A model generated the notes under the pieces. That model was not told where the DNA came from. It saw only the letters and a list, made by a program, of their open reading frames with translations, and ran no database searches. Of a DNA stretch of 64,000 nt, positions 1 to 64,000 are shown piece by piece. The stretch lies in NCBI GenBank assembly GCA_009886125.1, contig VFJK01000031.1, forward strand, positions 1,466 through 65,465, written 5' to 3'. Origin of the DNA: Geobacter sp. (GTDB taxonomy: Bacteria > Desulfobacterota > Desulfuromonadia > Geobacterales > DSM-12255). The translations under genes and the position numbers were made by a program. Within the stretch, counting starts at the first letter, position 1. Each line of letters begins with the position of its first letter.

Positions 1-1416
1 AACTTCGGAGTTGCCGCACTTGTGACAACAAGTCCGAAATCGGTCGATGCGTGGGGAAGAAACCTGCTTTTTTATGCGGATGATTCTGTCTGGGGCAGCA
101 CAAAAAATGCCTGCGGCGTGACGACGACCAGTACACGATTGAAAGAGTGCAGCAATGATGCCTGTTCCTCTTTTAACACCAAAACCAACATAGCCTTTAT
201 TGTCTACAGCAACGGAGAAGATGCCAACGGTGTCTGCACCGGGACCGGTGTCTGCACCGGCGGAGCAGGGACATGCATCTTCCCGACCTGTACCGGGACC
301 TGTACAGCCGGTGTCTGTTCTGGCGGGGCAGGGACCTGCCCGTCCTGTACTGCCACTCCGGGAGCGTACTGCACTTTTCCTGTCTGGCAGCAGGGGGCGG
401 GGTACAACAGCCCGTGCACCTATGCAGCCGCCAATCCAGCCTATCAGTATGACGATCTCGTCCAGTATGTGACTTTGGATGAGATCAGATCTGCGAGGAA
501 CTGCGCCTTCAGCATCAGCAAGACCTCCCTTCCCGACGCCAAGGTCGGAACAGCGTATACTACAACCCTCCAGGCCTCCGGCGACGGTTCGGCATCCTAT
601 ACCTGGTCGACCGGGCAGGCACAGGGCGCCTGTGCGGCCGGCAGCGTGCAGCTGGTCCCGACCAGTATCGGTCTCTGCCTCACTACCGCCACCGGGGTCA
701 TTTCCGGGACACCGACCTCTGCCGGTTTCGGGATCAACAATTTCACCGTGACCGCGACAAACACCAATACTAGTACAGCATCCCAGGCCTTTACCCTCAA
801 TGTTGTCAATACCCTGGATATTACGAACCAGACTCTTCCCAATTCCGAAACAGGAGTCGCCTTCAGCGTTACCCTGAACGGCACCGGAGGGAATACTCCG
901 TATACCTGGTCGACCGGTCAGGCGCAGGGGGCCTGCCCCGCCGGAACAGTGCAGATACATGCCACGAACACCGGCCTCTGTCTCAATACGTCAACGGGAC
1001 TGTTGTCGGGCGCAATCGTCGCCACACCCTATCCTATCGCGGCAGGCGCCTGGAATGTCACTGCGACCGTGACCGATGCCAACGCTAAAACTGCGTCCAA
1101 GTCATTCACTCTGAATATTGCCGACGGATGCATGCGTGGTGGAATGCAGGTGAAAAACGCTGTCGGAAATCAATGGTACACAAGAAATGGTGGCGTCTGT
1201 ACTGCAACGACGACAACGAATGGCATAACCGTGTATCCGGGGGACACCCTTTTAATGTTTAACAATAATGCGTGTGCAGTAGCTCAGGCTCGCTGTACCG
1301 GACAAACGCTGACATACCCTTTCTTTCAGAATCTGGACACGAATTACAACTGCAGTGTCGGCTGGACTGCTTCAGTGGCGGTGACCTGCACTTTTAACGG
1401 CGGAGCGCCTTATTGA
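1..1416 (+). CDS. Secreted/cell-surface Cys-Gly-Thr-rich protein with two Ig-like (He_PIG-type) repeats; 5' end probably outside the window
   Basis: Frame 1 has no stop between position 1 and the tracked start at 22. There are two ~95-aa repeats, each starting YTWSTGQAQGAC. A low-complexity tract reads GVCTGTGVCTGGAGTCIFPTCTGTCTAGVCSGGAGTC. No enzyme motifs were seen. Confidence 0.6.
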   Translation, partial: NFGVAALVTTSPKSVDAWGRNLLFYADDSVWGSTKNACGVTTTSTRLKECSNDACSSFNTKTNIAFIVYSNGEDANGVCTGTGVCTGGAGTCIFPTCTGTCTAGVCSGGAGTCPSCTATPGAYCTFPVWQQGAGYNSPCTYAAANPAYQYDDLVQYVTLDEIRSARNCAFSISKTSLPDAKVGTAYTTTLQASGDGSASYTWSTGQAQGACAAGSVQLVPTSIGLCLTTATGVISGTPTSAGFGINNFTVTATNTNTSTASQAFTLNVVNTLDITNQTLPNSETGVAFSVTLNGTGGNTPYTWSTGQAQGACPAGTVQIHATNTGLCLNTSTGLLSGAIVATPYPIAAGAWNVTATVTDANAKTASKSFTLNIADGCMRGGMQVKNAVGNQWYTRNGGVCTATTTTNGITVYPGDTLLMFNNNACAVAQARCTGQTLTYPFFQNLDTNYNCSVGWTASVAVTCTFNGGAPY

Positions 1417-1474
1417 GTCTGGAGCGGACGGCAGCAACCCCTTTCTCTAGTCCCGCACGCAGGACACCTATCCC

Positions 1475-1657
1475 ATGGATCGTATCAAACTCATCTCCCT
1501 GATAAGCGGCGCAGTCACTATCCTCTTCGGTTACTGGCTGCTGGCTGTTCCGGTAGAACTCCCGTATGAGAAGGTCATATTTCTGGCAAAGTCGGGGATG
1601 ATTACGGTTTTTGCCGGGAGCATCGTCCTAATGGTCGGAATTTGGCGAAGATCGTGA
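1475..1657 (+). CDS. Small two-helix membrane protein (60 aa), unknown family
   Basis: ATG-started ORF with two hydrophobic stretches (ISGAVTILFGYWLLAV and ITVFAGSIVLMVGIW). No recognised motif. Confidence 0.4.
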   Translation: MDRIKLISLISGAVTILFGYWLLAVPVELPYEKVIFLAKSGMITVFAGSIVLMVGIWRRS

Positions 1658-1703
1658 TAGGATATGCATCGCTGATCAGCAGAGTGTCGATGGGGGGAGT
1701 GTC

Positions 1704-1877
1704 ATGCTCAGATACAAGGTTGTGGAGACGGCTACCGTCTCGGAGGATATTCTGGAAGAGATCCTGAACGAATGGACCTCTCAGGGGTGGCAGTTCTACG
1801 GCATGCAGTTTGCGATGCGCGAAACACACAAACGTCCGTCCATGGCATTTGTCCTTTTCACGATCGAAGAAAGCTGA
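1704..1877 (+). CDS. DUF4177-like small protein (57 aa), below the ORF-track length cut-off
   Basis: Hand translation gives MLRYKVVETATVSEDILEEILNEWTSQGWQFYGMQFAMRETHKRPSMAFVLFTIEES, with the stop at 1875-1877. The YKVV...LNE...GW pattern is typical of DUF4177. Confidence 0.55.
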   Translation: MLRYKVVETATVSEDILEEILNEWTSQGWQFYGMQFAMRETHKRPSMAFVLFTIEES

Positions 1878-1893
1878 TCCTCTCGTCAGATCA

Positions 1894-2175
1894 ATGCATA
1901 TATACTGCCTCGAAATTCATCTTGACCTGCCTTCATGCACTTTGAAAGGCAAGCGCGGGATAATTAAAAGTATCCAGCATCGTGCCCGGAACCGCTTCAA
2001 TGTCGCTTCCGCCGAAATCGACCGGCAGGATAACCCCGGTGTCGCAGTCCTCGGGTTTGTAACGGTCAGCTCGGACAAGGTGATTGCCAGATCCCTTCTG
2101 GAGCGCCTTGAAGACTGGGTCTACGAAAGCTGGCCGGATGTCGGGATCACCGGATCGGATATTTCGGAAATATGA
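1894..2175 (+). CDS. DUF503 (YlxP-like) protein
   Basis: The internal ATG at 1894 gives MHIYCLEIHLDLPSCTLKGKRGIIKSIQHRARNRFNVASAEIDRQD..AVLGFVTVSSD, which closely matches the YlxP/DUF503 pattern. The upstream part of tracked ORF 1810.. overlaps the DUF4177 gene and is unlikely to be coding. Confidence 0.8.
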   Translation: MHIYCLEIHLDLPSCTLKGKRGIIKSIQHRARNRFNVASAEIDRQDNPGVAVLGFVTVSSDKVIARSLLERLEDWVYESWPDVGITGSDISEI

Positions 2176-2296
2176 ACCTGAAAACGGCAGTTGGAAGTTG
2201 CCGAAATGGCACATCCGCTCGAATGCAGGCAGCTTTCAACTGCCGAATCTAGGATGAATCGTATGATCATACCAATGTGCAGCAAGGAAACCGTAT

Positions 2297-5032
2297 ATGG
2301 CCGATAAAACCCTCTACCTGATCGATGGATCATCCTACATCTACCGTGCGTACTTCGCGATCCGGCACCTTTCCTCACCGATCGGGTTCCCCACGAATGC
2401 ACTGTACGGATTTACCCAGATGCTTCTGAAGGTGCTGAAAGATCGTCAGCCTGACTATGTCGCAGTGGTTTTCGATGCCGGAAGGCTGACCTTCCGGAAT
2501 GAGTTATATCCTGATTACAAGGCGAACCGTTCTGCCATGCCTGACGATCTGAGACGTCAGATCGACCCGATCAAGGAGATGGTCCGGGCCTTCAGTATCC
2601 CGGCTCTTGAACTGGCAGGGTTCGAAGCGGATGATATCATCGCGACCATTGCCCGGGAGTGCTCCGGGTGTGGCGTAGACATCATGGTTGTTACAGGCGA
2701 CAAGGATCTGATGCAGATCGTCAGCGACCGGGTCCGCCTGCTTGACACGATGAAGGATAAAGAGAGCGGCATCCCAGAAGTTCTGGATCGGTTCGGTGTG
2801 GAACCTGAGCGGGTGATCGATATTCTGGGCCTGGCAGGAGACAGTTCCGACAATATCCCGGGCGTCCCCGGGATCGGAGAAAAGACGGCAATCAAGCTGA
2901 TCCAGGAGTTCGGGTCGCTTGAATCACTGCTGGAGCGGGCCGGAGAGGTGAAAGGCAAAAACGGTGAACGTCTGCAGGAGTTTGCCGATCAGGCAAGACT
3001 TTCCAAGCGACTGGCAACAACTGATGACCAGGTGCCGATCGCGTACACTTTTGATGAACTTATCTGCTCTCCACCTGACAATCCCAGGCTGGCTGAGCTG
3101 TTCAAGACCTACGGGTTCACAACCCTGATGAAAGAGATGACAAGCCGTTCAACCCTTGCCGTAGAGAATTATCGTTCGATCAGGGGGGAAGCAGATTTCA
3201 TCCGGCTCCTTGATGATCTGTCAGGAGCAGAATCATTTGCCATAGATCTTGAAACGACAAGCCTGAATGTTCGTGAAGCCGAGATCGTGGGGATATCACT
3301 TTCATTTAGGGAACACGAAGCGTTCTACATCCCGGTCGGCCATCTGGTTTTTCAGCAGGATTCTTCGCCGGGTGACGGGCAAGGACTTTTCAGCCGTACA
3401 GTCGAGCCGCTGCTTGAACCGGATCAGCTGACTCTCTCAAGGGTCCTCTCTGTGCTGAAACCGGTGCTTGAAGATCCTTCCCGCAAGGTGATCGGCCAGA
3501 ACATAAAGTACGACTATCAGGTCCTGAGGCGCTACGGGATTGCCATTGCAGGAGTTTGGTGCGATACGATGATCGCAGCTTACCTCGCCAATCCATCCCG
3601 GCAGAGCCAGGGTCTCGACTCTCTGGCTGTCGAACTGCTTGACCATCGTATGATCAGCTACTCGGACGTAACCGGAAAGGGGAAGGGTCAGAAAGGATTT
3701 GCAGAAGTGGCTATCGAGGCAGCAACCCGCTACTCATGTGAAGATGCGGATGCGACGTTTCTTCTGCATCGACTTCTGTTGCCGAAAGTCGTAGAGGGGG
3801 GGATGGAGCATCTTTTCCATGATGTCGAGATGCCGCTGGTCACCATCCTTGCCGAGATGGAACTGACCGGAGTCAGGCTCGATATGCCACTTTTTGCAGA
3901 GCTCTCTGAGAAATTCGGCAAGGAGATGGCCTCACTCGAAGCTGAGATCTGTGATCTGGCCTCAGGCCCGTTCAACCTGAACTCGCCGAAACAGCTGGGA
4001 GAGATCCTCTTCGAGCGGATGAAGCTGCCGACCGGCAAGAAGACCAAGACGAAAAGCGGTTGGTCGACCAATGTGGAGGAGCTTGAACGGCTTGCTGATG
4101 CCGGTTTCGAGATTGCATCCCTGCTGCTCAGGTACCGGGGGCACTCGAAGCTGAAGTCGACTTATACCGATGCGCTTCCCAAAATCGCTGACCCGAAAAC
4201 AGGTCGAGTCCATACCTCCTACAATCAGGCTGTCACCAACACCGGCAGGCTCTCTTCTTCAGAGCCGAACCTGCAGAATATCCCGATCCGGACAGACGAG
4301 GGGAGGATGATCCGTCGCGGGTTCATCGCGAAGGATGGCCACAAACTCATTTCTGCCGATTATTCTCAGATAGAGCTTCGTGTTCTGGCACACCTTTCAA
4401 GCGACAAGGTCCTTTGCGATGCGTTCGAGCGTGATGAGGATATCCATACCCGCACCGCGAGTGAGGTTTTCGGCCTGTTCCCCGAGATGGTGACGCCGGA
4501 GATGCGGCGTCAGGCAAAGACAGTGAACTTCGGGGTGATCTACGGACAGAGCGCATTCAGTCTGGCAAAGCAGCTGGGGGTCACACGCAAGGTTGCTGAG
4601 GATTTCATAGAAAGTTACAAGGCACGGCATTCCGGTGCGATCAGTTATCTTGAGAGCTGCGTCAGTCATGCCAGGGAGAAGGGGTTTGTGACGACTCTTC
4701 TGGGGCGGAGGCTCCCTATCCCGGATATCGACAGCAGTAATTTCACGGTCCGTTCCTTTGCCGAACGGAATGCTATCAACTATCCGATCCAGGGCTCTGC
4801 AGCAGATATAATCAAACAGGCTATGGTGCGGATAGACAGGCGGATAAAGCGGGAAGGAGTCGCTAGCCGCCTGATAATGCAGGTGCATGACGAACTTGTT
4901 TTCGAAGTCCCGGAAGACGAGCTTCTGCGGATGGAACAGCTTGTCGTGTATGAGATGGAGCGGGGCGCAGAGCTTGCAGTTCCCCTGAAAGTTGATATAA
5001 ATTACGGTAATAACTGGAGTGAGGCTCATTGA
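2297..5032 (+). CDS. polA: DNA polymerase I
   Basis: 911 aa with a 5'-nuclease N-terminus (LYLIDGSSYIYRAYFA), a 3'-5' exonuclease region, and polymerase motifs (DYSQIELRVLAH, QVHDELVFE). Confidence 0.97.
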   Translation: MADKTLYLIDGSSYIYRAYFAIRHLSSPIGFPTNALYGFTQMLLKVLKDRQPDYVAVVFDAGRLTFRNELYPDYKANRSAMPDDLRRQIDPIKEMVRAFSIPALELAGFEADDIIATIARECSGCGVDIMVVTGDKDLMQIVSDRVRLLDTMKDKESGIPEVLDRFGVEPERVIDILGLAGDSSDNIPGVPGIGEKTAIKLIQEFGSLESLLERAGEVKGKNGERLQEFADQARLSKRLATTDDQVPIAYTFDELICSPPDNPRLAELFKTYGFTTLMKEMTSRSTLAVENYRSIRGEADFIRLLDDLSGAESFAIDLETTSLNVREAEIVGISLSFREHEAFYIPVGHLVFQQDSSPGDGQGLFSRTVEPLLEPDQLTLSRVLSVLKPVLEDPSRKVIGQNIKYDYQVLRRYGIAIAGVWCDTMIAAYLANPSRQSQGLDSLAVELLDHRMISYSDVTGKGKGQKGFAEVAIEAATRYSCEDADATFLLHRLLLPKVVEGGMEHLFHDVEMPLVTILAEMELTGVRLDMPLFAELSEKFGKEMASLEAEICDLASGPFNLNSPKQLGEILFERMKLPTGKKTKTKSGWSTNVEELERLADAGFEIASLLLRYRGHSKLKSTYTDALPKIADPKTGRVHTSYNQAVTNTGRLSSSEPNLQNIPIRTDEGRMIRRGFIAKDGHKLISADYSQIELRVLAHLSSDKVLCDAFERDEDIHTRTASEVFGLFPEMVTPEMRRQAKTVNFGVIYGQSAFSLAKQLGVTRKVAEDFIESYKARHSGAISYLESCVSHAREKGFVTTLLGRRLPIPDIDSSNFTVRSFAERNAINYPIQGSAADIIKQAMVRIDRRIKREGVASRLIMQVHDELVFEVPEDELLRMEQLVVYEMERGAELAVPLKVDINYGNNWSEAH

Positions 5033-5047
5033 GGAGCTATAGACAGA

Positions 5048-6109
5048 ATGAAAAAACTGCTTAAGAAACGGTCCCGCAAAGCGGGGCTTTCGCCAGGGAG
5101 TCTGGTCCATATCGGCGAAGTGCGTCAAGCCGATCCCCATACTGAGGTCATTACCTATGACCGGGAGCGGGTCGATGTTTCGCAGCCCGCCCTGGAGAAA
5201 GAGTGCCCGCTCCCTCCGGTTGAGGGGGCGGTAACCTGGCTGAATGTGGAAGGGATCGGCCGGCTGGAGCTGCTGAAGCGGTTGGGCGACTGCTACGGTA
5301 TCCACCCGTTGGTGCTGGAGGATATCGCCAATACAGACCAGCGCCCAAAGGCGGAGGAGTACGACAAGTATCTTTTCGTGGTTCTGAAGATGCTCATCCC
5401 CCTGGACTCAGGGGTCAGCAGCGAGCAGGTCAGTTTCGTGCTGGGTGACGGGTGGCTGCTCACCTTCCAGGAGGGGCTGGACGGTGATCCATTCAACCCG
5501 GTGCGGCAGCGGCTGAAGAACCCTCAGGGGCGTATCAGGAGCCAGGGGGCGGATTTCCTCGCCTACTCACTTATGGATGTCATTGTCGACAATTACTTTC
5601 TTGTCCTTGAGCAGGTAGCGGAAAGTATCGAGGTGATGGAGGAAGAGCTGATGCGCGCCCCTTCCCAGCGTACGCTGGCGGAGATCTACCGGCTGAAGAG
5701 GGACCTGCTTTTCATCCACAAGGCGATCTGGCCTCTGCGGGAGGTTATCAACAGCATGATCCGCCGCGATTCAGCACTGGTGAAGGAGTCCACGCTCATC
5801 TACCTGCGCGACCTGTACGATCACACCATCCAGGTCATCGAAACCGTGGAGACCCTGCGTGACATGCTCTCCGGGATGCTGGACATCTACCTTTCCAGCG
5901 TCAGTTATCGAATGAACGGCATCATGAAAGTGCTTACCATAATCGCGACGATCTTCATGCCGCTCACCTTCATTGTCGGTCTCTACGGCATGAACTTCAA
6001 GCATATGCCTGAACTGGAATGGGCGTGGGGTTATCCATCTGTACTGCTGCTTATGTTGATCGTGACTGTCGGGATGTTGATCTTTTTCAGACGCAAGAAG
6101 TGGTTTTAG
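5048..6109 (+). CDS. corA: Magnesium/cobalt transporter CorA
   Basis: 353 aa with the YGMNF signature followed by two C-terminal TM helices. Confidence 0.93.
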   Translation: MKKLLKKRSRKAGLSPGSLVHIGEVRQADPHTEVITYDRERVDVSQPALEKECPLPPVEGAVTWLNVEGIGRLELLKRLGDCYGIHPLVLEDIANTDQRPKAEEYDKYLFVVLKMLIPLDSGVSSEQVSFVLGDGWLLTFQEGLDGDPFNPVRQRLKNPQGRIRSQGADFLAYSLMDVIVDNYFLVLEQVAESIEVMEEELMRAPSQRTLAEIYRLKRDLLFIHKAIWPLREVINSMIRRDSALVKESTLIYLRDLYDHTIQVIETVETLRDMLSGMLDIYLSSVSYRMNGIMKVLTIIATIFMPLTFIVGLYGMNFKHMPELEWAWGYPSVLLLMLIVTVGMLIFFRRKKWF

Positions 6110-6111
6110 CA

Positions 6112-6145
6112 AGGAGGCTGGCAATAATAAGTTTGCTAGCCTCCT
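6112..6145. terminator. Hairpin between convergent corA and the 6151..6585 gene
   Basis: AGGAGGCTGGC-N12-GCTAGCCTCCT pairs at 10 of 11 positions. There is no clear T-run. Confidence 0.4.
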
Positions 6146-6150
6146 AACGT

Positions 6151-6585
6151 TCAGACAAACGGATAGCCGCTCTGCCTTTTTCGTATGAGGTGCTCGATCA
6201 AAGAGTATGCCCGGATGAACGGTACCTTCAGGCGGATGAGGTCGTAAATATCCAGAAGGATGTGGAATATGAGCCCGGCAAGCAGGTAGTCGAGCAGAGG
6301 GAAATAAAAGGAGAGCACGGTGACGAGAAGGAAGAATTCGATTGTATGGAAGATGCAGACGCCAAGATAAGGGATCGAAGCAAGGTTCTCGTCGACATTT
6401 TCGCGGAAATATCTGAACATGCCCGAAACATCGTATCTGCCGGTCCTGTTGAAGTAAAACAGCTGATGATCGACGTCGATCAGGATGCTGCCGCAGGCAA
6501 ACAGGAGGATCCCGGTCGGTTCGCAGATCGGGATTAATGCTGCGGATGCTGCTCCGGTTGCGGCAAGATGCTGCTTAAGGTTCAT
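6151..6585 (-). CDS. Membrane protein, possibly a YdjM/DUF457-type membrane-bound metal-dependent hydrolase
   Basis: 144 aa, multi-TM, with a conserved-looking IDVDHQ and several His residues. Confidence 0.5.
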   Translation of the reverse strand: MNLKQHLAATGAASAALIPICEPTGILLFACGSILIDVDHQLFYFNRTGRYDVSGMFRYFRENVDENLASIPYLGVCIFHTIEFFLLVTVLSFYFPLLDYLLAGLIFHILLDIYDLIRLKVPFIRAYSLIEHLIRKRQSGYPFV

Positions 6586-6717
6586 TTGTCACCGAATATG
6601 GTCCTGAGTGTCATTAGTGAAAAATTATTAAATTGTTTATATGTTTGCCTTATACTTCCAATATATCATACTATCCTTTATAAGACGAGTGAATGGGCTT
6701 CAGATAAGGAATGCCAG

Positions 6718-8211
6718 ATGGTGTCTAATGCAGCGGAAAAAATACAACAGAGGATAACGCTCCTCTTTGTCGAAGGAACAGGCAACTCTGCTGAAGAGAT
6801 CAGAAATATTCTCTCCACAATTAAACCTGAAGTAAGCCCGGTATTTGCCAGAACTCTTGCAGAAGCACGCTCATGGCTCGACAACAACACTCCAGACCTC
6901 GCTATCATCGATCTCAACCTGCCTGACGGTAAGGGAACGGTACTGCTCCCGTTAGACAAAAAAAGCGCACATTTTCCGATCGTCCTGATGTCGGATTCCG
7001 GCAGTGAGACCGAGGCAGTAGATGCAATAAAGGCCGGCGCTCTCGACTATCTGGTCAAGGGTCCTGAACTGTACCCGGAGCTGAAGCTGGTTATAAGCAG
7101 GTCGTTGAAGCAGTGGGGCTACATATTAAGGCAGAGACTGATCGAAGATGCACTCAGAGACAGTGAAGAGCGTTTCAGGTCGATATTTTATACTGCAGCA
7201 GCAGGGATGGTCCTGATTTCTCCCTTCAAGAACATAATGCAGGTAAACCCGGCTTTCTGCCGATTCACCGGCTATGAGGAGGAAGAGCTTCTCAACCGGA
7301 AGATAGATGAGTTTGCCCATCCTGACGATCAAGGCAGGGTTGCGGCGATGTATGAAGAGCTCTTTGCATTAAGGCAAGGCTCGATCGACTGTGAAAGGTG
7401 TTTTGTCAACAAGGCCGGGAACGTTGTCTGGGGTCATGTCTCCTTGTCATGCATTTTCGGTTCGGACAGGTCTCCTGCTTACTGCATCGCGCTTGTTCAG
7501 GACATAAGCCTCCGCAAGGCCCTTGAGGAGAAACTTCTTCTTGCGAACCGGGAACTTGATTCTTTTGTCCATACAGTGTCCCATGATTTACGGTCGCCGC
7601 TCACCCCTATCATCGGCTATATACAGTTTATCTGTGACCAGTACGCGCAAGAGCTCTCTCCCCAGGTGATAGAGATGCTTGACGAGGTCTTATGTCAGGC
7701 TGACAGGATGAACTCGATGCTTGAAGATCTTCTGGCGCTTGCAACAGTCGGCTCTGTAGAGCCTCCTGCATCGCCGACAAGTGGAAATGATGTCCTGAAG
7801 AACCTTCAGCTGAGGTTCTCGTCGGAGTTCTCACCCGGTGGCGCCCGGATAGCTGTGACAACCCTCCCTGATGTCAGGATTCCGAAGACGCTTTACCAAT
7901 TGATCCTTGATAATCTTATCGGTAATGCCATCCGTTACTCGGGAGATGAGCGGGTTGACGTGTGCGGCGAGCTTGCTGATGGTGTTTTCAGACTTTCAGT
8001 GCGGGATTACGGGCCCGGTGTGCCTGATGATGAGAAACAGAGTATTTTCAACCTGTTTTACCGTGGGGCTGCCGGGCAGAAAATTGCCGGGACAGGGATC
8101 GGCCTTGCGACCGTACAGAAGATTGCCAAGCTCTACAACGGCACTGTCTGGGTCGAAGATGCTCCTGGCGCGGGCAGCCTTTTCATAGTCGAGATGTTTG
8201 ACGTCGGGTAG
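6718..8211 (+). CDS. Hybrid sensor: receiver + PAS + HisKA/HATPase histidine kinase
   Basis: Start trimmed to the ATG at 6718. Contains a receiver (IIDLNLPDG), a PAS region, an H-box (HTVSHDLRSPLTPIIGY) and a G-box (GTGIGLATVQKIA). Confidence 0.85.
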   Translation: MVSNAAEKIQQRITLLFVEGTGNSAEEIRNILSTIKPEVSPVFARTLAEARSWLDNNTPDLAIIDLNLPDGKGTVLLPLDKKSAHFPIVLMSDSGSETEAVDAIKAGALDYLVKGPELYPELKLVISRSLKQWGYILRQRLIEDALRDSEERFRSIFYTAAAGMVLISPFKNIMQVNPAFCRFTGYEEEELLNRKIDEFAHPDDQGRVAAMYEELFALRQGSIDCERCFVNKAGNVVWGHVSLSCIFGSDRSPAYCIALVQDISLRKALEEKLLLANRELDSFVHTVSHDLRSPLTPIIGYIQFICDQYAQELSPQVIEMLDEVLCQADRMNSMLEDLLALATVGSVEPPASPTSGNDVLKNLQLRFSSEFSPGGARIAVTTLPDVRIPKTLYQLILDNLIGNAIRYSGDERVDVCGELADGVFRLSVRDYGPGVPDDEKQSIFNLFYRGAAGQKIAGTGIGLATVQKIAKLYNGTVWVEDAPGAGSLFIVEMFDVG

Positions 8212-8215
8212 GTTT

Positions 8216-8776
8216 TTATCTCTCTCTGGCCGCGTATATCCCCGGAGCATTCCTCCAGTAACCCTTGTAGTCCATGCCGCAGCCGAACAGAAACCTGTCA
8301 GGGGAGATGAGACCGGTAAAGTCTGCTCTCTGAAGGCCGGCAGATTTCCGGTCATGCTCTTTGTGGACCAGTACTGCTGTCAATACCTCTCGTGCACTCT
8401 CCTGAATGCAGTAGTCGATGATCGCCGAGAGAGTCCTCCCCTCGTCAAGTATATCATCGACCAGAAGGATGCTCCTTCCGCAGAGATCCTCAGTCGGGCG
8501 GACTTTCCAGTCAAGATGTCCACCGAATTTTTCATGGCCGTACCGGGTGGCATGAAGGTAGCCGCACTCCAGAGGGAAATGAAGTTTCGGCAGCACTCTC
8601 CCGGTCGTTATCAGCCCACCGTGCATGACGCAGAGGACAAGGGGATTTGCCTCTTCCAGCCGTACGGTGATCGATGCTGCCAGCCGGTCGATCGCAGCCT
8701 CGACTTCTTCAGCGGTAAATAGGCAGTCAGCCTCCTTCATCACCTGTCTGATCTCAGGAGCGGTCGGGGAGATCAT
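8216..8776 (-). CDS. hpt: Hypoxanthine/guanine-type phosphoribosyltransferase
   Basis: PRPP-binding motif ILLVDDILDEGRTL; length 186 aa. Confidence 0.75.
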   Translation of the reverse strand: MISPTAPEIRQVMKEADCLFTAEEVEAAIDRLAASITVRLEEANPLVLCVMHGGLITTGRVLPKLHFPLECGYLHATRYGHEKFGGHLDWKVRPTEDLCGRSILLVDDILDEGRTLSAIIDYCIQESAREVLTAVLVHKEHDRKSAGLQRADFTGLISPDRFLFGCGMDYKGYWRNAPGIYAARER

Positions 8777-9879
8777 ATCTTGAAGAGTTCATACTCTCTG
8801 AAGCCTATACCCATCTTTTCGGCATGGGCCAGCTGGACTTCCCAGTCGATCTCCGGGTAGATCCCCCTGAACTTATCTTCTCCCGGTTCGTGTCCTTTGA
8901 CGAGAGCGCTGTTTCTGTTCCCCACAGCTCCGTTTACCAGATCTGCACAGGCCTGATCCAGTGCGACAGGGTCAGTTGATGCGCAGATTCCGATGTCGTT
9001 TACAATCGGCGCATCAGCATGGCCGTAACAGTCGCAGGCGGGAGATACCTGGGTTATGAAGTTCAGGAACAGGCATTTATCCTTCTTCCCGGACAGAGCG
9101 CCGCTTGCGTACTCTGCCATTTTCTTCATCACCAGCGATGAACTCTCGTTCCATTGGACATTGATTGCTTTCTGGGGGCAGGCGGTAATGCAGCGACTGC
9201 ATCCGACACAGGCAGCAGAGTCGATCTTCGCTTTCCCTTCGATAAAGGCGATAGCGTTATGTGCACAGGCTTTACCGCAGATCCCGCAGCCGTTGCAGAA
9301 TTTTTCCGCGACGACAGGGGCAACAGTCGAGTGCTGCTGCAGCTTCCCGGCACGGCTTGAACAGCCCATTCCGAGATTTTTTAATGCGCCGCCGAATCCG
9401 GTCAGCTCGTGGCATTTAAAATGAGATACAGCTATCAGGGCATCAGCTTCGACTATTTCAGCTCCTATGCTGACTGATTTCAGAAACTCCCCGGCAATCT
9501 TTATATCGACGGAATTCTGGCCCTTTATTCCGTCGCACATGATAAGGGGTGCACCCACAACAGCGTAGGCAAAGCCGTTCTCAATAGCGCAGGTCAGAGC
9601 AGATACTGCCTCCTTCCGCTCTCCCGGATACAGTGTCGATGAGTCGGTCAGAAAAGGCTTCCCGCCGACGTTTTTTATCTCTTCGACGACTCTCCTGATG
9701 AATATCGGGCGGATAAAGGTATGATTTCCTTTCTCTCCGAAGTGAAGCTTGACCGCTGTCAGATCTCCGGCGGCAACGGTATCCTTTATGTTGCAGCTGC
9801 TCATAAGCCTGGAGATCTTGTCAAAAAGGTTCTCTTTATGGCCTGCCCTCATATCGGCAAAGTAAACCGGACTTGGCAT
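8773..9879 (-). CDS. DUF362 protein with a 2x[4Fe-4S] ferredoxin insert
   Basis: DUF362-like N-terminus (VYFADMR...VKLHFGE) plus CNGCGICGKAC and CVGCSRCITACP cluster motifs. There is a 4-nt overlap with the downstream hpt. Confidence 0.8.
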   Translation of the reverse strand: MPSPVYFADMRAGHKENLFDKISRLMSSCNIKDTVAAGDLTAVKLHFGEKGNHTFIRPIFIRRVVEEIKNVGGKPFLTDSSTLYPGERKEAVSALTCAIENGFAYAVVGAPLIMCDGIKGQNSVDIKIAGEFLKSVSIGAEIVEADALIAVSHFKCHELTGFGGALKNLGMGCSSRAGKLQQHSTVAPVVAEKFCNGCGICGKACAHNAIAFIEGKAKIDSAACVGCSRCITACPQKAINVQWNESSSLVMKKMAEYASGALSGKKDKCLFLNFITQVSPACDCYGHADAPIVNDIGICASTDPVALDQACADLVNGAVGNRNSALVKGHEPGEDKFRGIYPEIDWEVQLAHAEKMGIGFREYELFKI

Positions 9880-10028
9880 GCTGTCTCTCCCTTGATCAGG
9901 TAAAATAGAGTGATTCGGATCAGGACATCATTATACCTTCATGATGAAAAGATTAAAGTATTATTGCCATAATCCAAAAATATGTTATGACACAGATTAT
10001 AATATTCGGGATTTCAACAGGAGAAGCA

Positions 10029-10763
10029 ATGTCAAACAGCAGGCCGGAGCGTGAACTTTGGATCTTAGGGCTCGGTGACAGGATTGACAGGGGTGCTCTC
10101 GTCTGCAGCTATCTTGCGGAGGCCGGTTATTGGGCTCGTACTGCCAAAACAGAGGAACTCGCCGAAAACCGGCCGCTCGGCATCGTCCTTGATATCTCGC
10201 CTCACTCTATTGATGGCTGGGGGATTCTTTCAGCGATAAAGAGCTCTCCCGAAACCAGAGATATCCCGGTGCTCCCTGTTTTTTTGAGCGAAAAGGGAAA
10301 AGTAGGCGGGGCATTTCCGGTTGCCGGGTTTTTCCTCACCCCGATCAACAGGGAACATGTTATTGATAAGCTCGCTGTCATGGGGCTGTCTGATGATGCC
10401 GAGGATTATGATCTTCAGGCGATGGTGGTCACAAAAAAAGGTGATGAGCAGCTCGGTAAGGTTGTCACTGAACTCGGGTTTACTCTCCTGAATGCCTACT
10501 CTGCAAAAGAAGGTGTCGCTCTGGCGACAATCGCCCATCCGTATCTTCTTTTCACTTCATTCATGCTGCCTGACAGCTCCGCTTTCGAATTTCATGATCG
10601 CTTGCGACTGTACCCCCAGACACGCAATATCCCGGTTTTTGTCCTTCTGAAGGATTCGATGAAGGAAGGTGAGCGTATGGCTATGAGTAGAAGCGTCGAG
10701 TATCTGGTCAGGAAGAAAGAGCTCTCAAAAGAAGAGTTTCTCAACTGTTTCAGACGCAAATAA
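10029..10763 (+). CDS. Tandem receiver-like (pseudo-receiver) protein
   Basis: Start trimmed to the ATG at 10029, behind AGGAGAAG. The two CheY-like halves lack the N-terminal acidic pair, and the second half has no phospho-acceptor Asp (LFTSFMLPD). Confidence 0.55.
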   Translation: MSNSRPERELWILGLGDRIDRGALVCSYLAEAGYWARTAKTEELAENRPLGIVLDISPHSIDGWGILSAIKSSPETRDIPVLPVFLSEKGKVGGAFPVAGFFLTPINREHVIDKLAVMGLSDDAEDYDLQAMVVTKKGDEQLGKVVTELGFTLLNAYSAKEGVALATIAHPYLLFTSFMLPDSSAFEFHDRLRLYPQTRNIPVFVLLKDSMKEGERMAMSRSVEYLVRKKELSKEEFLNCFRRK

Positions 10764-10947
10764 AAAGTCCACGGTCATCTTCGCCGCTCAGAATCGCACC
10801 GAAGAGGCTGCTTGATAAATACGCACTTTTCTGGTTGTTGCCTGTTTTTACGGCAGATGTTTGTTTCACGTAGATTGTCCGGTCAGGAGCCTTTTCAGGT
10901 CTGATCCTGCAGCTTCCCATGAATAAGCCTTTCAGCAATCATATCCC

Positions 10948-11928
10948 ATGAATTCAGAACTGAAAATAGGATCATTAGAACTGGCAGAAAACTTGCTACT
11001 TGCACCTATGGCAGGGATCACTAACCTCCCGGTCCGGCTTCTTGCAAGAGAACAAGGCGCTGCTCTCTGTTTCACCGAGATGGTGAGTGTCAACGGTCTT
11101 ATCAGGGACGGGGAGAAGAGTTTTTCTCTTTTGAAAAGCAGTTCAAGTGACCGCCCGCTCGGTCTGCAGCTGTTTGGGGATGACCCGGCGATCCTGGCTG
11201 AAGGTGCACGGCTCTCAGCAGGATACGGCGACCTTATAGATATCAACATGGGGTGTCCGGTACGGAAGGTTGTCGGTAGCGGTGCAGGCAGCGCTCTTTT
11301 ACAGGACCCGGAAAAGGTCAGGTCGATAGTCCGGGCGGTACGCAGGGCGACTTCTTTGCCGCTTACCATAAAAATCCGCTCGGGTTGGAACAGTGATTCA
11401 CTGAACTATCTGCAGACCGGCCGTATTGCCGAGGAAGAAGGGGCGGATGCCGTGACACTGCATCCGAGAACCAGAAACCAGATGTTTGAAGGGCGTTCAG
11501 AGTGGGCACATATAGCAGCTCTGAAAAAAGTTTTGAGCATACCGGTACTGGGGAGCGGCGATCTGTTTACCCCTGAAGATGTCCGGTCCATGCTTGAACA
11601 GACCGGATGTGACGGAGTCATGATAGCACGCGGGGCACTGGGCAACCCCTGGATATTCCGCGAAGCACGTTCGCTCCTGAACGAGGAGACCCCTGAGTTT
11701 CCGACCGGTGCCGAAAGGCTGGCTGTTGCTTCACGACATCTTGAGCTTTTTGTCGAATATGCCGGTGAACGCGTTGCCGTACGGGAGATGCGGAAGCATC
11801 TCTGCTGGTATGTCAGAGGGATCCCGGGTGCGGCACAGTTCAGGGCTGCAGTGAACAGAATAGATGACAGGGCGAGGCTGGAAGAGACCATGAACGATTT
11901 TTTTCTGCGAGAACACCATGAATCCTGA
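10948..11928 (+). CDS. dusB: tRNA-dihydrouridine synthase (NifR3/DusB family)
   Basis: LAPMAGITNLPVR, DINMGCPV and IKIRSGW motifs. Confidence 0.9.
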   Translation: MNSELKIGSLELAENLLLAPMAGITNLPVRLLAREQGAALCFTEMVSVNGLIRDGEKSFSLLKSSSSDRPLGLQLFGDDPAILAEGARLSAGYGDLIDINMGCPVRKVVGSGAGSALLQDPEKVRSIVRAVRRATSLPLTIKIRSGWNSDSLNYLQTGRIAEEEGADAVTLHPRTRNQMFEGRSEWAHIAALKKVLSIPVLGSGDLFTPEDVRSMLEQTGCDGVMIARGALGNPWIFREARSLLNEETPEFPTGAERLAVASRHLELFVEYAGERVAVREMRKHLCWYVRGIPGAAQFRAAVNRIDDRARLEETMNDFFLREHHES

Positions 11929-13006
11929 GAACCTTCCCGAGTTCTATGCGAACGTTATCGACAGCGTCGGGGACGGTGTCATTGTCCTGAACTGTGCTGG
12001 TGAAGTAACGCTTATGAATCCTGTTGCCGAAGAGCTTGCCGGAGTGTCGCGGCGCATAAGCAGGGGACAGAAGTTCTCGGTGCTTTTCAAGGAGGAGACA
12101 GGGCTGCTCGAATTGGCGGAGATGAGTTCCAGTAGCGGGATGTCCATCTCGGACCATGAGAATATCGTCCTGAAAAAAAACGGACGCCTGACCCCGCTCA
12201 GCGTGACCGTATCACCCCTGCTGCTTGCTGACGGCGTGCCTGCCGGGACCATCATCCTGTTGCGGGACCTGACGAATATCAGGGATCTTGAGGAAGCGGT
12301 ACGCAAGGCGGACCGTTTGTCAGCACTCGGCACTCTGGCTGCCGGACTGGCACATGAGATCAAAAATCCGCTTGGCGGTATACGGGGCGCTGCGCAGCTT
12401 CTGGAGATGGAGCTTGCAGAAGACGATGAACTGAGAGATTGTACCCGGGTCGTGCTAAAAGAGGTCCAGCGGGTCAACAGGATCGTCGAGGAGCTGCTTG
12501 ATCTCTCTTCCCCAAGAAGACTGAATCTTGTCGGCGTTAATCTTCACAAGATACTGGCACATATCGTCTTTCTGCAGCAGCAGGCGACAGAAGGGAAATC
12601 GATAACGTTCCAGCGGCATCTCGACCCGAGTATCCCGCCGATACTGGCCGACGAATCCCGTCTTACCCAGCTTTTTCTCAATCTGATCAAAAATGCTGTC
12701 GAGGCGGTCGGCGATAACGGTGTCGTCGAGATCACCAGCAGGATTGTTTCCGAGTACAGCATGACACAGAAAGGTGAAGGGCGTTCACGCATGGTCGCGA
12801 TAGAGGTCATCGATGACGGCGCCGGGATGCCGCAGGATGAGATCGAGAATCTCTTCACCCCCTTTTATACGACAAAAGAGAGGGGCACCGGTCTTGGTCT
12901 GGCGATATGCCAGAAGATAGTCGCAGAGCACCGTGGGATGATACGGGTCGATTCGAAAGTGGGGCGCGGGACGGTTTTTACCATCATGCTTCCACTCGTG
13001 CAGTGA
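11918..13006 (+). CDS. NtrB-like PAS histidine kinase
   Basis: PAS N-terminus, H-box (AHEIKNPLGGIRG), and N/G boxes (LIKNAVEA, GTGLGLAICQKIV). Overlaps dusB by 11 nt. Confidence 0.85.
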   Translation: MNPENLPEFYANVIDSVGDGVIVLNCAGEVTLMNPVAEELAGVSRRISRGQKFSVLFKEETGLLELAEMSSSSGMSISDHENIVLKKNGRLTPLSVTVSPLLLADGVPAGTIILLRDLTNIRDLEEAVRKADRLSALGTLAAGLAHEIKNPLGGIRGAAQLLEMELAEDDELRDCTRVVLKEVQRVNRIVEELLDLSSPRRLNLVGVNLHKILAHIVFLQQQATEGKSITFQRHLDPSIPPILADESRLTQLFLNLIKNAVEAVGDNGVVEITSRIVSEYSMTQKGEGRSRMVAIEVIDDGAGMPQDEIENLFTPFYTTKERGTGLGLAICQKIVAEHRGMIRVDSKVGRGTVFTIMLPLVQ

Positions 13007-13084
13007 ACAACTGGCAGATATTTGCCAGGAAACAGTTTATGAAATGTATTGCCGATCCCTGATCCGGCAATAGTGAGGTCATTT

Positions 13085-14524
<1,440 letters not shown>

Positions 14525-14536
14525 GAGAGAGCTGCA

Positions 14537-14724
14537 CTTAGGGCCTGTCAGGAAATAAGTGTAACAAATATTGCGCTCAGATTTGGGTCAGATTTGGACG
14601 GGCTGATTGAGCCAAACCGCAGGCGTAGCATGGCTACGCTGAGGATTTGGCGATTGAAGACCGGTCGAAAATGGCCCGAAGATGAGATGCAAGATGTAAC
14701 AGTTATTTCCTGACAGGTCCTTAG
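14537..14724. repeat. 188-bp long imperfect palindrome (MITE-like) in the 3' UTR of the ntrC-like gene
   Basis: The terminal inverted repeats CTTAGGGCCTGTCAGGAAATAA and TTATTTCCTGACAGGTCCTTAG match at 20 of 22 positions. The interior is itself an imperfect palindrome centred on GCGTAGCATGGCTACGC. TTA(G) flanks both ends. Confidence 0.6.
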
Positions 14725-14741
14725 AAGATCACTTTCCCGCG

Positions 14742-14776
14742 GGGCAAGGCACAGAGCGTGCTTTGCCCTGTTTTTT
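14742..14776 (+). terminator. Rho-independent terminator of the dusB-ntrB-ntrC operon
   Basis: GGGCAAGGCAC-AGAGC-GTGCTTTGCCC followed by TGTTTTTT. Confidence 0.75.
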
Positions 14777-14896
14777 GTTCGGATTTACCCTTCAGTCGAT
14801 TGTGAAACAATAAGGATGGAGAAATTGTCGGAGATGGCTGGCGCATTGTCCCACTGAATGATAGACTGTGCAGGAAGCTGAAACCGGAGGCGAAAT

Positions 14897-15409
14897 ATGA
14901 AACGATCATCACTGTCGGGAGTTTTGCTGGCGGGAATTATGCTGCTGGCTGCTGCGGCTCTGCCGGTTCAGGCCGAGATCTATACCTATCAGGACGGCCA
15001 GGGGATGTTCATCTATGCCGATGACCTGGGGAAGATCCCGGTCAAATACCGGTCCAGGGCGACGCTCATTGATGACTCCACGGCTGTCAGCGTCATTGAT
15101 GCTGATACCCCGCCTGGCGGCAACGCCAAAGCCGGTGCGAAGCCTGCACGGAAGCAGGCGAAGGTGAAGGAGCGTTTCAGCGGTACCATCGAAATGTATG
15201 TGACCGAGTGGTGCCCGGTCTGCAAGGATGCAGAGAAATATCTCAAGCAGATGAACTATCCCTACAATAAATACGATGTGGAAAAAGACAAGAGCGCCAA
15301 GGAGCGCGCCGCCGAATATCCGGGTCGCGGCGTTCCGCTGATCATCGTCGGGAAACGCAATTTCCGCGGTTTCTCTCCCGAAGCGCTGGAGCAGTACATG
15401 CGGGACTGA
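14897..15409 (+). CDS. Exported DUF4124 + glutaredoxin-like fusion protein
   Basis: Signal peptide (LLAAAALPVQA/E), a DUF4124-like IYTYQDGQG, and a C-terminal thioredoxin fold with a CPVC active site. Confidence 0.7.
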   Translation: MKRSSLSGVLLAGIMLLAAAALPVQAEIYTYQDGQGMFIYADDLGKIPVKYRSRATLIDDSTAVSVIDADTPPGGNAKAGAKPARKQAKVKERFSGTIEMYVTEWCPVCKDAEKYLKQMNYPYNKYDVEKDKSAKERAAEYPGRGVPLIIVGKRNFRGFSPEALEQYMRD

Positions 15410-15465
15410 AACCGGTGTTATTCGCCTTTGGGCTGCCCGTCTTCAGGTTCCTTCTTTTTGTCCTT

Positions 15466-15482
15466 CCCCCGGGACCCGGGGG
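15466..15482. terminator. GC hairpin between convergent genes
   Basis: CCCCCGGGACCCGGGGG, an effective 6-bp GC stem. The T-run is weak. Confidence 0.35.
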
Positions 15483-15498
15483 AACATGAGTCGGCCAT

Positions 15499-15588
15499 TC
15501 AGGTCTGGACGCCCATCTTTGGAAGAATGTAGCGGTTCACCACATACCAGACAGCCACGACCCCGCCGATCATCAGTAGATCTTTCAT
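15499..15588 (-). CDS. Candidate 29-aa single-TM peptide (not in the ORF track)
   Basis: Hand translation of the minus strand gives MKDLLMIGGVVAVWYVVNRYILPKMGVQT. It is preceded by AGAGGAGAAACATTC-ATG (strong Shine-Dalgarno) and followed by a GC hairpin. Confidence 0.4.
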   Translation of the reverse strand: MKDLLMIGGVVAVWYVVNRYILPKMGVQT

Positions 15589-15777
15589 GAATGTTTCTCC
15601 TCTTCTTATAGGTAATACCACATATTCGGAAAATAATATATATCTGAATTGCGTTAATTGTTAATCGGGCGAAGGTCTTGGCGAGGGACAAGAGCTGATA
15701 ATAGGGAAATCTGTGGTAATTTCGTCCTGAAGTTTGTTAGTATACAATTAGAAACATGATATTTACTGAGGTGACAT

Positions 15778-16473
15778 ATGGTTCGCCTGGCTCAAAAGAT
15801 CTGCATTCAGCCATTTTCAATCGCTCGCGCCCTGCTGTTCTTCCTCTTATTCAGTTTTTCAATTTTGAAATTTGCCGACGCATCCCAGCTTACCATAAAT
15901 AATATCGACTGGGGAAGTGGGTCAATAAGCGGTGATATTGGCTGTTCACTTGGACCAAAACAGGGATGCCTTCCAGTCACTTTTACTGATGGAAGTTTAG
16001 TGACTCTGGCGGCGGCTTCTGACTGGAAATCGATTTTCACCGGGTGGGGATTACCATGCAGTAGTACCGGAACCTGTAGCATTACACCTTCAGCCGATAC
16101 GGTGCTAGAGGTCTCATTCGCGAAGAAGCTTCAGGCAAGGCTGGGATTCGGTGCACATAATGATCCGCAATATGACTCTCTCACTGAAGCCTATGCCGGT
16201 GCTGGAAACACTAGCGGCCAATACATAAATGCTCATCAGGGGCCGTTTCAAGAGAGTCTGATCCTGAACAAAAATATAGCCATCAACCTCCAGGGAGGCA
16301 GGGATGGAACCGATTATTTGACCACTAAAGACTCTTTCGGTACACTCCTTCTTACGACCCTTGTCGGGACTCTTGATGTTCAACTCGGATCAATTCGTGT
16401 TGACTCTATGATTATCAGGGATCTTCTGGTCGAGCAGGGTTCTATAGAGGTGAATTCCCTGATCATCCAGTAA
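15778..16473 (+). CDS. Secreted hypothetical protein with an InlB-B-repeat-like Cys-containing domain
   Basis: N-terminal hydrophobic signal. A segment GCSLGPKQGCLPVTFTDGSLVTLAAASDWKSIFTGWGLPCSSTGTCSI resembles a bacterial repeat domain. Confidence 0.55.
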   Translation: MVRLAQKICIQPFSIARALLFFLLFSFSILKFADASQLTINNIDWGSGSISGDIGCSLGPKQGCLPVTFTDGSLVTLAAASDWKSIFTGWGLPCSSTGTCSITPSADTVLEVSFAKKLQARLGFGAHNDPQYDSLTEAYAGAGNTSGQYINAHQGPFQESLILNKNIAINLQGGRDGTDYLTTKDSFGTLLLTTLVGTLDVQLGSIRVDSMIIRDLLVEQGSIEVNSLIIQ

Positions 16474-16488
16474 CTTTTCCGGAGCTTT

Positions 16489-17763
16489 ATGCCAATCACG
16501 GTTTTTGATGCAATACGGGGGGATATCAGCTCTTTCCTGGGCGGGGCGAAGGTGGAGCTGGTTCCTGAAAATTGCGTTTGCGAATGTTCCGGCCCCGGAA
16601 TAACCGAAGTTGTCTCCATTGAGGGCTCTCCGTACATCTTCTGTGCAAAACGCGACTCGATAAAATTTACCGCAGCTGAGGAGTATTTTTGCCGCGAGCT
16701 TATGACCGCTTTCGGCGGGCTGTATACCGGGTTCAGCATGGAGGGGTACGCGGCGCATTTCCGTACGGCTCTGCTTGCGTCGATCATGGATATAACCGTT
16801 GCCCGCTCACTTCGCGGAGATCACAGCAAGGGGTTCTGGCCGATCCAGCAGCTGATCCAGCTCCTGAAAAGCCTTTCCTACCAGCGTTACGAGGGGAAGC
16901 CTGCAACGACCGGTTTCATTGTCCACAGAGGTACAAAAGCAATGCTCTGCTCCATGTTCCTTGACCGCGACCATAAGCTGATTCCGCTTTCGCCGCCACA
17001 GGTCGTCTCGCCTGCATTTTTCGACAATCCCTTGACATACCGGTTAATAGATGGGACCAACCAGTTTTTCATCGCCAATATCCAGATGCAGGTTATCGGT
17101 GCCTTGAGGATCTGTGATCATGCCGGGATCAACAGCATAGAGAAGCTGACGCAGAGAGAGCTTTTCTCGATTGTGAGCAGGAGCGGGGAGGGTGCTTTTG
17201 CGATCACGGTCAATGAAGCATCGGAGATCGAGGTGCTGACGTCGCCGGCAAAACTCCTGGTCAGAAGGATGGGTGGGTGGAAAATATTCGATCCTGACAT
17301 ATTCCGTTCCTTTCTTGCCGGCTTTCTTGAGAGCACCGCTGCCGATGATCTCCTCTGGACCGTCTATGCGCTCTCCAAGAGCAGGCATGGTACGGTCGTT
17401 CTGATCTACGACCGGGGGAGGACCGGGCTTGCCGCGCTGAAAAAGGGCTCTGTGGGTGGCGAAGATCCGGTCTGCCTGACTCTGATCAAGATGACCAGAG
17501 GGCAGCGGCTGACTGAATTGAAGAGCAGCGGGACGCTTCTGCGGATACTGACTTCAGACGGTATGACGGTGTTCAACAAGGAGGGAAAGCTTCTGGAGAC
17601 CGGTTTTATCATCGACACCTCGCATGTGCAGGAGATCATAACCGGTGGCGGGAGGACGGCGGCTGCAAGCGCTGCTTCATTCTTCGGCAAGGTGATCAAG
17701 GTCTCCCAGGACGGTCATATCGAACTCTACGAAGAGGGGCGGATGATCTACCGCTTTGGCTAA
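16489..17763 (+). CDS. Hypothetical cytoplasmic protein with a C-terminal DAC (DisA_N)-like fold and non-canonical motifs
   Basis: Lies 15 nt after the previous gene. The C-terminus (HGTVVLIYD ... LTSDGMTVFNKEGKLLETGFII ... GGGRTAAASAAS...VIKVSQDGHIELYEEG) follows the layout of the GALIV / HDGA / GTRHRAA / VSEEtG DAC motifs. Confidence 0.6.
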   Translation: MPITVFDAIRGDISSFLGGAKVELVPENCVCECSGPGITEVVSIEGSPYIFCAKRDSIKFTAAEEYFCRELMTAFGGLYTGFSMEGYAAHFRTALLASIMDITVARSLRGDHSKGFWPIQQLIQLLKSLSYQRYEGKPATTGFIVHRGTKAMLCSMFLDRDHKLIPLSPPQVVSPAFFDNPLTYRLIDGTNQFFIANIQMQVIGALRICDHAGINSIEKLTQRELFSIVSRSGEGAFAITVNEASEIEVLTSPAKLLVRRMGGWKIFDPDIFRSFLAGFLESTAADDLLWTVYALSKSRHGTVVLIYDRGRTGLAALKKGSVGGEDPVCLTLIKMTRGQRLTELKSSGTLLRILTSDGMTVFNKEGKLLETGFIIDTSHVQEIITGGGRTAAASAASFFGKVIKVSQDGHIELYEEGRMIYRFG

Positions 17764-17782
17764 CCCGATGTAACATCCAAAG

Positions 17783-17858
17783 CCAACCCCCCTCAGTCCC
17801 CCCTTGTCAGGGGGGAAGCCTTGAAGTCTCCCCTGATAAGGGGAGATTTAGAGGGGTT
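17783..17858. repeat. 76-bp C/G-tract intergenic repeat, family A, copy 1
   Basis: CCAACCCCCCTCAGTCCCCCCTTGTCAGGGGGGAAGCC..TCTCCCCTGATAAGGGGAGA..GAGGGGTT is nearly identical to 50461-50536. It contains two internal hairpins plus an outer stem. Confidence 0.85.
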
Positions 17859-17900
17859 ATCTCTGCTGCCGCTTTTCTGCTCCACCATTCAAAATTCCTG

Positions 17901-17946
17901 TTGACTTTCTTCCTGGCGACAACGTATATTGAAAATCATTCTCAAT
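17901..17946 (+). promoter_or_regulatory. fur promoter (TTGACT-N18-TATATT) with an overlapping Fur box
   Basis: The -35 is at 17901-17906 and the -10 at 17925-17930. The site TGAAAATcATTCTCA (17930-17944) matches the 7-1-7 consensus TGATAATnATTATCA at 12 of 14 positions. Confidence 0.65.
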
Positions 17947-17957
17947 AAGGAACGGAT

Positions 17958-18389
17958 TTGAAACTCTCTAAAAAACAGATATTCCAGGATTTCGCCTCAT
18001 CAAAAGGGCTCAAATCTACAAAGCAGCGGGATACGATTCTTGACTGTTTTCTCTCCTGCGACCAGCATCTCAGCACGGAAGAGCTCTACCTGAAGATCAA
18101 GAAAAACTCGCCGGGAATAGGCTTTGCGACGGTTTACCGGACGCTGAAACTGTTTGCCGAGTCCGGCATCGCACGCGAGATCCAGTTCGGTGACGGCCAG
18201 ACACGTTACGAACATCTGCAGGCAGGGGAGCATCATGACCATCTTGTCTGCAAACGATGCGGGGCGATCGTGGAGTTCGAGAACGAAACGATCGAGAAAC
18301 TCCAGTCTGAAGTAGCACGGGATCACGGCTTCACGATCATAAATCACAAGCTCGAACTGTACGGCATCTGTAAGAACTGCAACAGCTGA
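17958..18389 (+). CDS. fur: Ferric uptake regulator
   Basis: TTG start behind AAGGAA. Motifs: STKQRDTIL, HLSTEELY, FATVYRTL, HHDHLVCKRCG, CKNC. Confidence 0.9.
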   Translation: MKLSKKQIFQDFASSKGLKSTKQRDTILDCFLSCDQHLSTEELYLKIKKNSPGIGFATVYRTLKLFAESGIAREIQFGDGQTRYEHLQAGEHHDHLVCKRCGAIVEFENETIEKLQSEVARDHGFTIINHKLELYGICKNCNS

Positions 18390-18407
18390 TTTTTTTTGCC
18401 GTAAAAC

Positions 18408-18422
18408 TGAAAATGATTATCA
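18408..18422 (+). promoter_or_regulatory. Fur box upstream of feoB
   Basis: TGAAAATgATTATCA matches the 7-1-7 consensus at 13 of 14 positions. It lies 13 nt upstream of the feoB start. Confidence 0.65.
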
Positions 18423-18434
18423 ATTACAGTATTG

Positions 18435-20447
18435 ATGCTGAAGGGAATAGATCAAATGGATGAGGCAGCAAGCAGAAGCCATCAGGCAGTAAACCATTCA
18501 GCCAACAGCAGGGTCAGAAAGGTGGCGCTGGTCGGTAACCCCAATGTGGGGAAAAGTGTACTGTTCAATGCCCTTACCGGCGCGTATGTAACGGTGTCCA
18601 ACTATCCGGGGACTTCTGTGGAGGTCTCCCGCGGTTCGGCGACCATCGACGGTGTCAAGTGCGAGATTATCGATACCCCCGGGATGTACGCCATTCTCCC
18701 GATAACAGAGGAGGAGCGGGTTGCCCGGGAGATACTGCTCAATGAGTCGCCCGACCTGATCATCCATGTGATTGATGCCAGAAATCTGGAGCGGATGCTG
18801 ACAATGACCCTTCAGTTGATCGAAGCCGGATTGCCGGTCCTGCTGGTAGTGAACATCATGGACGAGGCGGAACGGATGGGGATCGGCATAGATATCGGGC
18901 TGCTCTCGGAGAAGCTCGGGATCCCGGTGATCGGAGCTGCTACTGCCAAGAAACGCGGGGTCGTGGAGATCCGTCGCGCGATCATCAGCCATGACAGCAA
19001 GCGTCATGCGGTCTTTGGCTACTCCCGGCGACTGGAAAAAGATATCGATGAAATCGCTTCCGCTCTCAACGGTGAGTATCATCTTTCAACCAAGTCACTG
19101 GCCCTGCTTCTTCTTCAGGGGGATGACGAGGTCGCAGCGCTGGTCAACGCCAGCGAAGGGGCACAAGCCGTTTCTGTTGCCGAGAAGGTCAAAGCAAAGC
19201 GGTTCGAACGGCGGGAATCATTCCATATGGATCTTTCCATGGAGCGCAAGGGGATCGTCCACGGCCTGCTCGACGGGGTGATAACATTCCCGGACAAGCG
19301 GCGGGTGACCATGGCCGAGCGTCTTTCCACGCTCTGCGTGCGCCCTCTCACCGGTGTACCGATCCTCCTCGTGGTCCTCTATTTCGGGTTGTACAAGTTT
19401 GTCGGTGGTTTCGGCGCAGGTACTCTGGTCGATCTGCTGGAGAAAAAACTGTTCGAGGGATTTATCAGCCCCTGGGCCATAACAGCGGTCAAGGCAATCG
19501 TCCCCTGGGAGATCATCCAGGAGCTGATTGTCGGCGAATACGGTATCATTACCCTCGGACTGCGTTATGCGGTGGGGATAATCCTCCCCATCGTCGCCAC
19601 CTTTTTCCTCTTCTTCTCGATACTGGAAGACAGCGGCTATTTCCCGCGACTGGCACTATTGGTGGACCGGATCTTCAAGAAGATCGGACTTACCGGACGT
19701 GCGGTCATACCGATGGTGCTGGGGTTTGGCTGCGACACCATGGCGACCATGGTGACCCGGACTCTGGAGACGGTGCGGGAACGGATCATCGCCACCCTGC
19801 TGCTTGCGCTGGCAATCCCCTGTTCTGCCCAGCTGGGGGTTATCCTTGCCCTGCTGTCAAAGGCTCCCGGCGCTCTGCTGGTCTGGAGCGTCTGTCTCCT
19901 GCTCATCTTTCTGGTCGTCGGTTTTCTGACTGCCCGGTTGATGCCGGGTGAGACTCCCATGTTCTACATGGAACTCCCCCCCATGCGTCTGCCGCAGTTC
20001 TCAAATATCCTGACAAAGACCTATACCCGGATGCAGTGGTATTTCATGGAGATCCTGCCGCTGTTTATCCTGGCGTCGGTACTACTCTGGCTGGGCAAGA
20101 TCACCCACTTCTTTGAAACCGCGGTCGATGCGATGAGCCCGCTGATGGCGGCCTTGGGTCTTCCCCGGGAGGTGGCGGTTGCCTTTATCTTCGGGTTCTT
20201 CCGCCGCGATTACGGTGCTGCCGGACTGTATGACCTGCAGACCAAGGGGGGGCTCGATGCTCGCCAGTTGACCGTTGCTGCTGTCACCCTGACCCTGTTC
20301 ATCCCTTGTGTCGCCCAGTTCCTTATCATGAAGAAGGAGCGCGGCTGGAAGGTGGCAACAACGATCGGCCTGTTCGTCAGCGGATTTGCCTTTGGCAGCG
20401 GCTGGATGCTCAACAAATTCCTCCTGGTTACGGGGATACTATCGTAG
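18435..20447 (+). CDS. feoB: Ferrous iron transporter FeoB
   Basis: G-domain (GNPNVGKS, DTPG) followed by a polytopic membrane domain. Confidence 0.95.
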   Translation: MLKGIDQMDEAASRSHQAVNHSANSRVRKVALVGNPNVGKSVLFNALTGAYVTVSNYPGTSVEVSRGSATIDGVKCEIIDTPGMYAILPITEEERVAREILLNESPDLIIHVIDARNLERMLTMTLQLIEAGLPVLLVVNIMDEAERMGIGIDIGLLSEKLGIPVIGAATAKKRGVVEIRRAIISHDSKRHAVFGYSRRLEKDIDEIASALNGEYHLSTKSLALLLLQGDDEVAALVNASEGAQAVSVAEKVKAKRFERRESFHMDLSMERKGIVHGLLDGVITFPDKRRVTMAERLSTLCVRPLTGVPILLVVLYFGLYKFVGGFGAGTLVDLLEKKLFEGFISPWAITAVKAIVPWEIIQELIVGEYGIITLGLRYAVGIILPIVATFFLFFSILEDSGYFPRLALLVDRIFKKIGLTGRAVIPMVLGFGCDTMATMVTRTLETVRERIIATLLLALAIPCSAQLGVILALLSKAPGALLVWSVCLLLIFLVVGFLTARLMPGETPMFYMELPPMRLPQFSNILTKTYTRMQWYFMEILPLFILASVLLWLGKITHFFETAVDAMSPLMAALGLPREVAVAFIFGFFRRDYGAAGLYDLQTKGGLDARQLTVAAVTLTLFIPCVAQFLIMKKERGWKVATTIGLFVSGFAFGSGWMLNKFLLVTGILS

Positions 20448-20497
20448 GGGCGCACGGCTGTGCGCCCGAACACCGGGCGTATGCCATACGCCCCTAC
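20444..20497. repeat. GTAGGGGCG...CGCCCCTAC REP-like element, family B, copy 1
   Basis: GTAGGGGCGCACGGCTGTGCGCCCGAACACCGGGCGTATGCCATACGCCCCTAC contains two hairpins enclosed by an outer stem. It is related to 52283-52347. Confidence 0.8.
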
Positions 20498-20506
20498 ATG
20501 GGGGAA

Positions 20507-20686
20507 ATGATGAAGTGCGGTTACTGTGGTCATGAGTTTGATGAAGATGACGGGGAAAAGGGGTGCGGCAGTTGTCCCGGCGGTTGCCATAATGTCCACT
20601 GCCCCCGCTGTAACTACAAGAACCCTCTGGAACCTGCGATTCTGAAAAAGTTGAAGAAGATTTTATCGAAAGGAGCCGACAGATGA
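20507..20686 (+). CDS. Small Cys-rich (7 Cys) protein downstream of feoB
   Basis: MMKCGYCGHEFDEDDGEKGCGSCPGGCHNVHCPRCNYKNPLEP..., with CxxC pairs and a basic tail. The start is chosen after GGGGAA, so it is uncertain (20498, 20507 or 20510). The stop overlaps the next gene (ATGA). Confidence 0.55.
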   Translation: MMKCGYCGHEFDEDDGEKGCGSCPGGCHNVHCPRCNYKNPLEPAILKKLKKILSKGADR

Positions 20687-21327
20687 AATTGACGGAAAAG
20701 GCCGAAGAGATTCTGGAGTCTATGTGGATTGCTATCGAGGAGGAGGGGCGCGGCTTTGTCGATCTGGACAGTGTCGAGGTCACGGCCGATGATCCTGCTG
20801 TCAGGGAGCTTACCGGCCATGCCTTTGTCGAGCTGAAGGGGGAACGGATCCACTTCCGCCCGGAAGGGCGTGCGGAAGGCGAGAAGACCATCCGCCGCCA
20901 CCGGCTGGCAGAGCGGCTTATGATGGATGTGCTTAATATCCGAGGAGATAACGCCGAGATCAAGGCGTGTCAGTTCGAGCACCTGCTCAATGAGGGGGTC
21001 GATGTCAAGGTCTGCACCATGCTCAACCATCCAACCACCTGCCCGCACGGCAAACGGATCCCGCCGGGGGAGTGCTGTGAGGAGGCGGCCAGCAGAGGCG
21101 ATCTGGGAGTGGTGCCGCTCACCGAGCTTAAATCAGGTGAAGAGGGGGAGATCGCCTACATCCTCACCGAGGATAACAAGAAGATGCAGAAGCTGATGGC
21201 CATGGGAGTGCTTCCCGGCAACCAGATCGTGCTGATGCAGGCTTTTCCCTCCTATATCTTCAGGGTGGGGTATTCGGAGTTCGCGATCGACACCGCCATG
21301 GCCAGGGAGATTTTCGTCAGAAGATAG
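20683..21327 (+). CDS. DtxR-family metal-dependent regulator fused to a FeoA domain
   Basis: IRRHRLAERLMMDVL...CQFEHL dimerisation/metal-site region, plus a C-terminal FeoA-like segment GEEGEIAYI...MGVLPGNQIVL. Confidence 0.8.
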   Translation: MKLTEKAEEILESMWIAIEEEGRGFVDLDSVEVTADDPAVRELTGHAFVELKGERIHFRPEGRAEGEKTIRRHRLAERLMMDVLNIRGDNAEIKACQFEHLLNEGVDVKVCTMLNHPTTCPHGKRIPPGECCEEAASRGDLGVVPLTELKSGEEGEIAYILTEDNKKMQKLMAMGVLPGNQIVLMQAFPSYIFRVGYSEFAIDTAMAREIFVRR

Positions 21328-21333
21328 AGCTAG

Positions 21334-21368
21334 TGGGCTTTTCGCAGCCGGTGCGGAGAGCCCTTTTT
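21334..21368 (+). terminator. Putative terminator after the DtxR/FeoA gene
   Basis: GGGCT...CGCAGCCGGTGCG...AGCCC followed by TTTTTT. Confidence 0.5.
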
Positions 21369-21380
21369 TGGCGTAGCAAT

Positions 21381-21400
21381 TGATAATGAAAGTCATATTC
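21381..21400 (+). promoter_or_regulatory. Weaker Fur-box-like site upstream of DUF3793/porin
   Basis: GATAATGAAAGTCATATTC matches the 19-mer GATAATGATAATCATTATC at 15 of 19 positions. Confidence 0.45.
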
Positions 21401-21432
21401 TGTGAATAGATGTTGATACGGGAGGTGCACGG

Positions 21433-22122
21433 ATGGGATTCAGGTCTGATAAAGCTCAAACAGAAAAGAGGCCGGTGTGGCAGGATATTTCGGCACGATT
21501 CAGCGACCCGCGCGATTGCCTTGTTTCGTACCTTGCCCTTGAATCGGCCGAGATTCTCGCGGAGGTCAAGCCAGCCAATCTTATCAGCATTGCCAATCGC
21601 GAGCGCAGCTGTGGCAGGAACCTGTACCTTCTCTGGAAGCAATGGGGAAAGTCGATTATCGAGGAAAGCGGACTGGGGTGCTGTGAGCTTGCTGATCGTG
21701 GCGAGTCGCTCCTGCTGATAATTTACCACCCTTCCGGACTTGCTGAGCTTCTGTCCAGGCAGAACGTCACTGCAGTTCTGCGCAGGGCCGGTTACTCAGT
21801 TCCGGCTTCTGCGGAAACTCTTCTCAAGGTACTTGCAGCTCGCTTGATCGGGAACTCTTTTCCGCACGAGATCGGGGTTTTTCTTGGATATCCTCTCAAA
21901 GATGTCCTTGGTTTCCTTGGCTGGGCGAGGATACCGTTCACCTGTCAGGGGCCGTGGCGAATCTATGGAGCCGCGGCTGAAAGCCTGAGGCTGGCAGAAC
22001 TTCACAGGGAGTGCCGATGCCGGATGGCGGGAATGCTTTCTACTGGCGGGAATCCTCTTGAATCCTTCAGAATCAGAATGGACGGGAGAAGGTTGCCGAA
22101 TAGTTCTCAAAAAACCTGCTGA
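21433..22122 (+). CDS. DUF3793 family protein
   Basis: SD GGAGGT lies 6 nt upstream. Motifs: VKPANLISI and FPHEIGVFLGYPLKDVLGF. Confidence 0.7.
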   Translation: MGFRSDKAQTEKRPVWQDISARFSDPRDCLVSYLALESAEILAEVKPANLISIANRERSCGRNLYLLWKQWGKSIIEESGLGCCELADRGESLLLIIYHPSGLAELLSRQNVTAVLRRAGYSVPASAETLLKVLAARLIGNSFPHEIGVFLGYPLKDVLGFLGWARIPFTCQGPWRIYGAAAESLRLAELHRECRCRMAGMLSTGGNPLESFRIRMDGRRLPNSSQKTC

Positions 22123-22146
22123 AAATTAAATATTTGGAGTCCAATC

Positions 22147-23859
22147 ATGAAAAAGTTTCCGTTCCTTTTCCAATCGATCCTCTTTTCATTAATTCTGTGC
22201 AGTGCCGCCATGGCCCACGAGGGTCATGGTGAAATCTCGGTGAAACTCTCCAGAGAGCACTGGTCCTGCAAGGAGATTGCTGAGTTGGCCACGAAGTACG
22301 GCGCGCCGAACAAGCTCCCCTCCGCAGAAGTTCTGGAGAAAAGGGAGCTGGCGGCGCCTCTTCTCGCCATCATTGACAAGGTGCTGGAAAAGTGCGGCAA
22401 GGATGGCACTGGAGCGGTGCCTGTAGAGGATCTGGAGCGGATTGCCGTTCTGCACGAGGCGCTCAAGGATGAGCTGTCTCAGTATGAGGGATATCAGACG
22501 CGGCGTGAGGCGATCGAAAAGATGCTGGTCAAGCCGGAGACGCCTGAGTTCGAATATAAGGCCGGGGTCGGCGGATTTATCCGCGGCGAGGGGGTCGGCA
22601 ACTTCCGGTTGACCGATTTCAGTCAGACACCTGATCACGGCGAGGGGCGTTTCCTCTACCGGGTCAAGCCCTACGCCTACTGGCACCCGACAGATTATCT
22701 GGATATCCATGCGGAGGGACAGGGTTACGGTTTTAGCGGCGGCAATCATCAGGAGTACAACAAGCTTTCCCTCTATCAGGGATTCGTGGAGGCAAAAATA
22801 CCGGGCAGCGATCTGCTGGCCTTGAAGGGGGGACGTCAGGAGTTCAGCTACGGCAGCACCTTTATTTTGGGTCCTGACTCGTTCTACGACGGTCTCTCCT
22901 TCGATGCTGCGCGGTTCCGGGTCAAGCCGGTTGAACCGCTCACGGTCGATTTCCTGGCAGGTGCCTATGCCACCCCATTTTCCGGCGGGGTAAAGGGGAC
23001 TCTGTCAGGTGCCTATGCAACGTATACCATTTCCGGGGGGAGCGCCATCGAGGCCTATGCCTTCCGCGATTCCGGTTCCTCGGATCATCATACCGGGGAG
23101 TATCTGGCCTCTTGGGGGCTGAGGGGGATGACCAAACTTGGGCCGGTCTCACTGGAGTTCGAGCCGGTTTACGAGTCGGGGCGGATTTTCAACACCGTAC
23201 GGAGCGACAATGACCGGATAGATGCATTCGGCGGCCATCTGGACGCCACTATCGAGTCGGTCCTGATCGGCTACAACAATAAATTTTTCGCGAGCTACGC
23301 CTACGGCTCGGGAAGCCGGGCCGCCGCCAACGGTATTTCGGCTGCCGGGGAGTTCCGCACCCCGAACAACGACAACTCACTGGTCGGCGACATGAGCGTC
23401 ATCGGGGACATGTCGGGTGCCACCGTGGGCGGCCACCACGCCAGCGGCCTACAGATCTACACTTTCGGCTGGGGGATCGACCTTCTGAAAGAACTCAATT
23501 TCTCCGCCACGGGCCGCTATTTCCTTGCCAACAACGTCGAAACCGGTTTCAGCAAGAACCTTGGCCTGGAAACCGACTTCACCCTGACCTACAACATGAG
23601 TGAAGGTCTCTCTTTCATCGCCGGTTACGACCGCTTCTTCACCGGCGGTTTTTTCCGCGATGCTTCCGGGAGCAGCAGGGACATCGACTACGGCTATGTC
23701 ATGGTGCAGTTCGACCTCTCCAAAAGCAAGCCGCGGTTGAAGCCGGTGAAGGGGTTGTCACCGGCAGAGGACGGTGGCAATAGTCCACTGTTTGGGTTTC
23801 GATCGGAATTCCAGTGTTCCGCCATAATCCTTGAGGATGGAAGCGGAGATGTTGAGTGA
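22147..23859 (+). CDS. Outer-membrane beta-barrel porin (alginate-export-like) with an N-terminal helical domain
   Basis: Signal peptide (CSAAMA/HE). Barrel-type alternating pattern, with LKGGRQEFSYGSTFILG...FDAARF typical of the Alginate_exp family. Confidence 0.6.
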   Translation: MKKFPFLFQSILFSLILCSAAMAHEGHGEISVKLSREHWSCKEIAELATKYGAPNKLPSAEVLEKRELAAPLLAIIDKVLEKCGKDGTGAVPVEDLERIAVLHEALKDELSQYEGYQTRREAIEKMLVKPETPEFEYKAGVGGFIRGEGVGNFRLTDFSQTPDHGEGRFLYRVKPYAYWHPTDYLDIHAEGQGYGFSGGNHQEYNKLSLYQGFVEAKIPGSDLLALKGGRQEFSYGSTFILGPDSFYDGLSFDAARFRVKPVEPLTVDFLAGAYATPFSGGVKGTLSGAYATYTISGGSAIEAYAFRDSGSSDHHTGEYLASWGLRGMTKLGPVSLEFEPVYESGRIFNTVRSDNDRIDAFGGHLDATIESVLIGYNNKFFASYAYGSGSRAAANGISAAGEFRTPNNDNSLVGDMSVIGDMSGATVGGHHASGLQIYTFGWGIDLLKELNFSATGRYFLANNVETGFSKNLGLETDFTLTYNMSEGLSFIAGYDRFFTGGFFRDASGSSRDIDYGYVMVQFDLSKSKPRLKPVKGLSPAEDGGNSPLFGFRSEFQCSAIILEDGSGDVE

Positions 23860-24000
23860 ACTTTCGTGTCATCTTCCCCGGTCGGTTTGCCTGGTTTCAC
23901 TCCTGATTTCACTCCTTGACACCTCCTCCCGTTTGATGTAGCGTTATACGTCCCGCCGTACTAAATGGGACTGATACTACGAGAACGGTCCTTATATCCC

Positions 24001-24759
24001 ATGAAAATTACAGCAATTATTCCTGCCAGATATGGCTCTACCCGTTTTGAGGGAAAGGCTCTGGCCGATATCTGCGGCAAGCCGATGATTCAGCATGTCT
24101 ATGAGCGGACAACCAGTTCGTCACTGGTGTCAGAAGTCGTGGTCGCTACTGACGATGAGCGTATAGCGGCGGCTGTCCGGAAATTCGGCGGCAGGGTAGA
24201 GATGACTTCAACCTCTCATGAGACCGGGACTGACAGGCTTGCTGAAGTTGCTGCCCGGATCGACAGTGATATCATTGTCAATGTCCAGGGTGACGAACCT
24301 CTGATCGAGCCGGACATGATCGATGAAGCGATTGAGCCTCTGACCGGCGACAGTTCGATAATGATGTCGACACTGAAATCGAGGATCAAGACCCTGCATG
24401 ATTTTCTGAGCCCGAACGTGGTGAAGGTCGTTACCGATTGGGAGGGTTATGCACTCTATTTCTCGCGTTCGCCGCTGCCCAATTTTCGTGACAAGTGGAA
24501 TGACCTGAAGGATGAGAAGTTCTCGTCCGGGAAACTGCTCTGCTACAAGCATGTCGGACTTTATGTTTACCGGCGGGAGTTTCTGCTCCAGTTCTCGCAG
24601 ATGTCGCCGACCTATCTTGAGCTCTCTGAAAAGCTCGAGCAGCTCCGTGCGCTTGAGAATGGATACCGGATCAAGGTTGTCGAGACATCTTATGATTCGA
24701 TAGGAGTTGATACACCTGCAGACCTTTCCGCAGTCGTTGAAAAACTGAGAAAACTTTAA
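24001..24759 (+). CDS. kdsB: 3-deoxy-manno-octulosonate cytidylyltransferase
   Basis: Start trimmed to the ATG at 24001. Motifs: [14 protein letters not shown] and NVQGDEPLI. Confidence 0.92.
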
Positions 24760-24770
24760 AATACAGGTGA

Positions 24771-26378
<1,608 letters not shown>

Positions 26379-26382
26379 ACAT

Positions 26383-27222
26383 ATGCCTTTTAATACGCTC
26401 GTCAGAAAGATCAAGATCGGAAATGTTGCAATAGGTGGTGATAACCCGCTTATTCTGATTGCCGGGCCCTGTGTTATCGAAAACGAAGAGGCGACGCTCC
26501 GCGTGGCAGAGAGACTTATCAAGATCACCTCTGAAGTGGGCATGCAGCTGGTGTTCAAGGCTTCATATGACAAGGCGAACAGGACTTCTGTCTCATCCTT
26601 CCGTGGTCCGGGGATGAAAGAAGGTCTCCGTATCCTTGCAAAGGTAAAGAGTACCTTCGAACTTCCACTCCTTTCTGATATCCATGGTATAGACCAGATA
26701 GATGAGGCTGCTGAGGTACTCGATATCCTTCAGATACCTGCATTTCTCTGCCGGCAGACCGATCTGGTCGTTGCGGCGGCAAAATCAGGAAAAGTGCTTA
26801 ATATCAAGAAGGGACAGTTCCTGGCCCCTTGGGATATGGGGAATGTGGTCGGCAAGGCAGTCGACTCAGGGAATGAGAATCTCATCCTCACCGAGAGAGG
26901 TGTCTCCTTCGGTTATAACAATCTTGTCTCGGATATGCGCAGCCTCCCGATTTTGAGACGTCTGGGGTATCCTGTCGTTTTTGACGCGACGCACAGTGTT
27001 CAGCTCCCTGGCGGGTTGGGCGGTTCATCAGGCGGTCAGCGGGAATTTGTCGAGTATCTGGGCCGGGCAGCCGTGGCTACCGGCATTGACGGGATTTTCA
27101 TGGAGGTCCATGAGGACCCTGACAAGGCACTCTGCGATGGGCCGAATTCGGTGAAGCTGGATGATCTGACCGGAGTTCTCAAAAAACTGATGGCGATAGA
27201 CGCCATTGTGAAGCAGCAATGA
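26383..27222 (+). CDS. kdsA: 3-deoxy-8-phosphooctulonate synthase
   Basis: Start trimmed to the ATG at 26383, just after the pyrG stop. Motifs: IAGPCVIE, QIPAFLCRQTDL, DATHSVQ. Confidence 0.95.
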   Translation: MPFNTLVRKIKIGNVAIGGDNPLILIAGPCVIENEEATLRVAERLIKITSEVGMQLVFKASYDKANRTSVSSFRGPGMKEGLRILAKVKSTFELPLLSDIHGIDQIDEAAEVLDILQIPAFLCRQTDLVVAAAKSGKVLNIKKGQFLAPWDMGNVVGKAVDSGNENLILTERGVSFGYNNLVSDMRSLPILRRLGYPVVFDATHSVQLPGGLGGSSGGQREFVEYLGRAAVATGIDGIFMEVHEDPDKALCDGPNSVKLDDLTGVLKKLMAIDAIVKQQ

Positions 27223-28184
27223 TTATCGCAGAAGCAAAAAGAGTCATCCGTTTAGAGGCGCAGGCACTTTCTGCCCTGGCAGACTCAATTGACAGCAGTT
27301 TTGAAAAGGCTGTCCGGATGATCCTGGCATCAAAGGGGAGAGTAATTGTCGCCGGTATCGGGAAATCCGGTCTGATCGGGCAGAAAATCGCTTCGACGAT
27401 GGCGTCAACAGGGACGCCGGCATTCTTTCTTCACCCTGCCGAGGCGCTGCATGGTGATCTCGGAATGATCATGAGAGGGGATGTCGTTATTGCCATCTCT
27501 AACAGTGGCGAAACCGAAGAGGTTCTCCGGATCCTGCCGATAGTGAAGCGTATCGGTGCCGTGCTCATTTCTATGACCGGCAAGCCTTTGTCGACCCTTG
27601 CACGGGCAGGTGATATCCACCTTAACGTTGCAATAAAAGAGGAGGCATGCCCGCTAGGGCTTGCGCCGACTGCTTCGACTACCGCTACTCTTGCCATGGG
27701 TGATGCGCTTGCCGTGGCGCTCCTTGTCGAGCGGGGTTTCAAGGAGGAGGATTTTGCCCTTTTCCATCCTGGCGGTGCGCTTGGGAAGAAACTTCTGCTG
27801 TCAGTGAGTGATATGATGCACTCCGGGACATCACTGCCTGTTGTCAATTCCGGCATGCTTATGCGGGAGGTTATTTTCGAGATCACGTCCAAAGGGCTTG
27901 GTTGCACCGGTGTAATCGATGACGAGGGGTCGCTTCTGGGAGTGATTACTGATGGGGATCTCAGGCGTGCACTCGAAAAAGGGACCGGTTTCCTTGACCA
28001 GCCAGCAGGTGAGTTGATGATTCGCAATCCGAAACGGATACTGAGTAATGAGCTTGCTGCAAAAGGTCTCCAGATAATGGAGCGGTATTCGATCACATCG
28101 CTCTTCGTATTCGAGAACGAGACTTCACGCATACCTGTCGGTATACTTCATCTGCATGACCTTTTGAAGGCAGGGATCGCCTGA
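27219..28184 (+). CDS. kdsD: Arabinose-5-phosphate isomerase (SIS + 2xCBS)
   Basis: GIGKSGLIGQKIASTMASTGTP SIS motif and C-terminal CBS pair. Confidence 0.92.
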   Translation: MIIAEAKRVIRLEAQALSALADSIDSSFEKAVRMILASKGRVIVAGIGKSGLIGQKIASTMASTGTPAFFLHPAEALHGDLGMIMRGDVVIAISNSGETEEVLRILPIVKRIGAVLISMTGKPLSTLARAGDIHLNVAIKEEACPLGLAPTASTTATLAMGDALAVALLVERGFKEEDFALFHPGGALGKKLLLSVSDMMHSGTSLPVVNSGMLMREVIFEITSKGLGCTGVIDDEGSLLGVITDGDLRRALEKGTGFLDQPAGELMIRNPKRILSNELAAKGLQIMERYSITSLFVFENETSRIPVGILHLHDLLKAGIA

Positions 28185-28696
28185 TGGAGGAGCGTCTTCG
28201 GAAAATCAGACTCTTGATTCTGGATGTTGACGGAGTCATGACCGATGGCAGGATAGTTTACGATTCGAACGGCGTGGAAAGCAAATTCTTCAATGTCAAA
28301 GACGGTCATGGAATCAAGATGCTGCAACGGGCAGGGATAGAAGTAGCAATCATCTCCGGAAGAGACTCGAAAGTCGTTGCAAACCGTGCAGTTGAGTTAG
28401 GCATAGACCGGGTGTTTCAGAAAGCTACAGACAAGCTTGCACCGTACATAAGACTTCTTGCCGATACCGGACTCTCTGATGACCAGATTGCTTTTATCGG
28501 AGATGATCTGATCGATATTCCGCTTATGAAAAGAGTCGGTTTTGCCGCTGCTCCAGCTGATGCAGTTTTAGAAGTCCTCCCATTTGTTCATTTTGTCACG
28601 AAAAACCCGGGTGGTTTCGGAGCGGTAAGAGAGATCTCAGACATGCTTCTGAAGGCACAGGGGAAGTGGGGGGAGTTAACTGCCAGATACTTCTAG
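28184..28696 (+). CDS. kdsC: KDO-8-phosphate phosphatase
   Basis: HAD motif LILDVDGVMTDG; GDDLIDIP. Confidence 0.9.
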   Translation: MEERLRKIRLLILDVDGVMTDGRIVYDSNGVESKFFNVKDGHGIKMLQRAGIEVAIISGRDSKVVANRAVELGIDRVFQKATDKLAPYIRLLADTGLSDDQIAFIGDDLIDIPLMKRVGFAAAPADAVLEVLPFVHFVTKNPGGFGAVREISDMLLKAQGKWGELTARYF

Positions 28697-28860
28697 GAGT
28701 CTGTCGGACTTAGGAAATCAAAGCGAAAATTCGGCTGGGCGAGGGCAGATTTTGTCGATTTTGCAGGTAAATAGTTGTTTTATTGATCAAGAAAGCGGCG
28801 GAATATGACCCGTCCAGACGGATTTGCAGCAGATTTATTCTAAGTCCGACAGACTCCTAG
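28693..28860. repeat. 168-bp element with perfect 21-bp terminal inverted repeats (MITE-like) between kdsC and lptC
   Basis: CTAGGAGTCTGTCGGACTTAG and CTAAGTCCGACAGACTCCTAG match at 21 of 21 positions. The kdsC stop TAG lies inside the left arm. Confidence 0.65.
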
Positions 28861-28913
28861 ATCTTCACTTTCTATTTTTAACAGTCAAGCAACATATCTG
28901 ATGACAATGCTTT

Positions 28914-28955
28914 AAAAGCGGCTGCCAGTGGGAATCCACATGAAGCCGCTTTTTT
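28914..28955. terminator. Symmetric hairpin AAAAGCGGCT-N20-AGCCGCTTTTTT between kdsC and lptC
   Basis: 7-bp GC-rich stem flanked by an A-run and a T-run, with an inner GTGG..CCAC pairing. Confidence 0.45.
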
Positions 28956-29040
28956 AATACAAACTTTGTGCCAAATTTGCAATAAATCATTATCTAGCTC
29001 TTTACTGTAAACCATATTGGTGCTATAGTTTTTCAACCTT

Positions 29041-29616
29041 ATGCTCAACTCTCTTTTGCTCAGACGATTGCTCGGCGGGATTCTGGTTGTTGCCCTGCTT
29101 GCTGTTGTAGCGGTGACAGTCAGTTTTTTCGTTGAGAACACTAGGAGAGAAAAGCAGCCTTCTCCCCGTCATCCTGCTGCTGATGTCGGGTTAAAAGCGA
29201 TACACTTTACCGAAAGTGATGCTGACAGAAAAAAATGGGAACTTTTTGCGGAAAGTGGAGAGTATGACAAGGCAGCTGAAAAGACCACTCTTGCAACTAT
29301 ACGTTTTATTGTAGAAAGCGATCAGAAAGGGCCTGTGACAGTATCAGCACAGCATGGAGAGTATTTCCACGCTTCCAGGATACTGATCCTCAAAGGGAAT
29401 GTCGTCGCAAAAACAGAAGACGGGGCATTATTCGAGTCGAATGGAGTAACCTACAGCACAAAAAACAGGATCTTCAGCACCAAAGAGCACGTCAGGTATG
29501 TGGATAAGGGTCTTGCCGTCGAAGGAACAGGTATGGATTTCACGATTGAAGGATTCAGGGCAACAATCCATAGCAAGGTTTCTGCTACTCTCTACCCCGG
29601 CAAGAGGGGACAATGA
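29041..29616 (+). CDS. lptC: LPS export protein LptC
   Basis: N-terminal TM anchor plus an OstA-like beta-jellyroll pattern. Sits before lptA/lptB. Confidence 0.75.
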   Translation: MLNSLLLRRLLGGILVVALLAVVAVTVSFFVENTRREKQPSPRHPAADVGLKAIHFTESDADRKKWELFAESGEYDKAAEKTTLATIRFIVESDQKGPVTVSAQHGEYFHASRILILKGNVVAKTEDGALFESNGVTYSTKNRIFSTKEHVRYVDKGLAVEGTGMDFTIEGFRATIHSKVSATLYPGKRGQ

Positions 29617-30125
29617 TTCGTAACTGCTCATTATTCCTATTGTTCTTCTGTGCATTTTCATTTCAGGTTTTTGCTGAGGGGAATCTTCCTGTTTCGCGGC
29701 GGAGCGAGCCCATCACGATCAAATCAGATTCGCTGGTGACTGACAATGACCGGAAGATGGCTACATTCTCCGGGAATGTCGCTGCCAGGCAAGGGGACCT
29801 TACCATATACGCTGACAGGTTTGTTGTCGTCTATTCCTCTGTTGGCAATGAGATCAACACAGCTGAGGTCTTCGGAAATGTTCGTATCTTGCAGGGCCCG
29901 AGAAGGGCTCAGGCTGAACACGGAGTATATGACGCAAAGAGTTCTGTAATCGTCCTGGATGGAAATCCCAAGGTTTTTCAGAACAGTGACACTATCTCAG
30001 GCAAGATCATAACCTACTATCTCGATCAGGATCGAAGCGAAGTCACTTCCGGTTCCGGTAACAGGGTTGAGGCTGTTATATATCCGCAGGGCAAGGGTTC
30101 TGATGGTCGTTCAAAAAAGCCATAA
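29613..30125 (+). CDS. lptA: LPS transport periplasmic protein LptA
   Basis: Signal peptide; OstA_N pattern (PITIKSDSL..., F.GNV...QGDL.I.AD). Confidence 0.85.
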
Positions 30126-30843
30126 CACCTTGAGCGCACGGGGGCTGAAGAAGTCTTTCGGCGGCAGGACTGTTGTAAACGGCATCGACATCGATCTTGA
30201 AGCAGGAGAGGTCGCAGGTCTACTCGGGCCGAACGGAGCCGGCAAGACCACAACGTTCTACATGGTGGTAGGCCTTTGCAAGCCGGATAGCGGCGAGATC
30301 ATGATGGGGGGGGAGTCGATAACCCGACTGCCGGTCTATATGAGGGCTAGGTACGGTCTCAGTTATCTGCCCCAGGAGCCATCAGTTTTCAGGCGCCTTA
30401 CGGTTGAAGAGAATCTGCTTGCAATCCTTGAGACGGTAGAGCCGACAAGGCAGTTGCAAAGGCAGAGGGCTGATGAGCTTTTAAGTGAGTTCAGGATAAC
30501 TCATATAGCAGGGAGTAAGGGGTATGCCCTTTCCGGAGGCGAGCGGAGAAGGGTTGAAATCGCACGAGCGTTAACGACAAAGCCCCGATTTATTCTTCTT
30601 GATGAGCCTTTTGCCGGTATCGACCCGATTGCGGTAATCGATATCCAGAACATAATCGCAGAACTGAAGGCGAAAAACATAGGTATACTTATCTCAGACC
30701 ATAATGTGCGTGAAACACTCGGTGTCTGTGATAAGGCTTATATTGTGAACGCAGGAGAGATCCTCGAGTGCGGGACTCCGGAGCAGATAGCCAACAGCAG
30801 AAAAGCGAGGGAGATCTATCTCGGTGACAAGTTCAGACTTTAG
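30103..30843 (+). CDS. lptB: LPS export ABC ATPase LptB
   Basis: Start trimmed to the ATG at 30103. Walker A (GPNGAGKTT), signature (LSGGERRR), Walker B (ILLDEP). Confidence 0.95.
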
Positions 30844-30877
30844 GCATACAGGGAGATTTTCTTGGCGAGGATAACTG

Positions 30878-32320
30878 ATGGCAATTGAAATGCGCCAACA
30901 GATGAAGCTTACGCAGCAGCTGGTAATGACTCCTCAGCTGCAGCAGGCAATCAAGCTCCTTCAGCTGTCCCGGCTTGAGCTTCAGGACCTGGTGCAGCAG
31001 GAGCTTGAAGAAAATCCGATCCTTGAGGAGACCCTTGAGCAGGAGAGTCTCAAAGAGATTGAGCAGCTCGAGATACAGGAGCTTGAGCCTGAAACCCTTA
31101 AAGAGGGAGATAGCTTCAAGGAAGTTACTGCCGGAAGCGATACGATCAAGGAGATGGACTGGGATTCCTATCTTGATGGATATAATTATAGTTCGGGAGA
31201 GCAGTACAGTGATGACGAAGACCGCCCCTCTTTTGAAAATCTTCTGACCAAGAAAGGGACACTCGTAGACCATTTGATGTGGCAGCTGAACCTTTCAAGA
31301 TTTGAAAAGGAAGATATCGATATAGCTGTCGAGATAATCGGTAATATTGACGAAGATGGTTATTTGAGAAGCACGATTGAAGACATAGCAAGGTCTTACG
31401 AAGTTTCGCAAGAGGCTGTCCAGAGTGTACTGAACAGGATCCAGGATTTTGACCCTCCGGGAGTAGCTGCAAGAGATCTGAGAGAGTGCCTCCTGATACA
31501 GGTCCAGCAGCTGGGGATGCAGGGAGGGGTAGTAGACCTTATTCTGCGCGATCACCTCAAAGATCTTGAAACCAGACGTTACAAGCAAATCTCAAAAGCT
31601 CTGGGAATAAGTCTTCAGGATATTCTGAATGCTGCGAAAATTATCTCAGGGCTTGATCCAAAACCAGGACATCTTTTTGCTCATGATGATATCCAGTATA
31701 TCTCACCTGATATATTTGTGTTCAAGGTAGGTGATGATTATATGGTCACGCTTAACGATGAAGGCCTGCCCATGCTCAGGATCAATCCTTATTACACTGA
31801 TGTGAAGTTCAAGGAGCTGGATTCCGGTACGGAAGAGTATGTCAGCGATAAGATGCGCGCTGCTATCTGGCTTATCAAAAGTATACATCAACGCCAGCGT
31901 ACGATCTTCAAAGCGGCAAAAAGTATAGTAAAATTCCAGAGGGAATTTTTTGAAAAGGGGATTGAGTTTCTTCGGCCGCTGGTACTCCGGGATGTAGCCG
32001 AGGATATTGGGATGCACGAGTCCACTATAAGCCGTGTGACGACAAACAAGTACATGCACACTCCTCAGGGTATTTTCGAGATGAAATATTTTTTTAACAG
32101 TGCCATCTCGATTACCGGGGGTGACTTCATTGCATCTGAAAGTGTCAAGCGGAAGATCAAGGAGCTGATCGATTCAGAAGACCAGAAGAAACCATTAAGT
32201 GACCAGACTCTTGCGGAGATGCTTGCTTTAGGGAATATCAATATAGCAAGACGGACTGTCACAAAGTACCGGGAGATGCTCAGATTAGGGTCATCCTCGG
32301 AGCGTAGAAGGATGTTTTAG
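30878..32320 (+). CDS. rpoN: RNA polymerase sigma-54
   Basis: Q/L-rich region I (LTQQLVMTPQLQQAIKLLQLS) and the RpoN box (ARRTVTKYRE). Confidence 0.97.
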   Translation: MAIEMRQQMKLTQQLVMTPQLQQAIKLLQLSRLELQDLVQQELEENPILEETLEQESLKEIEQLEIQELEPETLKEGDSFKEVTAGSDTIKEMDWDSYLDGYNYSSGEQYSDDEDRPSFENLLTKKGTLVDHLMWQLNLSRFEKEDIDIAVEIIGNIDEDGYLRSTIEDIARSYEVSQEAVQSVLNRIQDFDPPGVAARDLRECLLIQVQQLGMQGGVVDLILRDHLKDLETRRYKQISKALGISLQDILNAAKIISGLDPKPGHLFAHDDIQYISPDIFVFKVGDDYMVTLNDEGLPMLRINPYYTDVKFKELDSGTEEYVSDKMRAAIWLIKSIHQRQRTIFKAAKSIVKFQREFFEKGIEFLRPLVLRDVAEDIGMHESTISRVTTNKYMHTPQGIFEMKYFFNSAISITGGDFIASESVKRKIKELIDSEDQKKPLSDQTLAEMLALGNINIARRTVTKYREMLRLGSSSERRRMF

Positions 32321-32361
32321 CAGGAAGCGGCAGAGTAACTACTACCATACAGGAGGAATTT

Positions 32362-32907
32362 ATGCAGATTACCACTACGTTCAGGCACATGGAGCAGAGT
32401 GATGCGTTGAAAAGTTATGTGGAGGAGAAACTTGAGAGAGTAAAAAAGTATATTGACGAGCCAGTTATCGCGCAGTCATATCTGACCGTTGAGAAAATCC
32501 GTCATATTGCCGAGATAACTCTCACGGCAAAAGGTGTTACGATCAAGGCTTCAGAAGCGTCAAGCGATATGTATGCATCTATCGATGCGGTGGTTGACAA
32601 GATCGAGCGTCAGCTCCGCCGTTACAAAGAGCGTCTTAAAGGGCACAAACCTTCTGTCGATGTCCGTGCGAAAGAGGGCCGCAGATCGATTGTTCAAGCT
32701 GAAAGTCTGGAGCAGCAACAGACGCCGGTTATCATCAGATCAGAGCCGATTTCCATTAAGCCTATGTCTGTTGATGAGGCGGTTATGCAGATGGACCTTA
32801 TGCATAAGGATTTTCTGGTTTTTACTGATTCCTCATCTGAGAGTATCAGCGTGATCTATCGCCGGAAGGACGGTAATTACGGGCTTATCGAGCCTGCTAG
32901 AGGATAA
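32362..32907 (+). CDS. hpf: Ribosome hibernation promoting factor (long form)
   Basis: S30AE N-domain plus a C-terminal dimerisation domain (PMSVDEAVMQMDL...FLVF). Confidence 0.9.
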   Translation: MQITTTFRHMEQSDALKSYVEEKLERVKKYIDEPVIAQSYLTVEKIRHIAEITLTAKGVTIKASEASSDMYASIDAVVDKIERQLRRYKERLKGHKPSVDVRAKEGRRSIVQAESLEQQQTPVIIRSEPISIKPMSVDEAVMQMDLMHKDFLVFTDSSSESISVIYRRKDGNYGLIEPARG

Positions 32908-32933
32908 GTCGGATCAGACCTGATGGTGAAAGT

Positions 32934-33395
32934 ATGATACTGGATCTGCCGGTTGAAGCTATTATTGCTGAACTCTCTTCTACAACAAGGGAAGATGTTC
33001 TTGCAGAACTTTCAGCCAATATTGTCACGCGACTTCCCGGACTTCTCCCAAATGTACTGCTGCAGGCTCTTTTGGAGCGTGAAATGCTCGGCAGCACAGG
33101 CATTGGTGACGGGATTGCAATACCTCATGCAAAATTGCAGGGCTTTAGCAGTACGCCTCTGCTTGTGTTCGGGCGTAGTCGTGCAGGAATTGATTTCAAC
33201 TCTCTTGATGACCGGGCCGCACATTTGTTCCTTCTTCTTGTGTCATCTGATTCAGATGTCGGGTCTCACCTTCGGACACTTGCCAGGATATCAAGGATAC
33301 TCAAGGATCCGGAAGTCAGACGTGATCTGCTCAATGCTCCGGATTCAGGTTCAATTCATAAAATAATCCACCACTGCAGAGAGAGGCGAATTTGA
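32934..33395 (+). CDS. ptsN: PTS EIIA-Ntr
   Basis: GIGDGIAIPHAK active-site His motif. Confidence 0.88.
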   Translation: MILDLPVEAIIAELSSTTREDVLAELSANIVTRLPGLLPNVLLQALLEREMLGSTGIGDGIAIPHAKLQGFSSTPLLVFGRSRAGIDFNSLDDRAAHLFLLLVSSDSDVGSHLRTLARISRILKDPEVRRDLLNAPDSGSIHKIIHHCRERRI

Positions 33396-34351
33396 ATACG
33401 GCGAGCCTCACTATTCATGATCTTTTGAAAGACAATGAGTATGGTCTGGATCTTACGCTTTTTGCGGGTGAAGCTGGTTTGTCCCACCGGCTTTTCAGCG
33501 CACGGATACAAAAGCCGGGGTTGGCACTTACCGGCTATACAGAGCATCTTCATCCTGACCGCCTGCAGGTGCTGGGCAATACAGAGATTTCATATCTGAA
33601 GCAGATGACTGCAGAGCTTGCATCAGCCAATGTCGCACGATTCTGCTCTTTTCCTATCTCTTGCTTTATTGTGACAAAAGGGCTTAATCCCCCTGATTAT
33701 CTGAAAGAAGCTGCAGAAAAAGCAGATATTCCTCTTCTTGGCACATCACTGCAGTCATCCCTCTTTATTTCACTTATTACAAAATTTCTTGAAGAAAAAC
33801 TACTTCCGACGACGCACATTCACGGTGTTCTGGTGGATGTCCTTGGCGTGGGAGTTCTTCTTTTGGGGAAAAGCGGAATCGGAAAGAGCGAATGTGCCCT
33901 TGACCTTGTAATCCGTGGTCACCGCCTTGTCGGTGATGACATAATACAGGTAAAGAAGAAGGTTCCCGCTTCTCTTGTGGGTCAGGCCGGAGAGCTTATC
34001 CAGTATCATCTTGAAATAAGGGGCTTAGGTATTATCAATATCAAGGATCTGTATGGCGTTTCTTCTATAAGGGAGAAAAAGATTATTGATATGGTAATAG
34101 AGCTTGTCGATTGGGATCCTGATCACGAATATGATCGTCTTGGTGTTGATGACCAGGTCTACACAATCCTGGGGGTCGATCTCCCGTACATATGCATCCC
34201 GGTGCGGCCGGGAAGAAACCTTACATCCATTATCGAGGTGGCTGCCAGAAACTTTCTGCTGAAGGGAATGGGGTATCACTCTGCCAGGGAGTTTCAGGAA
34301 AAGCTCCTTTCAAGGCTTGACATCCGGCCCATAGGGGATGAGGTTGAGTAA
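33392..34351 (+). CDS. hprK: HPr kinase/phosphorylase
   Basis: TTG start overlaps the ptsN stop. Walker A (GKSGIGKSE); LEIRGLGIINI. Confidence 0.92.
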   Translation: MNTASLTIHDLLKDNEYGLDLTLFAGEAGLSHRLFSARIQKPGLALTGYTEHLHPDRLQVLGNTEISYLKQMTAELASANVARFCSFPISCFIVTKGLNPPDYLKEAAEKADIPLLGTSLQSSLFISLITKFLEEKLLPTTHIHGVLVDVLGVGVLLLGKSGIGKSECALDLVIRGHRLVGDDIIQVKKKVPASLVGQAGELIQYHLEIRGLGIINIKDLYGVSSIREKKIIDMVIELVDWDPDHEYDRLGVDDQVYTILGVDLPYICIPVRPGRNLTSIIEVAARNFLLKGMGYHSAREFQEKLLSRLDIRPIGDEVE

Positions 34352-35210
34352 GCTCAGGATATGTGTCATAACCGGTCTGTCCGGATCGGGAAAGTCGACA
34401 GCTGTTCATGCACTTGAGGATGAAGGGTTCTTCTGCCTTGACAATCTCCCTCTGGCGCTGCTGAACGTATTTATTGATCTGGTGGAGAAATCGTCAGAGC
34501 GAATCAAGAATGTAGCAATTGTAATAGATATCCGCGCGCGCGACTTTTTCAAAGGGCACGAGATTCTTTTCCGTGAACTCCGTGAGGCCGGGCACAAGGT
34601 AGAGATACTTTTCCTCGATTCGACAGACGAAGTCCTTGTCAGGCGTTTTTCCGAAACCAGGCGCAGACATCCTGCAATCGAAAACGGTTCGGTTCTTGAG
34701 GGGATCGCCTTTGAAAGGGAACACCTTGCCGGTCTGAAGCAGATTGCAACCTCCGTCATCGAGACGTCAGAATTGAATGTGCATCAACTGCGGGACCTCA
34801 TTGTCAGTATCGTTTCCGGTGAAGGTGCCCCCAAGATATTCAATGTACATATTCAGTCTTTTGGGTTCAGGTATGGAGTGCCTCTTGAATCTGATATCGT
34901 CTTGGATGTACGTTTTCTTGCCAATCCCTACTTTGTGCCGGAACTAAAACTTTCTACAGGGCTTGATAATGGCGTCAGGGAGTTTATTTTCGGGCAGCCG
35001 GATACCGTGGAATTCCTGGATAGATTATTCGGGCTGACTGATTTTCTTATCCCACGGTACCAGAAAGAGGGGAAATTTTATCTGACCGTCTCAGTCGGAT
35101 GCACCGGTGGACATCATCGTTCTGTAGTCATAGTCGATGCGTTGCGAGAACACCTTAAGGGCAGAAATATATCATTAAGAATAACCCATCGAGATATCGG
35201 GAAAGGTTGA
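34338..35210 (+). CDS. rapZ: RNase adapter / nucleotide-binding protein RapZ
   Basis: ITGLSGSGKSTA; C-terminal GCTGGHHRSV. Confidence 0.93.
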   Translation: MRLSKLRICVITGLSGSGKSTAVHALEDEGFFCLDNLPLALLNVFIDLVEKSSERIKNVAIVIDIRARDFFKGHEILFRELREAGHKVEILFLDSTDEVLVRRFSETRRRHPAIENGSVLEGIAFEREHLAGLKQIATSVIETSELNVHQLRDLIVSIVSGEGAPKIFNVHIQSFGFRYGVPLESDIVLDVRFLANPYFVPELKLSTGLDNGVREFIFGQPDTVEFLDRLFGLTDFLIPRYQKEGKFYLTVSVGCTGGHHRSVVIVDALREHLKGRNISLRITHRDIGKG

Positions 35211-35213
35211 GAT

Positions 35214-35609
35214 ATGATAGGACTTGTAGTAGTAGGACATGCCGGTTTGGCTGTAGAACTCATCAGAGCTGCCGAGATGATTGTCGGGCCTATGGAGGCA
35301 GCTGCAGCAGTTGAGATCAACCCTGATGACTCTGTAGAAGTGATAAAGGCGGCGCTTGATCTGGCAATCGAATCCGTAGCATCTGAAGGGATAATAATAA
35401 TGACAGATATGTTTGGTGGGACTCCCTCGAACATGAGTCTGTCGTTCCTTCAGGAGAACAGGATAGAAGTGCTGACAGGGGTGAATCTTCCGATGCTGAT
35501 CCGATTTGCAAGTGATCGGGAGAAGCTCGGCGTGGCGGAACTTGCTGCTCAGGTACGGGATTCCGGAAGAGAAGGTGTAGCTGTTGCAGGGGATTACCTG
35601 AAGAAGTAG
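35214..35609 (+). CDS. PTS EIIA, mannose/fructose family
   Basis: VVVGHAGLA with the active His; TDMFGGTPSN. Confidence 0.85.
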   Translation: MIGLVVVGHAGLAVELIRAAEMIVGPMEAAAAVEINPDDSVEVIKAALDLAIESVASEGIIIMTDMFGGTPSNMSLSFLQENRIEVLTGVNLPMLIRFASDREKLGVAELAAQVRDSGREGVAVAGDYLKK

Positions 35610-35645
35610 ATCACTAATACCTATATAGGAGTTAGAATATATATT

Positions 35646-35912
35646 ATGCTTGAGCAGCAATTTGCGATTGTAAATAAGCTGGGGCTTCATGCGAGAGCGT
35701 CAGCTCTTTTTGTAAAGACGGCAAGTCAGTTTGATTCCGATATCAAAGTTGTCAGGGACGGAGTCGAAGTTAATGGTAAGAGCATCATGGGGATAATGAT
35801 GCTTGCTGCTGCAAAAGGGACTCAGATACTTCTTAAAGTGACAGGGGCTGATGAAAGCCATGCGTTTCAGAAACTCGGAGAGTTGATCGAAAATGGTTTT
35901 GGAGAAGAGTGA
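35646..35912 (+). CDS. ptsH: Phosphocarrier protein HPr
   Basis: GLHARAS His-15 motif and GKSIMG Ser-46 motif. Confidence 0.9.
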   Translation: MLEQQFAIVNKLGLHARASALFVKTASQFDSDIKVVRDGVEVNGKSIMGIMMLAAAKGTQILLKVTGADESHAFQKLGELIENGFGEE

Positions 35913-37656
35913 AAACCTTGAAATGCAGGGGATAGCAGCTTCACCCGGTATTGCTATCGGTCGGGCAATGCTTGCGGACAGGGCAAGGGTCGAAGTTTCT
36001 GAAACAAATATCTCTCCTGATGACGTCGCCGGTGAAGTGAAACGATTTCTTGATGCAATCGAAAATGTAAAAGAAGACCTTCACCTGATTAAATCACTTA
36101 TCGAGGCGGAAAAGGGCGGAGAGCATCTTTATGTCCTTGATACGCATCTGCTTATCCTTGAAGATTCAATGCTTACAACTGAAACGGTTGCACGGATCGA
36201 GTCCGGGCATATTAATGCCGAAGGCTCTCTCAAGAGGACTCTCGTCAAGTTCAGGGAGTTTTTTGATGGCATAGAGGATGAGTATTTCCGTGAACGTGTT
36301 GGTGATGTTGAAATTGTCGGTGAGAGGATTCTGCGCCGGATGGTCGGCATTTCTCAAGAGCCTTTGCAGTATGTCGACGGAAAGGTGATTGTTGTCGCAC
36401 ACGATCTTTCTCCTGCTGACGTGCTTCAGATAGACAAGGGTAAGGTTATCGGGTTTGTAACGGACCTTGGAGGGAAGACCTCACACACGTCGATTCTCGC
36501 CCGTGCACTCGGAATACCTGCTGTAGTCGGTCTGGATGGCGCCACTTTTTCTATAAAGACAGGCGATCATCTGGTTATTGACGGGTCAACAGGCTCTGCA
36601 GTAGTCAACCCTGACAATACGGTTTTCAGAGAGCATTTAGCTCGAAAGCAGTACTATGACTACTGCGACAGGGAGCTTGCAAAGCTGAAAGATCTCCCCG
36701 CAGAGACGCTTGACGGGCATCTTATAACCCTGAAAGGGAATCTTGAGTTTGTGGAAGAGGTCGACTCTCTTCATGAACAGGGCGGACAAGGGGTCGGACT
36801 CTACAGGACCGAGATGCTGTTCCTTAACCGCGCAGAGCTTCCAGATGAAAATGAGCAGTTTGAAGCTTACCGGTTGATGCTCAATAAAGTTGCCCCATTT
36901 CCGGTAAGCATACGGACTCTCGATGTAGGTGGTGACAAATTTGTCTCCGGATTGAACCTGGAAGATGAGTTGAACCCGGCTCTGGGGCTTCGCGCCATCA
37001 GGCTTTCGCTGCGCAATCCCGAGACTTTCAGGCCGCAGTTGAGAGCAATTCTCAGAGCAAGTGCCTATGGTGAAGCGAGGATATTCTTTCCGATGATTTC
37101 CGGGGTCGGTGAGATCAGAGCGGTCAAGCGGATTCTGCAGGAGATAAGAAGTGAGCTTGATGCTGAAGGTGTCACGTATGACAAAAATCTGAAGATAGGG
37201 ATAATGATCGAAATCCCCTCAGCTGTTCTGACTGCTGATCTGCTTGCACAAGAGGTCGATTTCTTCAGTGTCGGTACAAACGATCTTATCCAGTATTCAC
37301 TGGCAATTGACAGGACCAATGAACACCTCTCACATCTATATGAGCCTCTGCACCCGGCTATACTGCGTTCTTTGAAAATGGTTGTCGATGCTGCACATGC
37401 AGCAGGTATTGAGGCATGCATCTGTGGCGAGATGGCCGGTGATCCGGTGTATCTCCCGATACTCCTGGGCCTCGGATTTGACGAACTCTCCATGTCACCT
37501 CCATCAATACTCCGTGTAAAACAGATATTAAGGAGATGTTCACTTTCAGAGGCAGAGAAACTGGTCTTGAACACTCTCGAATTTTCTACTGCAAAAGAGG
37601 TGGAAAGTTTTCTGAAATCAGAGATAGCCGCTCATTTTTCTGACAGTTTTGACTGA
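35893..37656 (+). CDS. ptsI: PTS enzyme I
   Basis: GIAASPGIAIG; GGKTSHTSILAR phospho-His; PEP-utilising C-domain. The start is either 35893 (20-nt overlap with ptsH) or 35923. Confidence 0.93.
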   Translation: MVLEKSENLEMQGIAASPGIAIGRAMLADRARVEVSETNISPDDVAGEVKRFLDAIENVKEDLHLIKSLIEAEKGGEHLYVLDTHLLILEDSMLTTETVARIESGHINAEGSLKRTLVKFREFFDGIEDEYFRERVGDVEIVGERILRRMVGISQEPLQYVDGKVIVVAHDLSPADVLQIDKGKVIGFVTDLGGKTSHTSILARALGIPAVVGLDGATFSIKTGDHLVIDGSTGSAVVNPDNTVFREHLARKQYYDYCDRELAKLKDLPAETLDGHLITLKGNLEFVEEVDSLHEQGGQGVGLYRTEMLFLNRAELPDENEQFEAYRLMLNKVAPFPVSIRTLDVGGDKFVSGLNLEDELNPALGLRAIRLSLRNPETFRPQLRAILRASAYGEARIFFPMISGVGEIRAVKRILQEIRSELDAEGVTYDKNLKIGIMIEIPSAVLTADLLAQEVDFFSVGTNDLIQYSLAIDRTNEHLSHLYEPLHPAILRSLKMVVDAAHAAGIEACICGEMAGDPVYLPILLGLGFDELSMSPPSILRVKQILRRCSLSEAEKLVLNTLEFSTAKEVESFLKSEIAAHFSDSFD

Positions 37657-37718
37657 TTTCATGTACGGGTCTAATTACCGGTAATCAAATATTGTAGGCT
37701 CCTAAATACCTAAATCGC

Positions 37719-37748
37719 TTGACAATAAAACGAACAAAAGGCTATAAA
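37719..37748 (+). promoter_or_regulatory. Sigma-70-type promoter for metK
   Basis: TTGACA (37719-37724), N17/18, then CTATAAA (37742-37748). Confidence 0.5.
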
Positions 37749-37792
37749 TTTCTTTTTAGTATTGAATCCAGAACCAATAGGGAGATTAAAAA

Positions 37793-38962
37793 ATGGAGAA
37801 AAAAGAGTACATTTTTAGCTCCGAATCTGTTTCAGAGGGGCATCCTGATAAGGTTGCAGACCAGATTTCTGATGCGATTCTTGATGCGATACTTGCGCAG
37901 GATCCAAAATCAAGGGTTGCATGCGAGACGATGGTAACGACCGGGATGGCCGTTATTGCCGGGGAGATAACCACTGCGGCGGTTATCGACTATTCCAGAA
38001 TCGTCCGTGAGACCATTCGGGAGATCGGGTATAACGACTCTCAGATGGGTTTTGACTGGGAGACTTGTGCTGTTCTTACCTCTATCGATAAGCAGTCTCC
38101 TGATATTTCGATGGGTGTTACCGAAGGGGAAGGGATGTTCAAGGACCAGGGGGCCGGTGACCAGGGGATCATGTTCGGTTATGCCTGTAATGAGACCGAT
38201 GAGCTTATGCCCATGCCGATTCTTCTCTCGCATCAGTTGGTCAAGCGCCTTGCAGATGTGCGAAAGTCAGGCGAGCTTCACTTCCTTCGTCCGGATTCAA
38301 AATCCCAGGTATCGATCCGTTATGAGAATGACAGACCTGTCTATGTGGACACTGTTGTCATATCATCTCAACACACCCCTGATGTTTCTCACGATACTAT
38401 CAAAGAGGGGATTATTGATGCAGTTGTAAAGAAAGTTATTCCTGCAAACCTTATGGATGAAAAGACCCGTATATTTATCAATCCGACAGGACGTTTTGTA
38501 GTCGGCGGCCCGATGGGTGATTGCGGCCTTACCGGACGCAAGATCATAGTGGATACATACGGTGGAGCCGGAAGGCATGGTGGCGGTGCCTTTTCCGGGA
38601 AAGACCCGTCCAAGGTTGATCGTTCTGCTGCATATATGGGGCGTTATGTCGCAAAAAATCTCGTGGCAGCCGGTGTCTGCGAGAAGTGTGAAGTCCAGGT
38701 GGCATATGCGATCGGGATAGCTGAGCCTGTATCGATAATGGTAAATACATTCGGAACAGGAACAGTCGCAGAGTCGAGGATTGTACAGATAATCCGCGAT
38801 GTATTTGACATGCGTCCCAGGGCGATCATTGAACAGCTCGATCTTCTCCGGCCAATCTACCAGCTTACTGCAGCATATGGTCATTTCGGAAGGGAACTTC
38901 CTGAGTTCACCTGGGAGAAGAAGGACAAGGCCGAGATAATCAGGAGCAAGGCCGGGTTATAG
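37793..38962 (+). CDS. metK: S-adenosylmethionine synthase
   Basis: [13 protein letters not shown]; GAGDQG; GGGAFSGKD. Confidence 0.97.
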
Positions 38963-38984
38963 TAGGTAACTATGAACTTGAAAA

Positions 38985-39012
38985 GGCCGGGTGAAAACTC
39001 CCGGCCTTTTTT
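38985..39012 (+). terminator. Rho-independent terminator of metK
   Basis: GGCCGGG-N8-CCCGGCC followed by TTTTTT. Confidence 0.8.
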
Positions 39013-39048
39013 ATGGTGCCTCAAAACTGATTAACCTTAAAAAAACAC

Positions 39049-39219
39049 TTAACCGCCGATGAACGCAGATACACACAGATACACGCAGATAAATCAAAAA
39101 CTTGAAACAATTATCTGTTTTAACCAAAAAGGTGAATCTGATTTTCTCTAAAAGGGTTGATTTTATTGGCGTTCATTGCCTAGAGGCACCTACTTTTGGC
39201 CGATTTTATCTGCGGTTAA
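39049..39219. repeat. Cluster of short direct and inverted repeats in the metK / response-regulator intergenic region
   Basis: 10-bp unit CAGATACACA / CAGATACACG / CAGATAAATC in tandem. TTAACCGC..GATGAACGC on the left is mirrored by GCGTTCAT..GCGGTTAA on the right. Confidence 0.4.
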
Positions 39220-39234
39220 CTGCCGTTTATAGGA

Positions 39235-39945
39235 TTAATCTTTGTCCAGAGCCCTTCTGCTGAACCGGTAACCGACACCTCTCACTGTCTGAAAAAATGA
39301 AGGATTCGTCGGATCAGATTCGAAATATTTCCTGAACCTGACGATAAAGTTGTCAAGAGTCCTTGTCTCGACTTCGGTTGAATACCCCCAGACCCTTTCC
39401 AGTAACTCACTTCGACTGACGGCTGCTCCTTCCTTTTGAAAAAGAAGAGTAAGCATTCGGACTTCAAGGTCGGTCAGGTCAATCTCCCCTTGTGCAGTTC
39501 TCGCTCGGTACGAAAGCAGATATACTTCGTTTTCGCCAAAACGGTAGCCTTCTTCAACAGGTTCAGGCAGATACCAGGAAGAGCGGCGCAGCATCCCTTT
39601 TACCCGGAGCAGAAACTCATTCAAGCTGAACGGCTTGGTAAGGTAGTCATCAGCCCCGCTGGCAAGACCGGTGACCCTGTCACCCTCCTCTGAGCGGGCT
39701 GTAAGCATAAGTATGGGGACTCTTGAATCGGATTCTCTTACGCTTTTGCATAATGTAAATCCGTCCATGCCAGGGAGCATCACATCAAGGATGATAAGTG
39801 CGAATCGGTCATAAAAAAGCCTTTCCAGAGCCGCCTCTCCGGTTTCTACATGGCTGACACGGCAACCCTCCTGCTCAAGATTGAAGCATATCCCTCGCGC
39901 CAGATGGATTTCATCCTCTACGAGCAGAATATTCGGTTTGTCCAT
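39235..39945 (-). CDS. OmpR/PhoB-family response regulator
   Basis: Receiver (ILLVEDE, IILDVMLPGMDG, K in LTKPF) plus a winged-helix C-domain (VRGVGYRF). Confidence 0.9.
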   Translation of the reverse strand: MDKPNILLVEDEIHLARGICFNLEQEGCRVSHVETGEAALERLFYDRFALIILDVMLPGMDGFTLCKSVRESDSRVPILMLTARSEEGDRVTGLASGADDYLTKPFSLNEFLLRVKGMLRRSSWYLPEPVEEGYRFGENEVYLLSYRARTAQGEIDLTDLEVRMLTLLFQKEGAAVSRSELLERVWGYSTEVETRTLDNFIVRFRKYFESDPTNPSFFQTVRGVGYRFSRRALDKD

Positions 39946-40889
39946 TAGTTTGCTCCAGCCATCGGCAGGGAGATGGTAAAACGACTTCCACCCCCCGTAT
40001 TTGCACGCTCGACATAGATCTTCCCGTTATGCCTTTTTACAATTGACTTCACAATGTACAGTCCGAGACCTGTCCCTCTGATCGTTTCTCCAGTCTCTCT
40101 GACACGGTAGAACATTTTGAAGATGTTTTTCAGCTCATCAGGGTCAATACCTCTTCCGTTATCAGATACTGAAAGAGTGCAGTTTCTCCCGTTTTTTCTC
40201 AGTTGCACATGAACTTCCGGGGATGCCGGGCTGTAAAGAAAAGCATTTTCAAGCAGATTGCGGAGCACCATTTCCATCCCTTCGCTATCGATTTTTGCAG
40301 ATATTCCTTGCGCAATTTCTCCGGTAAGACGGCTCTCTTCAGGAAGGTGCTGACCAAACTCCTGAATGAATCTGTCAACAAAGTTGCTTAAGTCGACGAG
40401 TGTCAGAGCGGCACCTAAAGGACGTTGTTCAAGTTTTGCAGCCATCAGGAAATTACTTATGAGACTGTTAAGGCGCTCAGTATCTGCGAGCATTGTATCA
40501 AGAAAGCGCTCCATTTTTTCCGGTGAAGGGTTACGGAGCCTTATTGTCTCGAGATGAAGCCGGATTGAGGCGAGAGGAGATTTGAGTTCGTGCGTTATCT
40601 GGGAGATGAAGGTTTTCTGCTCCGCATAAAGACGTGACTGGCGTTTCCAGTATATAAAAATGATGTAAAGGCCTACTAATACGAGTGCAAGCATGATTAT
40701 GCCGCCTGCAAGCACAGGCCAGTTGATATGCTGCGGAACGAGATCCGGACGATATTTCTCAGCAATTGATCTCAGCTCATAATGTCGTCCCATGAACCAG
40801 AGAATCCAAAGGACGAGAAGTCCGATCCAGATAATCTGAACAGCAATAAGGGTGATTATCGGGTTTAACAGGTATTTAAGTCGACGCAT
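39945..40889 (-). CDS. Histidine kinase with two TM helices and a very short external loop
   Basis: H-box (ITHELKSPLASIRL) and G-box (GTGLGLYIVKSIV). About 25 aa separate the TM helices. There is a 1-nt TAATG overlap with the response regulator. Confidence 0.88.
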   Translation of the reverse strand: MRRLKYLLNPIITLIAVQIIWIGLLVLWILWFMGRHYELRSIAEKYRPDLVPQHINWPVLAGGIIMLALVLVGLYIIFIYWKRQSRLYAEQKTFISQITHELKSPLASIRLHLETIRLRNPSPEKMERFLDTMLADTERLNSLISNFLMAAKLEQRPLGAALTLVDLSNFVDRFIQEFGQHLPEESRLTGEIAQGISAKIDSEGMEMVLRNLLENAFLYSPASPEVHVQLRKNGRNCTLSVSDNGRGIDPDELKNIFKMFYRVRETGETIRGTGLGLYIVKSIVKRHNGKIYVERANTGGGSRFTISLPMAGAN

Positions 40890-41531
40890 GCTTAATGCTT
40901 TAGCATTCGGGAAGTGCTGTTAGCAATCAATTTCGATCATGAGTGACGTTAATTATGAAATGCTGAATTAAAAAATCTTGTTATTGTCGCCAATTAATAC
41001 TATTTTACTCGAATGCAACTGAAACAGACACAATCTACCGCGTTGCGACTCATATCGGTGAACAGAAAAACAGCCATCTTTTTTCTGATAACTCTGACCA
41101 TGACACTGATCACTCTTGGCGTCCGTCTGCCATCTCCAACCGGGATCTCATCCAATTCAGGAAAGCCGAAGCCTCGTCCAAGAGCAGTAATCCAGAACCA
41201 GATTAAAACCTGCAAGCAGATATTAAAGAGCTTTTCAGAGTCGTCAGTATCCATCCCGGAAAACTCTCTCACACTTTTCACATATGAAACAGGCAGGGAA
41301 GTTACTCTGTTTTCCGTTAGTCAACACTCCTCCGTTCCACAATTCAGTGTATCCTCACGAGCACCTCCTTCAATTTTATTTATTTCCTGAATAATCTGAT
41401 CTGTTGTAAGGGGCAAAGCTGTCTGAGATTGATCTGCAGTACCTGCCTTCAACAATAGAATTTCAGTATCCCCTTTAAACCATGCATTCCGGGTTGTCCG
41501 GATAGCCTTATCCAGTTTGAGGAGAGGAGAT

Positions 41532-42536
41532 ATGAAACCTCTTTCGATAGTCATTCCGGTCTACAATGCTGAAAAGACCATTGAATCGCTTTGCAATACC
41601 CTTATAAGCCTCTATTCGGATATGTACGGACTCGAGATTGTGCTTGTGAACGATAACAGCAACGATAGTTCTGATCTTATCTGCAGAAGACTGTATCAGG
41701 AGCAGCCTGAGAGAATCACTTATCTGCGGCTCTCACGGAATTTCGGAGAACATTGTGCCGTCATGGCCGGATTGAATCATGCCTCAGGTGATCTCTGTGT
41801 AATCATGGACGATGATTTCCAGAATCCTCCAGATGAGATAATAAGACTTCTGGAGGAGATGGAAAAGGGGTATGACGTGGTCTACACCCAGTACACTATA
41901 AAGCGCGACAGTTTTTTCCGCAATCTCGGCAGTATTGCCAACGACAAAATGGCTAACCTTATTCTGCGAAAGCCGGCGGATCTATACCTTTCCAGCTTTA
42001 AGATCATAAACAGATTTCTGCTGGGCGAAATCATCAAATACCATGGACCCGACCCGTATATTGACGCCATTATCCTGCGAGCTACAGATAATATCGGCAA
42101 GGTGCCGGTTCGCCATGACGAGAGGAAAACCGGCAGTTCAGGCTATACCATGAAAAAACTGATTTCCCTCTGGGGAAACATGGTGGTCAGCTGTTCGCTG
42201 ATCCCCCTGCGGATTATCGGTATCGTAGGGTTCATCCTGACTGTTTTCGGTGCATACATGGGATTTGATGCTTTAATAGACTGGATCATTCCTACCATGG
42301 AAGACCCGACTGAGTATGAAACCCTGACAGCAGTCACCGCCTTCTTCCGGGGGTTCCAGATGCTTGCAATCAGCGTGGTTGGCGAGTATGTCGGTCGAAT
42401 ATACCTCTCTTTGAATGCAGACCCGCAGTTTGTAATCAGAGAGAAGTTCTCTTCTCCCGGAAAGGGCCAGTTTAAATCAATTCAAAAGGTACACACATAT
42501 AATGACAAAGAGAAATGTAGCAGCACAACGGCATAA
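41532..42536 (+). CDS. GT2 polyprenyl-phosphate glycosyltransferase (ArnC/GtrB/DPM1-like)
   Basis: Start at ATG 41532, behind GGAGAGGAGA. Motifs: SIVIPVYNAEKTI, VNDNSND, IMDDDFQNPP. Two C-terminal TM helices. Confidence 0.85.
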   Translation: MKPLSIVIPVYNAEKTIESLCNTLISLYSDMYGLEIVLVNDNSNDSSDLICRRLYQEQPERITYLRLSRNFGEHCAVMAGLNHASGDLCVIMDDDFQNPPDEIIRLLEEMEKGYDVVYTQYTIKRDSFFRNLGSIANDKMANLILRKPADLYLSSFKIINRFLLGEIIKYHGPDPYIDAIILRATDNIGKVPVRHDERKTGSSGYTMKKLISLWGNMVVSCSLIPLRIIGIVGFILTVFGAYMGFDALIDWIIPTMEDPTEYETLTAVTAFFRGFQMLAISVVGEYVGRIYLSLNADPQFVIREKFSSPGKGQFKSIQKVHTYNDKEKCSSTTA

Positions 42537-43977
42537 AGCATCTGCGACAAAATCCGTGGCGGGTTTCCTGGCAGGGTTGTCTCCCGAAGACTGCCGTCTT
42601 GTTTTCCGCTCTCGTACAGTAAAGTCCTCGCTTCACTCTGACCGATATCTTGACAGGTGGTTGAAATCACGACTTCTTCACCCGGATCTTAAAGTAACCA
42701 CTATTTCATTGAATGACATGAACGGGTGGAGAGTAAATCCCGAAAAGGGGGATATCTCACATGAATCCGGCAGGTTCTTTTCAATTATCGGGGTGGATGT
42801 ACGTCAAAGATCCAAAGACAAAGAGTTCTTTTGGGATCAGCCGGTTATCGATCAGCCTGAAGTAGGGATTCTCGGCATTCTTGCAAAGAGAATAAAAGGT
42901 GTACTCCACTTTTGTCTTCACGCTAAAGAGGAACCGGGGAATATCAACGCAATACAGCTCTCTCCAACAGTGCAGGCGACCTACAGTAACTATACCAGGG
43001 TACATGGCGGCGCTTTGCCTAAGTTCATAAACTATTTTCTTGATCAGACAATTGGCCGTATCATATATGCAAAGCTCCAGACAGAAGATGGCGGCAGATT
43101 TCTGTACAAGTCCAACAGAAACATGATTGTTGAGGCCTTTGATCCTGAACTTGATACCCTTCCCGAAGGTTTTATCTGGCTGACCCTTCGCCAGATCGGG
43201 CGGATCTTGAAAAACGACAATACGGTTCATGCCTGTACCAGGAGCATCCTTTCTGCACTGATTTTACCGGAAAATGTGTGCGGCACTGTCAAGAGTCCGT
43301 CCACCGGACCCGGAGCGCGAAGAGCAGAAAGCAGCAGAGCCGGAGAGATTTTCCAGTGGCTGGACAACAAGAAGGCGTCAACCCACTTTCTGGTGAAACG
43401 GATAGACCTTAACTCCCTGAAAGATTGGGGGATGGATAGAGACGGATCGTTTTCTCACGAAGAGGGGCGTTTCTTCAGAGTTGTAGGTATTGATGTAGAG
43501 TCAAGCGAGCGAGAGGTGTCAATCTGGAATCAGCCTATTTTAGACAACCCCGGAAAAGGTGTTATCGGGCTTCTGTTAAAGGTTGAAAATGGTACGAGAT
43601 ATTTCCTGATGCAGGCAAAAGCCGAGTTCGGGAATAGAGGAATAATCCAGATAGGGCCTACAGTTCAATTTACTCCGGGGAACTACATAGGGAACAAAAA
43701 ACTTCCAAAGCCGTTTCTTTTTGATGAGTTCTGTAATCCGGAATATCACCGATTGAAGTTCGACTCACTTCAGAGCGAGGAGGGTGCACGCTTTTACAAG
43801 GAAGAACATCTTCACAGGATTCTTCTGCTGGGAGATGGTGAAGCGATTCAGATACCGCAAGAGTATATGTGGATATCTGAATCGGATCTGCATTTTTTTC
43901 TCAATATCGGTGAGATGGTAAACTCCTGTGCGAGAAGTGTCGTCTCGATTTTGTTGTGCCAGGAGCTCGCAAAATGA
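42502..43977 (+). CDS. NDP-hexose 2,3-dehydratase (EvaA/TylX3 family, two-lobed)
   Basis: An internal duplication is visible: HESGRFFSIIGVDV...WDQPVIDQPEVGILGIL...PTVQATYSNY versus HEEGRFFRVVGIDV...WNQPILDNPGKGVIGLL...PTVQFTPGNY. Confidence 0.75.
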   Translation: MTKRNVAAQRHKASATKSVAGFLAGLSPEDCRLVFRSRTVKSSLHSDRYLDRWLKSRLLHPDLKVTTISLNDMNGWRVNPEKGDISHESGRFFSIIGVDVRQRSKDKEFFWDQPVIDQPEVGILGILAKRIKGVLHFCLHAKEEPGNINAIQLSPTVQATYSNYTRVHGGALPKFINYFLDQTIGRIIYAKLQTEDGGRFLYKSNRNMIVEAFDPELDTLPEGFIWLTLRQIGRILKNDNTVHACTRSILSALILPENVCGTVKSPSTGPGARRAESSRAGEIFQWLDNKKASTHFLVKRIDLNSLKDWGMDRDGSFSHEEGRFFRVVGIDVESSEREVSIWNQPILDNPGKGVIGLLLKVENGTRYFLMQAKAEFGNRGIIQIGPTVQFTPGNYIGNKKLPKPFLFDEFCNPEYHRLKFDSLQSEEGARFYKEEHLHRILLLGDGEAIQIPQEYMWISESDLHFFLNIGEMVNSCARSVVSILLCQELAK

Positions 43978-45702
43978 AAAGAAAAAGAGATAGCTCCTCA
44001 AAAGATAGGTATACCTCACCCTCCGGAGAGGAGATAAAGGTTCAAACAGTTCAGTCTCCTGATGATTCGCCGGTTCTACCCTTGTCAGAAATCTTATTGA
44101 GGCACAAGGATTCGATTCTTGTCGTACTGTTGTTTTTAGCCGCTCTTGCCGTACGCATATACTCACTCAAGTTTTTTCATGTAATTCCGACTGATGGCAC
44201 AAGCTATGTAGAAACGGCACGATCTGTCGGGCGAGGAGAGATCGATGGTATAGCGGTCTACGGGTTTTACCCGATATTGATCTGGGTTATGAACTTCTTC
44301 ATCAGCGATGGTGAACTCGCTGGCCGACTGGTTTCGGTTCTGTTCGGCTCAATGCTGGTTATCCCGTTATATCTGCTGGGGAGAGATATCTTCTCTAGGA
44401 ATATCGCGCTGTCTGCCTGCCTTGTAGCCGTGGTCTGGCCTCCTCTCGTGGGTTCATCATGCGAAGTTATTACACAGTCCACTCATACGACGCTTCAGTT
44501 GACTGGTGTTTATTTTGTGTGGCGTGCCTTCAAAGAGTACAGAATTTCGGATGGTTGCCTTGCCGGATTTTTCTTCGGGCTCACTTACCTCACTCGACCT
44601 GAAGGGTTGCTCCTCTTTTTTATGACTCCGCTTGCCTTCTTCTGTTTCCGTTTAAAGGAGACCGTTAAAAAGCCGGCGTTTCTTTGGGCTTATTCTGGCT
44701 CTTTTTTCATTTTTTTTTGCCATCAACCTGTTACTTGTTCATCATGTGACCGGTGAGTGGCAGATTTCTGCAAAGACAGATAGCGCGCTGAACGATGCCC
44801 TGAGTTATTATCTTAAAATTCCTGATCTTAATTACATCCCAGGTTACGAACCCAAAGGTTATCTTGATATCCTGAGAGATCACCCGGAATTCATCTGGAA
44901 GAATTCGATTCTTAACATTAAAAAGGCGTGGGAAACGATACTGCCGGTTCCACTCTGGATATTTTTCATGACAGGTTTTTTCTCAGGAGGTTTTTCAAGG
45001 GAGAGAAACATCGTCAGGTTTTTTCTGCTTTCTACAGCGGTTCCTATTGCCGTCTTAGTTGTATTCTACTACATCAATTCCGGATACATCGAGGCGTATC
45101 TGCCGGTCATTTTCCTGATTACGGCCTCAGGTTTTATTACGGCTGAAACATGGTTGAAGGGAAAAATTGCCGGTTATTTAAGTGCCGAACAGAACATTGT
45201 TATTGGAAGGGTACGATTCCTGATTGCCGCTTCGCTTGTTTATGCAGTGATACTTATTGTGCCTCAGGCAATAAGGAAGGATATACCTGATTCAGAATAC
45301 GACCCTGTTGCTGATAACTACAGGCGTGCCGAGAAGCATGTCGGGCTGCTGCTGAAAGAATCGCTTCCCCCAGGAAAGATAATGACCCGTTGGGCAAGGA
45401 TTGCCTTTTACGCCGAACGGGAGTGGGTGAATATCCCTGCGGCTACTACTTATGAGGAGATAATCCTGCTGGCCAGGAAGAGCGGCGTGCGCTTTTTAAT
45501 TGCTGACGGTACGCTTTACAGTATGCGTCCCATGCTCGGAAAGGAGCTTTTTGAACCTCTAAGTGATGGGCAGCAGCCTTACGGGAAATTCTTTCATAAC
45601 GATCCGAATTACAGGGTGAAGGGGCTGCGGCCATTCATGCTATATACGGATCCCAAAAGTATGGGTGTGGTGGTTTATGAAATTGACCAAGAGTCCGGCT
45701 GA
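43974..45702 (+). pseudogene. ArnT/PMT_2-like GT-C membrane glycosyltransferase, interrupted by a +1 frameshift at T-runs
   Basis: Tracked ORFs 43956..44756 and 44746..45702 join into one ~575-aa polytopic protein if a single T is removed at 44702-44718 (...SFFIFFAINLLLVHHVTGEWQ...). The ATG at 43974 overlaps the upstream stop (ATGA). Confidence 0.75.
44702..44718 (+). repeat. Homopolymer tracts T6 (44702-44707) and T9 (44710-44718) at the frame switch
   Basis: Read directly: cTTTTTTcaTTTTTTTTTgcc. Both frames are open only between 44656 and 44756. Confidence 0.9.
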
Positions 45703-46696
45703 AGTGGAAGCACTGGTTTTGACCGCTGCTCCTGTGCGGGTCGGCGTTCTGGGTTGCTCGGATATCGCAAGGAGAAAATTCATCCCGGCGCTTGAAAATT
45801 GCTGTAATGCCACTTTTGCCGCTGTATCAAGTCGCAGTCGGGAAAAAGCTGCAGAGCTATTGCCGGGAATACACTGTCCTATCCTTACTCCTGACGAACT
45901 TCTCCAGGACAGTACTATTGATCTGGTCTATCTCTCCTTACCGAATCATCTTCATGAAGAGTGGTCGATGCGGACTCTGGATGCGGGCAAGCATCTTATC
46001 TGTGAAAAGCCTCTCTCCACTTCACTTGCATCGGCAGAAAAGATTCTTGCCTGCGCTGCAAGGAATGATCGGCTGATTTATGAAAACCAGATGTTTCTGT
46101 TCCATCCCCAACATGAAGCAGTAAGATCGCTGATAGGGTCCGGAAGGATAGGGAGGTTAATATCTCTACGGGCTTTTTTCGGGTTTCCGCTTCCCGGAAA
46201 GGGCGATTTCAGGCTCGATCCGGATCAGGGTGGAGGCGCTTTTCACGATCTGGCGCGTTATCCGCTCGGGATCGCAGTCCATCTGCTGAAAGGGACGCTT
46301 CAGGGCTTCAGGGGCCATTCTTCCTGGCATGACGGGCTCAATAATGCAGTAATCGGGACCGCGTGTACAGATGCAGACGAGCTGTTCAGCTTTTCGATAG
46401 GCTTTGGCCAGCAGTATGAATCACTCTACGAAGTTATCGGTGAATCCGGAAAAATAAGGCTTGAGCGGGCCTTTACAACTCCTGCTGATTATTCGAACAG
46501 GATTATTTTTGCTGAGGGGCTCAAAGTCACAGAGATAGCAGTGGCGCCTGCCGATCATTTCCAGCTGATGATAGAGAGTATCTCTGACATAATCCAGTCC
46601 GGAGCCGACTACTCGTTTCTTAACCGCAGGGCGGCGAAGATTGCGCGCTTTGCAGATGCCATGGAGAGGGGCTGTATAAAACATGAGTATGCATAG
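45677..46696 (+). CDS. Gfo/Idh/MocA-family NAD(P) oxidoreductase (candidate sugar ketoreductase)
   Basis: Rossmann N-terminus (VRVGVLGCSDIARRKFIPAL) and an EKPL motif (ICEKPLS). The start is uncertain (ATG 45677 or GTG 45704). Confidence 0.8.
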   Translation: MKLTKSPAEVEALVLTAAPVRVGVLGCSDIARRKFIPALENCCNATFAAVSSRSREKAAELLPGIHCPILTPDELLQDSTIDLVYLSLPNHLHEEWSMRTLDAGKHLICEKPLSTSLASAEKILACAARNDRLIYENQMFLFHPQHEAVRSLIGSGRIGRLISLRAFFGFPLPGKGDFRLDPDQGGGAFHDLARYPLGIAVHLLKGTLQGFRGHSSWHDGLNNAVIGTACTDADELFSFSIGFGQQYESLYEVIGESGKIRLERAFTTPADYSNRIIFAEGLKVTEIAVAPADHFQLMIESISDIIQSGADYSFLNRRAAKIARFADAMERGCIKHEYA

Positions 46697-47831
46697 TGAC
46701 CATAATTCGATCATTCGCCATGAACCGGTAAAGTACTGGGACTACCTGCCTGAGTACACGCGCCATAAGGCAAATATCCTGAGAATTACAGACGAGGTTT
46801 TTTCCTCCGGCCGCGTCATTCTCGGAAGCCGTGTCGAGACGTTTGAACGGAATTTTGCTGCTTTCTGCGGGGCGGCTTTCGGAATCGGGGTGAACTCCTG
46901 TACCGATGCACTGTTCCTTGCTCTGAAGGCGCTTGATATCGGGGCAGGGGATGAAGTGATCACCGTCTCAAATACAGCTGTCCCGACGGTCGCAGCCATA
47001 AGAGCGAGCGGTGCTCTTCCGGTTTTTGTGGATGTCGAGAGTGACACGTTCCTTATGGATCCGGCATTGCTAGAAGATGCCGTTACCGGGAATACCCGCT
47101 GTATCCTCCCGGTTCATTTATGCGGGCAGGCTGCTTCCATGGAGCCGATTCAGGAGATAGCTTCCAGAAGAGGCCTTTCAGTGATCGAAGACTGTGCCCA
47201 GGCTGCCGGAGCAACGTATCAGGGGCAGAAGGTCGGCAGCATCGGAGACGTCGGCGCTTTTTCATTCTATCCTACAAAAATACTCGGAACTTTCGGCGAT
47301 GCCGGTATGCTGACGACCTCATCCGCGGATATGGCAGGCAGATTGAAACGTCTCAGGTTTTATGGCATGGAGGGAGAGTATTACTCCGAAGAAGAGGGGT
47401 ACAACTCCCGGATCGATGAGCTTCATGCGGCTCTGCTTGATTTCAGGCTGCAGTGGCTTGAGGAGGAGGTCTCACGCAGAAAAGCGATTGCCGACTTGTA
47501 TTCAGAGGGGTTGCAAGGGGTTGGCGATATTTCTCTGCCGGCAATCCGTTCTGACAGAGATCACCGATACTATTTATTCACAATCAGAACCGCCTTCAGG
47601 GATCAGCTTAAACAGTATCTTGCAGAGAACCTCATAGAGACCAGAATAAATTATCCGACCCCGATCCACCTGATGCGCGGCTATACTTTCCTCGGCTATT
47701 CAGCTGGCTCCCTGCCGGTAACCGAGAAGCTTGCCGGAGAGATCCTCTCGCTGCCACTGTATGGTGCGCTTCCGCTGTCTCACGTAGAGCTGGTCATAGA
47801 GCGGATCCGCTCGTTTTTCGCCACGAACTGA
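46683..47831 (+). CDS. DegT/DnrJ/EryC1-family PLP-dependent sugar aminotransferase
   Basis: FERNFAAFCG..., DCAQAAGA, and FSFYPTKILG (PLP lysine). Confidence 0.88.
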   Translation: MSMHSDHNSIIRHEPVKYWDYLPEYTRHKANILRITDEVFSSGRVILGSRVETFERNFAAFCGAAFGIGVNSCTDALFLALKALDIGAGDEVITVSNTAVPTVAAIRASGALPVFVDVESDTFLMDPALLEDAVTGNTRCILPVHLCGQAASMEPIQEIASRRGLSVIEDCAQAAGATYQGQKVGSIGDVGAFSFYPTKILGTFGDAGMLTTSSADMAGRLKRLRFYGMEGEYYSEEEGYNSRIDELHAALLDFRLQWLEEEVSRRKAIADLYSEGLQGVGDISLPAIRSDRDHRYYLFTIRTAFRDQLKQYLAENLIETRINYPTPIHLMRGYTFLGYSAGSLPVTEKLAGEILSLPLYGALPLSHVELVIERIRSFFATN

Positions 47832-47837
47832 AAACTC

Positions 47838-48602
47838 ATGAACCAGCATGAATACCGGCAGATGTATCAGGTTGAGGATTTTCACTGGTGGTATGTTTCT
47901 CTCCATGAACTGATCGTATCCGTTGTCTCAAAGGCGCGCTCCGGAACAGAAGAGTTACGGATTCTTGATGCCGGGTGCGGAACGGGGCGACTTATCCAGA
48001 TTCTCGAAGCTTTCGGCATCGTGTCCGGTTGTGATATTTCGTACGATGCACTGGACTGTTGCCGGCAGCGAGGTCTGACCGGGGTGTTCAAGGCCGATCT
48101 CAACAATGCGGTTTTCCCTGCTGTCCACTATGACGTGATCACCTCTATAGATACCCTTTATCACAACGCTGTCGAGGATGAAAAAGTCATCCTCGCACGA
48201 TTTCATGATGCGCTCAAACCTGGCGGGTTGGTGATAATAAACCTGGTCGCGCATGAATTCCTGCGCAGCACCCACGATATGGCTGTGCATACCAGAAAGC
48301 GTTATACCCGGAGAGAGGTCGTCAACCTGCTTGAGGAGAGCGGTTTTGTCGTCCAGATGGCGACGTACAGGTTGGGGCTGCTTTTTCCTCTGATTGCTTC
48401 ATACAGGCTGCTTCGCAGATTGTTCAATTGCGAATCTGACGCAGAACAGGTAACTTCAGATGTCCATCTTCCGAACAAGTTCATTAACCGGTTACTCCTC
48501 AGCCTGTCCAGAGTCGAGAACCGGTTTATCCTCAAAGCACCCATTCCTGTCGGTACATCAGTCTTCGCTGTCGGAAAGCGTCCGCTATCCGGTCCCTCCT
48601 GA
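47838..48602 (+). CDS. Class I SAM-dependent methyltransferase
   Basis: ILDAGCGTGRL motif I; EDFHWWY N-terminal motif. Confidence 0.8.
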   Translation: MNQHEYRQMYQVEDFHWWYVSLHELIVSVVSKARSGTEELRILDAGCGTGRLIQILEAFGIVSGCDISYDALDCCRQRGLTGVFKADLNNAVFPAVHYDVITSIDTLYHNAVEDEKVILARFHDALKPGGLVIINLVAHEFLRSTHDMAVHTRKRYTRREVVNLLEESGFVVQMATYRLGLLFPLIASYRLLRRLFNCESDAEQVTSDVHLPNKFINRLLLSLSRVENRFILKAPIPVGTSVFAVGKRPLSGPS

Positions 48603-48794
48603 AATACTCTATTGTCAGTGGCCTCAGGGCATTCAGCTAGCTGAATTTGTTGACAGCCTACGGTGAATTGTATTATCTTGTCCGTTCATCTATTTTTCCT
48701 AACATATTTGAAAAACAAAAGTTTTCATAACCTGACAGCATTTTTCAGCAGATTTAACCTCGGGCTGACGAAGATCGACTTCATGGAGTAGCGT

Positions 48795-50450
48795 ATGCGA
48801 AGTGACATGATAAAAAAGGGGCTTGAAAGGACTCCGCACCGGGCCCTCCTCAAAGGCACAGGAATGCCGGACAGCGCGTTCGAGAAACCTTTTATCGGTG
48901 TCGCCACCAGTTTTACCGATCTCATCCCCGGTCATGTAGGGATGCGCGATCTGGAACGTTTCATCGAGAAGGGTGTTCATTCCGGTGGCGGATACTCCCT
49001 GTTCTTCGGCATTCCGGGCGTCTGCGACGGCATTGCCATGGGGCACAAGGGGATGCACTATTCCCTTCCTACACGCGAACTGATCGCTGATATGGTGGAG
49101 TCGGTTGCGGAGGCCCATAGACTGGACGGTCTCGTGCTGCTCACCAACTGCGACAAGATCACTCCCGGTATGCTGATGGCGGCTGCACGGCTTGATATCC
49201 CCTGTATTGTTGTCACAGCCGGCCCGATGATGAGCGGACGCGGCGAGGCCGGGAGAAAGTATTCTTTCGTGACCGATACTTTCGAGGCGATGGCCCGTTA
49301 CAAGGCCGGTGTCATTGACGCAAAGGAACTCCAGGTCTGTGAAGACAACGCCTGTCCGGGCATGGGTTCCTGCCAGGGACTTTTTACCGCCAATACCATG
49401 GCGATTCTGACTGAGACTCTGGGAATGAGCCTGCCGCGCTGCGGCACAGCGCTTGCCGTGTCAGCCCTCAAGCGCAGGATCGCGTTTGCCTCGGGTGAGA
49501 AGATCGTCGAACTGGTAGAGAAAAATATAACTCCTCGCAGCATTATGACCAGGGCAGCATTCGAGAATGCCATAAGGGTCGATCTGGCTCTAGGTGGCTC
49601 ATCCAATACCGTCCTGCATCTGCTGGCAATTGCCCGCGACGCCGGGGTGGAACTGCCGCTGGAGACTTTTGACATCCTTGCCAAGGAGACTCCTCAGCTT
49701 GCCTCCATGAATCCTAGCGGCGAGCATTTCATGGAGGATCTTGACGCTGCCGGAGGGGTGGCAGGAGTTCTTAAACAGCTCGGCGAAAAGATCAAGGATA
49801 ATCCGACCGTTTTCGGGCTCTCCACGCTCCAGCTTGCGGCAAGTATTGAAAATGTCGATGAGACGGTTATCCGTCCGCTTGATAATCCGGTAAAACCGGA
49901 AGGAGGTATCGCTGTCCTCTTCGGCAATCTTGCTCCGAAGGGGGCGGTCGTCAAGCAGTCCGGAGTTTCGGCTCCCATGATGAAGTTCGAGGGAACGGCC
50001 CGCTGCTTCGATTCGGAAGAGCTGGCCATGGCAGCGATAATGGAGGGGCGTATCGTCTCCGGAGATGTGGTCGTCATCCGCTATGAAGGACCGAAGGGTG
50101 GCCCCGGCATGAGAGAGATGCTTGCTCCGACTGCTGCCATCATGGGGATGGGACTGGGCGATTCGGTTGCTCTGGTAACAGACGGAAGATTTTCCGGAGG
50201 GACCCGCGGGCCCTGCATCGGCCATATCTCCCCTGAAGCAGCCGAAGGCGGTCCGATAGCCCTGGTGAAAGAGGGTGACCGGATTCTTCTCGATATCCCG
50301 AACAGGAAGCTCGAACTTCTGGTCAGCCCCTCAGATCTTGATGAGCGCTGGGCTAAGTGGACTCGGCCGGAGCCGAAGATCAAGGGTGGATGGCTGGCGA
50401 GGTATGCGAAGGTGGTGACGTCGGCGCACACCGGGGCTATCACGGAGTAG
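48795..50450 (+). CDS. ilvD: Dihydroxy-acid dehydratase
   Basis: [13 protein letters not shown]; CPGMGSCQG; RFSGGT. Confidence 0.96.
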
Positions 50451-50460
50451 AACTTTAAAC

Positions 50461-50536
50461 CCAACCCCCCTCAATCCCCCCTTGTCAGGGGGGAAGCGTT
50501 TAAGCCTCCCTTGATAAGGGGAGGTTTGGAGGGGTT
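50461..50536. repeat. 76-bp C/G-tract intergenic repeat, family A, copy 2
   Basis: About 88% identical by eye to 17783-17858, with the same hairpin architecture. Confidence 0.85.
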
Positions 50537-50571
50537 AGAATAACAATTTCCCTGATACGGGAGGAACTTAT

Positions 50572-52272
50572 ATGAAAATGAGTGGAGCAAGAATACTTTT
50601 TGAGTGTCTGAAAAAGGAGGGGGTCGACCTTGTGTTCGGCTATCCCGGCGGCACGGTCATAAATATTTACGACGAGCTGTACAATTTCAAGGGGATCAAG
50701 CATATCCTCCCCCGTCACGAGCAGGCCGGGACACATGCTGCAGACGGCTATGCCCGGGCGACCGGCAAGGTGGGGGTGATGATCGCCACTTCAGGCCCCG
50801 GGGCAACCAATACAGTAACAGGTATTGCCACGGCGTACATGGATTCGATCCCCATGGTTATCATTACCGGTCAGGTGCCTACGGCTCTGATTGGTAACGA
50901 CGCTTTTCAGGAGGTCGATATCGTCGGTGTTACCCGCCCCTGTACCAAACACAGTTTTCTGGTAAAGGATGTGAAGGATCTGGCGACAATACTGAAAAAG
51001 GCCTTCTATATTGCCCGGACAGGTCGACCCGGTCCGGTTCTGGTCGATATTCCGAAAGATGTACAGATTGCTCAGACGGAATTCCATTACCCCGAGACTA
51101 TCGAACTGCGCAGCTACAAGCCGACGGTTGAAGGGCATCCGAAACAGATCGAACGTGCGGTGGAGATGCTCCTGGCCGCGAAGAAGCCGGTTGTTTATGT
51201 CGGCGGCGGCGTTGTCCTCGGCAATGCTGCAGAGGAGCTGACCGCATTTTGCAGATTACTCGGCGTGCCGGTAACAACAACGCTCATGGGCCTGGGAGCT
51301 TTCCCGGAAAACGATCCGAACTCGCTGCGGATGCTCGGAATGCACGGCACCTATTACGCCAATATGGCCATGACCGACACCGATGTCTTGCTGGCAGTCG
51401 GTGCCCGCTTCGATGACCGGGTAACCGGCAAGCTCTCTACCTTTGCACCCCACGCCAAGATTATCCATATCGACGTCGATCCGACCTCGATCAAGAAGAA
51501 CGTTCGCGTCGATCTGCCGATCGTCGGCGATGTCAAGGGTGTTCTGGTCAGGATGATCAAGGTGGCAAAGGCCAATGCCGACAAGGTTGCGAACCTCAAG
51601 GAAGCCATGAAACCCTGGCTGGAGGAGATCGCCGGGTGGAAGGCCAAGCATCCGCTGTCGTACAAGCATGCTGCGACCGTCATAAAACCGCAGTATGTCA
51701 TCGAGAAACTGCGCGAGCTTTCCAATCCCGACGCGATCGTTTCTACGGATGTCGGTCAGCATCAAATGTGGACTGCCCAGTTTTTCGGGTTCACCAAGCC
51801 GCGGACCCTGCTAAGTTCCGGCGGTCTCGGGACCATGGGGTACGGTCTCCCGGCGGCCATGGGGGCGCAGGCTGCTTTCCCCGAGCGCCAGGTCATTACC
51901 ATCTGTGGTGACGGCGGCGTACAGATGAACATCCAGGAGATGGCAACACTGGTCCAGTACCGTCTTCCGGTAAAAATAGTCATTCTCAACAACGGTTTTC
52001 TCGGTATGGTGCGTCAGTGGCAGGAACTCTTTTTCGACAAGCGCTACTCGCAGACCTGTCTGGACCTGCCCATAGATTTCATCAAGCTGGCCGAAGCCTA
52101 TGGCGCCAAGGGTTTTCAGGCAACCAAACCCGAAGATGTCGAAGCGGTAATCAGAAAAGGCTTTGCAACTGAAGGGCCGGTAATCATGGAGTTCAAGGTC
52201 GCCCGCGAGGAGAAGGTCCTGCCAATGGTGCCCGGCGGTGCGTCGCTGAACGAGATGGTTTTGAACGCGTAA
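50572..52272 (+). CDS. ilvB: Acetolactate synthase large subunit
   Basis: ThDP enzyme motifs (GYPGG, GPGATN, GGLGTMGYGLPAAMG...GDGG). Confidence 0.95.
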   Translation: MKMSGARILFECLKKEGVDLVFGYPGGTVINIYDELYNFKGIKHILPRHEQAGTHAADGYARATGKVGVMIATSGPGATNTVTGIATAYMDSIPMVIITGQVPTALIGNDAFQEVDIVGVTRPCTKHSFLVKDVKDLATILKKAFYIARTGRPGPVLVDIPKDVQIAQTEFHYPETIELRSYKPTVEGHPKQIERAVEMLLAAKKPVVYVGGGVVLGNAAEELTAFCRLLGVPVTTTLMGLGAFPENDPNSLRMLGMHGTYYANMAMTDTDVLLAVGARFDDRVTGKLSTFAPHAKIIHIDVDPTSIKKNVRVDLPIVGDVKGVLVRMIKVAKANADKVANLKEAMKPWLEEIAGWKAKHPLSYKHAATVIKPQYVIEKLRELSNPDAIVSTDVGQHQMWTAQFFGFTKPRTLLSSGGLGTMGYGLPAAMGAQAAFPERQVITICGDGGVQMNIQEMATLVQYRLPVKIVILNNGFLGMVRQWQELFFDKRYSQTCLDLPIDFIKLAEAYGAKGFQATKPEDVEAVIRKGFATEGPVIMEFKVAREEKVLPMVPGGASLNEMVLNA

Positions 52273-52282
52273 ACGATATCCT

Positions 52283-52347
52283 GTAGGGGCGGACGGCGTC
52301 CGCCCCATCGGGCGCATGCAATGTGGGCGCATGCCATGCGCCCCTAC
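52283..52347. repeat. GTAGGGGCG...CGCCCCTAC REP-like element, family B, copy 2 (between ilvB and ilvN)
   Basis: GTAGGGGCGGACGGCGTCCGCCCC...GGGCGCATGCCATGCGCCCCTAC. Confidence 0.8.
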
Positions 52348-52371
52348 ATAGGTTTTTAATGGAGATTTCCC

Positions 52372-52860
52372 ATGAAACATACAATTTCAGTTCTGGTTGA
52401 AAACGAGTTCGGTGTGCTTTCCCGGGTGGCTGCACTTTTCTCCGGGCGCGGCTTCAACATCGATTCTCTGTCGGTTGCACCGACCAATGACGAGTGTATC
52501 TCCCGGATGACGCTGGTGACCAGCGGCGACGAACAGGTTTTGGAGCAGATTTCCAAGCAGCTCAATAAATTGATAGATGTTATCAAGGTGATTGATTTCA
52601 CCGATGGTAGTGGCATAGAACGGGAGATGGCTTTAATCAAGGTGACGGCGGAAGATGAGCGCAGGGCCGAGGTCCTCAGGATTGTCGATATCTTCCGGGC
52701 AAAAATCATCGATGTAACGCAGAAATCCTATACGATTGAGGCAACCGGATCGCCTTTAAAGATCGATGCCATTTTGGAGCTGCTTCGTCCCCTTGGACTC
52801 AAGGAGCTGGTACGAACGGGTGCTGTTGCGATTGGACGTGGAGCCAAAGTCTGGAATTAA
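52372..52860 (+). CDS. ilvN: Acetolactate synthase small (regulatory) subunit
   Basis: ACT domain start HTISVLVENEFGVLSRVAALFSGRGFNI. Confidence 0.93.
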   Translation: MKHTISVLVENEFGVLSRVAALFSGRGFNIDSLSVAPTNDECISRMTLVTSGDEQVLEQISKQLNKLIDVIKVIDFTDGSGIEREMALIKVTAEDERRAEVLRIVDIFRAKIIDVTQKSYTIEATGSPLKIDAILELLRPLGLKELVRTGAVAIGRGAKVWN

Positions 52861-52907
52861 TTCAAGTGCCAGTGATTATCTGAGCAGAATTGACATGGAG
52901 GAAGTAA

Positions 52908-53918
<1,011 letters not shown>

Positions 53919-53923
53919 TATTG

Positions 53924-54586
53924 ATGCGTAATCAGAATACACCTATTGCTATGGAGGGGCTCCCCTTTGTTGCCGGTTTTTCCGGGGGGGCTCTTCTTTT
54001 CTATCTCTTTTCAGAGAATCTGCACTCTCAATTACTGCTTGCGTTATCAGTTTTTGCACTGCTGCTGGCAGGGTTTTCGCTGTATTTTTTCCGTAACCCG
54101 CATAGGAGAATCCCGGCAGTAGACGGTGCTGTTGTCTCTCCGGCTGACGGTGTCATCATTTACCTCGGAGATGCCGTAGAAGAGCATCTTGGTGTGCAGA
54201 TGACGAAGATAAGCATCTTCATGTCGGTATTTAGCGTCCATATTAATCGAGCACCGGTTAGTGGCAGGATTATCGATAATTTTTATGTGCAGGGCAAATT
54301 TCTTGATGTAAGAGACGAACGTGCTACATTTGAGAACGAAAGAAACGGCCTGGTAGTAGAGACCCTGAAAGGTGTTATAATCGTAGTGGTGCAAGTGGCC
54401 GGACTTATTGCCCGGCGGATCGTCTGTTATCCTATCGTCGGAGAGATGATAGTTCAAGGGGAGCGTTACGGACTGATCCGTTTCGGGTCGCGACTCGACG
54501 TATACGTGCCGAAGGGATCGGATATACAGGTCAAGCTTGGCCAGAAAACGATCGCCGGAGAGACAGTCCTGGGGAAACTTCAATGA
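53924..54586 (+). CDS. psd: Phosphatidylserine decarboxylase (short, archaeal/Psd-related type)
   Basis: FGSRLD self-cleavage G-S motif near the C-terminus; N-terminal TM helices. Confidence 0.82.
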   Translation: MRNQNTPIAMEGLPFVAGFSGGALLFYLFSENLHSQLLLALSVFALLLAGFSLYFFRNPHRRIPAVDGAVVSPADGVIIYLGDAVEEHLGVQMTKISIFMSVFSVHINRAPVSGRIIDNFYVQGKFLDVRDERATFENERNGLVVETLKGVIIVVVQVAGLIARRIVCYPIVGEMIVQGERYGLIRFGSRLDVYVPKGSDIQVKLGQKTIAGETVLGKLQ

Positions 54587-55380
54587 CAGAACAACAGTCA
54601 AGCCGCTCTGAAAGCATGCGTAAGGGGATTTACATACTTCCTAATCTCTTTACGACGGGAAGCCTTTTTGCCGGTTTTTACGGGATGGTTTCCGGGGTAA
54701 ACGGTGATTACCGGACCGCTGCGATCTGGATACTGGTTTCTGCAGTTTTTGACGGCCTTGACGGTAAAGTAGCAAGAGCTACCGGTACCACAAGCAAGTT
54801 CGGAGTTGAATACGATTCTCTTGCGGACCTGGTAGCTTTTGGTGTTGCTCCCGGGCTGCTGATGTACTTATGGGCACTGAAACCTTTTGGCAGGCTGGGT
54901 TGGCTTGCTGCCTTCCTTTTCGTGGTGTGCGGCGCTCTTCGCCTGGCCCGGTTCAATGTTCAGGTTGACACGGTTGAAAGCAAGCGCTTTATCGGCTTGC
55001 CTATACCTGCTGCAGCCAGCATGGTATCGGCGACAATACTGTTTTTCCATCACATGGGGTGGCCGAGCTCGTATAAGAAGCTTGCTATCCTGATTCTGAT
55101 CTATCTTCTTGCTTTTCTGATGGTCTCAAATGTCAAATATTATTCATTCAAAGATCCTGAAATCATAAAGAAGCAGCCTTTCGGTTTTCTGGTGCTGCTG
55201 GTACTCCTTCTCATAGTTATTGCAGCAGAACCGGCGATCATGATGTTTGCTCTTTTCTGTTGTTACCTTCTTTCCGGTCCGATAACCTATCTTGTCTCAA
55301 TGCCAAGGCGCAGAAGACTGGAAAAGGCTATTCATAAAGGGCATGAATCGGTTTCAGATGGTGGTGACAAGAGTGAGTAG
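54583..55380 (+). CDS. pssA: CDP-diacylglycerol-serine O-phosphatidyltransferase
   Basis: CDP-alcohol motif DGLDGKVAR...G...DSLADLV. Confidence 0.88.
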   Translation: MTEQQSSRSESMRKGIYILPNLFTTGSLFAGFYGMVSGVNGDYRTAAIWILVSAVFDGLDGKVARATGTTSKFGVEYDSLADLVAFGVAPGLLMYLWALKPFGRLGWLAAFLFVVCGALRLARFNVQVDTVESKRFIGLPIPAAASMVSATILFFHHMGWPSSYKKLAILILIYLLAFLMVSNVKYYSFKDPEIIKKQPFGFLVLLVLLLIVIAAEPAIMMFALFCCYLLSGPITYLVSMPRRRRLEKAIHKGHESVSDGGDKSE

Positions 55381-55426
55381 TGTATCGCATATAAAATCGC
55401 ATATAAAATTACGAATATAAAATTAC

Positions 55427-55456
55427 TTGACAATTTTTATAGATTTTCTCTATCAT
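55427..55456 (+). promoter_or_regulatory. Sigma-70-type promoter of the leuA leader
   Basis: TTGACA (55427-55432), N18, TATCAT (55451-55456). Preceded by three ATATAAAAT repeats (UP-like). Confidence 0.45.
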
Positions 55457-55489
55457 CTACAAAATTATAAAAGCTGTGAAGAGGAGTAG

Positions 55490-55818
55490 TAGTCTCAACT
55501 CTTTTTAAAGAGAGCCGGTGGGTGGTGCAAACCGGTAAAAGAGCAGATGAACTCGCCTTGGAGCCGCTCCGGTGAAATTAAGTAAGCGGAGACGCTGTCC
55601 CACGTAACGGGCATAGAGACCCTTCAAGCGGTTCGATTTTGGGTTCAGGTCAAGGCAGGCAAGAAGGAGATGGCGAGGCGTACCAGCGGTACGTCGAGTC
55701 GTTGACGACGCAGCCAACGCTGATATGGGCTCAAAGGCGAAACGCCTTCCGGGTGAATGAGGGTGGTACCGCGGAGACTTATGCCTTCGCCCCTTGATTA
55801 GGGGTGGAGGCTTTTTTG
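55490..55818 (+). promoter_or_regulatory. T-box leader (Leu, candidate CUC specifier) with an intrinsic terminator
   Basis: AGAGA box at ~55509. GAA-CTC-G is at 55549-55555 (CTC at 55552-55554). The canonical T-box AATGAGGGTGGTACCGCG is at 55757-55774. The terminator GCCTTCGCCCC-N7-GGGGTGGAGGC + TTTTTT ends at ~55818. Confidence 0.8.
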
Positions 55819-55885
55819 TATCTTGGGTCGTAAATACTGGATTCTGTGGAACAATTGAGCAAAAACAAGGGGAGGAATTGATACC

Positions 55886-57439
55886 ATGGCAAAAAAAGAC
55901 GCATTAAAAACTATCAAGATCTTTGACACAACGCTGCGGGATGGTGAGCAGGCGCCAGGCAACAGCATGAATATCGAGGAGAAGCTCCGGATAGCCAAAC
56001 AGCTGGAAAAACTCAAGGTTGATGTTATTGAGGCAGGTTTTCCGATTGCTTCCGATGGCGATTTCGAAGCGGTAAAAAGAATTGCCAAGGAAATCAGGGG
56101 GCCGGAAATAGCCGGGCTCTGCCGTTCAAGCGAAAAAGACATCGACAGAGCCTGGGAGGCGCTTCAATATGCCGGAGAGCGTGGCAGGATTCATACTTTC
56201 ATAGCCACCTCTGACATTCATATGAAATACAAACTGAAAATGGAGCCTTCCAGGGTTCTCGAAGCTGCGGTTAAGGCGGTAAAACGGGCAAAGTCATTCA
56301 CCCCTAATGTTGAATTCTCCTGTGAAGATGCTGTGCGCACCAGACTCCCGTTTCTTGCCGAAGTAGTGGCGGCTGTTATTGACGCCGGTGCAACAACAGT
56401 AAATATTCCCGATACGGTCGGGTATACTATCCCGTTCGAGTACTTCAACATCATCAAATATCTCAAGGATAATGTTGCTAATATCGAGCAGGCTGTTATC
56501 TCAGTCCATTGTCATAATGATCTTGGCCTATCCGTTGCCAATTCGATCGCTGCCATCCAGGCAGGCGCCGGTCAAGTGGAGTGCACCATTAACGGCATCG
56601 GAGAGCGCGCCGGCAACTGTTCGCTTGAAGAGTTTGTCATGGCACTAAGAACCCGTCACGATATTCTGCCTTTCAGAACAAACGTGGTTACTGAACAGAT
56701 CATGCCGGCAAGTCGTCTCCTCTCTACCATTACCGGTATCATGGTCCAACCTAACAAGTCAGTTGTCGGGGCGAATGCTTTTGCGCATGAATCCGGGATT
56801 CATCAGCACGGGATGCTGATGGACAAGTCTACCTACGAAATCATGACCCCGGAATCGATTGGCCTGAAAACCAGCTCTCTGGTTCTGGGTAAGCACTCAG
56901 GTCGGCATGCGTTCAAGAAAAGGTTGGAAGAGCTCGGGTACGAACTGAATGATGCGGATCTGAACAAGGCATTCAACCGCTTTAAAACACTGGCCGATCT
57001 AAAGAAAGAGGTATTTGACGAAGACCTCGACGCAATCATGACGGAAGAGATAACGCGCGAAGAGGAGAAGTACAAGCTTGATCATATTACGGTGACCTGC
57101 GGCTCTTTTGCTGTTGCAACCGCTACAGTCCAGATGGAAATAGAGGGTAAACCTTTCAGGACCGCAGAACTTGGAGACGGCCCTGTCGATGCTACTCTGA
57201 AGGCGATTAAGAAGCTGACAAAGTGTAAGGCAAAGCTGCTCACGTATAATGTCGGAGCAATCACAAGCGGTACGGATGCTCAGGGTGAAGTGACAGTAAA
57301 GGTCGCCGAAGGAGACAGGACTGTTACGGGCAGGGGGTCTTCGACGGACATCATTGAAGCTTCTGCAAAGGCTTTTATAAATGCTCTGAACAGACTGGAT
57401 GTAATGAAGGAGAGATTCGAAGAGAGAAATGCTTTATAG
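55886..57439 (+). CDS. leuA: 2-isopropylmalate synthase
   Basis: IFDTTLRDGEQ; HCHNDLGL; C-terminal LeuA dimer/regulatory domain. Confidence 0.95.
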   Translation: MAKKDALKTIKIFDTTLRDGEQAPGNSMNIEEKLRIAKQLEKLKVDVIEAGFPIASDGDFEAVKRIAKEIRGPEIAGLCRSSEKDIDRAWEALQYAGERGRIHTFIATSDIHMKYKLKMEPSRVLEAAVKAVKRAKSFTPNVEFSCEDAVRTRLPFLAEVVAAVIDAGATTVNIPDTVGYTIPFEYFNIIKYLKDNVANIEQAVISVHCHNDLGLSVANSIAAIQAGAGQVECTINGIGERAGNCSLEEFVMALRTRHDILPFRTNVVTEQIMPASRLLSTITGIMVQPNKSVVGANAFAHESGIHQHGMLMDKSTYEIMTPESIGLKTSSLVLGKHSGRHAFKKRLEELGYELNDADLNKAFNRFKTLADLKKEVFDEDLDAIMTEEITREEEKYKLDHITVTCGSFAVATATVQMEIEGKPFRTAELGDGPVDATLKAIKKLTKCKAKLLTYNVGAITSGTDAQGEVTVKVAEGDRTVTGRGSSTDIIEASAKAFINALNRLDVMKERFEERNAL

Positions 57440-57552
57440 AAGTTCATCCAGATAATTGCATAGACCGGTTTGTCTGAGGGATTTGGAATTTACCGATGTA
57501 AAACGGTATATTGGTGAGTTCCGAGTCCCTAAGTTTCAGATAAACCGGTTTT

Positions 57553-58422
57553 TTATTTCTGCGCAGTTCCGGCAACAGACCAGGGGAAGTCACGCAGATG
57601 CTCGGCAAGTTCTTCTCTGCTATAGCGGTTTATTCGCCGGACTGCAAGAATCAGGATTATGGAAAGTGGCAGTAGTGTGGCAAAAAACCCGGATATCGCA
57701 ACGGTTAACTCATGTATGAGGATTGCGATGACAAGGTTGAATATGATAATCGAAAGATAGAGGAGTACAGGGAACAGGGCGCTCCCTGGGAAATTGCAGA
57801 CCCCAAATGGCGGCGTTGTCGTCGTGGTACTACGCGAGCCGGCAAGCCTTTGAAGAAGAAAAATCATAAGGCTGCTGACGATAAACCATCCGAAATAATT
57901 TGTCAGAGGTACACCGAAATGATGGCCTGTTTCCCTGTATCCGTATATCTCTCCAAGAAACCAGTGTTTCCCTTGCAGTGCAACCGGATCAATGATGATA
58001 TCCAGATATGTCTGTAGTAGCGATCCAAGAAGGAGCGCAGAAAAAGATCGTCGCAGAGATACTGTCTCAAGCAGGATAAGATTTTTTCTGGCGAACTTTA
58101 AAGGTGAGAGGATGAAAAGAGCCGTTGCGTAACTGCAATAACAGAGGAAAACATACGACAGAGAATCAAAAAAAGGGACTCCGGCAATCCAGAGTTCTCT
58201 TGAACTGGTCCTGTCAATATAGTAGTACCATCCGTAAGGGAACCCTGTATTTATTGACGAGAATTCAGAAGCAAATGCGGTCAGGTAGCCGATGAAAGTA
58301 AAAACAGAGACTTTCTTCCACCCCAGATGTGGAACTGAAGCGATGATATAGGCAGCGAAGAATGCAAACACGTAGGGTCTCATGGTGACGGTCCCAACGG
58401 CTATCTGCATCATATCGTTCAT
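57553..58422 (-). CDS. Polytopic membrane protein resembling the 'carotenoid biosynthesis protein' (CruF-like, PF04240) family
   Basis: 289 aa with ~8 TM segments. The start overlaps the MlaD stop (TGATG). The family assignment is from memory of the sequence style only. Confidence 0.45.
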   Translation of the reverse strand: MNDMMQIAVGTVTMRPYVFAFFAAYIIASVPHLGWKKVSVFTFIGYLTAFASEFSSINTGFPYGWYYYIDRTSSRELWIAGVPFFDSLSYVFLCYCSYATALFILSPLKFARKNLILLETVSLRRSFSALLLGSLLQTYLDIIIDPVALQGKHWFLGEIYGYRETGHHFGVPLTNYFGWFIVSSLMIFLLQRLAGSRSTTTTTPPFGVCNFPGSALFPVLLYLSIIIFNLVIAILIHELTVAISGFFATLLPLSIILILAVRRINRYSREELAEHLRDFPWSVAGTAQK

Positions 58423-59492
58423 CAGAACAGAGTCCCTAAGATGCTTCCCAATACGGAGATCGGGCCGGTGTCTCCGATCCCTTCAGCAGCTTTCTCGACT
58501 TTCTTCAATGTAGCTGTTGTGTCACGGTACAGTTTGTCTTCATTGACAAGTTTACCTAAGGTCCCTTCTCCCGAGTTGATCTTTCTGGTTATCTCGCTCA
58601 GGTTTCTGGTCGTTTCCTTCAGGTCTTTGTAAACAGCCTCGTCATTAACAAGTTTACCCAGTGTCCCTTCTCCGTTGTTAACTTTTGCAGCAATATCCTT
58701 TATATCCTTGAATCCAGCGTTCATATTCCCCGCAGCGACCTTGATATCTACTACCGCAACCTTTAAATCGTTGTAAAGTGACGGGTCGTTTACCAGTTTA
58801 CCGATCGTCCCTTCACCGGAGTTTATTTTAGTTGCAATAGTGTTGAAATTCTCTCCCGCGTTTTTCAGGGTCACATACAGATTCTTGTCATTCAAAAGCA
58901 TTGCCAGTGAGCCTTCACCGCTGTTAATCTTTGCAGTTATGTTTCTGAAGTTGGTGATGCTTTCTGCCAGATTACTCCTGTTGTCGTCCAGGATCAGATT
59001 TATCTTCTTTATGACCTGATTCTGGTTTTTATTCAGATCGTTAATAAGAACCTTGGCATCTTTTACAGCATCACTCACATTGTCTACTATGACATCAATG
59101 TTTGCAGAGTCTTTCCCAATGACAGTTCCACCCTGTTCAAGGGAAGGAGCGTTCTTTGATCCAAACGAGAGGCTCAGAAACTGACCTCCAAGGAGATTGG
59201 TCAGCCTGAGGCTTGCAACAGTATCAGTCTTGATTTTGGTGTCAGGTTTCACTTCAAAGGCTATTTCCACATCTGCGTCACGCACCATTATCTCGGTAAT
59301 CCGACCTACGTTGACTCCTGCAAGCCTTACCGGGTCACCGGTTTTAAGCCCGGTGACTGTAGATAAATATGTTTTGTAGCTTGTGTTATGGTCAAAGGGG
59401 TTCCATTTCTCTCCGACTTCGAGCATGGCGCCTAAAAGTAAAATGGCAAGCAGGAAAAAGAGACCTACCTTTCGCTCAGTTGAATGGACCAT
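58422..59492 (-). CDS. MCE/MlaD-family protein with 4 C-terminal INSGEGTLGKLVND repeats
   Basis: Start trimmed to the ATG at 59492, behind GGAGAG. Contains an N-terminal TM helix and an MCE domain (GLKTGDPVRLAGVNVGRI). Confidence 0.85.
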   Translation of the reverse strand: MVHSTERKVGLFFLLAILLLGAMLEVGEKWNPFDHNTSYKTYLSTVTGLKTGDPVRLAGVNVGRITEIMVRDADVEIAFEVKPDTKIKTDTVASLRLTNLLGGQFLSLSFGSKNAPSLEQGGTVIGKDSANIDVIVDNVSDAVKDAKVLINDLNKNQNQVIKKINLILDDNRSNLAESITNFRNITAKINSGEGSLAMLLNDKNLYVTLKNAGENFNTIATKINSGEGTIGKLVNDPSLYNDLKVAVVDIKVAAGNMNAGFKDIKDIAAKVNNGEGTLGKLVNDEAVYKDLKETTRNLSEITRKINSGEGTLGKLVNEDKLYRDTTATLKKVEKAAEGIGDTGPISVLGSILGTLF

Positions 59493-59509
59493 CGTGCTCT
59501 CCTTCAATC

Positions 59510-60301
59510 CTACATGAGTAATCGTGTCAGAATATAGTCTGCAACAAGTATCAACATAAATGACCAGACAACTGATCTTGTAGTGGAGCGTGCAATCCCT
59601 CTGGGACCGCCGCTTGTTGTAAACCCGATATAACAGCATACGAGGGCAATAATCCCGCCAAACGTTACTGCTTTGATAAGGCCTATGCCGATCTCTTTCA
59701 GTTTAAGCGCTTCGTTAAGACTGTCGTAATATATCCAGTACGAAACGAAAATCTGGGGATGAAGGTTACTTATCAGTGCCCCGCCTGCAATCCCGACCAG
59801 GTCAGAGTAGATAACCAGCGCCGGCAAGCAGATCAGGCAGGCAATGAGTCGTGGCATTGCAAGATATCTGACAGGGTGGATGTCGAGGGTTTTGAGGGCA
59901 TCTATCTCTTCATAAACCTTCATAACCCCGATCTCTGCAGCCATAGCCGAACCTGCTCTGCCGGCGACGAGAAAGCTCGTCATTACCGGACCAAGCTCTC
60001 TTACCATTGAATGACCTACAATCGCACCGATAATGTTCTGGCCGCCGTATTTGTTCAGTTCTACTCCGGTCTGGAGAGCAAGAACCATCCCTACGAAAAA
60101 AGCCATTACCGATGCGACGGGAAGTGTTTCATAGCCGATAATCATCATCTGGGTAGCAATGCTGTGCAGGTTTCGCGGTGCTTCGCGAAAAAAATAGAGT
60201 GTCTGCCAAAGGAGAATAAGCATCTCTCCTATAGTAGTCAGGAATATATTTATTTTCTTGCCGATGAATTCAAAGATTCTATTCAATGAGCACTCTCTCA
60301 A
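59510..60301 (-). CDS. MlaE-type ABC transporter permease
   Basis: The pattern MlaE/Ttg2B (GYETLPV...VGMVLALQ...GAIVGHSMVRELGPVMT...EIDAL). The TTG start overlaps the upstream stop (TTGA). Confidence 0.88.
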   Translation of the reverse strand: MRECSLNRIFEFIGKKINIFLTTIGEMLILLWQTLYFFREAPRNLHSIATQMMIIGYETLPVASVMAFFVGMVLALQTGVELNKYGGQNIIGAIVGHSMVRELGPVMTSFLVAGRAGSAMAAEIGVMKVYEEIDALKTLDIHPVRYLAMPRLIACLICLPALVIYSDLVGIAGGALISNLHPQIFVSYWIYYDSLNEALKLKEIGIGLIKAVTFGGIIALVCCYIGFTTSGGPRGIARSTTRSVVWSFMLILVADYILTRLLM

Positions 60302-61782
60302 TCTTTCTGAGGCGCAGGTGTGACCTGCCAGCTAAAGTCGAAGGGGATCCAGAAAAGTGATAAAGCGTGTCTGTCGCCGGTTTCTGTGTAATTGATGAGT
60401 CCTTTTAATATTTGTATTTCATTGAATGATGCAGCTGCTCTGTATCTGAAAAGAGGGAACAGTTCAAGGCCGATAGCTTCTTTGCTCTTGTCGTGCCAGT
60501 ACAGGTTCCAGCATATTGAAAGTGACGAGTCGCCACTGTTATTCCATTTATGAAGATAAATCCGCCATAGAGGTGCCCAGAGGTTCTCTATGCCTATTTT
60601 GTCAAGAATAGGTTCAACAGGTGCAGGCATTGAAAGAGAACTCTCTCCGTCAGTATTTCTATTATACAGGAATAAAGGCCACAGCGCAGTCCGTTGGCGC
60701 TCTTTGTCATCCTGAGCCCAACTTTCTACTTTATTCGAGAAGAGGAAAAAGAGCACCTTCTCCCTTTTCTGCCGATATTGAGGTGACTGCATGGTATCGG
60801 TCTCGAAGATGGGCCAGATATACCAGGTTTTTGTATAATCCTCCTTAACATCTTCAGAGTAAAAAGGAAGAAACCTGATAACATTATGCTTTTTACCTGA
60901 TATCGTCAACCAGAATGGCCAGAAGTAGTCTCTTTCCTTCTCATCTGTCCTGTCATCATCCGAGTAACCGAAAAAAGGCCATATCCAGGTGCGCGATGTA
61001 ACATGCGGTGCGTCATATGAGGCGTAGAGGGGGAGGAGAGAGAATCTCTCTGAGATTTCATTGACACCGACGACTCGTTTTTCTTTAGAAAAAAACGGCC
61101 AGAGGAAAAACATGCTGCTGTATGAACCCTCTTTTGCCGCCTGTCCGTAGAGCGGCCATATCCGGAACCCCGACTCGTTTTCTCCTGCGGTTATAGAGAA
61201 GAATGGCCAGAGGAAATTGTAGTTTGTGGTGTTGTTTAATACTGTTCTTCCATACAGGGGAAAAAGAAAATAGTGATATTCGTCTCTCCAGAACCGTTCA
61301 TAGATATCACCGTAAAGAGGGAACAGCGATATGTAGGAGCCATACTTTTTTGACTCCCCGGATATGAGAAACGGGAAGATCATGAACTGTTGTTCTTTCT
61401 CTTTCGCCTCATTTTTGCGGTAGATATTCTTCTGAAGAAGCTGGAGAATCTCGAAACGGCTGACATCCGGAGTTGTTTCTGCTGAGGCCAGGGGGAAAAG
61501 GTAGTAGGAGTAGCTTCTTGTTGAACTGCTGTCCTGTGAGTTGTGGAAAAGGGGCCTGAATGAACTGATCTTGTCTTCCGGCGAGTTTTCAAAAGTCAAT
61601 AATGGGCCGAGTATTGAGAGCCTGGAAGATTTCTTTACAGCATCCTTACGGTAGTCTACGAGGGGCCAGAACGTAAAAATATCCCCGGGAGGTTCGGTGT
61701 TCAGCCCGGTAGCTGCACACACCTGATTGACCGGTTTAAGAAGGAAGGTCAGGGCAATTATCGTTAGTACGATTTTCAGCAA
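60298..61782 (-). CDS. Secreted repeat protein with ~19 [FWL]P[LFI][FY] aromatic-Pro motifs; unknown family
   Basis: Signal peptide (LLKPVNQVCA/A). Recurring motifs include FWPLVDY, LFPLYG, LWPFFS, IWPLYG, IWPFFGY, FWPFW, LWPLFLY and LFPLFRY. Confidence 0.7.
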   Translation of the reverse strand: MLKIVLTIIALTFLLKPVNQVCAATGLNTEPPGDIFTFWPLVDYRKDAVKKSSRLSILGPLLTFENSPEDKISSFRPLFHNSQDSSSTRSYSYYLFPLASAETTPDVSRFEILQLLQKNIYRKNEAKEKEQQFMIFPFLISGESKKYGSYISLFPLYGDIYERFWRDEYHYFLFPLYGRTVLNNTTNYNFLWPFFSITAGENESGFRIWPLYGQAAKEGSYSSMFFLWPFFSKEKRVVGVNEISERFSLLPLYASYDAPHVTSRTWIWPFFGYSDDDRTDEKERDYFWPFWLTISGKKHNVIRFLPFYSEDVKEDYTKTWYIWPIFETDTMQSPQYRQKREKVLFFLFSNKVESWAQDDKERQRTALWPLFLYNRNTDGESSLSMPAPVEPILDKIGIENLWAPLWRIYLHKWNNSGDSSLSICWNLYWHDKSKEAIGLELFPLFRYRAAASFNEIQILKGLINYTETGDRHALSLFWIPFDFSWQVTPAPQKD

Positions 61783-61883
61783 ATGATCATCCGATAATGA
61801 GTATTAAAGCAAATAACAATATATGCTAAAAATGTGATGTGTCAAACAGGAAAGACAGGATTGACGGGAGCTGAAGGCTGGAT

Positions 61884-63875
61884 CTATTTTTCGGTAAGTC
61901 GCGTGATCTTATCCGGGTCACATTCGGTAATGACCGATTTTTCATCAAAGCGAAGCTGTTGGATGGAAAATACGCCGACCGGATTATCCTTTCCTTTGAC
62001 AATGACTCTTTCCAGACCGGTTATATCCAGGCCGGGAAGCGAGCCGTCAGCGATTCCCGGACGAAGTGCGTCAACAGTGTATTCTGTTATAAGGATGGGG
62101 ACATCATACCTTCGGGTTAGGCCCTCAACCCGTGCACCGAGATTTACGTGGTCGCCGATAACCGTATAGTCCATCTTCTGCCCTTCAGCCCCGATGTTCC
62201 CGACGATTGCTTCGCCGGTATTAATCCCGATTCCGGAGTAAAGCGGTTCCCTGCCATCAGCTTCCCATGTCAATTTTAGTTCCGCGAGCCGGCGCTGCAT
62301 CTCCAGTGCACAGCGGACTGCGCGTTCAGCATGGTCCTCCTGTTTCATCGGGGCTCCCCAGAAAACGACGATAGCGTCACCGATGAACTTGTCGAGAATG
62401 CCTTCCCATTTGAGGACAATCCTGGTCATCTCTCCAAGATATTCGTTAAGGATCGCAACGACCTCCTCAGGCTTGTGATTCTCTGAGTAGGTGGTAAAAC
62501 CCTGCACATCGGAGAAGAGGACGGTGATCTCTCTCTTTTCCCCTCCCAGCCGTGCCATTTCCGGGTTTTTGATCATTTCATTGACGAGCCGCTCAGTGAC
62601 ATAACTGGAAAACATTGCTCTGATCTGCCGGGATTGTCTCTCTTCAGTAAGAAGTTTGAATACTGTCCCGACGGCTACAAGCACGATCAGGTTTGCCGTC
62701 GGAGTCGCAAAATTCAGCCAGATATCATGCTGTATCAGAAGATAACAGGTGAGGAAAAAATAGGATGCAATCAATCCAAAGCCCAGGAGAACACCTGGTG
62801 TAGCCTTGAGTCTCGGCAGAAAAAAAACCAGGATCAATCCGGTGATCAGAATCACTGCCAGTTCAGCCAGCCCCGGGCTTTTGGTTATAAAGTCATTGTT
62901 CAGGATGTTGTGTATAACAGTTGCGTTCTTCTCGACACCGGGGAAATTTGCCGAGAACGGGGTGACCTTCTGATCGAAAGTCGCGAGTGCTGATGTGCCG
63001 ACCAGTATGATCCTGTCTTTGAGCAGAGCCGGACGAACCCTGCCTTTCAGGATGTCACCTGCGGAGATGTGCTCGAAGCTCTTCTCCTTGCCTCGATAAT
63101 TTATGATAACTCTGCCGGAAATGTCAGTTTTTATGAAACTCGTGCCGAACTGAATTCCAGACCCTCCGTACAGCAGAGTCTCTTTCATCGGCAGTGATCT
63201 GGCTATTCTCGCGACCTGAAGAGGAAGGGACGGGTAACAGTCATCTCCGTAGTTCACATACATGATGTCCCAGCGAAGGACGCCGTCCATATCCGGCATA
63301 TTTGTTACATGTCCCAGTGTTGCCGCTTTTGCAATAACATCAATCGGCGGGTTCACTTTTTCCGGCTTGACAGCCCATCTTTTCCAGTCAATGCCGGGTA
63401 CGGAATTGACCTCCATGAAAGCAGAGTCCCAGAGAAAGTCCGGGGCAGTAAGCGTTTCATCCTGACTTTTTTCAGTATCCTCCGTAAGAAATGCGGTTGC
63501 CTGGACAACATTCCCGGCTTTTTTAATAGCAGCGGCGAGTTTGTTGTCCGCCTTTGCGCTCTCCGGTTCCGAGTACATAATATCTATGCCGATAGCTTTA
63601 GGCCTGCCGGAAGAGATCTTGCTGACAAGTTCACCCTGTACAGCTCTTGACCAGGGCCAGCGACCTATTTCAGCGATGCTCTTTTCATCGATAGCAACAA
63701 TTGCTATCTCTTTTGTCGAAGGCTGTTTTTCGATGAGGTTCCGGAGGTGGAGCCGGATATCCAGGGTTTTGCTCTCGATATGTTCGCGGATAAAGACCGG
63801 ATCGAAAAAATGGATCAGGAGAAAGCAGAAGATAGAGAACGATGCCAGCAGATAAAAGGGGAGGTATTTTTTCAT
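61884..63875 (-). CDS. CHASE2-domain class III adenylate/guanylate cyclase
   Basis: N-terminal TM helix plus a periplasmic CHASE2-like region, three TM helices, and a cyclase domain (ITVLFSDVQGFTTYSE, GDAIVVFWGAP, GINTGEAIVGNIG). Confidence 0.9.
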   Translation of the reverse strand: MKKYLPFYLLASFSIFCFLLIHFFDPVFIREHIESKTLDIRLHLRNLIEKQPSTKEIAIVAIDEKSIAEIGRWPWSRAVQGELVSKISSGRPKAIGIDIMYSEPESAKADNKLAAAIKKAGNVVQATAFLTEDTEKSQDETLTAPDFLWDSAFMEVNSVPGIDWKRWAVKPEKVNPPIDVIAKAATLGHVTNMPDMDGVLRWDIMYVNYGDDCYPSLPLQVARIARSLPMKETLLYGGSGIQFGTSFIKTDISGRVIINYRGKEKSFEHISAGDILKGRVRPALLKDRIILVGTSALATFDQKVTPFSANFPGVEKNATVIHNILNNDFITKSPGLAELAVILITGLILVFFLPRLKATPGVLLGFGLIASYFFLTCYLLIQHDIWLNFATPTANLIVLVAVGTVFKLLTEERQSRQIRAMFSSYVTERLVNEMIKNPEMARLGGEKREITVLFSDVQGFTTYSENHKPEEVVAILNEYLGEMTRIVLKWEGILDKFIGDAIVVFWGAPMKQEDHAERAVRCALEMQRRLAELKLTWEADGREPLYSGIGINTGEAIVGNIGAEGQKMDYTVIGDHVNLGARVEGLTRRYDVPILITEYTVDALRPGIADGSLPGLDITGLERVIVKGKDNPVGVFSIQQLRFDEKSVITECDPDKITRLTEK

Positions 63876-64000
63876 TGACCCGGCACACCGATATTGATAT
63901 TGACCCTTCTTGGCTGAGCAATCGGCTGCTGAACGATCGGCGGTGTGCTGGGGATCGAAGGCGCCGTCGGAGCAGTTATCATCGGAAGAGGTGCAGACTG
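63872..64000 (-). CDS. 3' end of a Pro-rich ORF that continues beyond the window
   Basis: Hand translation gives ...QSAPLPMITAPTAPSIPSTPPIVQQPIAQPRRVNINIGVPGQ*. Its stop overlaps the cyclase ATG (ATGA). Confidence 0.35.
   Translation of the reverse strand, partial: QSAPLPMITAPTAPSIPSTPPIVQQPIAQPRRVNINIGVPGQ

Follow-up and report, generated by a model that had tools for sequence, protein, structure and literature searches.

What is made by a set of genes in which sugar enzymes of the antibiotic type stand beside lipid-carrier glycosyltransferases, and where does a Geobacter cell place the product? The locus (41532-48602) lies within a stretch of 64,000 nucleotides of a Geobacter sp. genome (contig VFJK01000031.1), hereafter the window. 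ORF calling and Pfam searches recovered genes for a GT2, a 2,3-dehydratase, a GT-C, a Gfo reductase, an aminotransferase and a methyltransferase, in this order and all on the plus strand (Table 1). These are the six co-directional, packed or overlapping gene types that a first-pass annotation had described, and its enzyme assignments were upheld by Pfam, NCBIfam and PDB-structure matches. Because neighboring genes overlap or stand 6 nt apart, the arrangement is consistent with a single operon. We consider it probable that the operon encodes periplasmic lipid-carrier glycosylation of the three-component or Arn-like kind, with a dTDP-derived sugar, probably an N-methylated amino-2,6-dideoxyhexose. 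The first-pass annotation had proposed a similar route, leading a dTDP-derived 2-deoxy(amino)sugar through an ArnC-like GT2, polyprenyl phosphate and an extracytoplasmic GT-C, and the enzyme families support it.

Table 1. Features of the glycosylation locus and of its upstream region (positions are those of the window).
Feature	Position	Strand	Evidence
OmpR/PhoB-family response regulator, divergent from the cluster	39235-39945	-	Pfam Response_reg + Trans_reg_C
Histidine kinase	39945-40889	-	Pfam HisKA + HATPase_c
Direct repeat TTAGCATTC / TTAGCAATC	40900-40928	.	Repeat search; start-to-start spacing 20 nt
Leader ORF, 125 aa, candidate ribosome-arrest peptide	41013-41390	+	Homologues, alignment, motif
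ArnC/GtrB-type GT2 polyprenyl-phosphate glycosyltransferase	41532-42536	+	PF00535, E 3e-30
Two-lobed NDP-hexose 2,3-dehydratase (EvaA-like)	42502-43977	+	PF03559, E 1.6e-135, two matched stretches
GT-C glycosyltransferase (PMT_2), frame interrupted	43974-45702	+	PF13231, E 3e-13
Gfo/Idh/MocA sugar ketoreductase (KijD10-like)	45665-46696	+	Pfam GFO_IDH_MocA
PLP-dependent NDP-sugar aminotransferase (DegT_DnrJ_EryC1)	46683-47831	+	PF01041, E 4e-106
Class I SAM methyltransferase	47838-48602	+	Methyltransf_25/11/23

The synteny check suggested in the first-pass annotation showed that the cluster recurs. The order GT2-dehydratase-(GT-C)-reductase-aminotransferase-methyltransferase was found in 53 other species-level genomes of Geobacterales, Desulfuromonadales and Nitrospirota; therefore, the cluster is not a chance juxtaposition. 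The locus comparison comprised 57 sequences (56 loci and the window), and the GT2 gene immediately preceded the dehydratase gene in 53 of them. The aminotransferase and methyltransferase were present in 51 loci and the reductase in 43; the reductase is missing from the cluster in about ten loci, among them L001, L026, L035, L037, and L053. Clusters without the PMT_2 GT-C have a different polytopic protein following instead, and a downstream polytopic protein of about 611 aa bears TPR repeats in 23 loci. Locus L030 carries additional PMT_2 proteins. The order metK, two-component system, cluster and ilvD is kept among relatives, which contradicts the proposed AT-richer accessory island, as does the base composition; the GC content of the cluster (0.486, against 0.507 for the window and a mean of 0.511, sd 0.040, for the other genes) is only marginally low, and the upstream housekeeping genes from kdsC to metK are similarly low (0.46-0.50).

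No description of such a cluster was found in the searchable literature, and all characterized 2,3-dehydratases listed in a 2022 review come from antibiotic pathways, in agreement with the first impression that the combination was undescribed. The same review is what speaks for a glycosylated secondary metabolite as the product, as in the actinomycete 2,3-dehydratase clusters. We hold this to be highly improbable: neither the window nor the set of conserved neighbors yielded a PKS, an NRPS or a GT1-type glycosyltransferase, the sole transferases are the membrane PPGT-type GT2 and GT-C enzymes, and the locus lies among housekeeping genes with conserved synteny.

In the proposed pathway, dTDP-4-keto-6-deoxyglucose would be supplied by RmlA and RmlB encoded elsewhere. 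Among the window ORFs of at least 150 aa, except 27219-28184 (presumed kdsD), which was outside the scan, we found no RmlA/RmlB, GtrA/ArnEF-type flippase, formyltransferase or deformylase, so that the earlier statement on the lack of RmlA/RmlB, flippase and deformylase in the window holds for the ORFs scanned. The related loci have no linked flippase or rmlAB either, and this unlinked supply counts against the main reading. The dehydratase would then take off the 2-OH to give a 3,4-diketo-2,6-dideoxy sugar, an activity suggested by its family. The ORF scored as a hexose 2,3-dehydratase, as had been predicted, and matched the EvaA structure 4j7g in two stretches (E 2e-81). Both proposed catalytic glutamates of EvaA (E139/E190) are present as E144/E195 and are invariant in the dehydratase alignment (A3).

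The DegT enzyme would aminate the diketo sugar, more likely at C3, since its nearest solved relatives include QdtB and DesV, which we take, together with WbpE, to be C3 transaminases. The structure matches were 7b0d (2e-96), QdtB (5e-88) and DesV (1e-86), with ArnB (5e-42) and DesI (3e-34), presumably C4 enzymes like WecE and perosamine synthase, far behind; the lysine of the SFYPTK motif is present. The reductase, translation of which probably begins with the ATG at position 45677, would reduce the leftover keto group. This order conflicts with the top PDB match of the reductase, because KijD10 (3rbv) is a sugar 3-ketoreductase rather than a C4-ketoreductase, and it leads the runner-up by a wide margin (4e-47 vs 1e-28). 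Alternatively, the KijD10-like enzyme may reduce C3 first and the transaminase then act at C4, with an N-methylated, kedarosamine-type 4-amino-2,4,6-trideoxyhexose as the product. The forosamine pathway offers a precedent: there, a Gfo-type 3-ketoreductase and a 4-aminotransferase work alongside a 2,3-dehydratase and an N-methyltransferase. We regard amination at C4 as the less probable course, as the aminotransferase is much nearer to QdtB, DesV and WbpE than to ArnB, DesI, WecE and perosamine synthase, and the loci without a reductase would deprive a C4-transaminase of its substrate. The existence of such loci favors a transaminase acting directly on the dehydratase product.

The last tailoring step is the weakest. 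The methyltransferase probably N-methylates the amino sugar. Its family profile matched PDB methyltransferases over the SAM-binding half only; the matches include phosphoethanolamine N-methyltransferases, TylM1 (6e-8), DesVI and CalS10. These are generic SAM-binding folds, which counts against the main reading.

The sugar would be loaded onto undecaprenyl phosphate by the GT2, and an unlinked flippase would carry the lipid-linked sugar across the membrane. Residues 2-304 of the GT2 align with ArnC structures, membrane region included (E 1e-45), and weaker matches were obtained with GtrB sll0501 (1e-28) and DPMS (3e-13). A C-terminal hydrophobic segment lies at residues 218-236. The NCBIfam ArnC model gave 176 bits, far under its cut-off of 529, and thus the GT2 is not an ArnC equivalog.

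The GT-C would finally transfer the sugar onto an envelope acceptor; lipid A or core, proteins and other glycans are all candidates. The first-pass annotation had described an ArnT/PMT_2-like GT-C of about 575 aa; the PMT_2 family and the GT-C_A fold were borne out, whereas the single ORF was not, and the likeness to ArnT does not extend beyond the fold. In the AF2 model of an orthologue (P0121, pLDDT 87.6), Foldseek matched the GT-C_A enzymes STT3 (9e-10), AglB (9e-8), ArnT (1.5e-7) and PglB (3e-7), with TM scores of 0.49-0.59. All of these depend on polyprenyl-(pyro)phosphate sugars, and no grouping with enzymes that use other donors was seen. The ArnT sequence models did not match the GT-C, which is a further point against the main reading. 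With ArnT outscored by both STT3 and AglB in the structure search as well, lipid A as the acceptor is a guess.

The same ranking raises the question of whether the sugar is instead attached, through O- or N-linkage, to proteins of the periplasm or the surface, in which case the system would be no Arn analogue. The best structural matches of the GT-C include the oligosaccharyltransferases STT3, AglB and PglB, the Pfam family is PMT_2, and the TPR repeats of the downstream polytopic protein in 23 related loci are a protein-binding module. We view this as possible but doubtful: the Foldseek E-values are close among GT-C_A enzymes (9e-10 vs 1.5e-7), likeness in fold does not fix the acceptor, the GT2 is closest to ArnC, and the locus holds no conserved candidate acceptor protein except the leader.

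In the window, the GT-C is split into the ORFs 43956-44756 and 44746-45702 by a +1 frameshift, one extra T in the T9 tract at 44710-44718, which is the longest homopolymer of the window. Deleting one T restores a 575-aa GT-C collinear with the intact orthologues, and a close relative (P0324) has an uninterrupted 575-aa protein. Either the final step is switched off here by a slipped-strand mutation, or the tract contains an assembly homopolymer error. With the frame broken, this genome may lack a working pathway, and the locus could be a decaying or switched-off remnant that decorates nothing; the C-terminal fragment is indeed on record as a separate 318-aa protein (NCBI, Logan). This appears unlikely, given that the remaining cluster genes are intact, that both GT-C halves are 69-79% identical to orthologues with no further lesions, and that homopolymers of 9 nt are where assembly errors classically arise. 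Moreover, selection should act against a genuine frameshift: going by the literature on Und-P sequestration, a GT2 that stayed active after the loss of its GT-C could be expected to tie up undecaprenyl phosphate.

Expression of the lipid-carrier glycosylation operon is probably controlled at two levels, by the divergent OmpR/PhoB-type two-component system and by a membrane-targeted leader with RAPP stalling. Both are conserved, and neither figured in the first-pass annotation. The nearest NCBIfam models of the response regulator were MtrA and PhoB, both under their cut-offs, and a regulator 86-95% identical to it adjoins the cluster in nine loci. The histidine kinase, whose family adjoins the cluster in 15 loci, has two N-terminal TM segments (residues 4-22 and 59-77) and only a short outer loop. 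The direct repeat upstream falls within a DNA block common to the window, L003 and L002 and is a candidate response-regulator box.

The leader consists of a TM helix (aa 21-39), an invariant KPKPRPRAV, a variable linker, RAPP (aa 116-119, nt 41358-41369), six codons and the stop. Its alignment (A2) shows a third-codon-position substitution pattern. Homologues occur in 32 of the 57 sequences compared and are absent from 25; where present, the ORF always comes first in the operon, including loci in which another gene precedes the GT2. In the database family (n=83), 82 members carry RSPP, RAPP, RDPP, RGPP or RASP at the C-terminus, with R-x-P/S-P placed 2-12 residues before the stop codon; the motif codons differ synonymously between homologues. 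The RAPP of the leader is the sole R[AGSD]PP among the 18,578 residues of the window proteins. The 60-residue linker is variable in sequence and constrained in length, and the spacing from the polybasic segment to the proline is 66-74 aa in 53 of 82 family members, those with the polybasic pattern located. In ApdA/ApdP, RAPP, RSPP, RDPP and RGPP are reported as arrest-competent or partly permissive, and small proteins with a C-terminal RAPP and localization signals have been described upstream of diverse genes (PMC12992588). Position 2 of the leader motif admits only A, S, D or G, which form the set found permissive by experiment. By these sequence features, the leader fits the RAPP-type arrest peptides, and we think it rather likely that it stalls the ribosome. 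The gene is, as far as we found, previously unreported; Pfam and Rfam searches gave no match, and no sequence similarity to known RAPP-type members was seen apart from the shared features.

How stalling would act on the operon is not visible in the spacer. The predicted accessibility of the GT2 Shine-Dalgarno was unchanged by a stalled-ribosome footprint (0.36 free vs 0.37 stalled, 27 loci), no terminator was found in the leader-GT2 spacer of the window, the spacer structure was not consistent (mean z -0.48), and the C>G bias was weak (18 of 27 loci). The missing SD-unmasking or attenuator structure would suit a small membrane protein of the ordinary sort, for instance an accessory subunit or the acceptor itself, with RxPP conserved for reasons other than arrest. 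So would the Ser/Thr/Pro-rich stretch behind the TM helix and KPKPRPRAV, which lies farther from the C-terminus than the exit tunnel reaches and so has a function of its own. We give this reading limited credence against an R-x-P/S-P kept near the stop almost throughout the family, a linker fixed in length and not in sequence, a second position confined to permissive residues, and the constant place at the operon 5' end. As in the RAPP-type arrest peptides (ApdA, ApdP, SecM-like; CruR; S. lividans uORFs, PMC12992588), the leader is small, has an N-terminal membrane-targeting segment and a RAPP/RSPP/RDPP/RGPP motif a few residues before the stop, and immediately precedes the operon in the same orientation. 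However, it precedes a glycosylation operon, a context absent from the text and text supplements of PMC12992588, its invariant polybasic segment keeps a fixed distance of about 72 residues from the putative stall site, and its spacer has no detected SD-sequestering structure.

With the Arn (PmrHFIJKLM) pathway for L-Ara4N on lipid A, the cluster shares a DegT-family transaminase for a cationic amino sugar nucleotide, a GT2 of the ArnC type for loading undecaprenyl phosphate (ArnC being its best match among solved structures), a GT-C_A enzyme acting in the periplasm, and an adjoining two-component system. It differs in a dTDP-hexose-derived 2,6-dideoxy sugar, against the UDP-pentose-derived sugar of Arn, in a methyltransferase instead of ArnA (decarboxylase/formyltransferase), the ArnD deformylase and, in the window, the ArnE/F flippase, and in a GT2 far under the ArnC equivalog cut-off and a GT-C that by sequence is not an ArnT. 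Three-component systems (GtrA/GtrB/Gtr*; pentofuranose systems, Kelly et al. 2024, PMC11127046) likewise combine a polyprenyl-phosphate sugar synthase, which the GT2 also resembles through GtrB sll0501, with a GT-C outside the cytoplasm; unlike them, the cluster has no linked flippase, carries sugar-nucleotide tailoring genes inside the operon, and would use a dTDP-deoxyaminosugar, a donor of which we found no report for such systems. The actinomycete dTDP-3-amino-2,3,6-trideoxyhexose pathways (EvaA-E for epivancosamine; angolosamine, megosamine, daunosamine) share the 2,3-dehydratase with its catalytic glutamates, the DegT transaminase, the ketoreductase and the methyltransferase. In contrast, the cluster is hosted by Geobacterales, Desulfuromonadales and Nitrospirota, lacks epimerase, GT1 glycosyltransferase and aglycone genes, has a Gfo-type, KijD10-like reductase and a methyltransferase that resembles TylM1/DesVI only in the SAM fold, and would deliver its product to a lipid carrier. 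The operon would thus couple the enzymes of antibiotic-type 2-deoxy amino sugars to an Arn-like, lipid-carrier-dependent decoration of the envelope in Geobacter-like bacteria.

The six gene types that the first-pass annotation had read from the sequence at 41532-48602 were all recovered on the + strand by ORF listing and Pfam searches (see table), and neighboring genes overlap or are 6 nt apart. The proposed two-lobed 2,3-dehydratase was likewise supported, as the match to EvaA (4j7g, E 2e-81) falls in two stretches covering both lobes, and the chain carries the two tandem Nudix-like Hexose_dehydrat domains of EvaA-type enzymes. Residues E139 and E190 of EvaA, proposed to be catalytic (review PMC8987622), align with E144 and E195 of the dehydratase, at columns that do not vary across 12 clade members. 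The enzyme is predicted to convert dTDP-4-keto-6-deoxyglucose into a 3,4-diketo-2,6-dideoxy sugar.

Features of the cluster and its leader, with positions in the window and supporting matches
Feature	Position	Strand	Evidence
Leader ORF, 125 aa	41013-41390	+	TM helix, Ser-rich stretch, KPKPRPRAV, linker, C-terminal motif
GT2 glycosyltransferase	41532-42536	+	PF00535, E 3e-30
Hexose_dehydrat protein	42502-43977	+	PF03559, E 1.6e-135, two stretches
PMT_2 GT-C	43956-44756 plus 44746-45702	+	PF13231, E 3e-13
GFO_IDH_MocA oxidoreductase	in 41532-48602	+	PF01408 and PF22725
DegT_DnrJ_EryC1 aminotransferase	in 41532-48602	+	PF01041, E 4e-106
Class I methyltransferase	in 41532-48602	+	Pfam

The two dehydratase lobes are separate adjacent genes in the related loci L047, L048, L050, L052, L053, and L054 (Nitrospirota/Thermodesulfovibrio MAGs) and L051 (Deltaproteobacteria MAG), for example at L053:9875-10666 and 10654-11433 or L050:9740-10657 and 10665-11414. 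Each split lobe has its own start and stop, the junction details vary among the MAGs, and the MAGs come from different studies. With its cut at the duplication boundary, the arrangement looks like a natural two-gene form of an EvaA-type enzyme and not like a frameshift from sequencing.

The best solved relative of the oxidoreductase, which harbors both the N- and C-terminal Gfo/Idh/MocA domains as KijD10-type enzymes do, is the sugar 3-ketoreductase KijD10 (3rbv, E 4e-47; next protein, 1e-28). The nearest structures to the aminotransferase are 7b0d, QdtB, and DesV (E 2e-96 to 1e-86), compared with 5e-42 for ArnB and 3e-34 for DesI; in this ranking, made by similarity only, QdtB, DesV, and WbpE stand well ahead of ArnB, DesI, and WecE. 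The former three are C3 transaminases and the latter three C4 transaminases. The PLP-binding lysine, not the dehydrase His, is readable in the translation (FSFYPTKILG). For the methyltransferase, a 23-sequence profile aligned through the SAM-binding half only (positions ~37-135). TylM1 (6e-8), DesVI (4e-7), and CalS10 (8e-7) all ranked below generic methyltransferases, and N-methyltransferases (phosphoethanolamine N-methyltransferases and these three) were among the matches, but not selectively. The assignment of a substrate by family profile was therefore rejected, since the generic SAM fold alone was matched.

The matches establish the family memberships, and from these we infer the pathway activities. 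The precursor dTDP-4-keto-6-deoxyglucose would be produced elsewhere in the genome and 2-deoxygenated by the dehydratase, and transamination, reduction by the Gfo enzyme, and probably N-methylation would follow. The ArnC-like GT2 would load the sugar onto undecaprenyl phosphate, a flippase encoded outside the locus would flip the lipid-linked sugar, and the GT-C would transfer it to an envelope acceptor. In an alternative order, the reductase would act first and the product would be a 4-amino-2,4,6-trideoxy sugar, a scheme favored by the resemblance of the reductase to a C3-ketoreductase. We consider C3 transamination somewhat the likelier course because the nearest relatives of the aminotransferase are QdtB and DesV, and because roughly ten of the related loci have no reductase in the cluster. 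Either way, the predicted product is a cationic 2-deoxy amino sugar, whose residue would add a calculated 129.08 Da without methylation, 143.09 Da with one methyl group, or 157.11 Da with two.

The first-pass annotation had reported no RmlA/RmlB, flippase, or deformylase in the window, which was borne out among the scanned ORFs of at least 150 aa. Genes for RmlA/RmlB, a formyltransferase, a deformylase, or a small flippase were found neither among these ORFs nor conserved beside the cluster in the 57 sequences compared (56 related loci and the window), and the same holds for ArnA, ArnD, and ArnE/F. A dedicated GtrA-, SMR-, or MATE-type flippase was also sought by clustering ORFs of at least 70 aa from the 57 sequences and judging the first 120 residues of representatives of families present in at least 6 sequences; no small multi-TM family was seen besides the single-TM leader.

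Residues 2-304 of the GT2 align with residues 8-312 of ArnC (solved ArnC structures, E 1e-45), and weaker matches were obtained with GtrB sll0501 (E 1e-28) and archaeal DPMS (E 3e-13). The protein has the layout of the ArnC/GtrB/DPMS type, a GT-A GT2 domain followed by C-terminal membrane helices with near full-length alignment to solved members, and a hydrophobic segment lies at residues 218-236. It is best described as an ArnC-like polyprenyl-phosphate glycosyltransferase and not ArnC proper, because it scores 176 bits against the NCBIfam ArnC equivalog NF007986, whose cutoff is 529.

The GT-C had been annotated as an ArnT-like protein of ~575 aa. The length is right once one T is removed, although the gene is not a single ORF in the window. 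Alignment to intact orthologues places the frame break at a T9 run (44710-44718), and with one T taken out the frame reads through ...SFFIFFAINLLLVHHVTGEWQ... to give a protein of 575 aa. This run is the longest homopolymer of the 64-kb window, and the T run at the same site does not exceed 6 in the orthologues. An intact 575-aa relative (P0324) is present in public data and shares a 90% identity cluster with the C-terminal GT-C fragment of the window, and the truncated product is on record from NCBI and Logan. The frameshift may be either an assembly error or real slippage.

As for the likeness to ArnT, the fold stood and membership at the sequence level did not. A single-sequence search of the PDB gave no match, a profile search matched AglB alone (1e-3), and the one NCBIfam match, to a Leptospira putative GT family, was weak. 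An AlphaFold2 model of the orthologue P0121 (73% identical to the window GT-C, 28-sequence alignment) reached a pLDDT of 87.6 and a pTM of 0.86. Foldseek matched this model to GT-C_A enzymes, led by STT3 of OST complexes (E 9e-10, TM 0.59) and including AglB, ArnT (5ezm/5f15, E 1.5e-7 to 5e-7, TM 0.49-0.55), PglB, and ALG9, with PMTs lower. As STT3 and AglB rank above ArnT and the PDB and NCBIfam searches did not recover it, placement in the ArnT family (GT83) was rejected; the model assigns the protein a GT-C_A fold. All of the enzymes matched take their sugars from polyprenyl-(pyro)phosphate-linked donors, which upholds the lipid-carrier logic. The modeled fold would be compatible with lipid A, protein, or a glycan as the acceptor and does not say which. 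The GT-C family is small, with about 130 database proteins, nearly all within the cluster context.

The cluster recurs in other genomes. Database homologues of the dehydratase number 2,350 at E up to 1e-20, and the closest named ones belong to Geobacter, Geotalea, Geomobilimonas, other Geobacteraceae, Desulfuromonadales, and Nitrospirota. The cluster survey, restricted to one genome per species, comprised 53 loci, and ORFs were labelled and clustered over the 57 sequences. In 53 of the 57, the GT2 is the gene directly 5' of the dehydratase; of the other four, two loci are truncated at a contig end, one has no detected GT2, and one is the Nanoarchaeia locus. An aminotransferase and a methyltransferase come next in 51 loci, 43 loci have the Gfo reductase, and a PMT_2 GT-C is part of the cluster in 15, among them L015 of Geobacter sp. 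OR-1.

Loci without a PMT_2 GT-C in the cluster usually have another polytopic protein nearby. A ~611-aa protein that combines an N-terminal membrane domain (GFVGDDY) with TPR repeats at its C-terminus was found in 23 loci (L023:15774-17618, L001:13352-15160, and 21 more). Locus L030 (6859-8835, 17003-18757, and 18776-20683 on the - strand) carries additional PMT_2 proteins and also a polytopic protein of 658 aa that has numerous hydrophobic segments but is unmatched in Pfam. Such polytopic proteins, which either replace the in-cluster PMT_2 enzyme or accompany it, may serve several acceptors or several steps. In 13 loci (L030:14219-15727, L023:14308-15798, and 11 more), not including the window, a B12-binding radical-SAM gene lies 3' of the methyltransferase and might add a modification, possibly methylation, to the sugar or acceptor.

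The suggestion that the cluster is an AT-rich accessory island was rejected on the basis of GC, GC3, and synteny. The GC content of the cluster is 0.486, compared with 0.507 for the window and a mean of 0.511 ± 0.040 for the other 46 genes. The upstream housekeeping block (kdsC, lptCAB, rpoN, hpf, ptsN, hprK, rapZ, ptsI, and metK) lies at 0.46-0.50, and the contrast noticed by eye came from ilvD and ilvB (0.56-0.58). The order metK, divergent OmpR/PhoB-type regulator (RR) and histidine kinase (HK), then cluster is kept in seven relatives, two of which (L003 and L004) also have ilvD 3' of the cluster. The small GC contrast and the kept synteny argue for an old locus, vertically kept in the Geobacter-like clade.

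The window neighborhood is rich in envelope-lipid genes. A kdsB-pyrG-kdsA-(kdsD)-kdsC-lptC-lptA-lptB-rpoN block for LPS precursor synthesis and transport (23965-32320) lies ~9 kb upstream of the cluster, and psd, pssA, and mlaD/mlaE lie downstream (53921-60301). As called, lptA (29613-30125) and lptB (30067-30843) share 59 nt, probably because lptB was given too early a start; lptB also contains a G8 run at 30306-30313. The sole Rfam match at gathering score in the window is a T-box leader (RF00230, 55467-55797, + strand, 110 bits, E 2e-23) directly 5' of a leuA-like gene (55886-57439).

The 640-nt gap between the HK and GT2 genes holds a block conserved at the DNA level, in which changes fall at third positions of one + frame, that of the leader ORF. 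Its TM helix spans aa 21-39 (Kyte-Doolittle peak 2.02; family median 2.39), after which come a short Ser-rich stretch, the invariant KPKPRPRAV, ~60 freely varying residues, and the end ...SSRAPPSILFIS-stop. Homologues lie 5' of the operon in 32 of the 57 sequences, including loci where another gene precedes the GT2. The spacer between leader and GT2 is 141 nt in the window, which equals the median of 27 loci (range 71-272 nt).

A profile search recovered 83 database proteins of this leader family, mostly of 105-125 aa, none of them named or carrying a precomputed Pfam domain. In 82 of the 83, R-x-P/S-P occurs within the last 20 residues (RSPP in 52, RAPP in 26, RDPP in 2, RGPP in 1, and RASP in 1), lying 2-12 and usually 2-8 residues before the stop. 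Between loci, the codons of the motif differ synonymously, so selection acts on the leader peptide. Across 18,578 residues of window proteins, R[AGSD]PP occurs once, in the leader. In the 53 of 82 family members with the polybasic pattern located, 66-74 residues (sd 2.3) separate the polybasic segment from the last proline, although the linker sequence is unconstrained. Two close relatives, L007 and L056, keep the metK-RR-HK-GT2 order with an HK-GT2 gap of only about 185-230 nt and no detected leader ORF, so the leader is dispensable where the two-component system remains.

According to Fujiwara et al. (EMBO J 2025, PMC12992588), robust stalling occurs at RAPP and RGPP, and substitution to RSPP or RDPP is partly permissive in ApdA and ApdP. 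The same study describes RAPP-like motifs as purged from proteomes and as concentrated close to the C-terminus of small secretory or membrane proteins whose genes lie 5' of a variety of others. Its main text and text-form supplements make no mention of glycosylation genes. The leader shares three features with these RAPP-type peptides: it is a small co-directional ORF directly 5' of an operon, it has an N-terminal TM, and its near-C-terminal motif is conserved with the rest variable. Because of this agreement, we regard it as a reasonably probable RAPP-type arrest-peptide leader.

The Pro-Pro codons of the window leader, CCUCCU, resembled an anti-SD sequence. SecM/MifM-type unmasking of the GT2 SD was nevertheless rejected because the Pro codons vary freely across loci and SD accessibility shows no gain. 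In constrained partition-function folding of 27 loci, the unpaired probability of the GT2 SD was 0.36 for the free RNA versus 0.37 with a ribosome footprint, and accessibility rose by more than 0.1 in just 2 of the 27. Spacer folding was unremarkable (mean z -0.48). An intrinsic terminator or attenuator was also rejected, since none was found in the leader-GT2 spacer of the window and folding is not consistently stable; no riboswitch or leader RNA between HK and GT2 was matched in Rfam even at E up to 1. A C>G bias, sought as a Rho site, was weak (18 of 27 loci). The output of tnaC is Rho-dependent, and by analogy that of the leader could be as well.

A ruler of fixed length and a polycationic segment suggest monitoring of how this segment is inserted into the membrane or translocated. 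A more elaborate reading, which we hold to be improbable, is that the leader is a membrane-inserted arrest sensor with a fixed-length ruler, in which KPKPRPRAV would report the electrical state or charge of the inner membrane or envelope and RAPP stalling would feedback-control the addition of a cationic N-methylated 2-deoxy-aminosugar to lipid A/LPS. If that were true, the locus would form a self-contained homeostat of surface charge, built on a sugar that until now has been known from actinomycete antibiotics alone.

A direct repeat, TTAGCATTC/TTAGCAATC (40900-40928, 20-nt spacing, consensus TTAGCAWTC), sits beside the HK start in a DNA block kept in L003 and L002, and is a candidate binding site of the adjacent OmpR/PhoB-type regulator. 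The adjacent two-component system, found only in the closest relatives, probably regulates the cluster, and the leader would add a second control level.

Compared with known systems, the cluster resembles the Arn pathway in its predicted lipid-carrier sugar transfer. However, it contains neither ArnC nor ArnT proper and is not an Arn operon, where ArnA, ArnD, and ArnE/F accompany ArnB, ArnC, and ArnT. Gtr-type three-component periplasmic glycosylation systems (PMC11127046) likewise combine a polyprenyl-phosphate sugar synthase and a GT-C in one locus, although here the GT-C is frameshifted in the window and the dedicated small flippase of those systems was not found. The sugar genes would work as in actinomycete 3-amino-2,3,6-trideoxyhexose pathways, but the GT1 transferases, epimerases, and aglycone genes of those pathways are missing from the cluster. 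A 2022 review (PMC8987622) lists 2,3-dehydratases solely from antibiotic pathways, and the full-text literature, with incomplete coverage, yielded no prior description of the cluster; the statement of the first-pass annotation that it knew of no described example of an Arn-type and 2,3-dehydratase combination agrees with both.

The cluster is widespread in an environmentally important clade and chemically unexpected for an envelope pathway. It would extend 2,3-dehydratase deoxysugar chemistry to envelope decoration in metal-reducing Geobacterales and in Nitrospirota, and a dTDP-deoxyaminosugar would join the short list of sugars carried on undecaprenyl phosphate. Should the product be cationic and go to lipid A/LPS, it would be a functional analogue of Ara4N, with a bearing on surface charge, metal-oxide contact, and cationic peptide resistance in these organisms. 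The leader would be a RAPP-type arrest peptide 5' of glycosylation genes, a testable case for the recent claim that arrest peptides regulate functions beyond protein export. Cultivable carriers, among them Geomonas (for example G. paludis), Citrifermentans (C. bremense), Geotalea (G. toluenoxydans), and Geobacter sp. OR-1, make the cluster directly testable.

Follow-up and report, generated by a model that had tools for sequence, protein, structure and literature searches.

Why is a membrane glycosyltransferase gene interrupted at a run of thymidines in this genome, and is the interruption real, accidental or functional? We analysed a 64-kb stretch of DNA, referred to here as the window, in which positions 44702-44718 of the forward strand read TTTTTTCATTTTTTTTT, that is, a T6 run (44702-44707), the dinucleotide CA and a T9 run (44710-44718). 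A preliminary description had taken this tract to split one ArnT-like enzyme into two open reading frames, and had offered a phase-variable switch, a homopolymer sequencing error or a fixed pseudogene as the explanation. The T6 run is in frame (TCT TTT TTC, Ser-Phe-Phe) and is carried by relatives too. The T9 run is the site of the +1 insertion, its in-frame state being T8 (ATT TTT TTT, Ile-Phe-Phe). ORF A, at 43974-44756 on the forward strand, encodes the N-terminal fragment of the enzyme, with 260 amino acids counted from an ATG at 43974, as also called in the Logan assembly, or 266 from an alternative GTG at 43956. It is authentic to about residue 248 and then runs into a 12-residue out-of-frame tail, CHQPVTCSSCDR, its C-terminal end as given being ...SFFIFFCHQPVTCSSCDR followed by the stop codon. 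The C-terminal 327 residues of the enzyme are encoded in the +1 frame (frame B) of the same strand at 44719-45702, within which the mechanically defined ORF B extends from a GTG at 44746 to 45702 (318 amino acids). Both frames are open at 44656-44756, between a TAA in frame B (44653-44655) and the premature TGA in frame A (44754-44756). The sequence and the stop positions thus bear out the earlier claim that the T6/T9 tract lies inside a doubly open interval of 100 nt.

Deletion of one T from the T9 run yields the continuous join ...SFFIFFAINLLLVHHVTGEWQ..., or over a longer stretch ...AYSGSFFIFFAINLLLVHHVTGEWQ..., and a product of 575 amino acids from the ATG at 43974. Full-length homologues, more than 100 in number and nearly all from Geobacteraceae MAGs and metagenomes, are 550-575 amino acids long and up to 73-75% identical, and the removal of one T therefore gives an enzyme of normal length, as had been proposed. 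Alignments of the repaired protein with 19, and then with 111, full-length homologues were collinear and gap-free at the join, and T8 is in frame in the nearest relative, confirming that the 266-aa and 318-aa ORFs are the halves of one GT-C enzyme. Full-length protein results from T8 or T11 and not from T9 or T10, the T9 state leading to the stop at 44756. The T9 run is the longest homopolymer of the window and its sole run of at least 9 nt, compared with about 0.7 such runs expected by chance in 64 kb (our own calculation, at 51% G+C). Thus, the run is unremarkable as such, and what goes beyond chance is that the sole frame break coincides with it.

The repaired protein matches the Pfam family PMT_2 (PF13231) over residues 101-248 with a score of 45.4 bits (cut-off 26.1), and PF13231 is present in all close homologues. 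An AlphaFold2 model of the repaired protein, calculated from 112 sequences (pLDDT 93.5, pTM 0.91), consists of a multi-helix membrane module and a C-terminal soluble domain. The best 45 Foldseek matches to this model were GT-C enzymes only (STT3, AglB, ArnT, PglB, DPY19 and ALG9), at E-values of 1.7e-10 to 1e-5 and TM-scores of up to 0.60, with STT3, AglB, ArnT and PglB at 1e-10 to 1e-7. Since these top matches are all GT-C enzymes and the model is confident, the repaired protein is, by its predicted structure, a GT-C glycosyltransferase of the PMT_2 type. Asp74, in a TDGT motif just after the first long predicted helix (residues 37-67), is invariant in the 112 sequences. It represents the conserved acidic residue of the first extracytoplasmic loop that is expected of GT-C enzymes, and presumably has a catalytic role. 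The label “ArnT-like” holds for the fold, as judged by Foldseek, and for the Pfam family PMT_2, but not for membership of the ArnT family at the sequence level. Among the NCBIfam models, that of ArnT gave no match at E ≤ 1e-5, and the repaired protein matched LA_3751/LA_3752 only, scoring 31 bits where 200 are required. A profile search of the PDB sequences, including the ArnT chains 5EZM and 5F15, returned nothing at E ≤ 0.01, and the fold is thus established via structure prediction. An assignment to ArnT proper was rejected, given the lack of a match to the ArnT sequence model or to a PDB sequence and an operon context that differs from that of Arn.

The join falls within a long predicted helix (residues 234-259). 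Just downstream of it lies the most conserved motif of the family, HHVTGEWQ(I/L)SAKTDSALNDALSYYL, in which Gly260 and Lys267 are invariant. This motif, further helices and the C-terminal alpha/beta domain are all encoded in the frame-B segment at 44719-45702. The 260-aa product keeps Asp74 and ends short of the HHVTGEWQ(I/L) motif, of the other helices and of the C-terminal domain. The split enzyme is presumably inactive.

The GT-C gene (43974-45702, split, PMT_2) is the third in a tightly packed cluster of six genes on the forward strand with overlapping gene ends, and the same gene order recurs in relatives. The cluster opens with a GT2 glycosyltransferase (41517-42536), whose best NCBIfam similarity is to ArnC, at a score below the model cut-off, with similarity also to PgfS. 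ArnC is the undecaprenyl-phosphate aminoarabinose transferase. An NDP-hexose 2,3-dehydratase follows (42502-43977), its stop codon overlapping the GT-C start codon (ATGA). Downstream, a Gfo/Idh/MocA oxidoreductase (starting at 45665 or 45677 and ending at 46696) overlaps the end of the GT-C gene, and is succeeded by a DegT/DnrJ/EryC1 aminotransferase (46683-47831) and a SAM methyltransferase (47838-48602). ArnA and ArnD were not found in the cluster. A divergent two-component pair on the reverse strand (39235-40889), comprising an OmpR-type response regulator and a histidine kinase, adjoins the cluster upstream and may regulate it. By analogy, the enzymes of the cluster would be expected to synthesise an amino sugar, which the ArnC-like GT2 enzyme would attach to polyprenyl phosphate and the GT-C enzyme would then pass on to an acceptor in the envelope. 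This pathway logic draws on domain content and on the analogy with the Arn and Gtr systems, by which the acceptor would be periplasmic.

The origin of the extra base can be traced by comparison with relatives. The nearest relative (P0121, on contig L019), which was found under the cluster of the 318-aa ORF, is intact, with 575 amino acids. Contig L019 shows 82% nucleotide identity to the window over 3.5 kb, and its site reads TCT TTT TTC GTT TTT TTT GTC, that is, T6-CG-T8 in frame. In a global alignment of these 3.5 kb, the run base is the sole internal indel. A shorter fragment of 582 bp (L020), 94% identical, is present in ENA ERZ27251527. An alternative placement of the indel, with an inserted A and a G-to-T change, has an equal alignment cost. 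A G/A transition combined with a slip in the run appears mechanistically more plausible, and we rejected the alternative for this reason. Relatives at about 70-73% amino acid identity have GCT or GTT followed by CTT TTT at this position, without a long run, indicating that the long run is an acquisition of this lineage pair and was not a target of selection in the family as a whole. It is present only in the window and L019, the 14 other relatives having GYT CTT TTT or less T-rich sequences, and it is absent in all relatives at or below 75% amino acid identity. The comparison of tract length that the preliminary description had called for, extended here to related lineages, thus yielded an intact T8 allele in L019 next to T9 in the window, and did not reveal conservation of the run beyond this pair. 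This implies two steps: T2 and T5 were first merged into T8 by a C-to-T change in the ancestor that L019 shares with the window, after which the window lineage gained one T, presumably by strand slippage.

The state of the gene indicates how old the lesion may be. The dN/dS ratio relative to L019 is 0.21 overall, 0.25 upstream of the shift and 0.17 downstream of it. Using five close outgroups, we counted 24 amino acid changes on the window branch and 38 on the sister branch. Where the other 12 sequences show no variation, the window departs from them only by the conservative changes A84S, I362V and I456V. We found no second lesion in the GT-C gene, either in the homologue alignment or in the comparison with L019, implying that the frameshift is very recent, or not real, or regularly reversed or bypassed. 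A fixed pseudogene, if understood as a long-standing one, is therefore disfavoured, given the lack of a second lesion, the low dN/dS and the absence of rate acceleration. Two shorter homologues were considered as recurrent frameshifts and rejected. One (P0079), a candidate for a frameshift at the same site, is cut by a contig end. In the other (P0058, from the lineage L023), a candidate for a frameshift at the run, the same gene is disrupted by two nonsense codons that lie elsewhere. The knockout in L023 indicates that loss of the GT-C gene is tolerated in nature.

On balance, and with moderate confidence, we interpret the T9 run as a genuine and recent +1 T slippage in a formerly T8 run, which split an otherwise intact GT-C gene. 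The gene would have been kept by purifying selection until this recent split. Translation would now end at 44756, and the transfer step would be off in the dominant genotype. Premature termination within an operon of overlapping genes might also lower the expression of the downstream sugar-synthesis genes. A 9-nt run is likely to be mutationally unstable, so that the lesion would be revertible, from T9 to T8 or T11, and a little full-length protein may come from transcriptional or ribosomal slippage in the meantime. Such instability and leakiness are generic to runs of this kind and are not evidence of an evolved switch. The event is of an ordinary kind and is mechanistically revertible.

The recent-slippage interpretation has to be weighed against a sequencing or consensus artefact, in which case the extra T would be a miscounted homopolymer and the gene, with T8, would be intact in the cells. 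We regard this as unlikely. The T9 run, as the longest homopolymer of the window and directly after a T6 run, is the place most prone to miscounting, and it is the sole lesion in an otherwise perfectly conserved gene. In the Logan assembly of SRR8670878, a contig of 13.9 kb matches the window at 100% identity over 6957 bp, and T9 is found there as well. Since two different assemblers produced it, an assembler-specific error is unlikely. The base count is nevertheless that of a consensus sequence, apparently from a single sample, and the two assemblies, being 100% identical, seem to come from one run and probably from the same reads, so that their agreement does not bear on a miscount at the read level. 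All 69 other homopolymers of at least 6 nt within ORFs of the window keep the frame, including three 8-nt runs (A8 at 12173, G8 at 30306 and A8 at 62820), indicating that the data are not generally prone to homopolymer errors. An additional 8-nt run, T8, lies at 18390. The length of the k-mer-based Logan contig, moreover, suggests accurate short reads. Overlapping ORFs at 29041-30843, considered as a further split gene or a sign of poor assembly, proved to be three normal genes, encoding LptC, LptA and LptB. We infer that the extra T is real in the cells. A lack of secondary decay, as observed here, fits an artefact and a regularly re-activated switch equally well. The latter would be an evolved phase-variable (contingency) locus, at which slipped-strand changes between T8 and T9 would toggle an envelope sugar modification and the sampled population would happen to be mostly OFF; the benefit of ON and OFF states could lie, for example, in resistance to phage or cationic stress. 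An 8-9-nt run in the coding sequence of a surface-modification enzyme, where a change in length toggles the frame, is what such a locus would look like, the ON (T8) and OFF (T9) states are seen, one in each, in two related lineages, and the gene is pristine and under purifying selection, as expected with regular use of the ON state. Reversible homopolymer frameshifts also occur beyond the classical pathogen contingency loci, as in M. tuberculosis glpK (bioRxiv 10.1101/717272; PMC10334774). Yet the confinement of the run to one lineage pair does not amount to conservation beyond chance; we estimate its retention between the two lineages at about 0.37 by chance (own estimate; pS about 0.28, dS 0.36). 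The codon TTT is often used for Phe here (359 TTT versus 451 TTC) and TTTTTT encodes 11 of 55 Phe-Phe pairs, so that a T run in a Phe- and Ile-rich membrane helix needs no special explanation. The window, the only region examined in this respect, holds no other run of at least 9 nt in its 64 kb, and the T8 and T9 lineages, at 82% DNA identity, are different species and not clonal variants. A collection of 15 billion proteins contained neither of this strain's exact full-length alleles, T8 (575 aa) or T11 (576 aa). JGI metagenomes were also scanned for versions of the site with T7 to T11, which gave two matches, both unrelated; the sample of L019 evidently lies outside that collection. A literature search on phase variation, homopolymeric tracts and ArnT found no papers. 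We therefore consider an evolved phase-variable locus unlikely. The fuller claim, that T8 and T9 are the two positions of a functioning contingency switch in an environmental, metal-reducing lineage of the Geobacteraceae, appears improbable. Under it, an uncharacterised amino-sugar modification of the envelope would be turned ON and OFF heritably and reversibly, the responsible cluster joining an Arn-like polyprenyl-phosphate relay to an NDP-hexose 2,3-dehydratase. Phase variation is a conjecture at this locus, drawn from the sequence, which the comparative evidence does not favour.

Two further readings would make the split arrangement itself functional. Programmed recoding, with the T9 run as a site of transcriptional slippage or +1 ribosomal frameshifting that yields both the 260-aa and the full-length protein, is very unlikely. 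The run sits at the ORF junction and has the length of at least 9 nt at which transcriptional slippage in A or T runs becomes significant in many bacteria (PMC1088944), and UUU UUU U would let tRNA-Phe re-pair perfectly in the +1 frame. However, the out-of-frame arrangement is not conserved, the nearest relative (T8) and all full-length orthologues being in frame. Rescue also needs -1 or +2 nt in the RNA, while slippage in A or T runs produces mainly +1 insertions and only rarely deletions (PMC5574713). The sequence lacks an upstream element resembling a Shine-Dalgarno site, the codon read next, UGC, is in common use here (136 UGC versus 107 UGU), and the local RNA is without structure (z = -0.04). 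A prfB-type +1 ribosomal frameshift was accordingly rejected, since the slippery UUU U is present without the Shine-Dalgarno stimulator, a slow codon, RNA structure or conservation. Low-level leakiness is plausible. A functional split gene, in which ORF B re-initiates at the GTG at 44746 and the two halves assemble into an active enzyme, is extremely improbable. The stop of ORF A (44754-44756) lies 8 nt past this GTG, a geometry that can allow termination-reinitiation, but there is no ribosome-binding site before the GTG, the break is within a predicted helix, of which ORF B would miss residues 249-257, and no homologue is split in this way, the short ones being contig-end fragments or the nonsense-mutated copy in L023. 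A terminator was also considered, as a scan had flagged a weak hairpin (44686-44701) ahead of the T-rich stretch; RNA folding neither forms this hairpin nor shows excess stability (z = -0.04), and the candidate was rejected.

Provided that the extra T is real, the final step of an envelope-glycosylation pathway conserved in the Geobacteraceae has only just been lost from the dominant genotype of the sample, which would be a small data point on the turnover of surface structures in environmental bacteria. Together with the nonsense-mutated gene in L023, this suggests that cells can do without the modification, or that it sometimes carries a cost. Annotations should merge the two ORFs into a single gene marked as frameshifted, and not list them as two proteins. 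Heterogeneity in tract length, if true, would bring a free-living deltaproteobacterial lineage within the range of homopolymer phase variation. The chemistry of the cluster, with a 2,3-dehydratase feeding an ArnC/GT-C relay, may prove more rewarding than the frameshift.

The closest known counterpart of the cluster is the Arn pathway, which modifies lipid A with aminoarabinose and in which ArnT is the L-Ara4N:lipid A transferase. The repaired protein shares the GT-C fold of ArnT (PDB 5EZM and 5F15; TM-score 0.55-0.58), and, as in the Arn pathway, an ArnC-like GT2 enzyme and a DegT/ArnB-like aminotransferase adjoin its gene. By analogy, these neighbours suggest a polyprenyl-phosphate sugar relay. 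The cluster differs from Arn in that a 2,3-dehydratase, a Gfo/Idh/MocA oxidoreductase and a methyltransferase take the place of ArnA and ArnD. With respect to the tract, Neisseria, Haemophilus, Campylobacter and Helicobacter have phase-variable glycosyltransferase and LOS/LPS-modification genes with poly-G/C or poly-A/T tracts. Those contingency tracts are usually longer, are conserved within species and occur at many loci per genome, in host-adapted bacteria. The frame of a surface-glycan enzyme depends on homopolymer length here as it does there, but the run at this locus is 8-9 nt long, is restricted to one lineage pair, is the sole one in 64 kb and belongs to an environmental Geobacteraceae genome. 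In M. tuberculosis glpK, the length of a 7C tract varies within and between clinical isolates and is tied to phenotype (bioRxiv 10.1101/717272; PMC6667613; PMC10334774). As in glpK, a gene that is otherwise intact is truncated because a homopolymer in its coding sequence gained one base, a change that would be revertible by the same mechanism, whereas here there is one consensus state per lineage, known from sequence alone. Finally, a T run joins two ORFs in Shigella flexneri mxiE and an A9 run is used in Thermus thermophilus dnaX (PMC1088944). The 9-nt run at the junction of two overlapping ORFs resembles these cases, in which, however, the out-of-frame state is conserved and functional; at the present locus the orthologues are in frame and a disfavoured -1 or +2 change would be needed.

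A disrupted copy of the GT-C glycosyltransferase gene was found in a metagenomic contig (L023; JGI 3300021173). The homologue on this contig (nt 334-1872) is 60% identical to the GT-C gene of the window, and the gene context is shared. Its reading frame is interrupted twice, by an in-frame TAG stop codon (nt 505) and an in-frame TAA (nt 550), at the positions of the conserved residues Arg118 and Tyr133. The GT-C gene has been inactivated independently in the lineage of L023.

The window was compared over positions 42192-45704 with L019, the contig of the closest relative that carries a full-length GT-C gene. Divergence is mosaic: the 2,3-dehydratase shows a DNA identity of ~75% (dS 1.13), whereas the GT-C gene shows ~89% over its 3' two-thirds (dS 0.36). 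This difference suggests that parts of the cluster have recombined or are under widely differing constraints. A 582 bp contig (L020; ENA ERZ27251527), which matches window positions 45272-45853 with 94% identity over its 582 bp, is closer to the window than L019. Thus, a nearer relative is present in another sample. The contig ends before reaching the T run.

Around the cluster (window 40800-49000), 16 terminator-like patterns occur, about double the number in shuffled sequence (7.1 ± 2.7); the T-rich coding sequence of membrane proteins is the probable source of this excess. One such pattern adjoins the T6/T9 tract (44702-44718), and its hairpin is not formed in the folding prediction. Elsewhere in the window, positions 29041-30843 on the forward strand were considered as a candidate second frameshift, which was rejected: the region holds three normal genes, lptC, lptA and lptB, overlapping by 4 and 58 nt. 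A G8 run (30306-30313) lies inside lptB and leaves the gene undisrupted. The sole Rfam match within the window is a T-box leader (RF00230, 55467-55797, forward strand), with a score of 110 bits (gathering score 93). It is followed by a 517-aa ORF (55886-57439) and preceded by ilvD (48795-50450; the name comes from the protein cluster to which it belongs), with four further ORFs in between (50572-55380).

The cluster (41517-48602) is conserved, as seen in the window and in contigs of relatives (L013-L019). It consists of an ArnC-like GT2, the GT-C transferase, an NDP-hexose 2,3-dehydratase, a Gfo/Idh/MocA oxidoreductase, a DegT aminotransferase and a methyltransferase. None of the six proteins reached the cut-off of an NCBIfam equivalog model. 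The cluster would encode a lipid-carrier relay similar to that of the Arn system, in which the sugar should be a 2-deoxy amino sugar.
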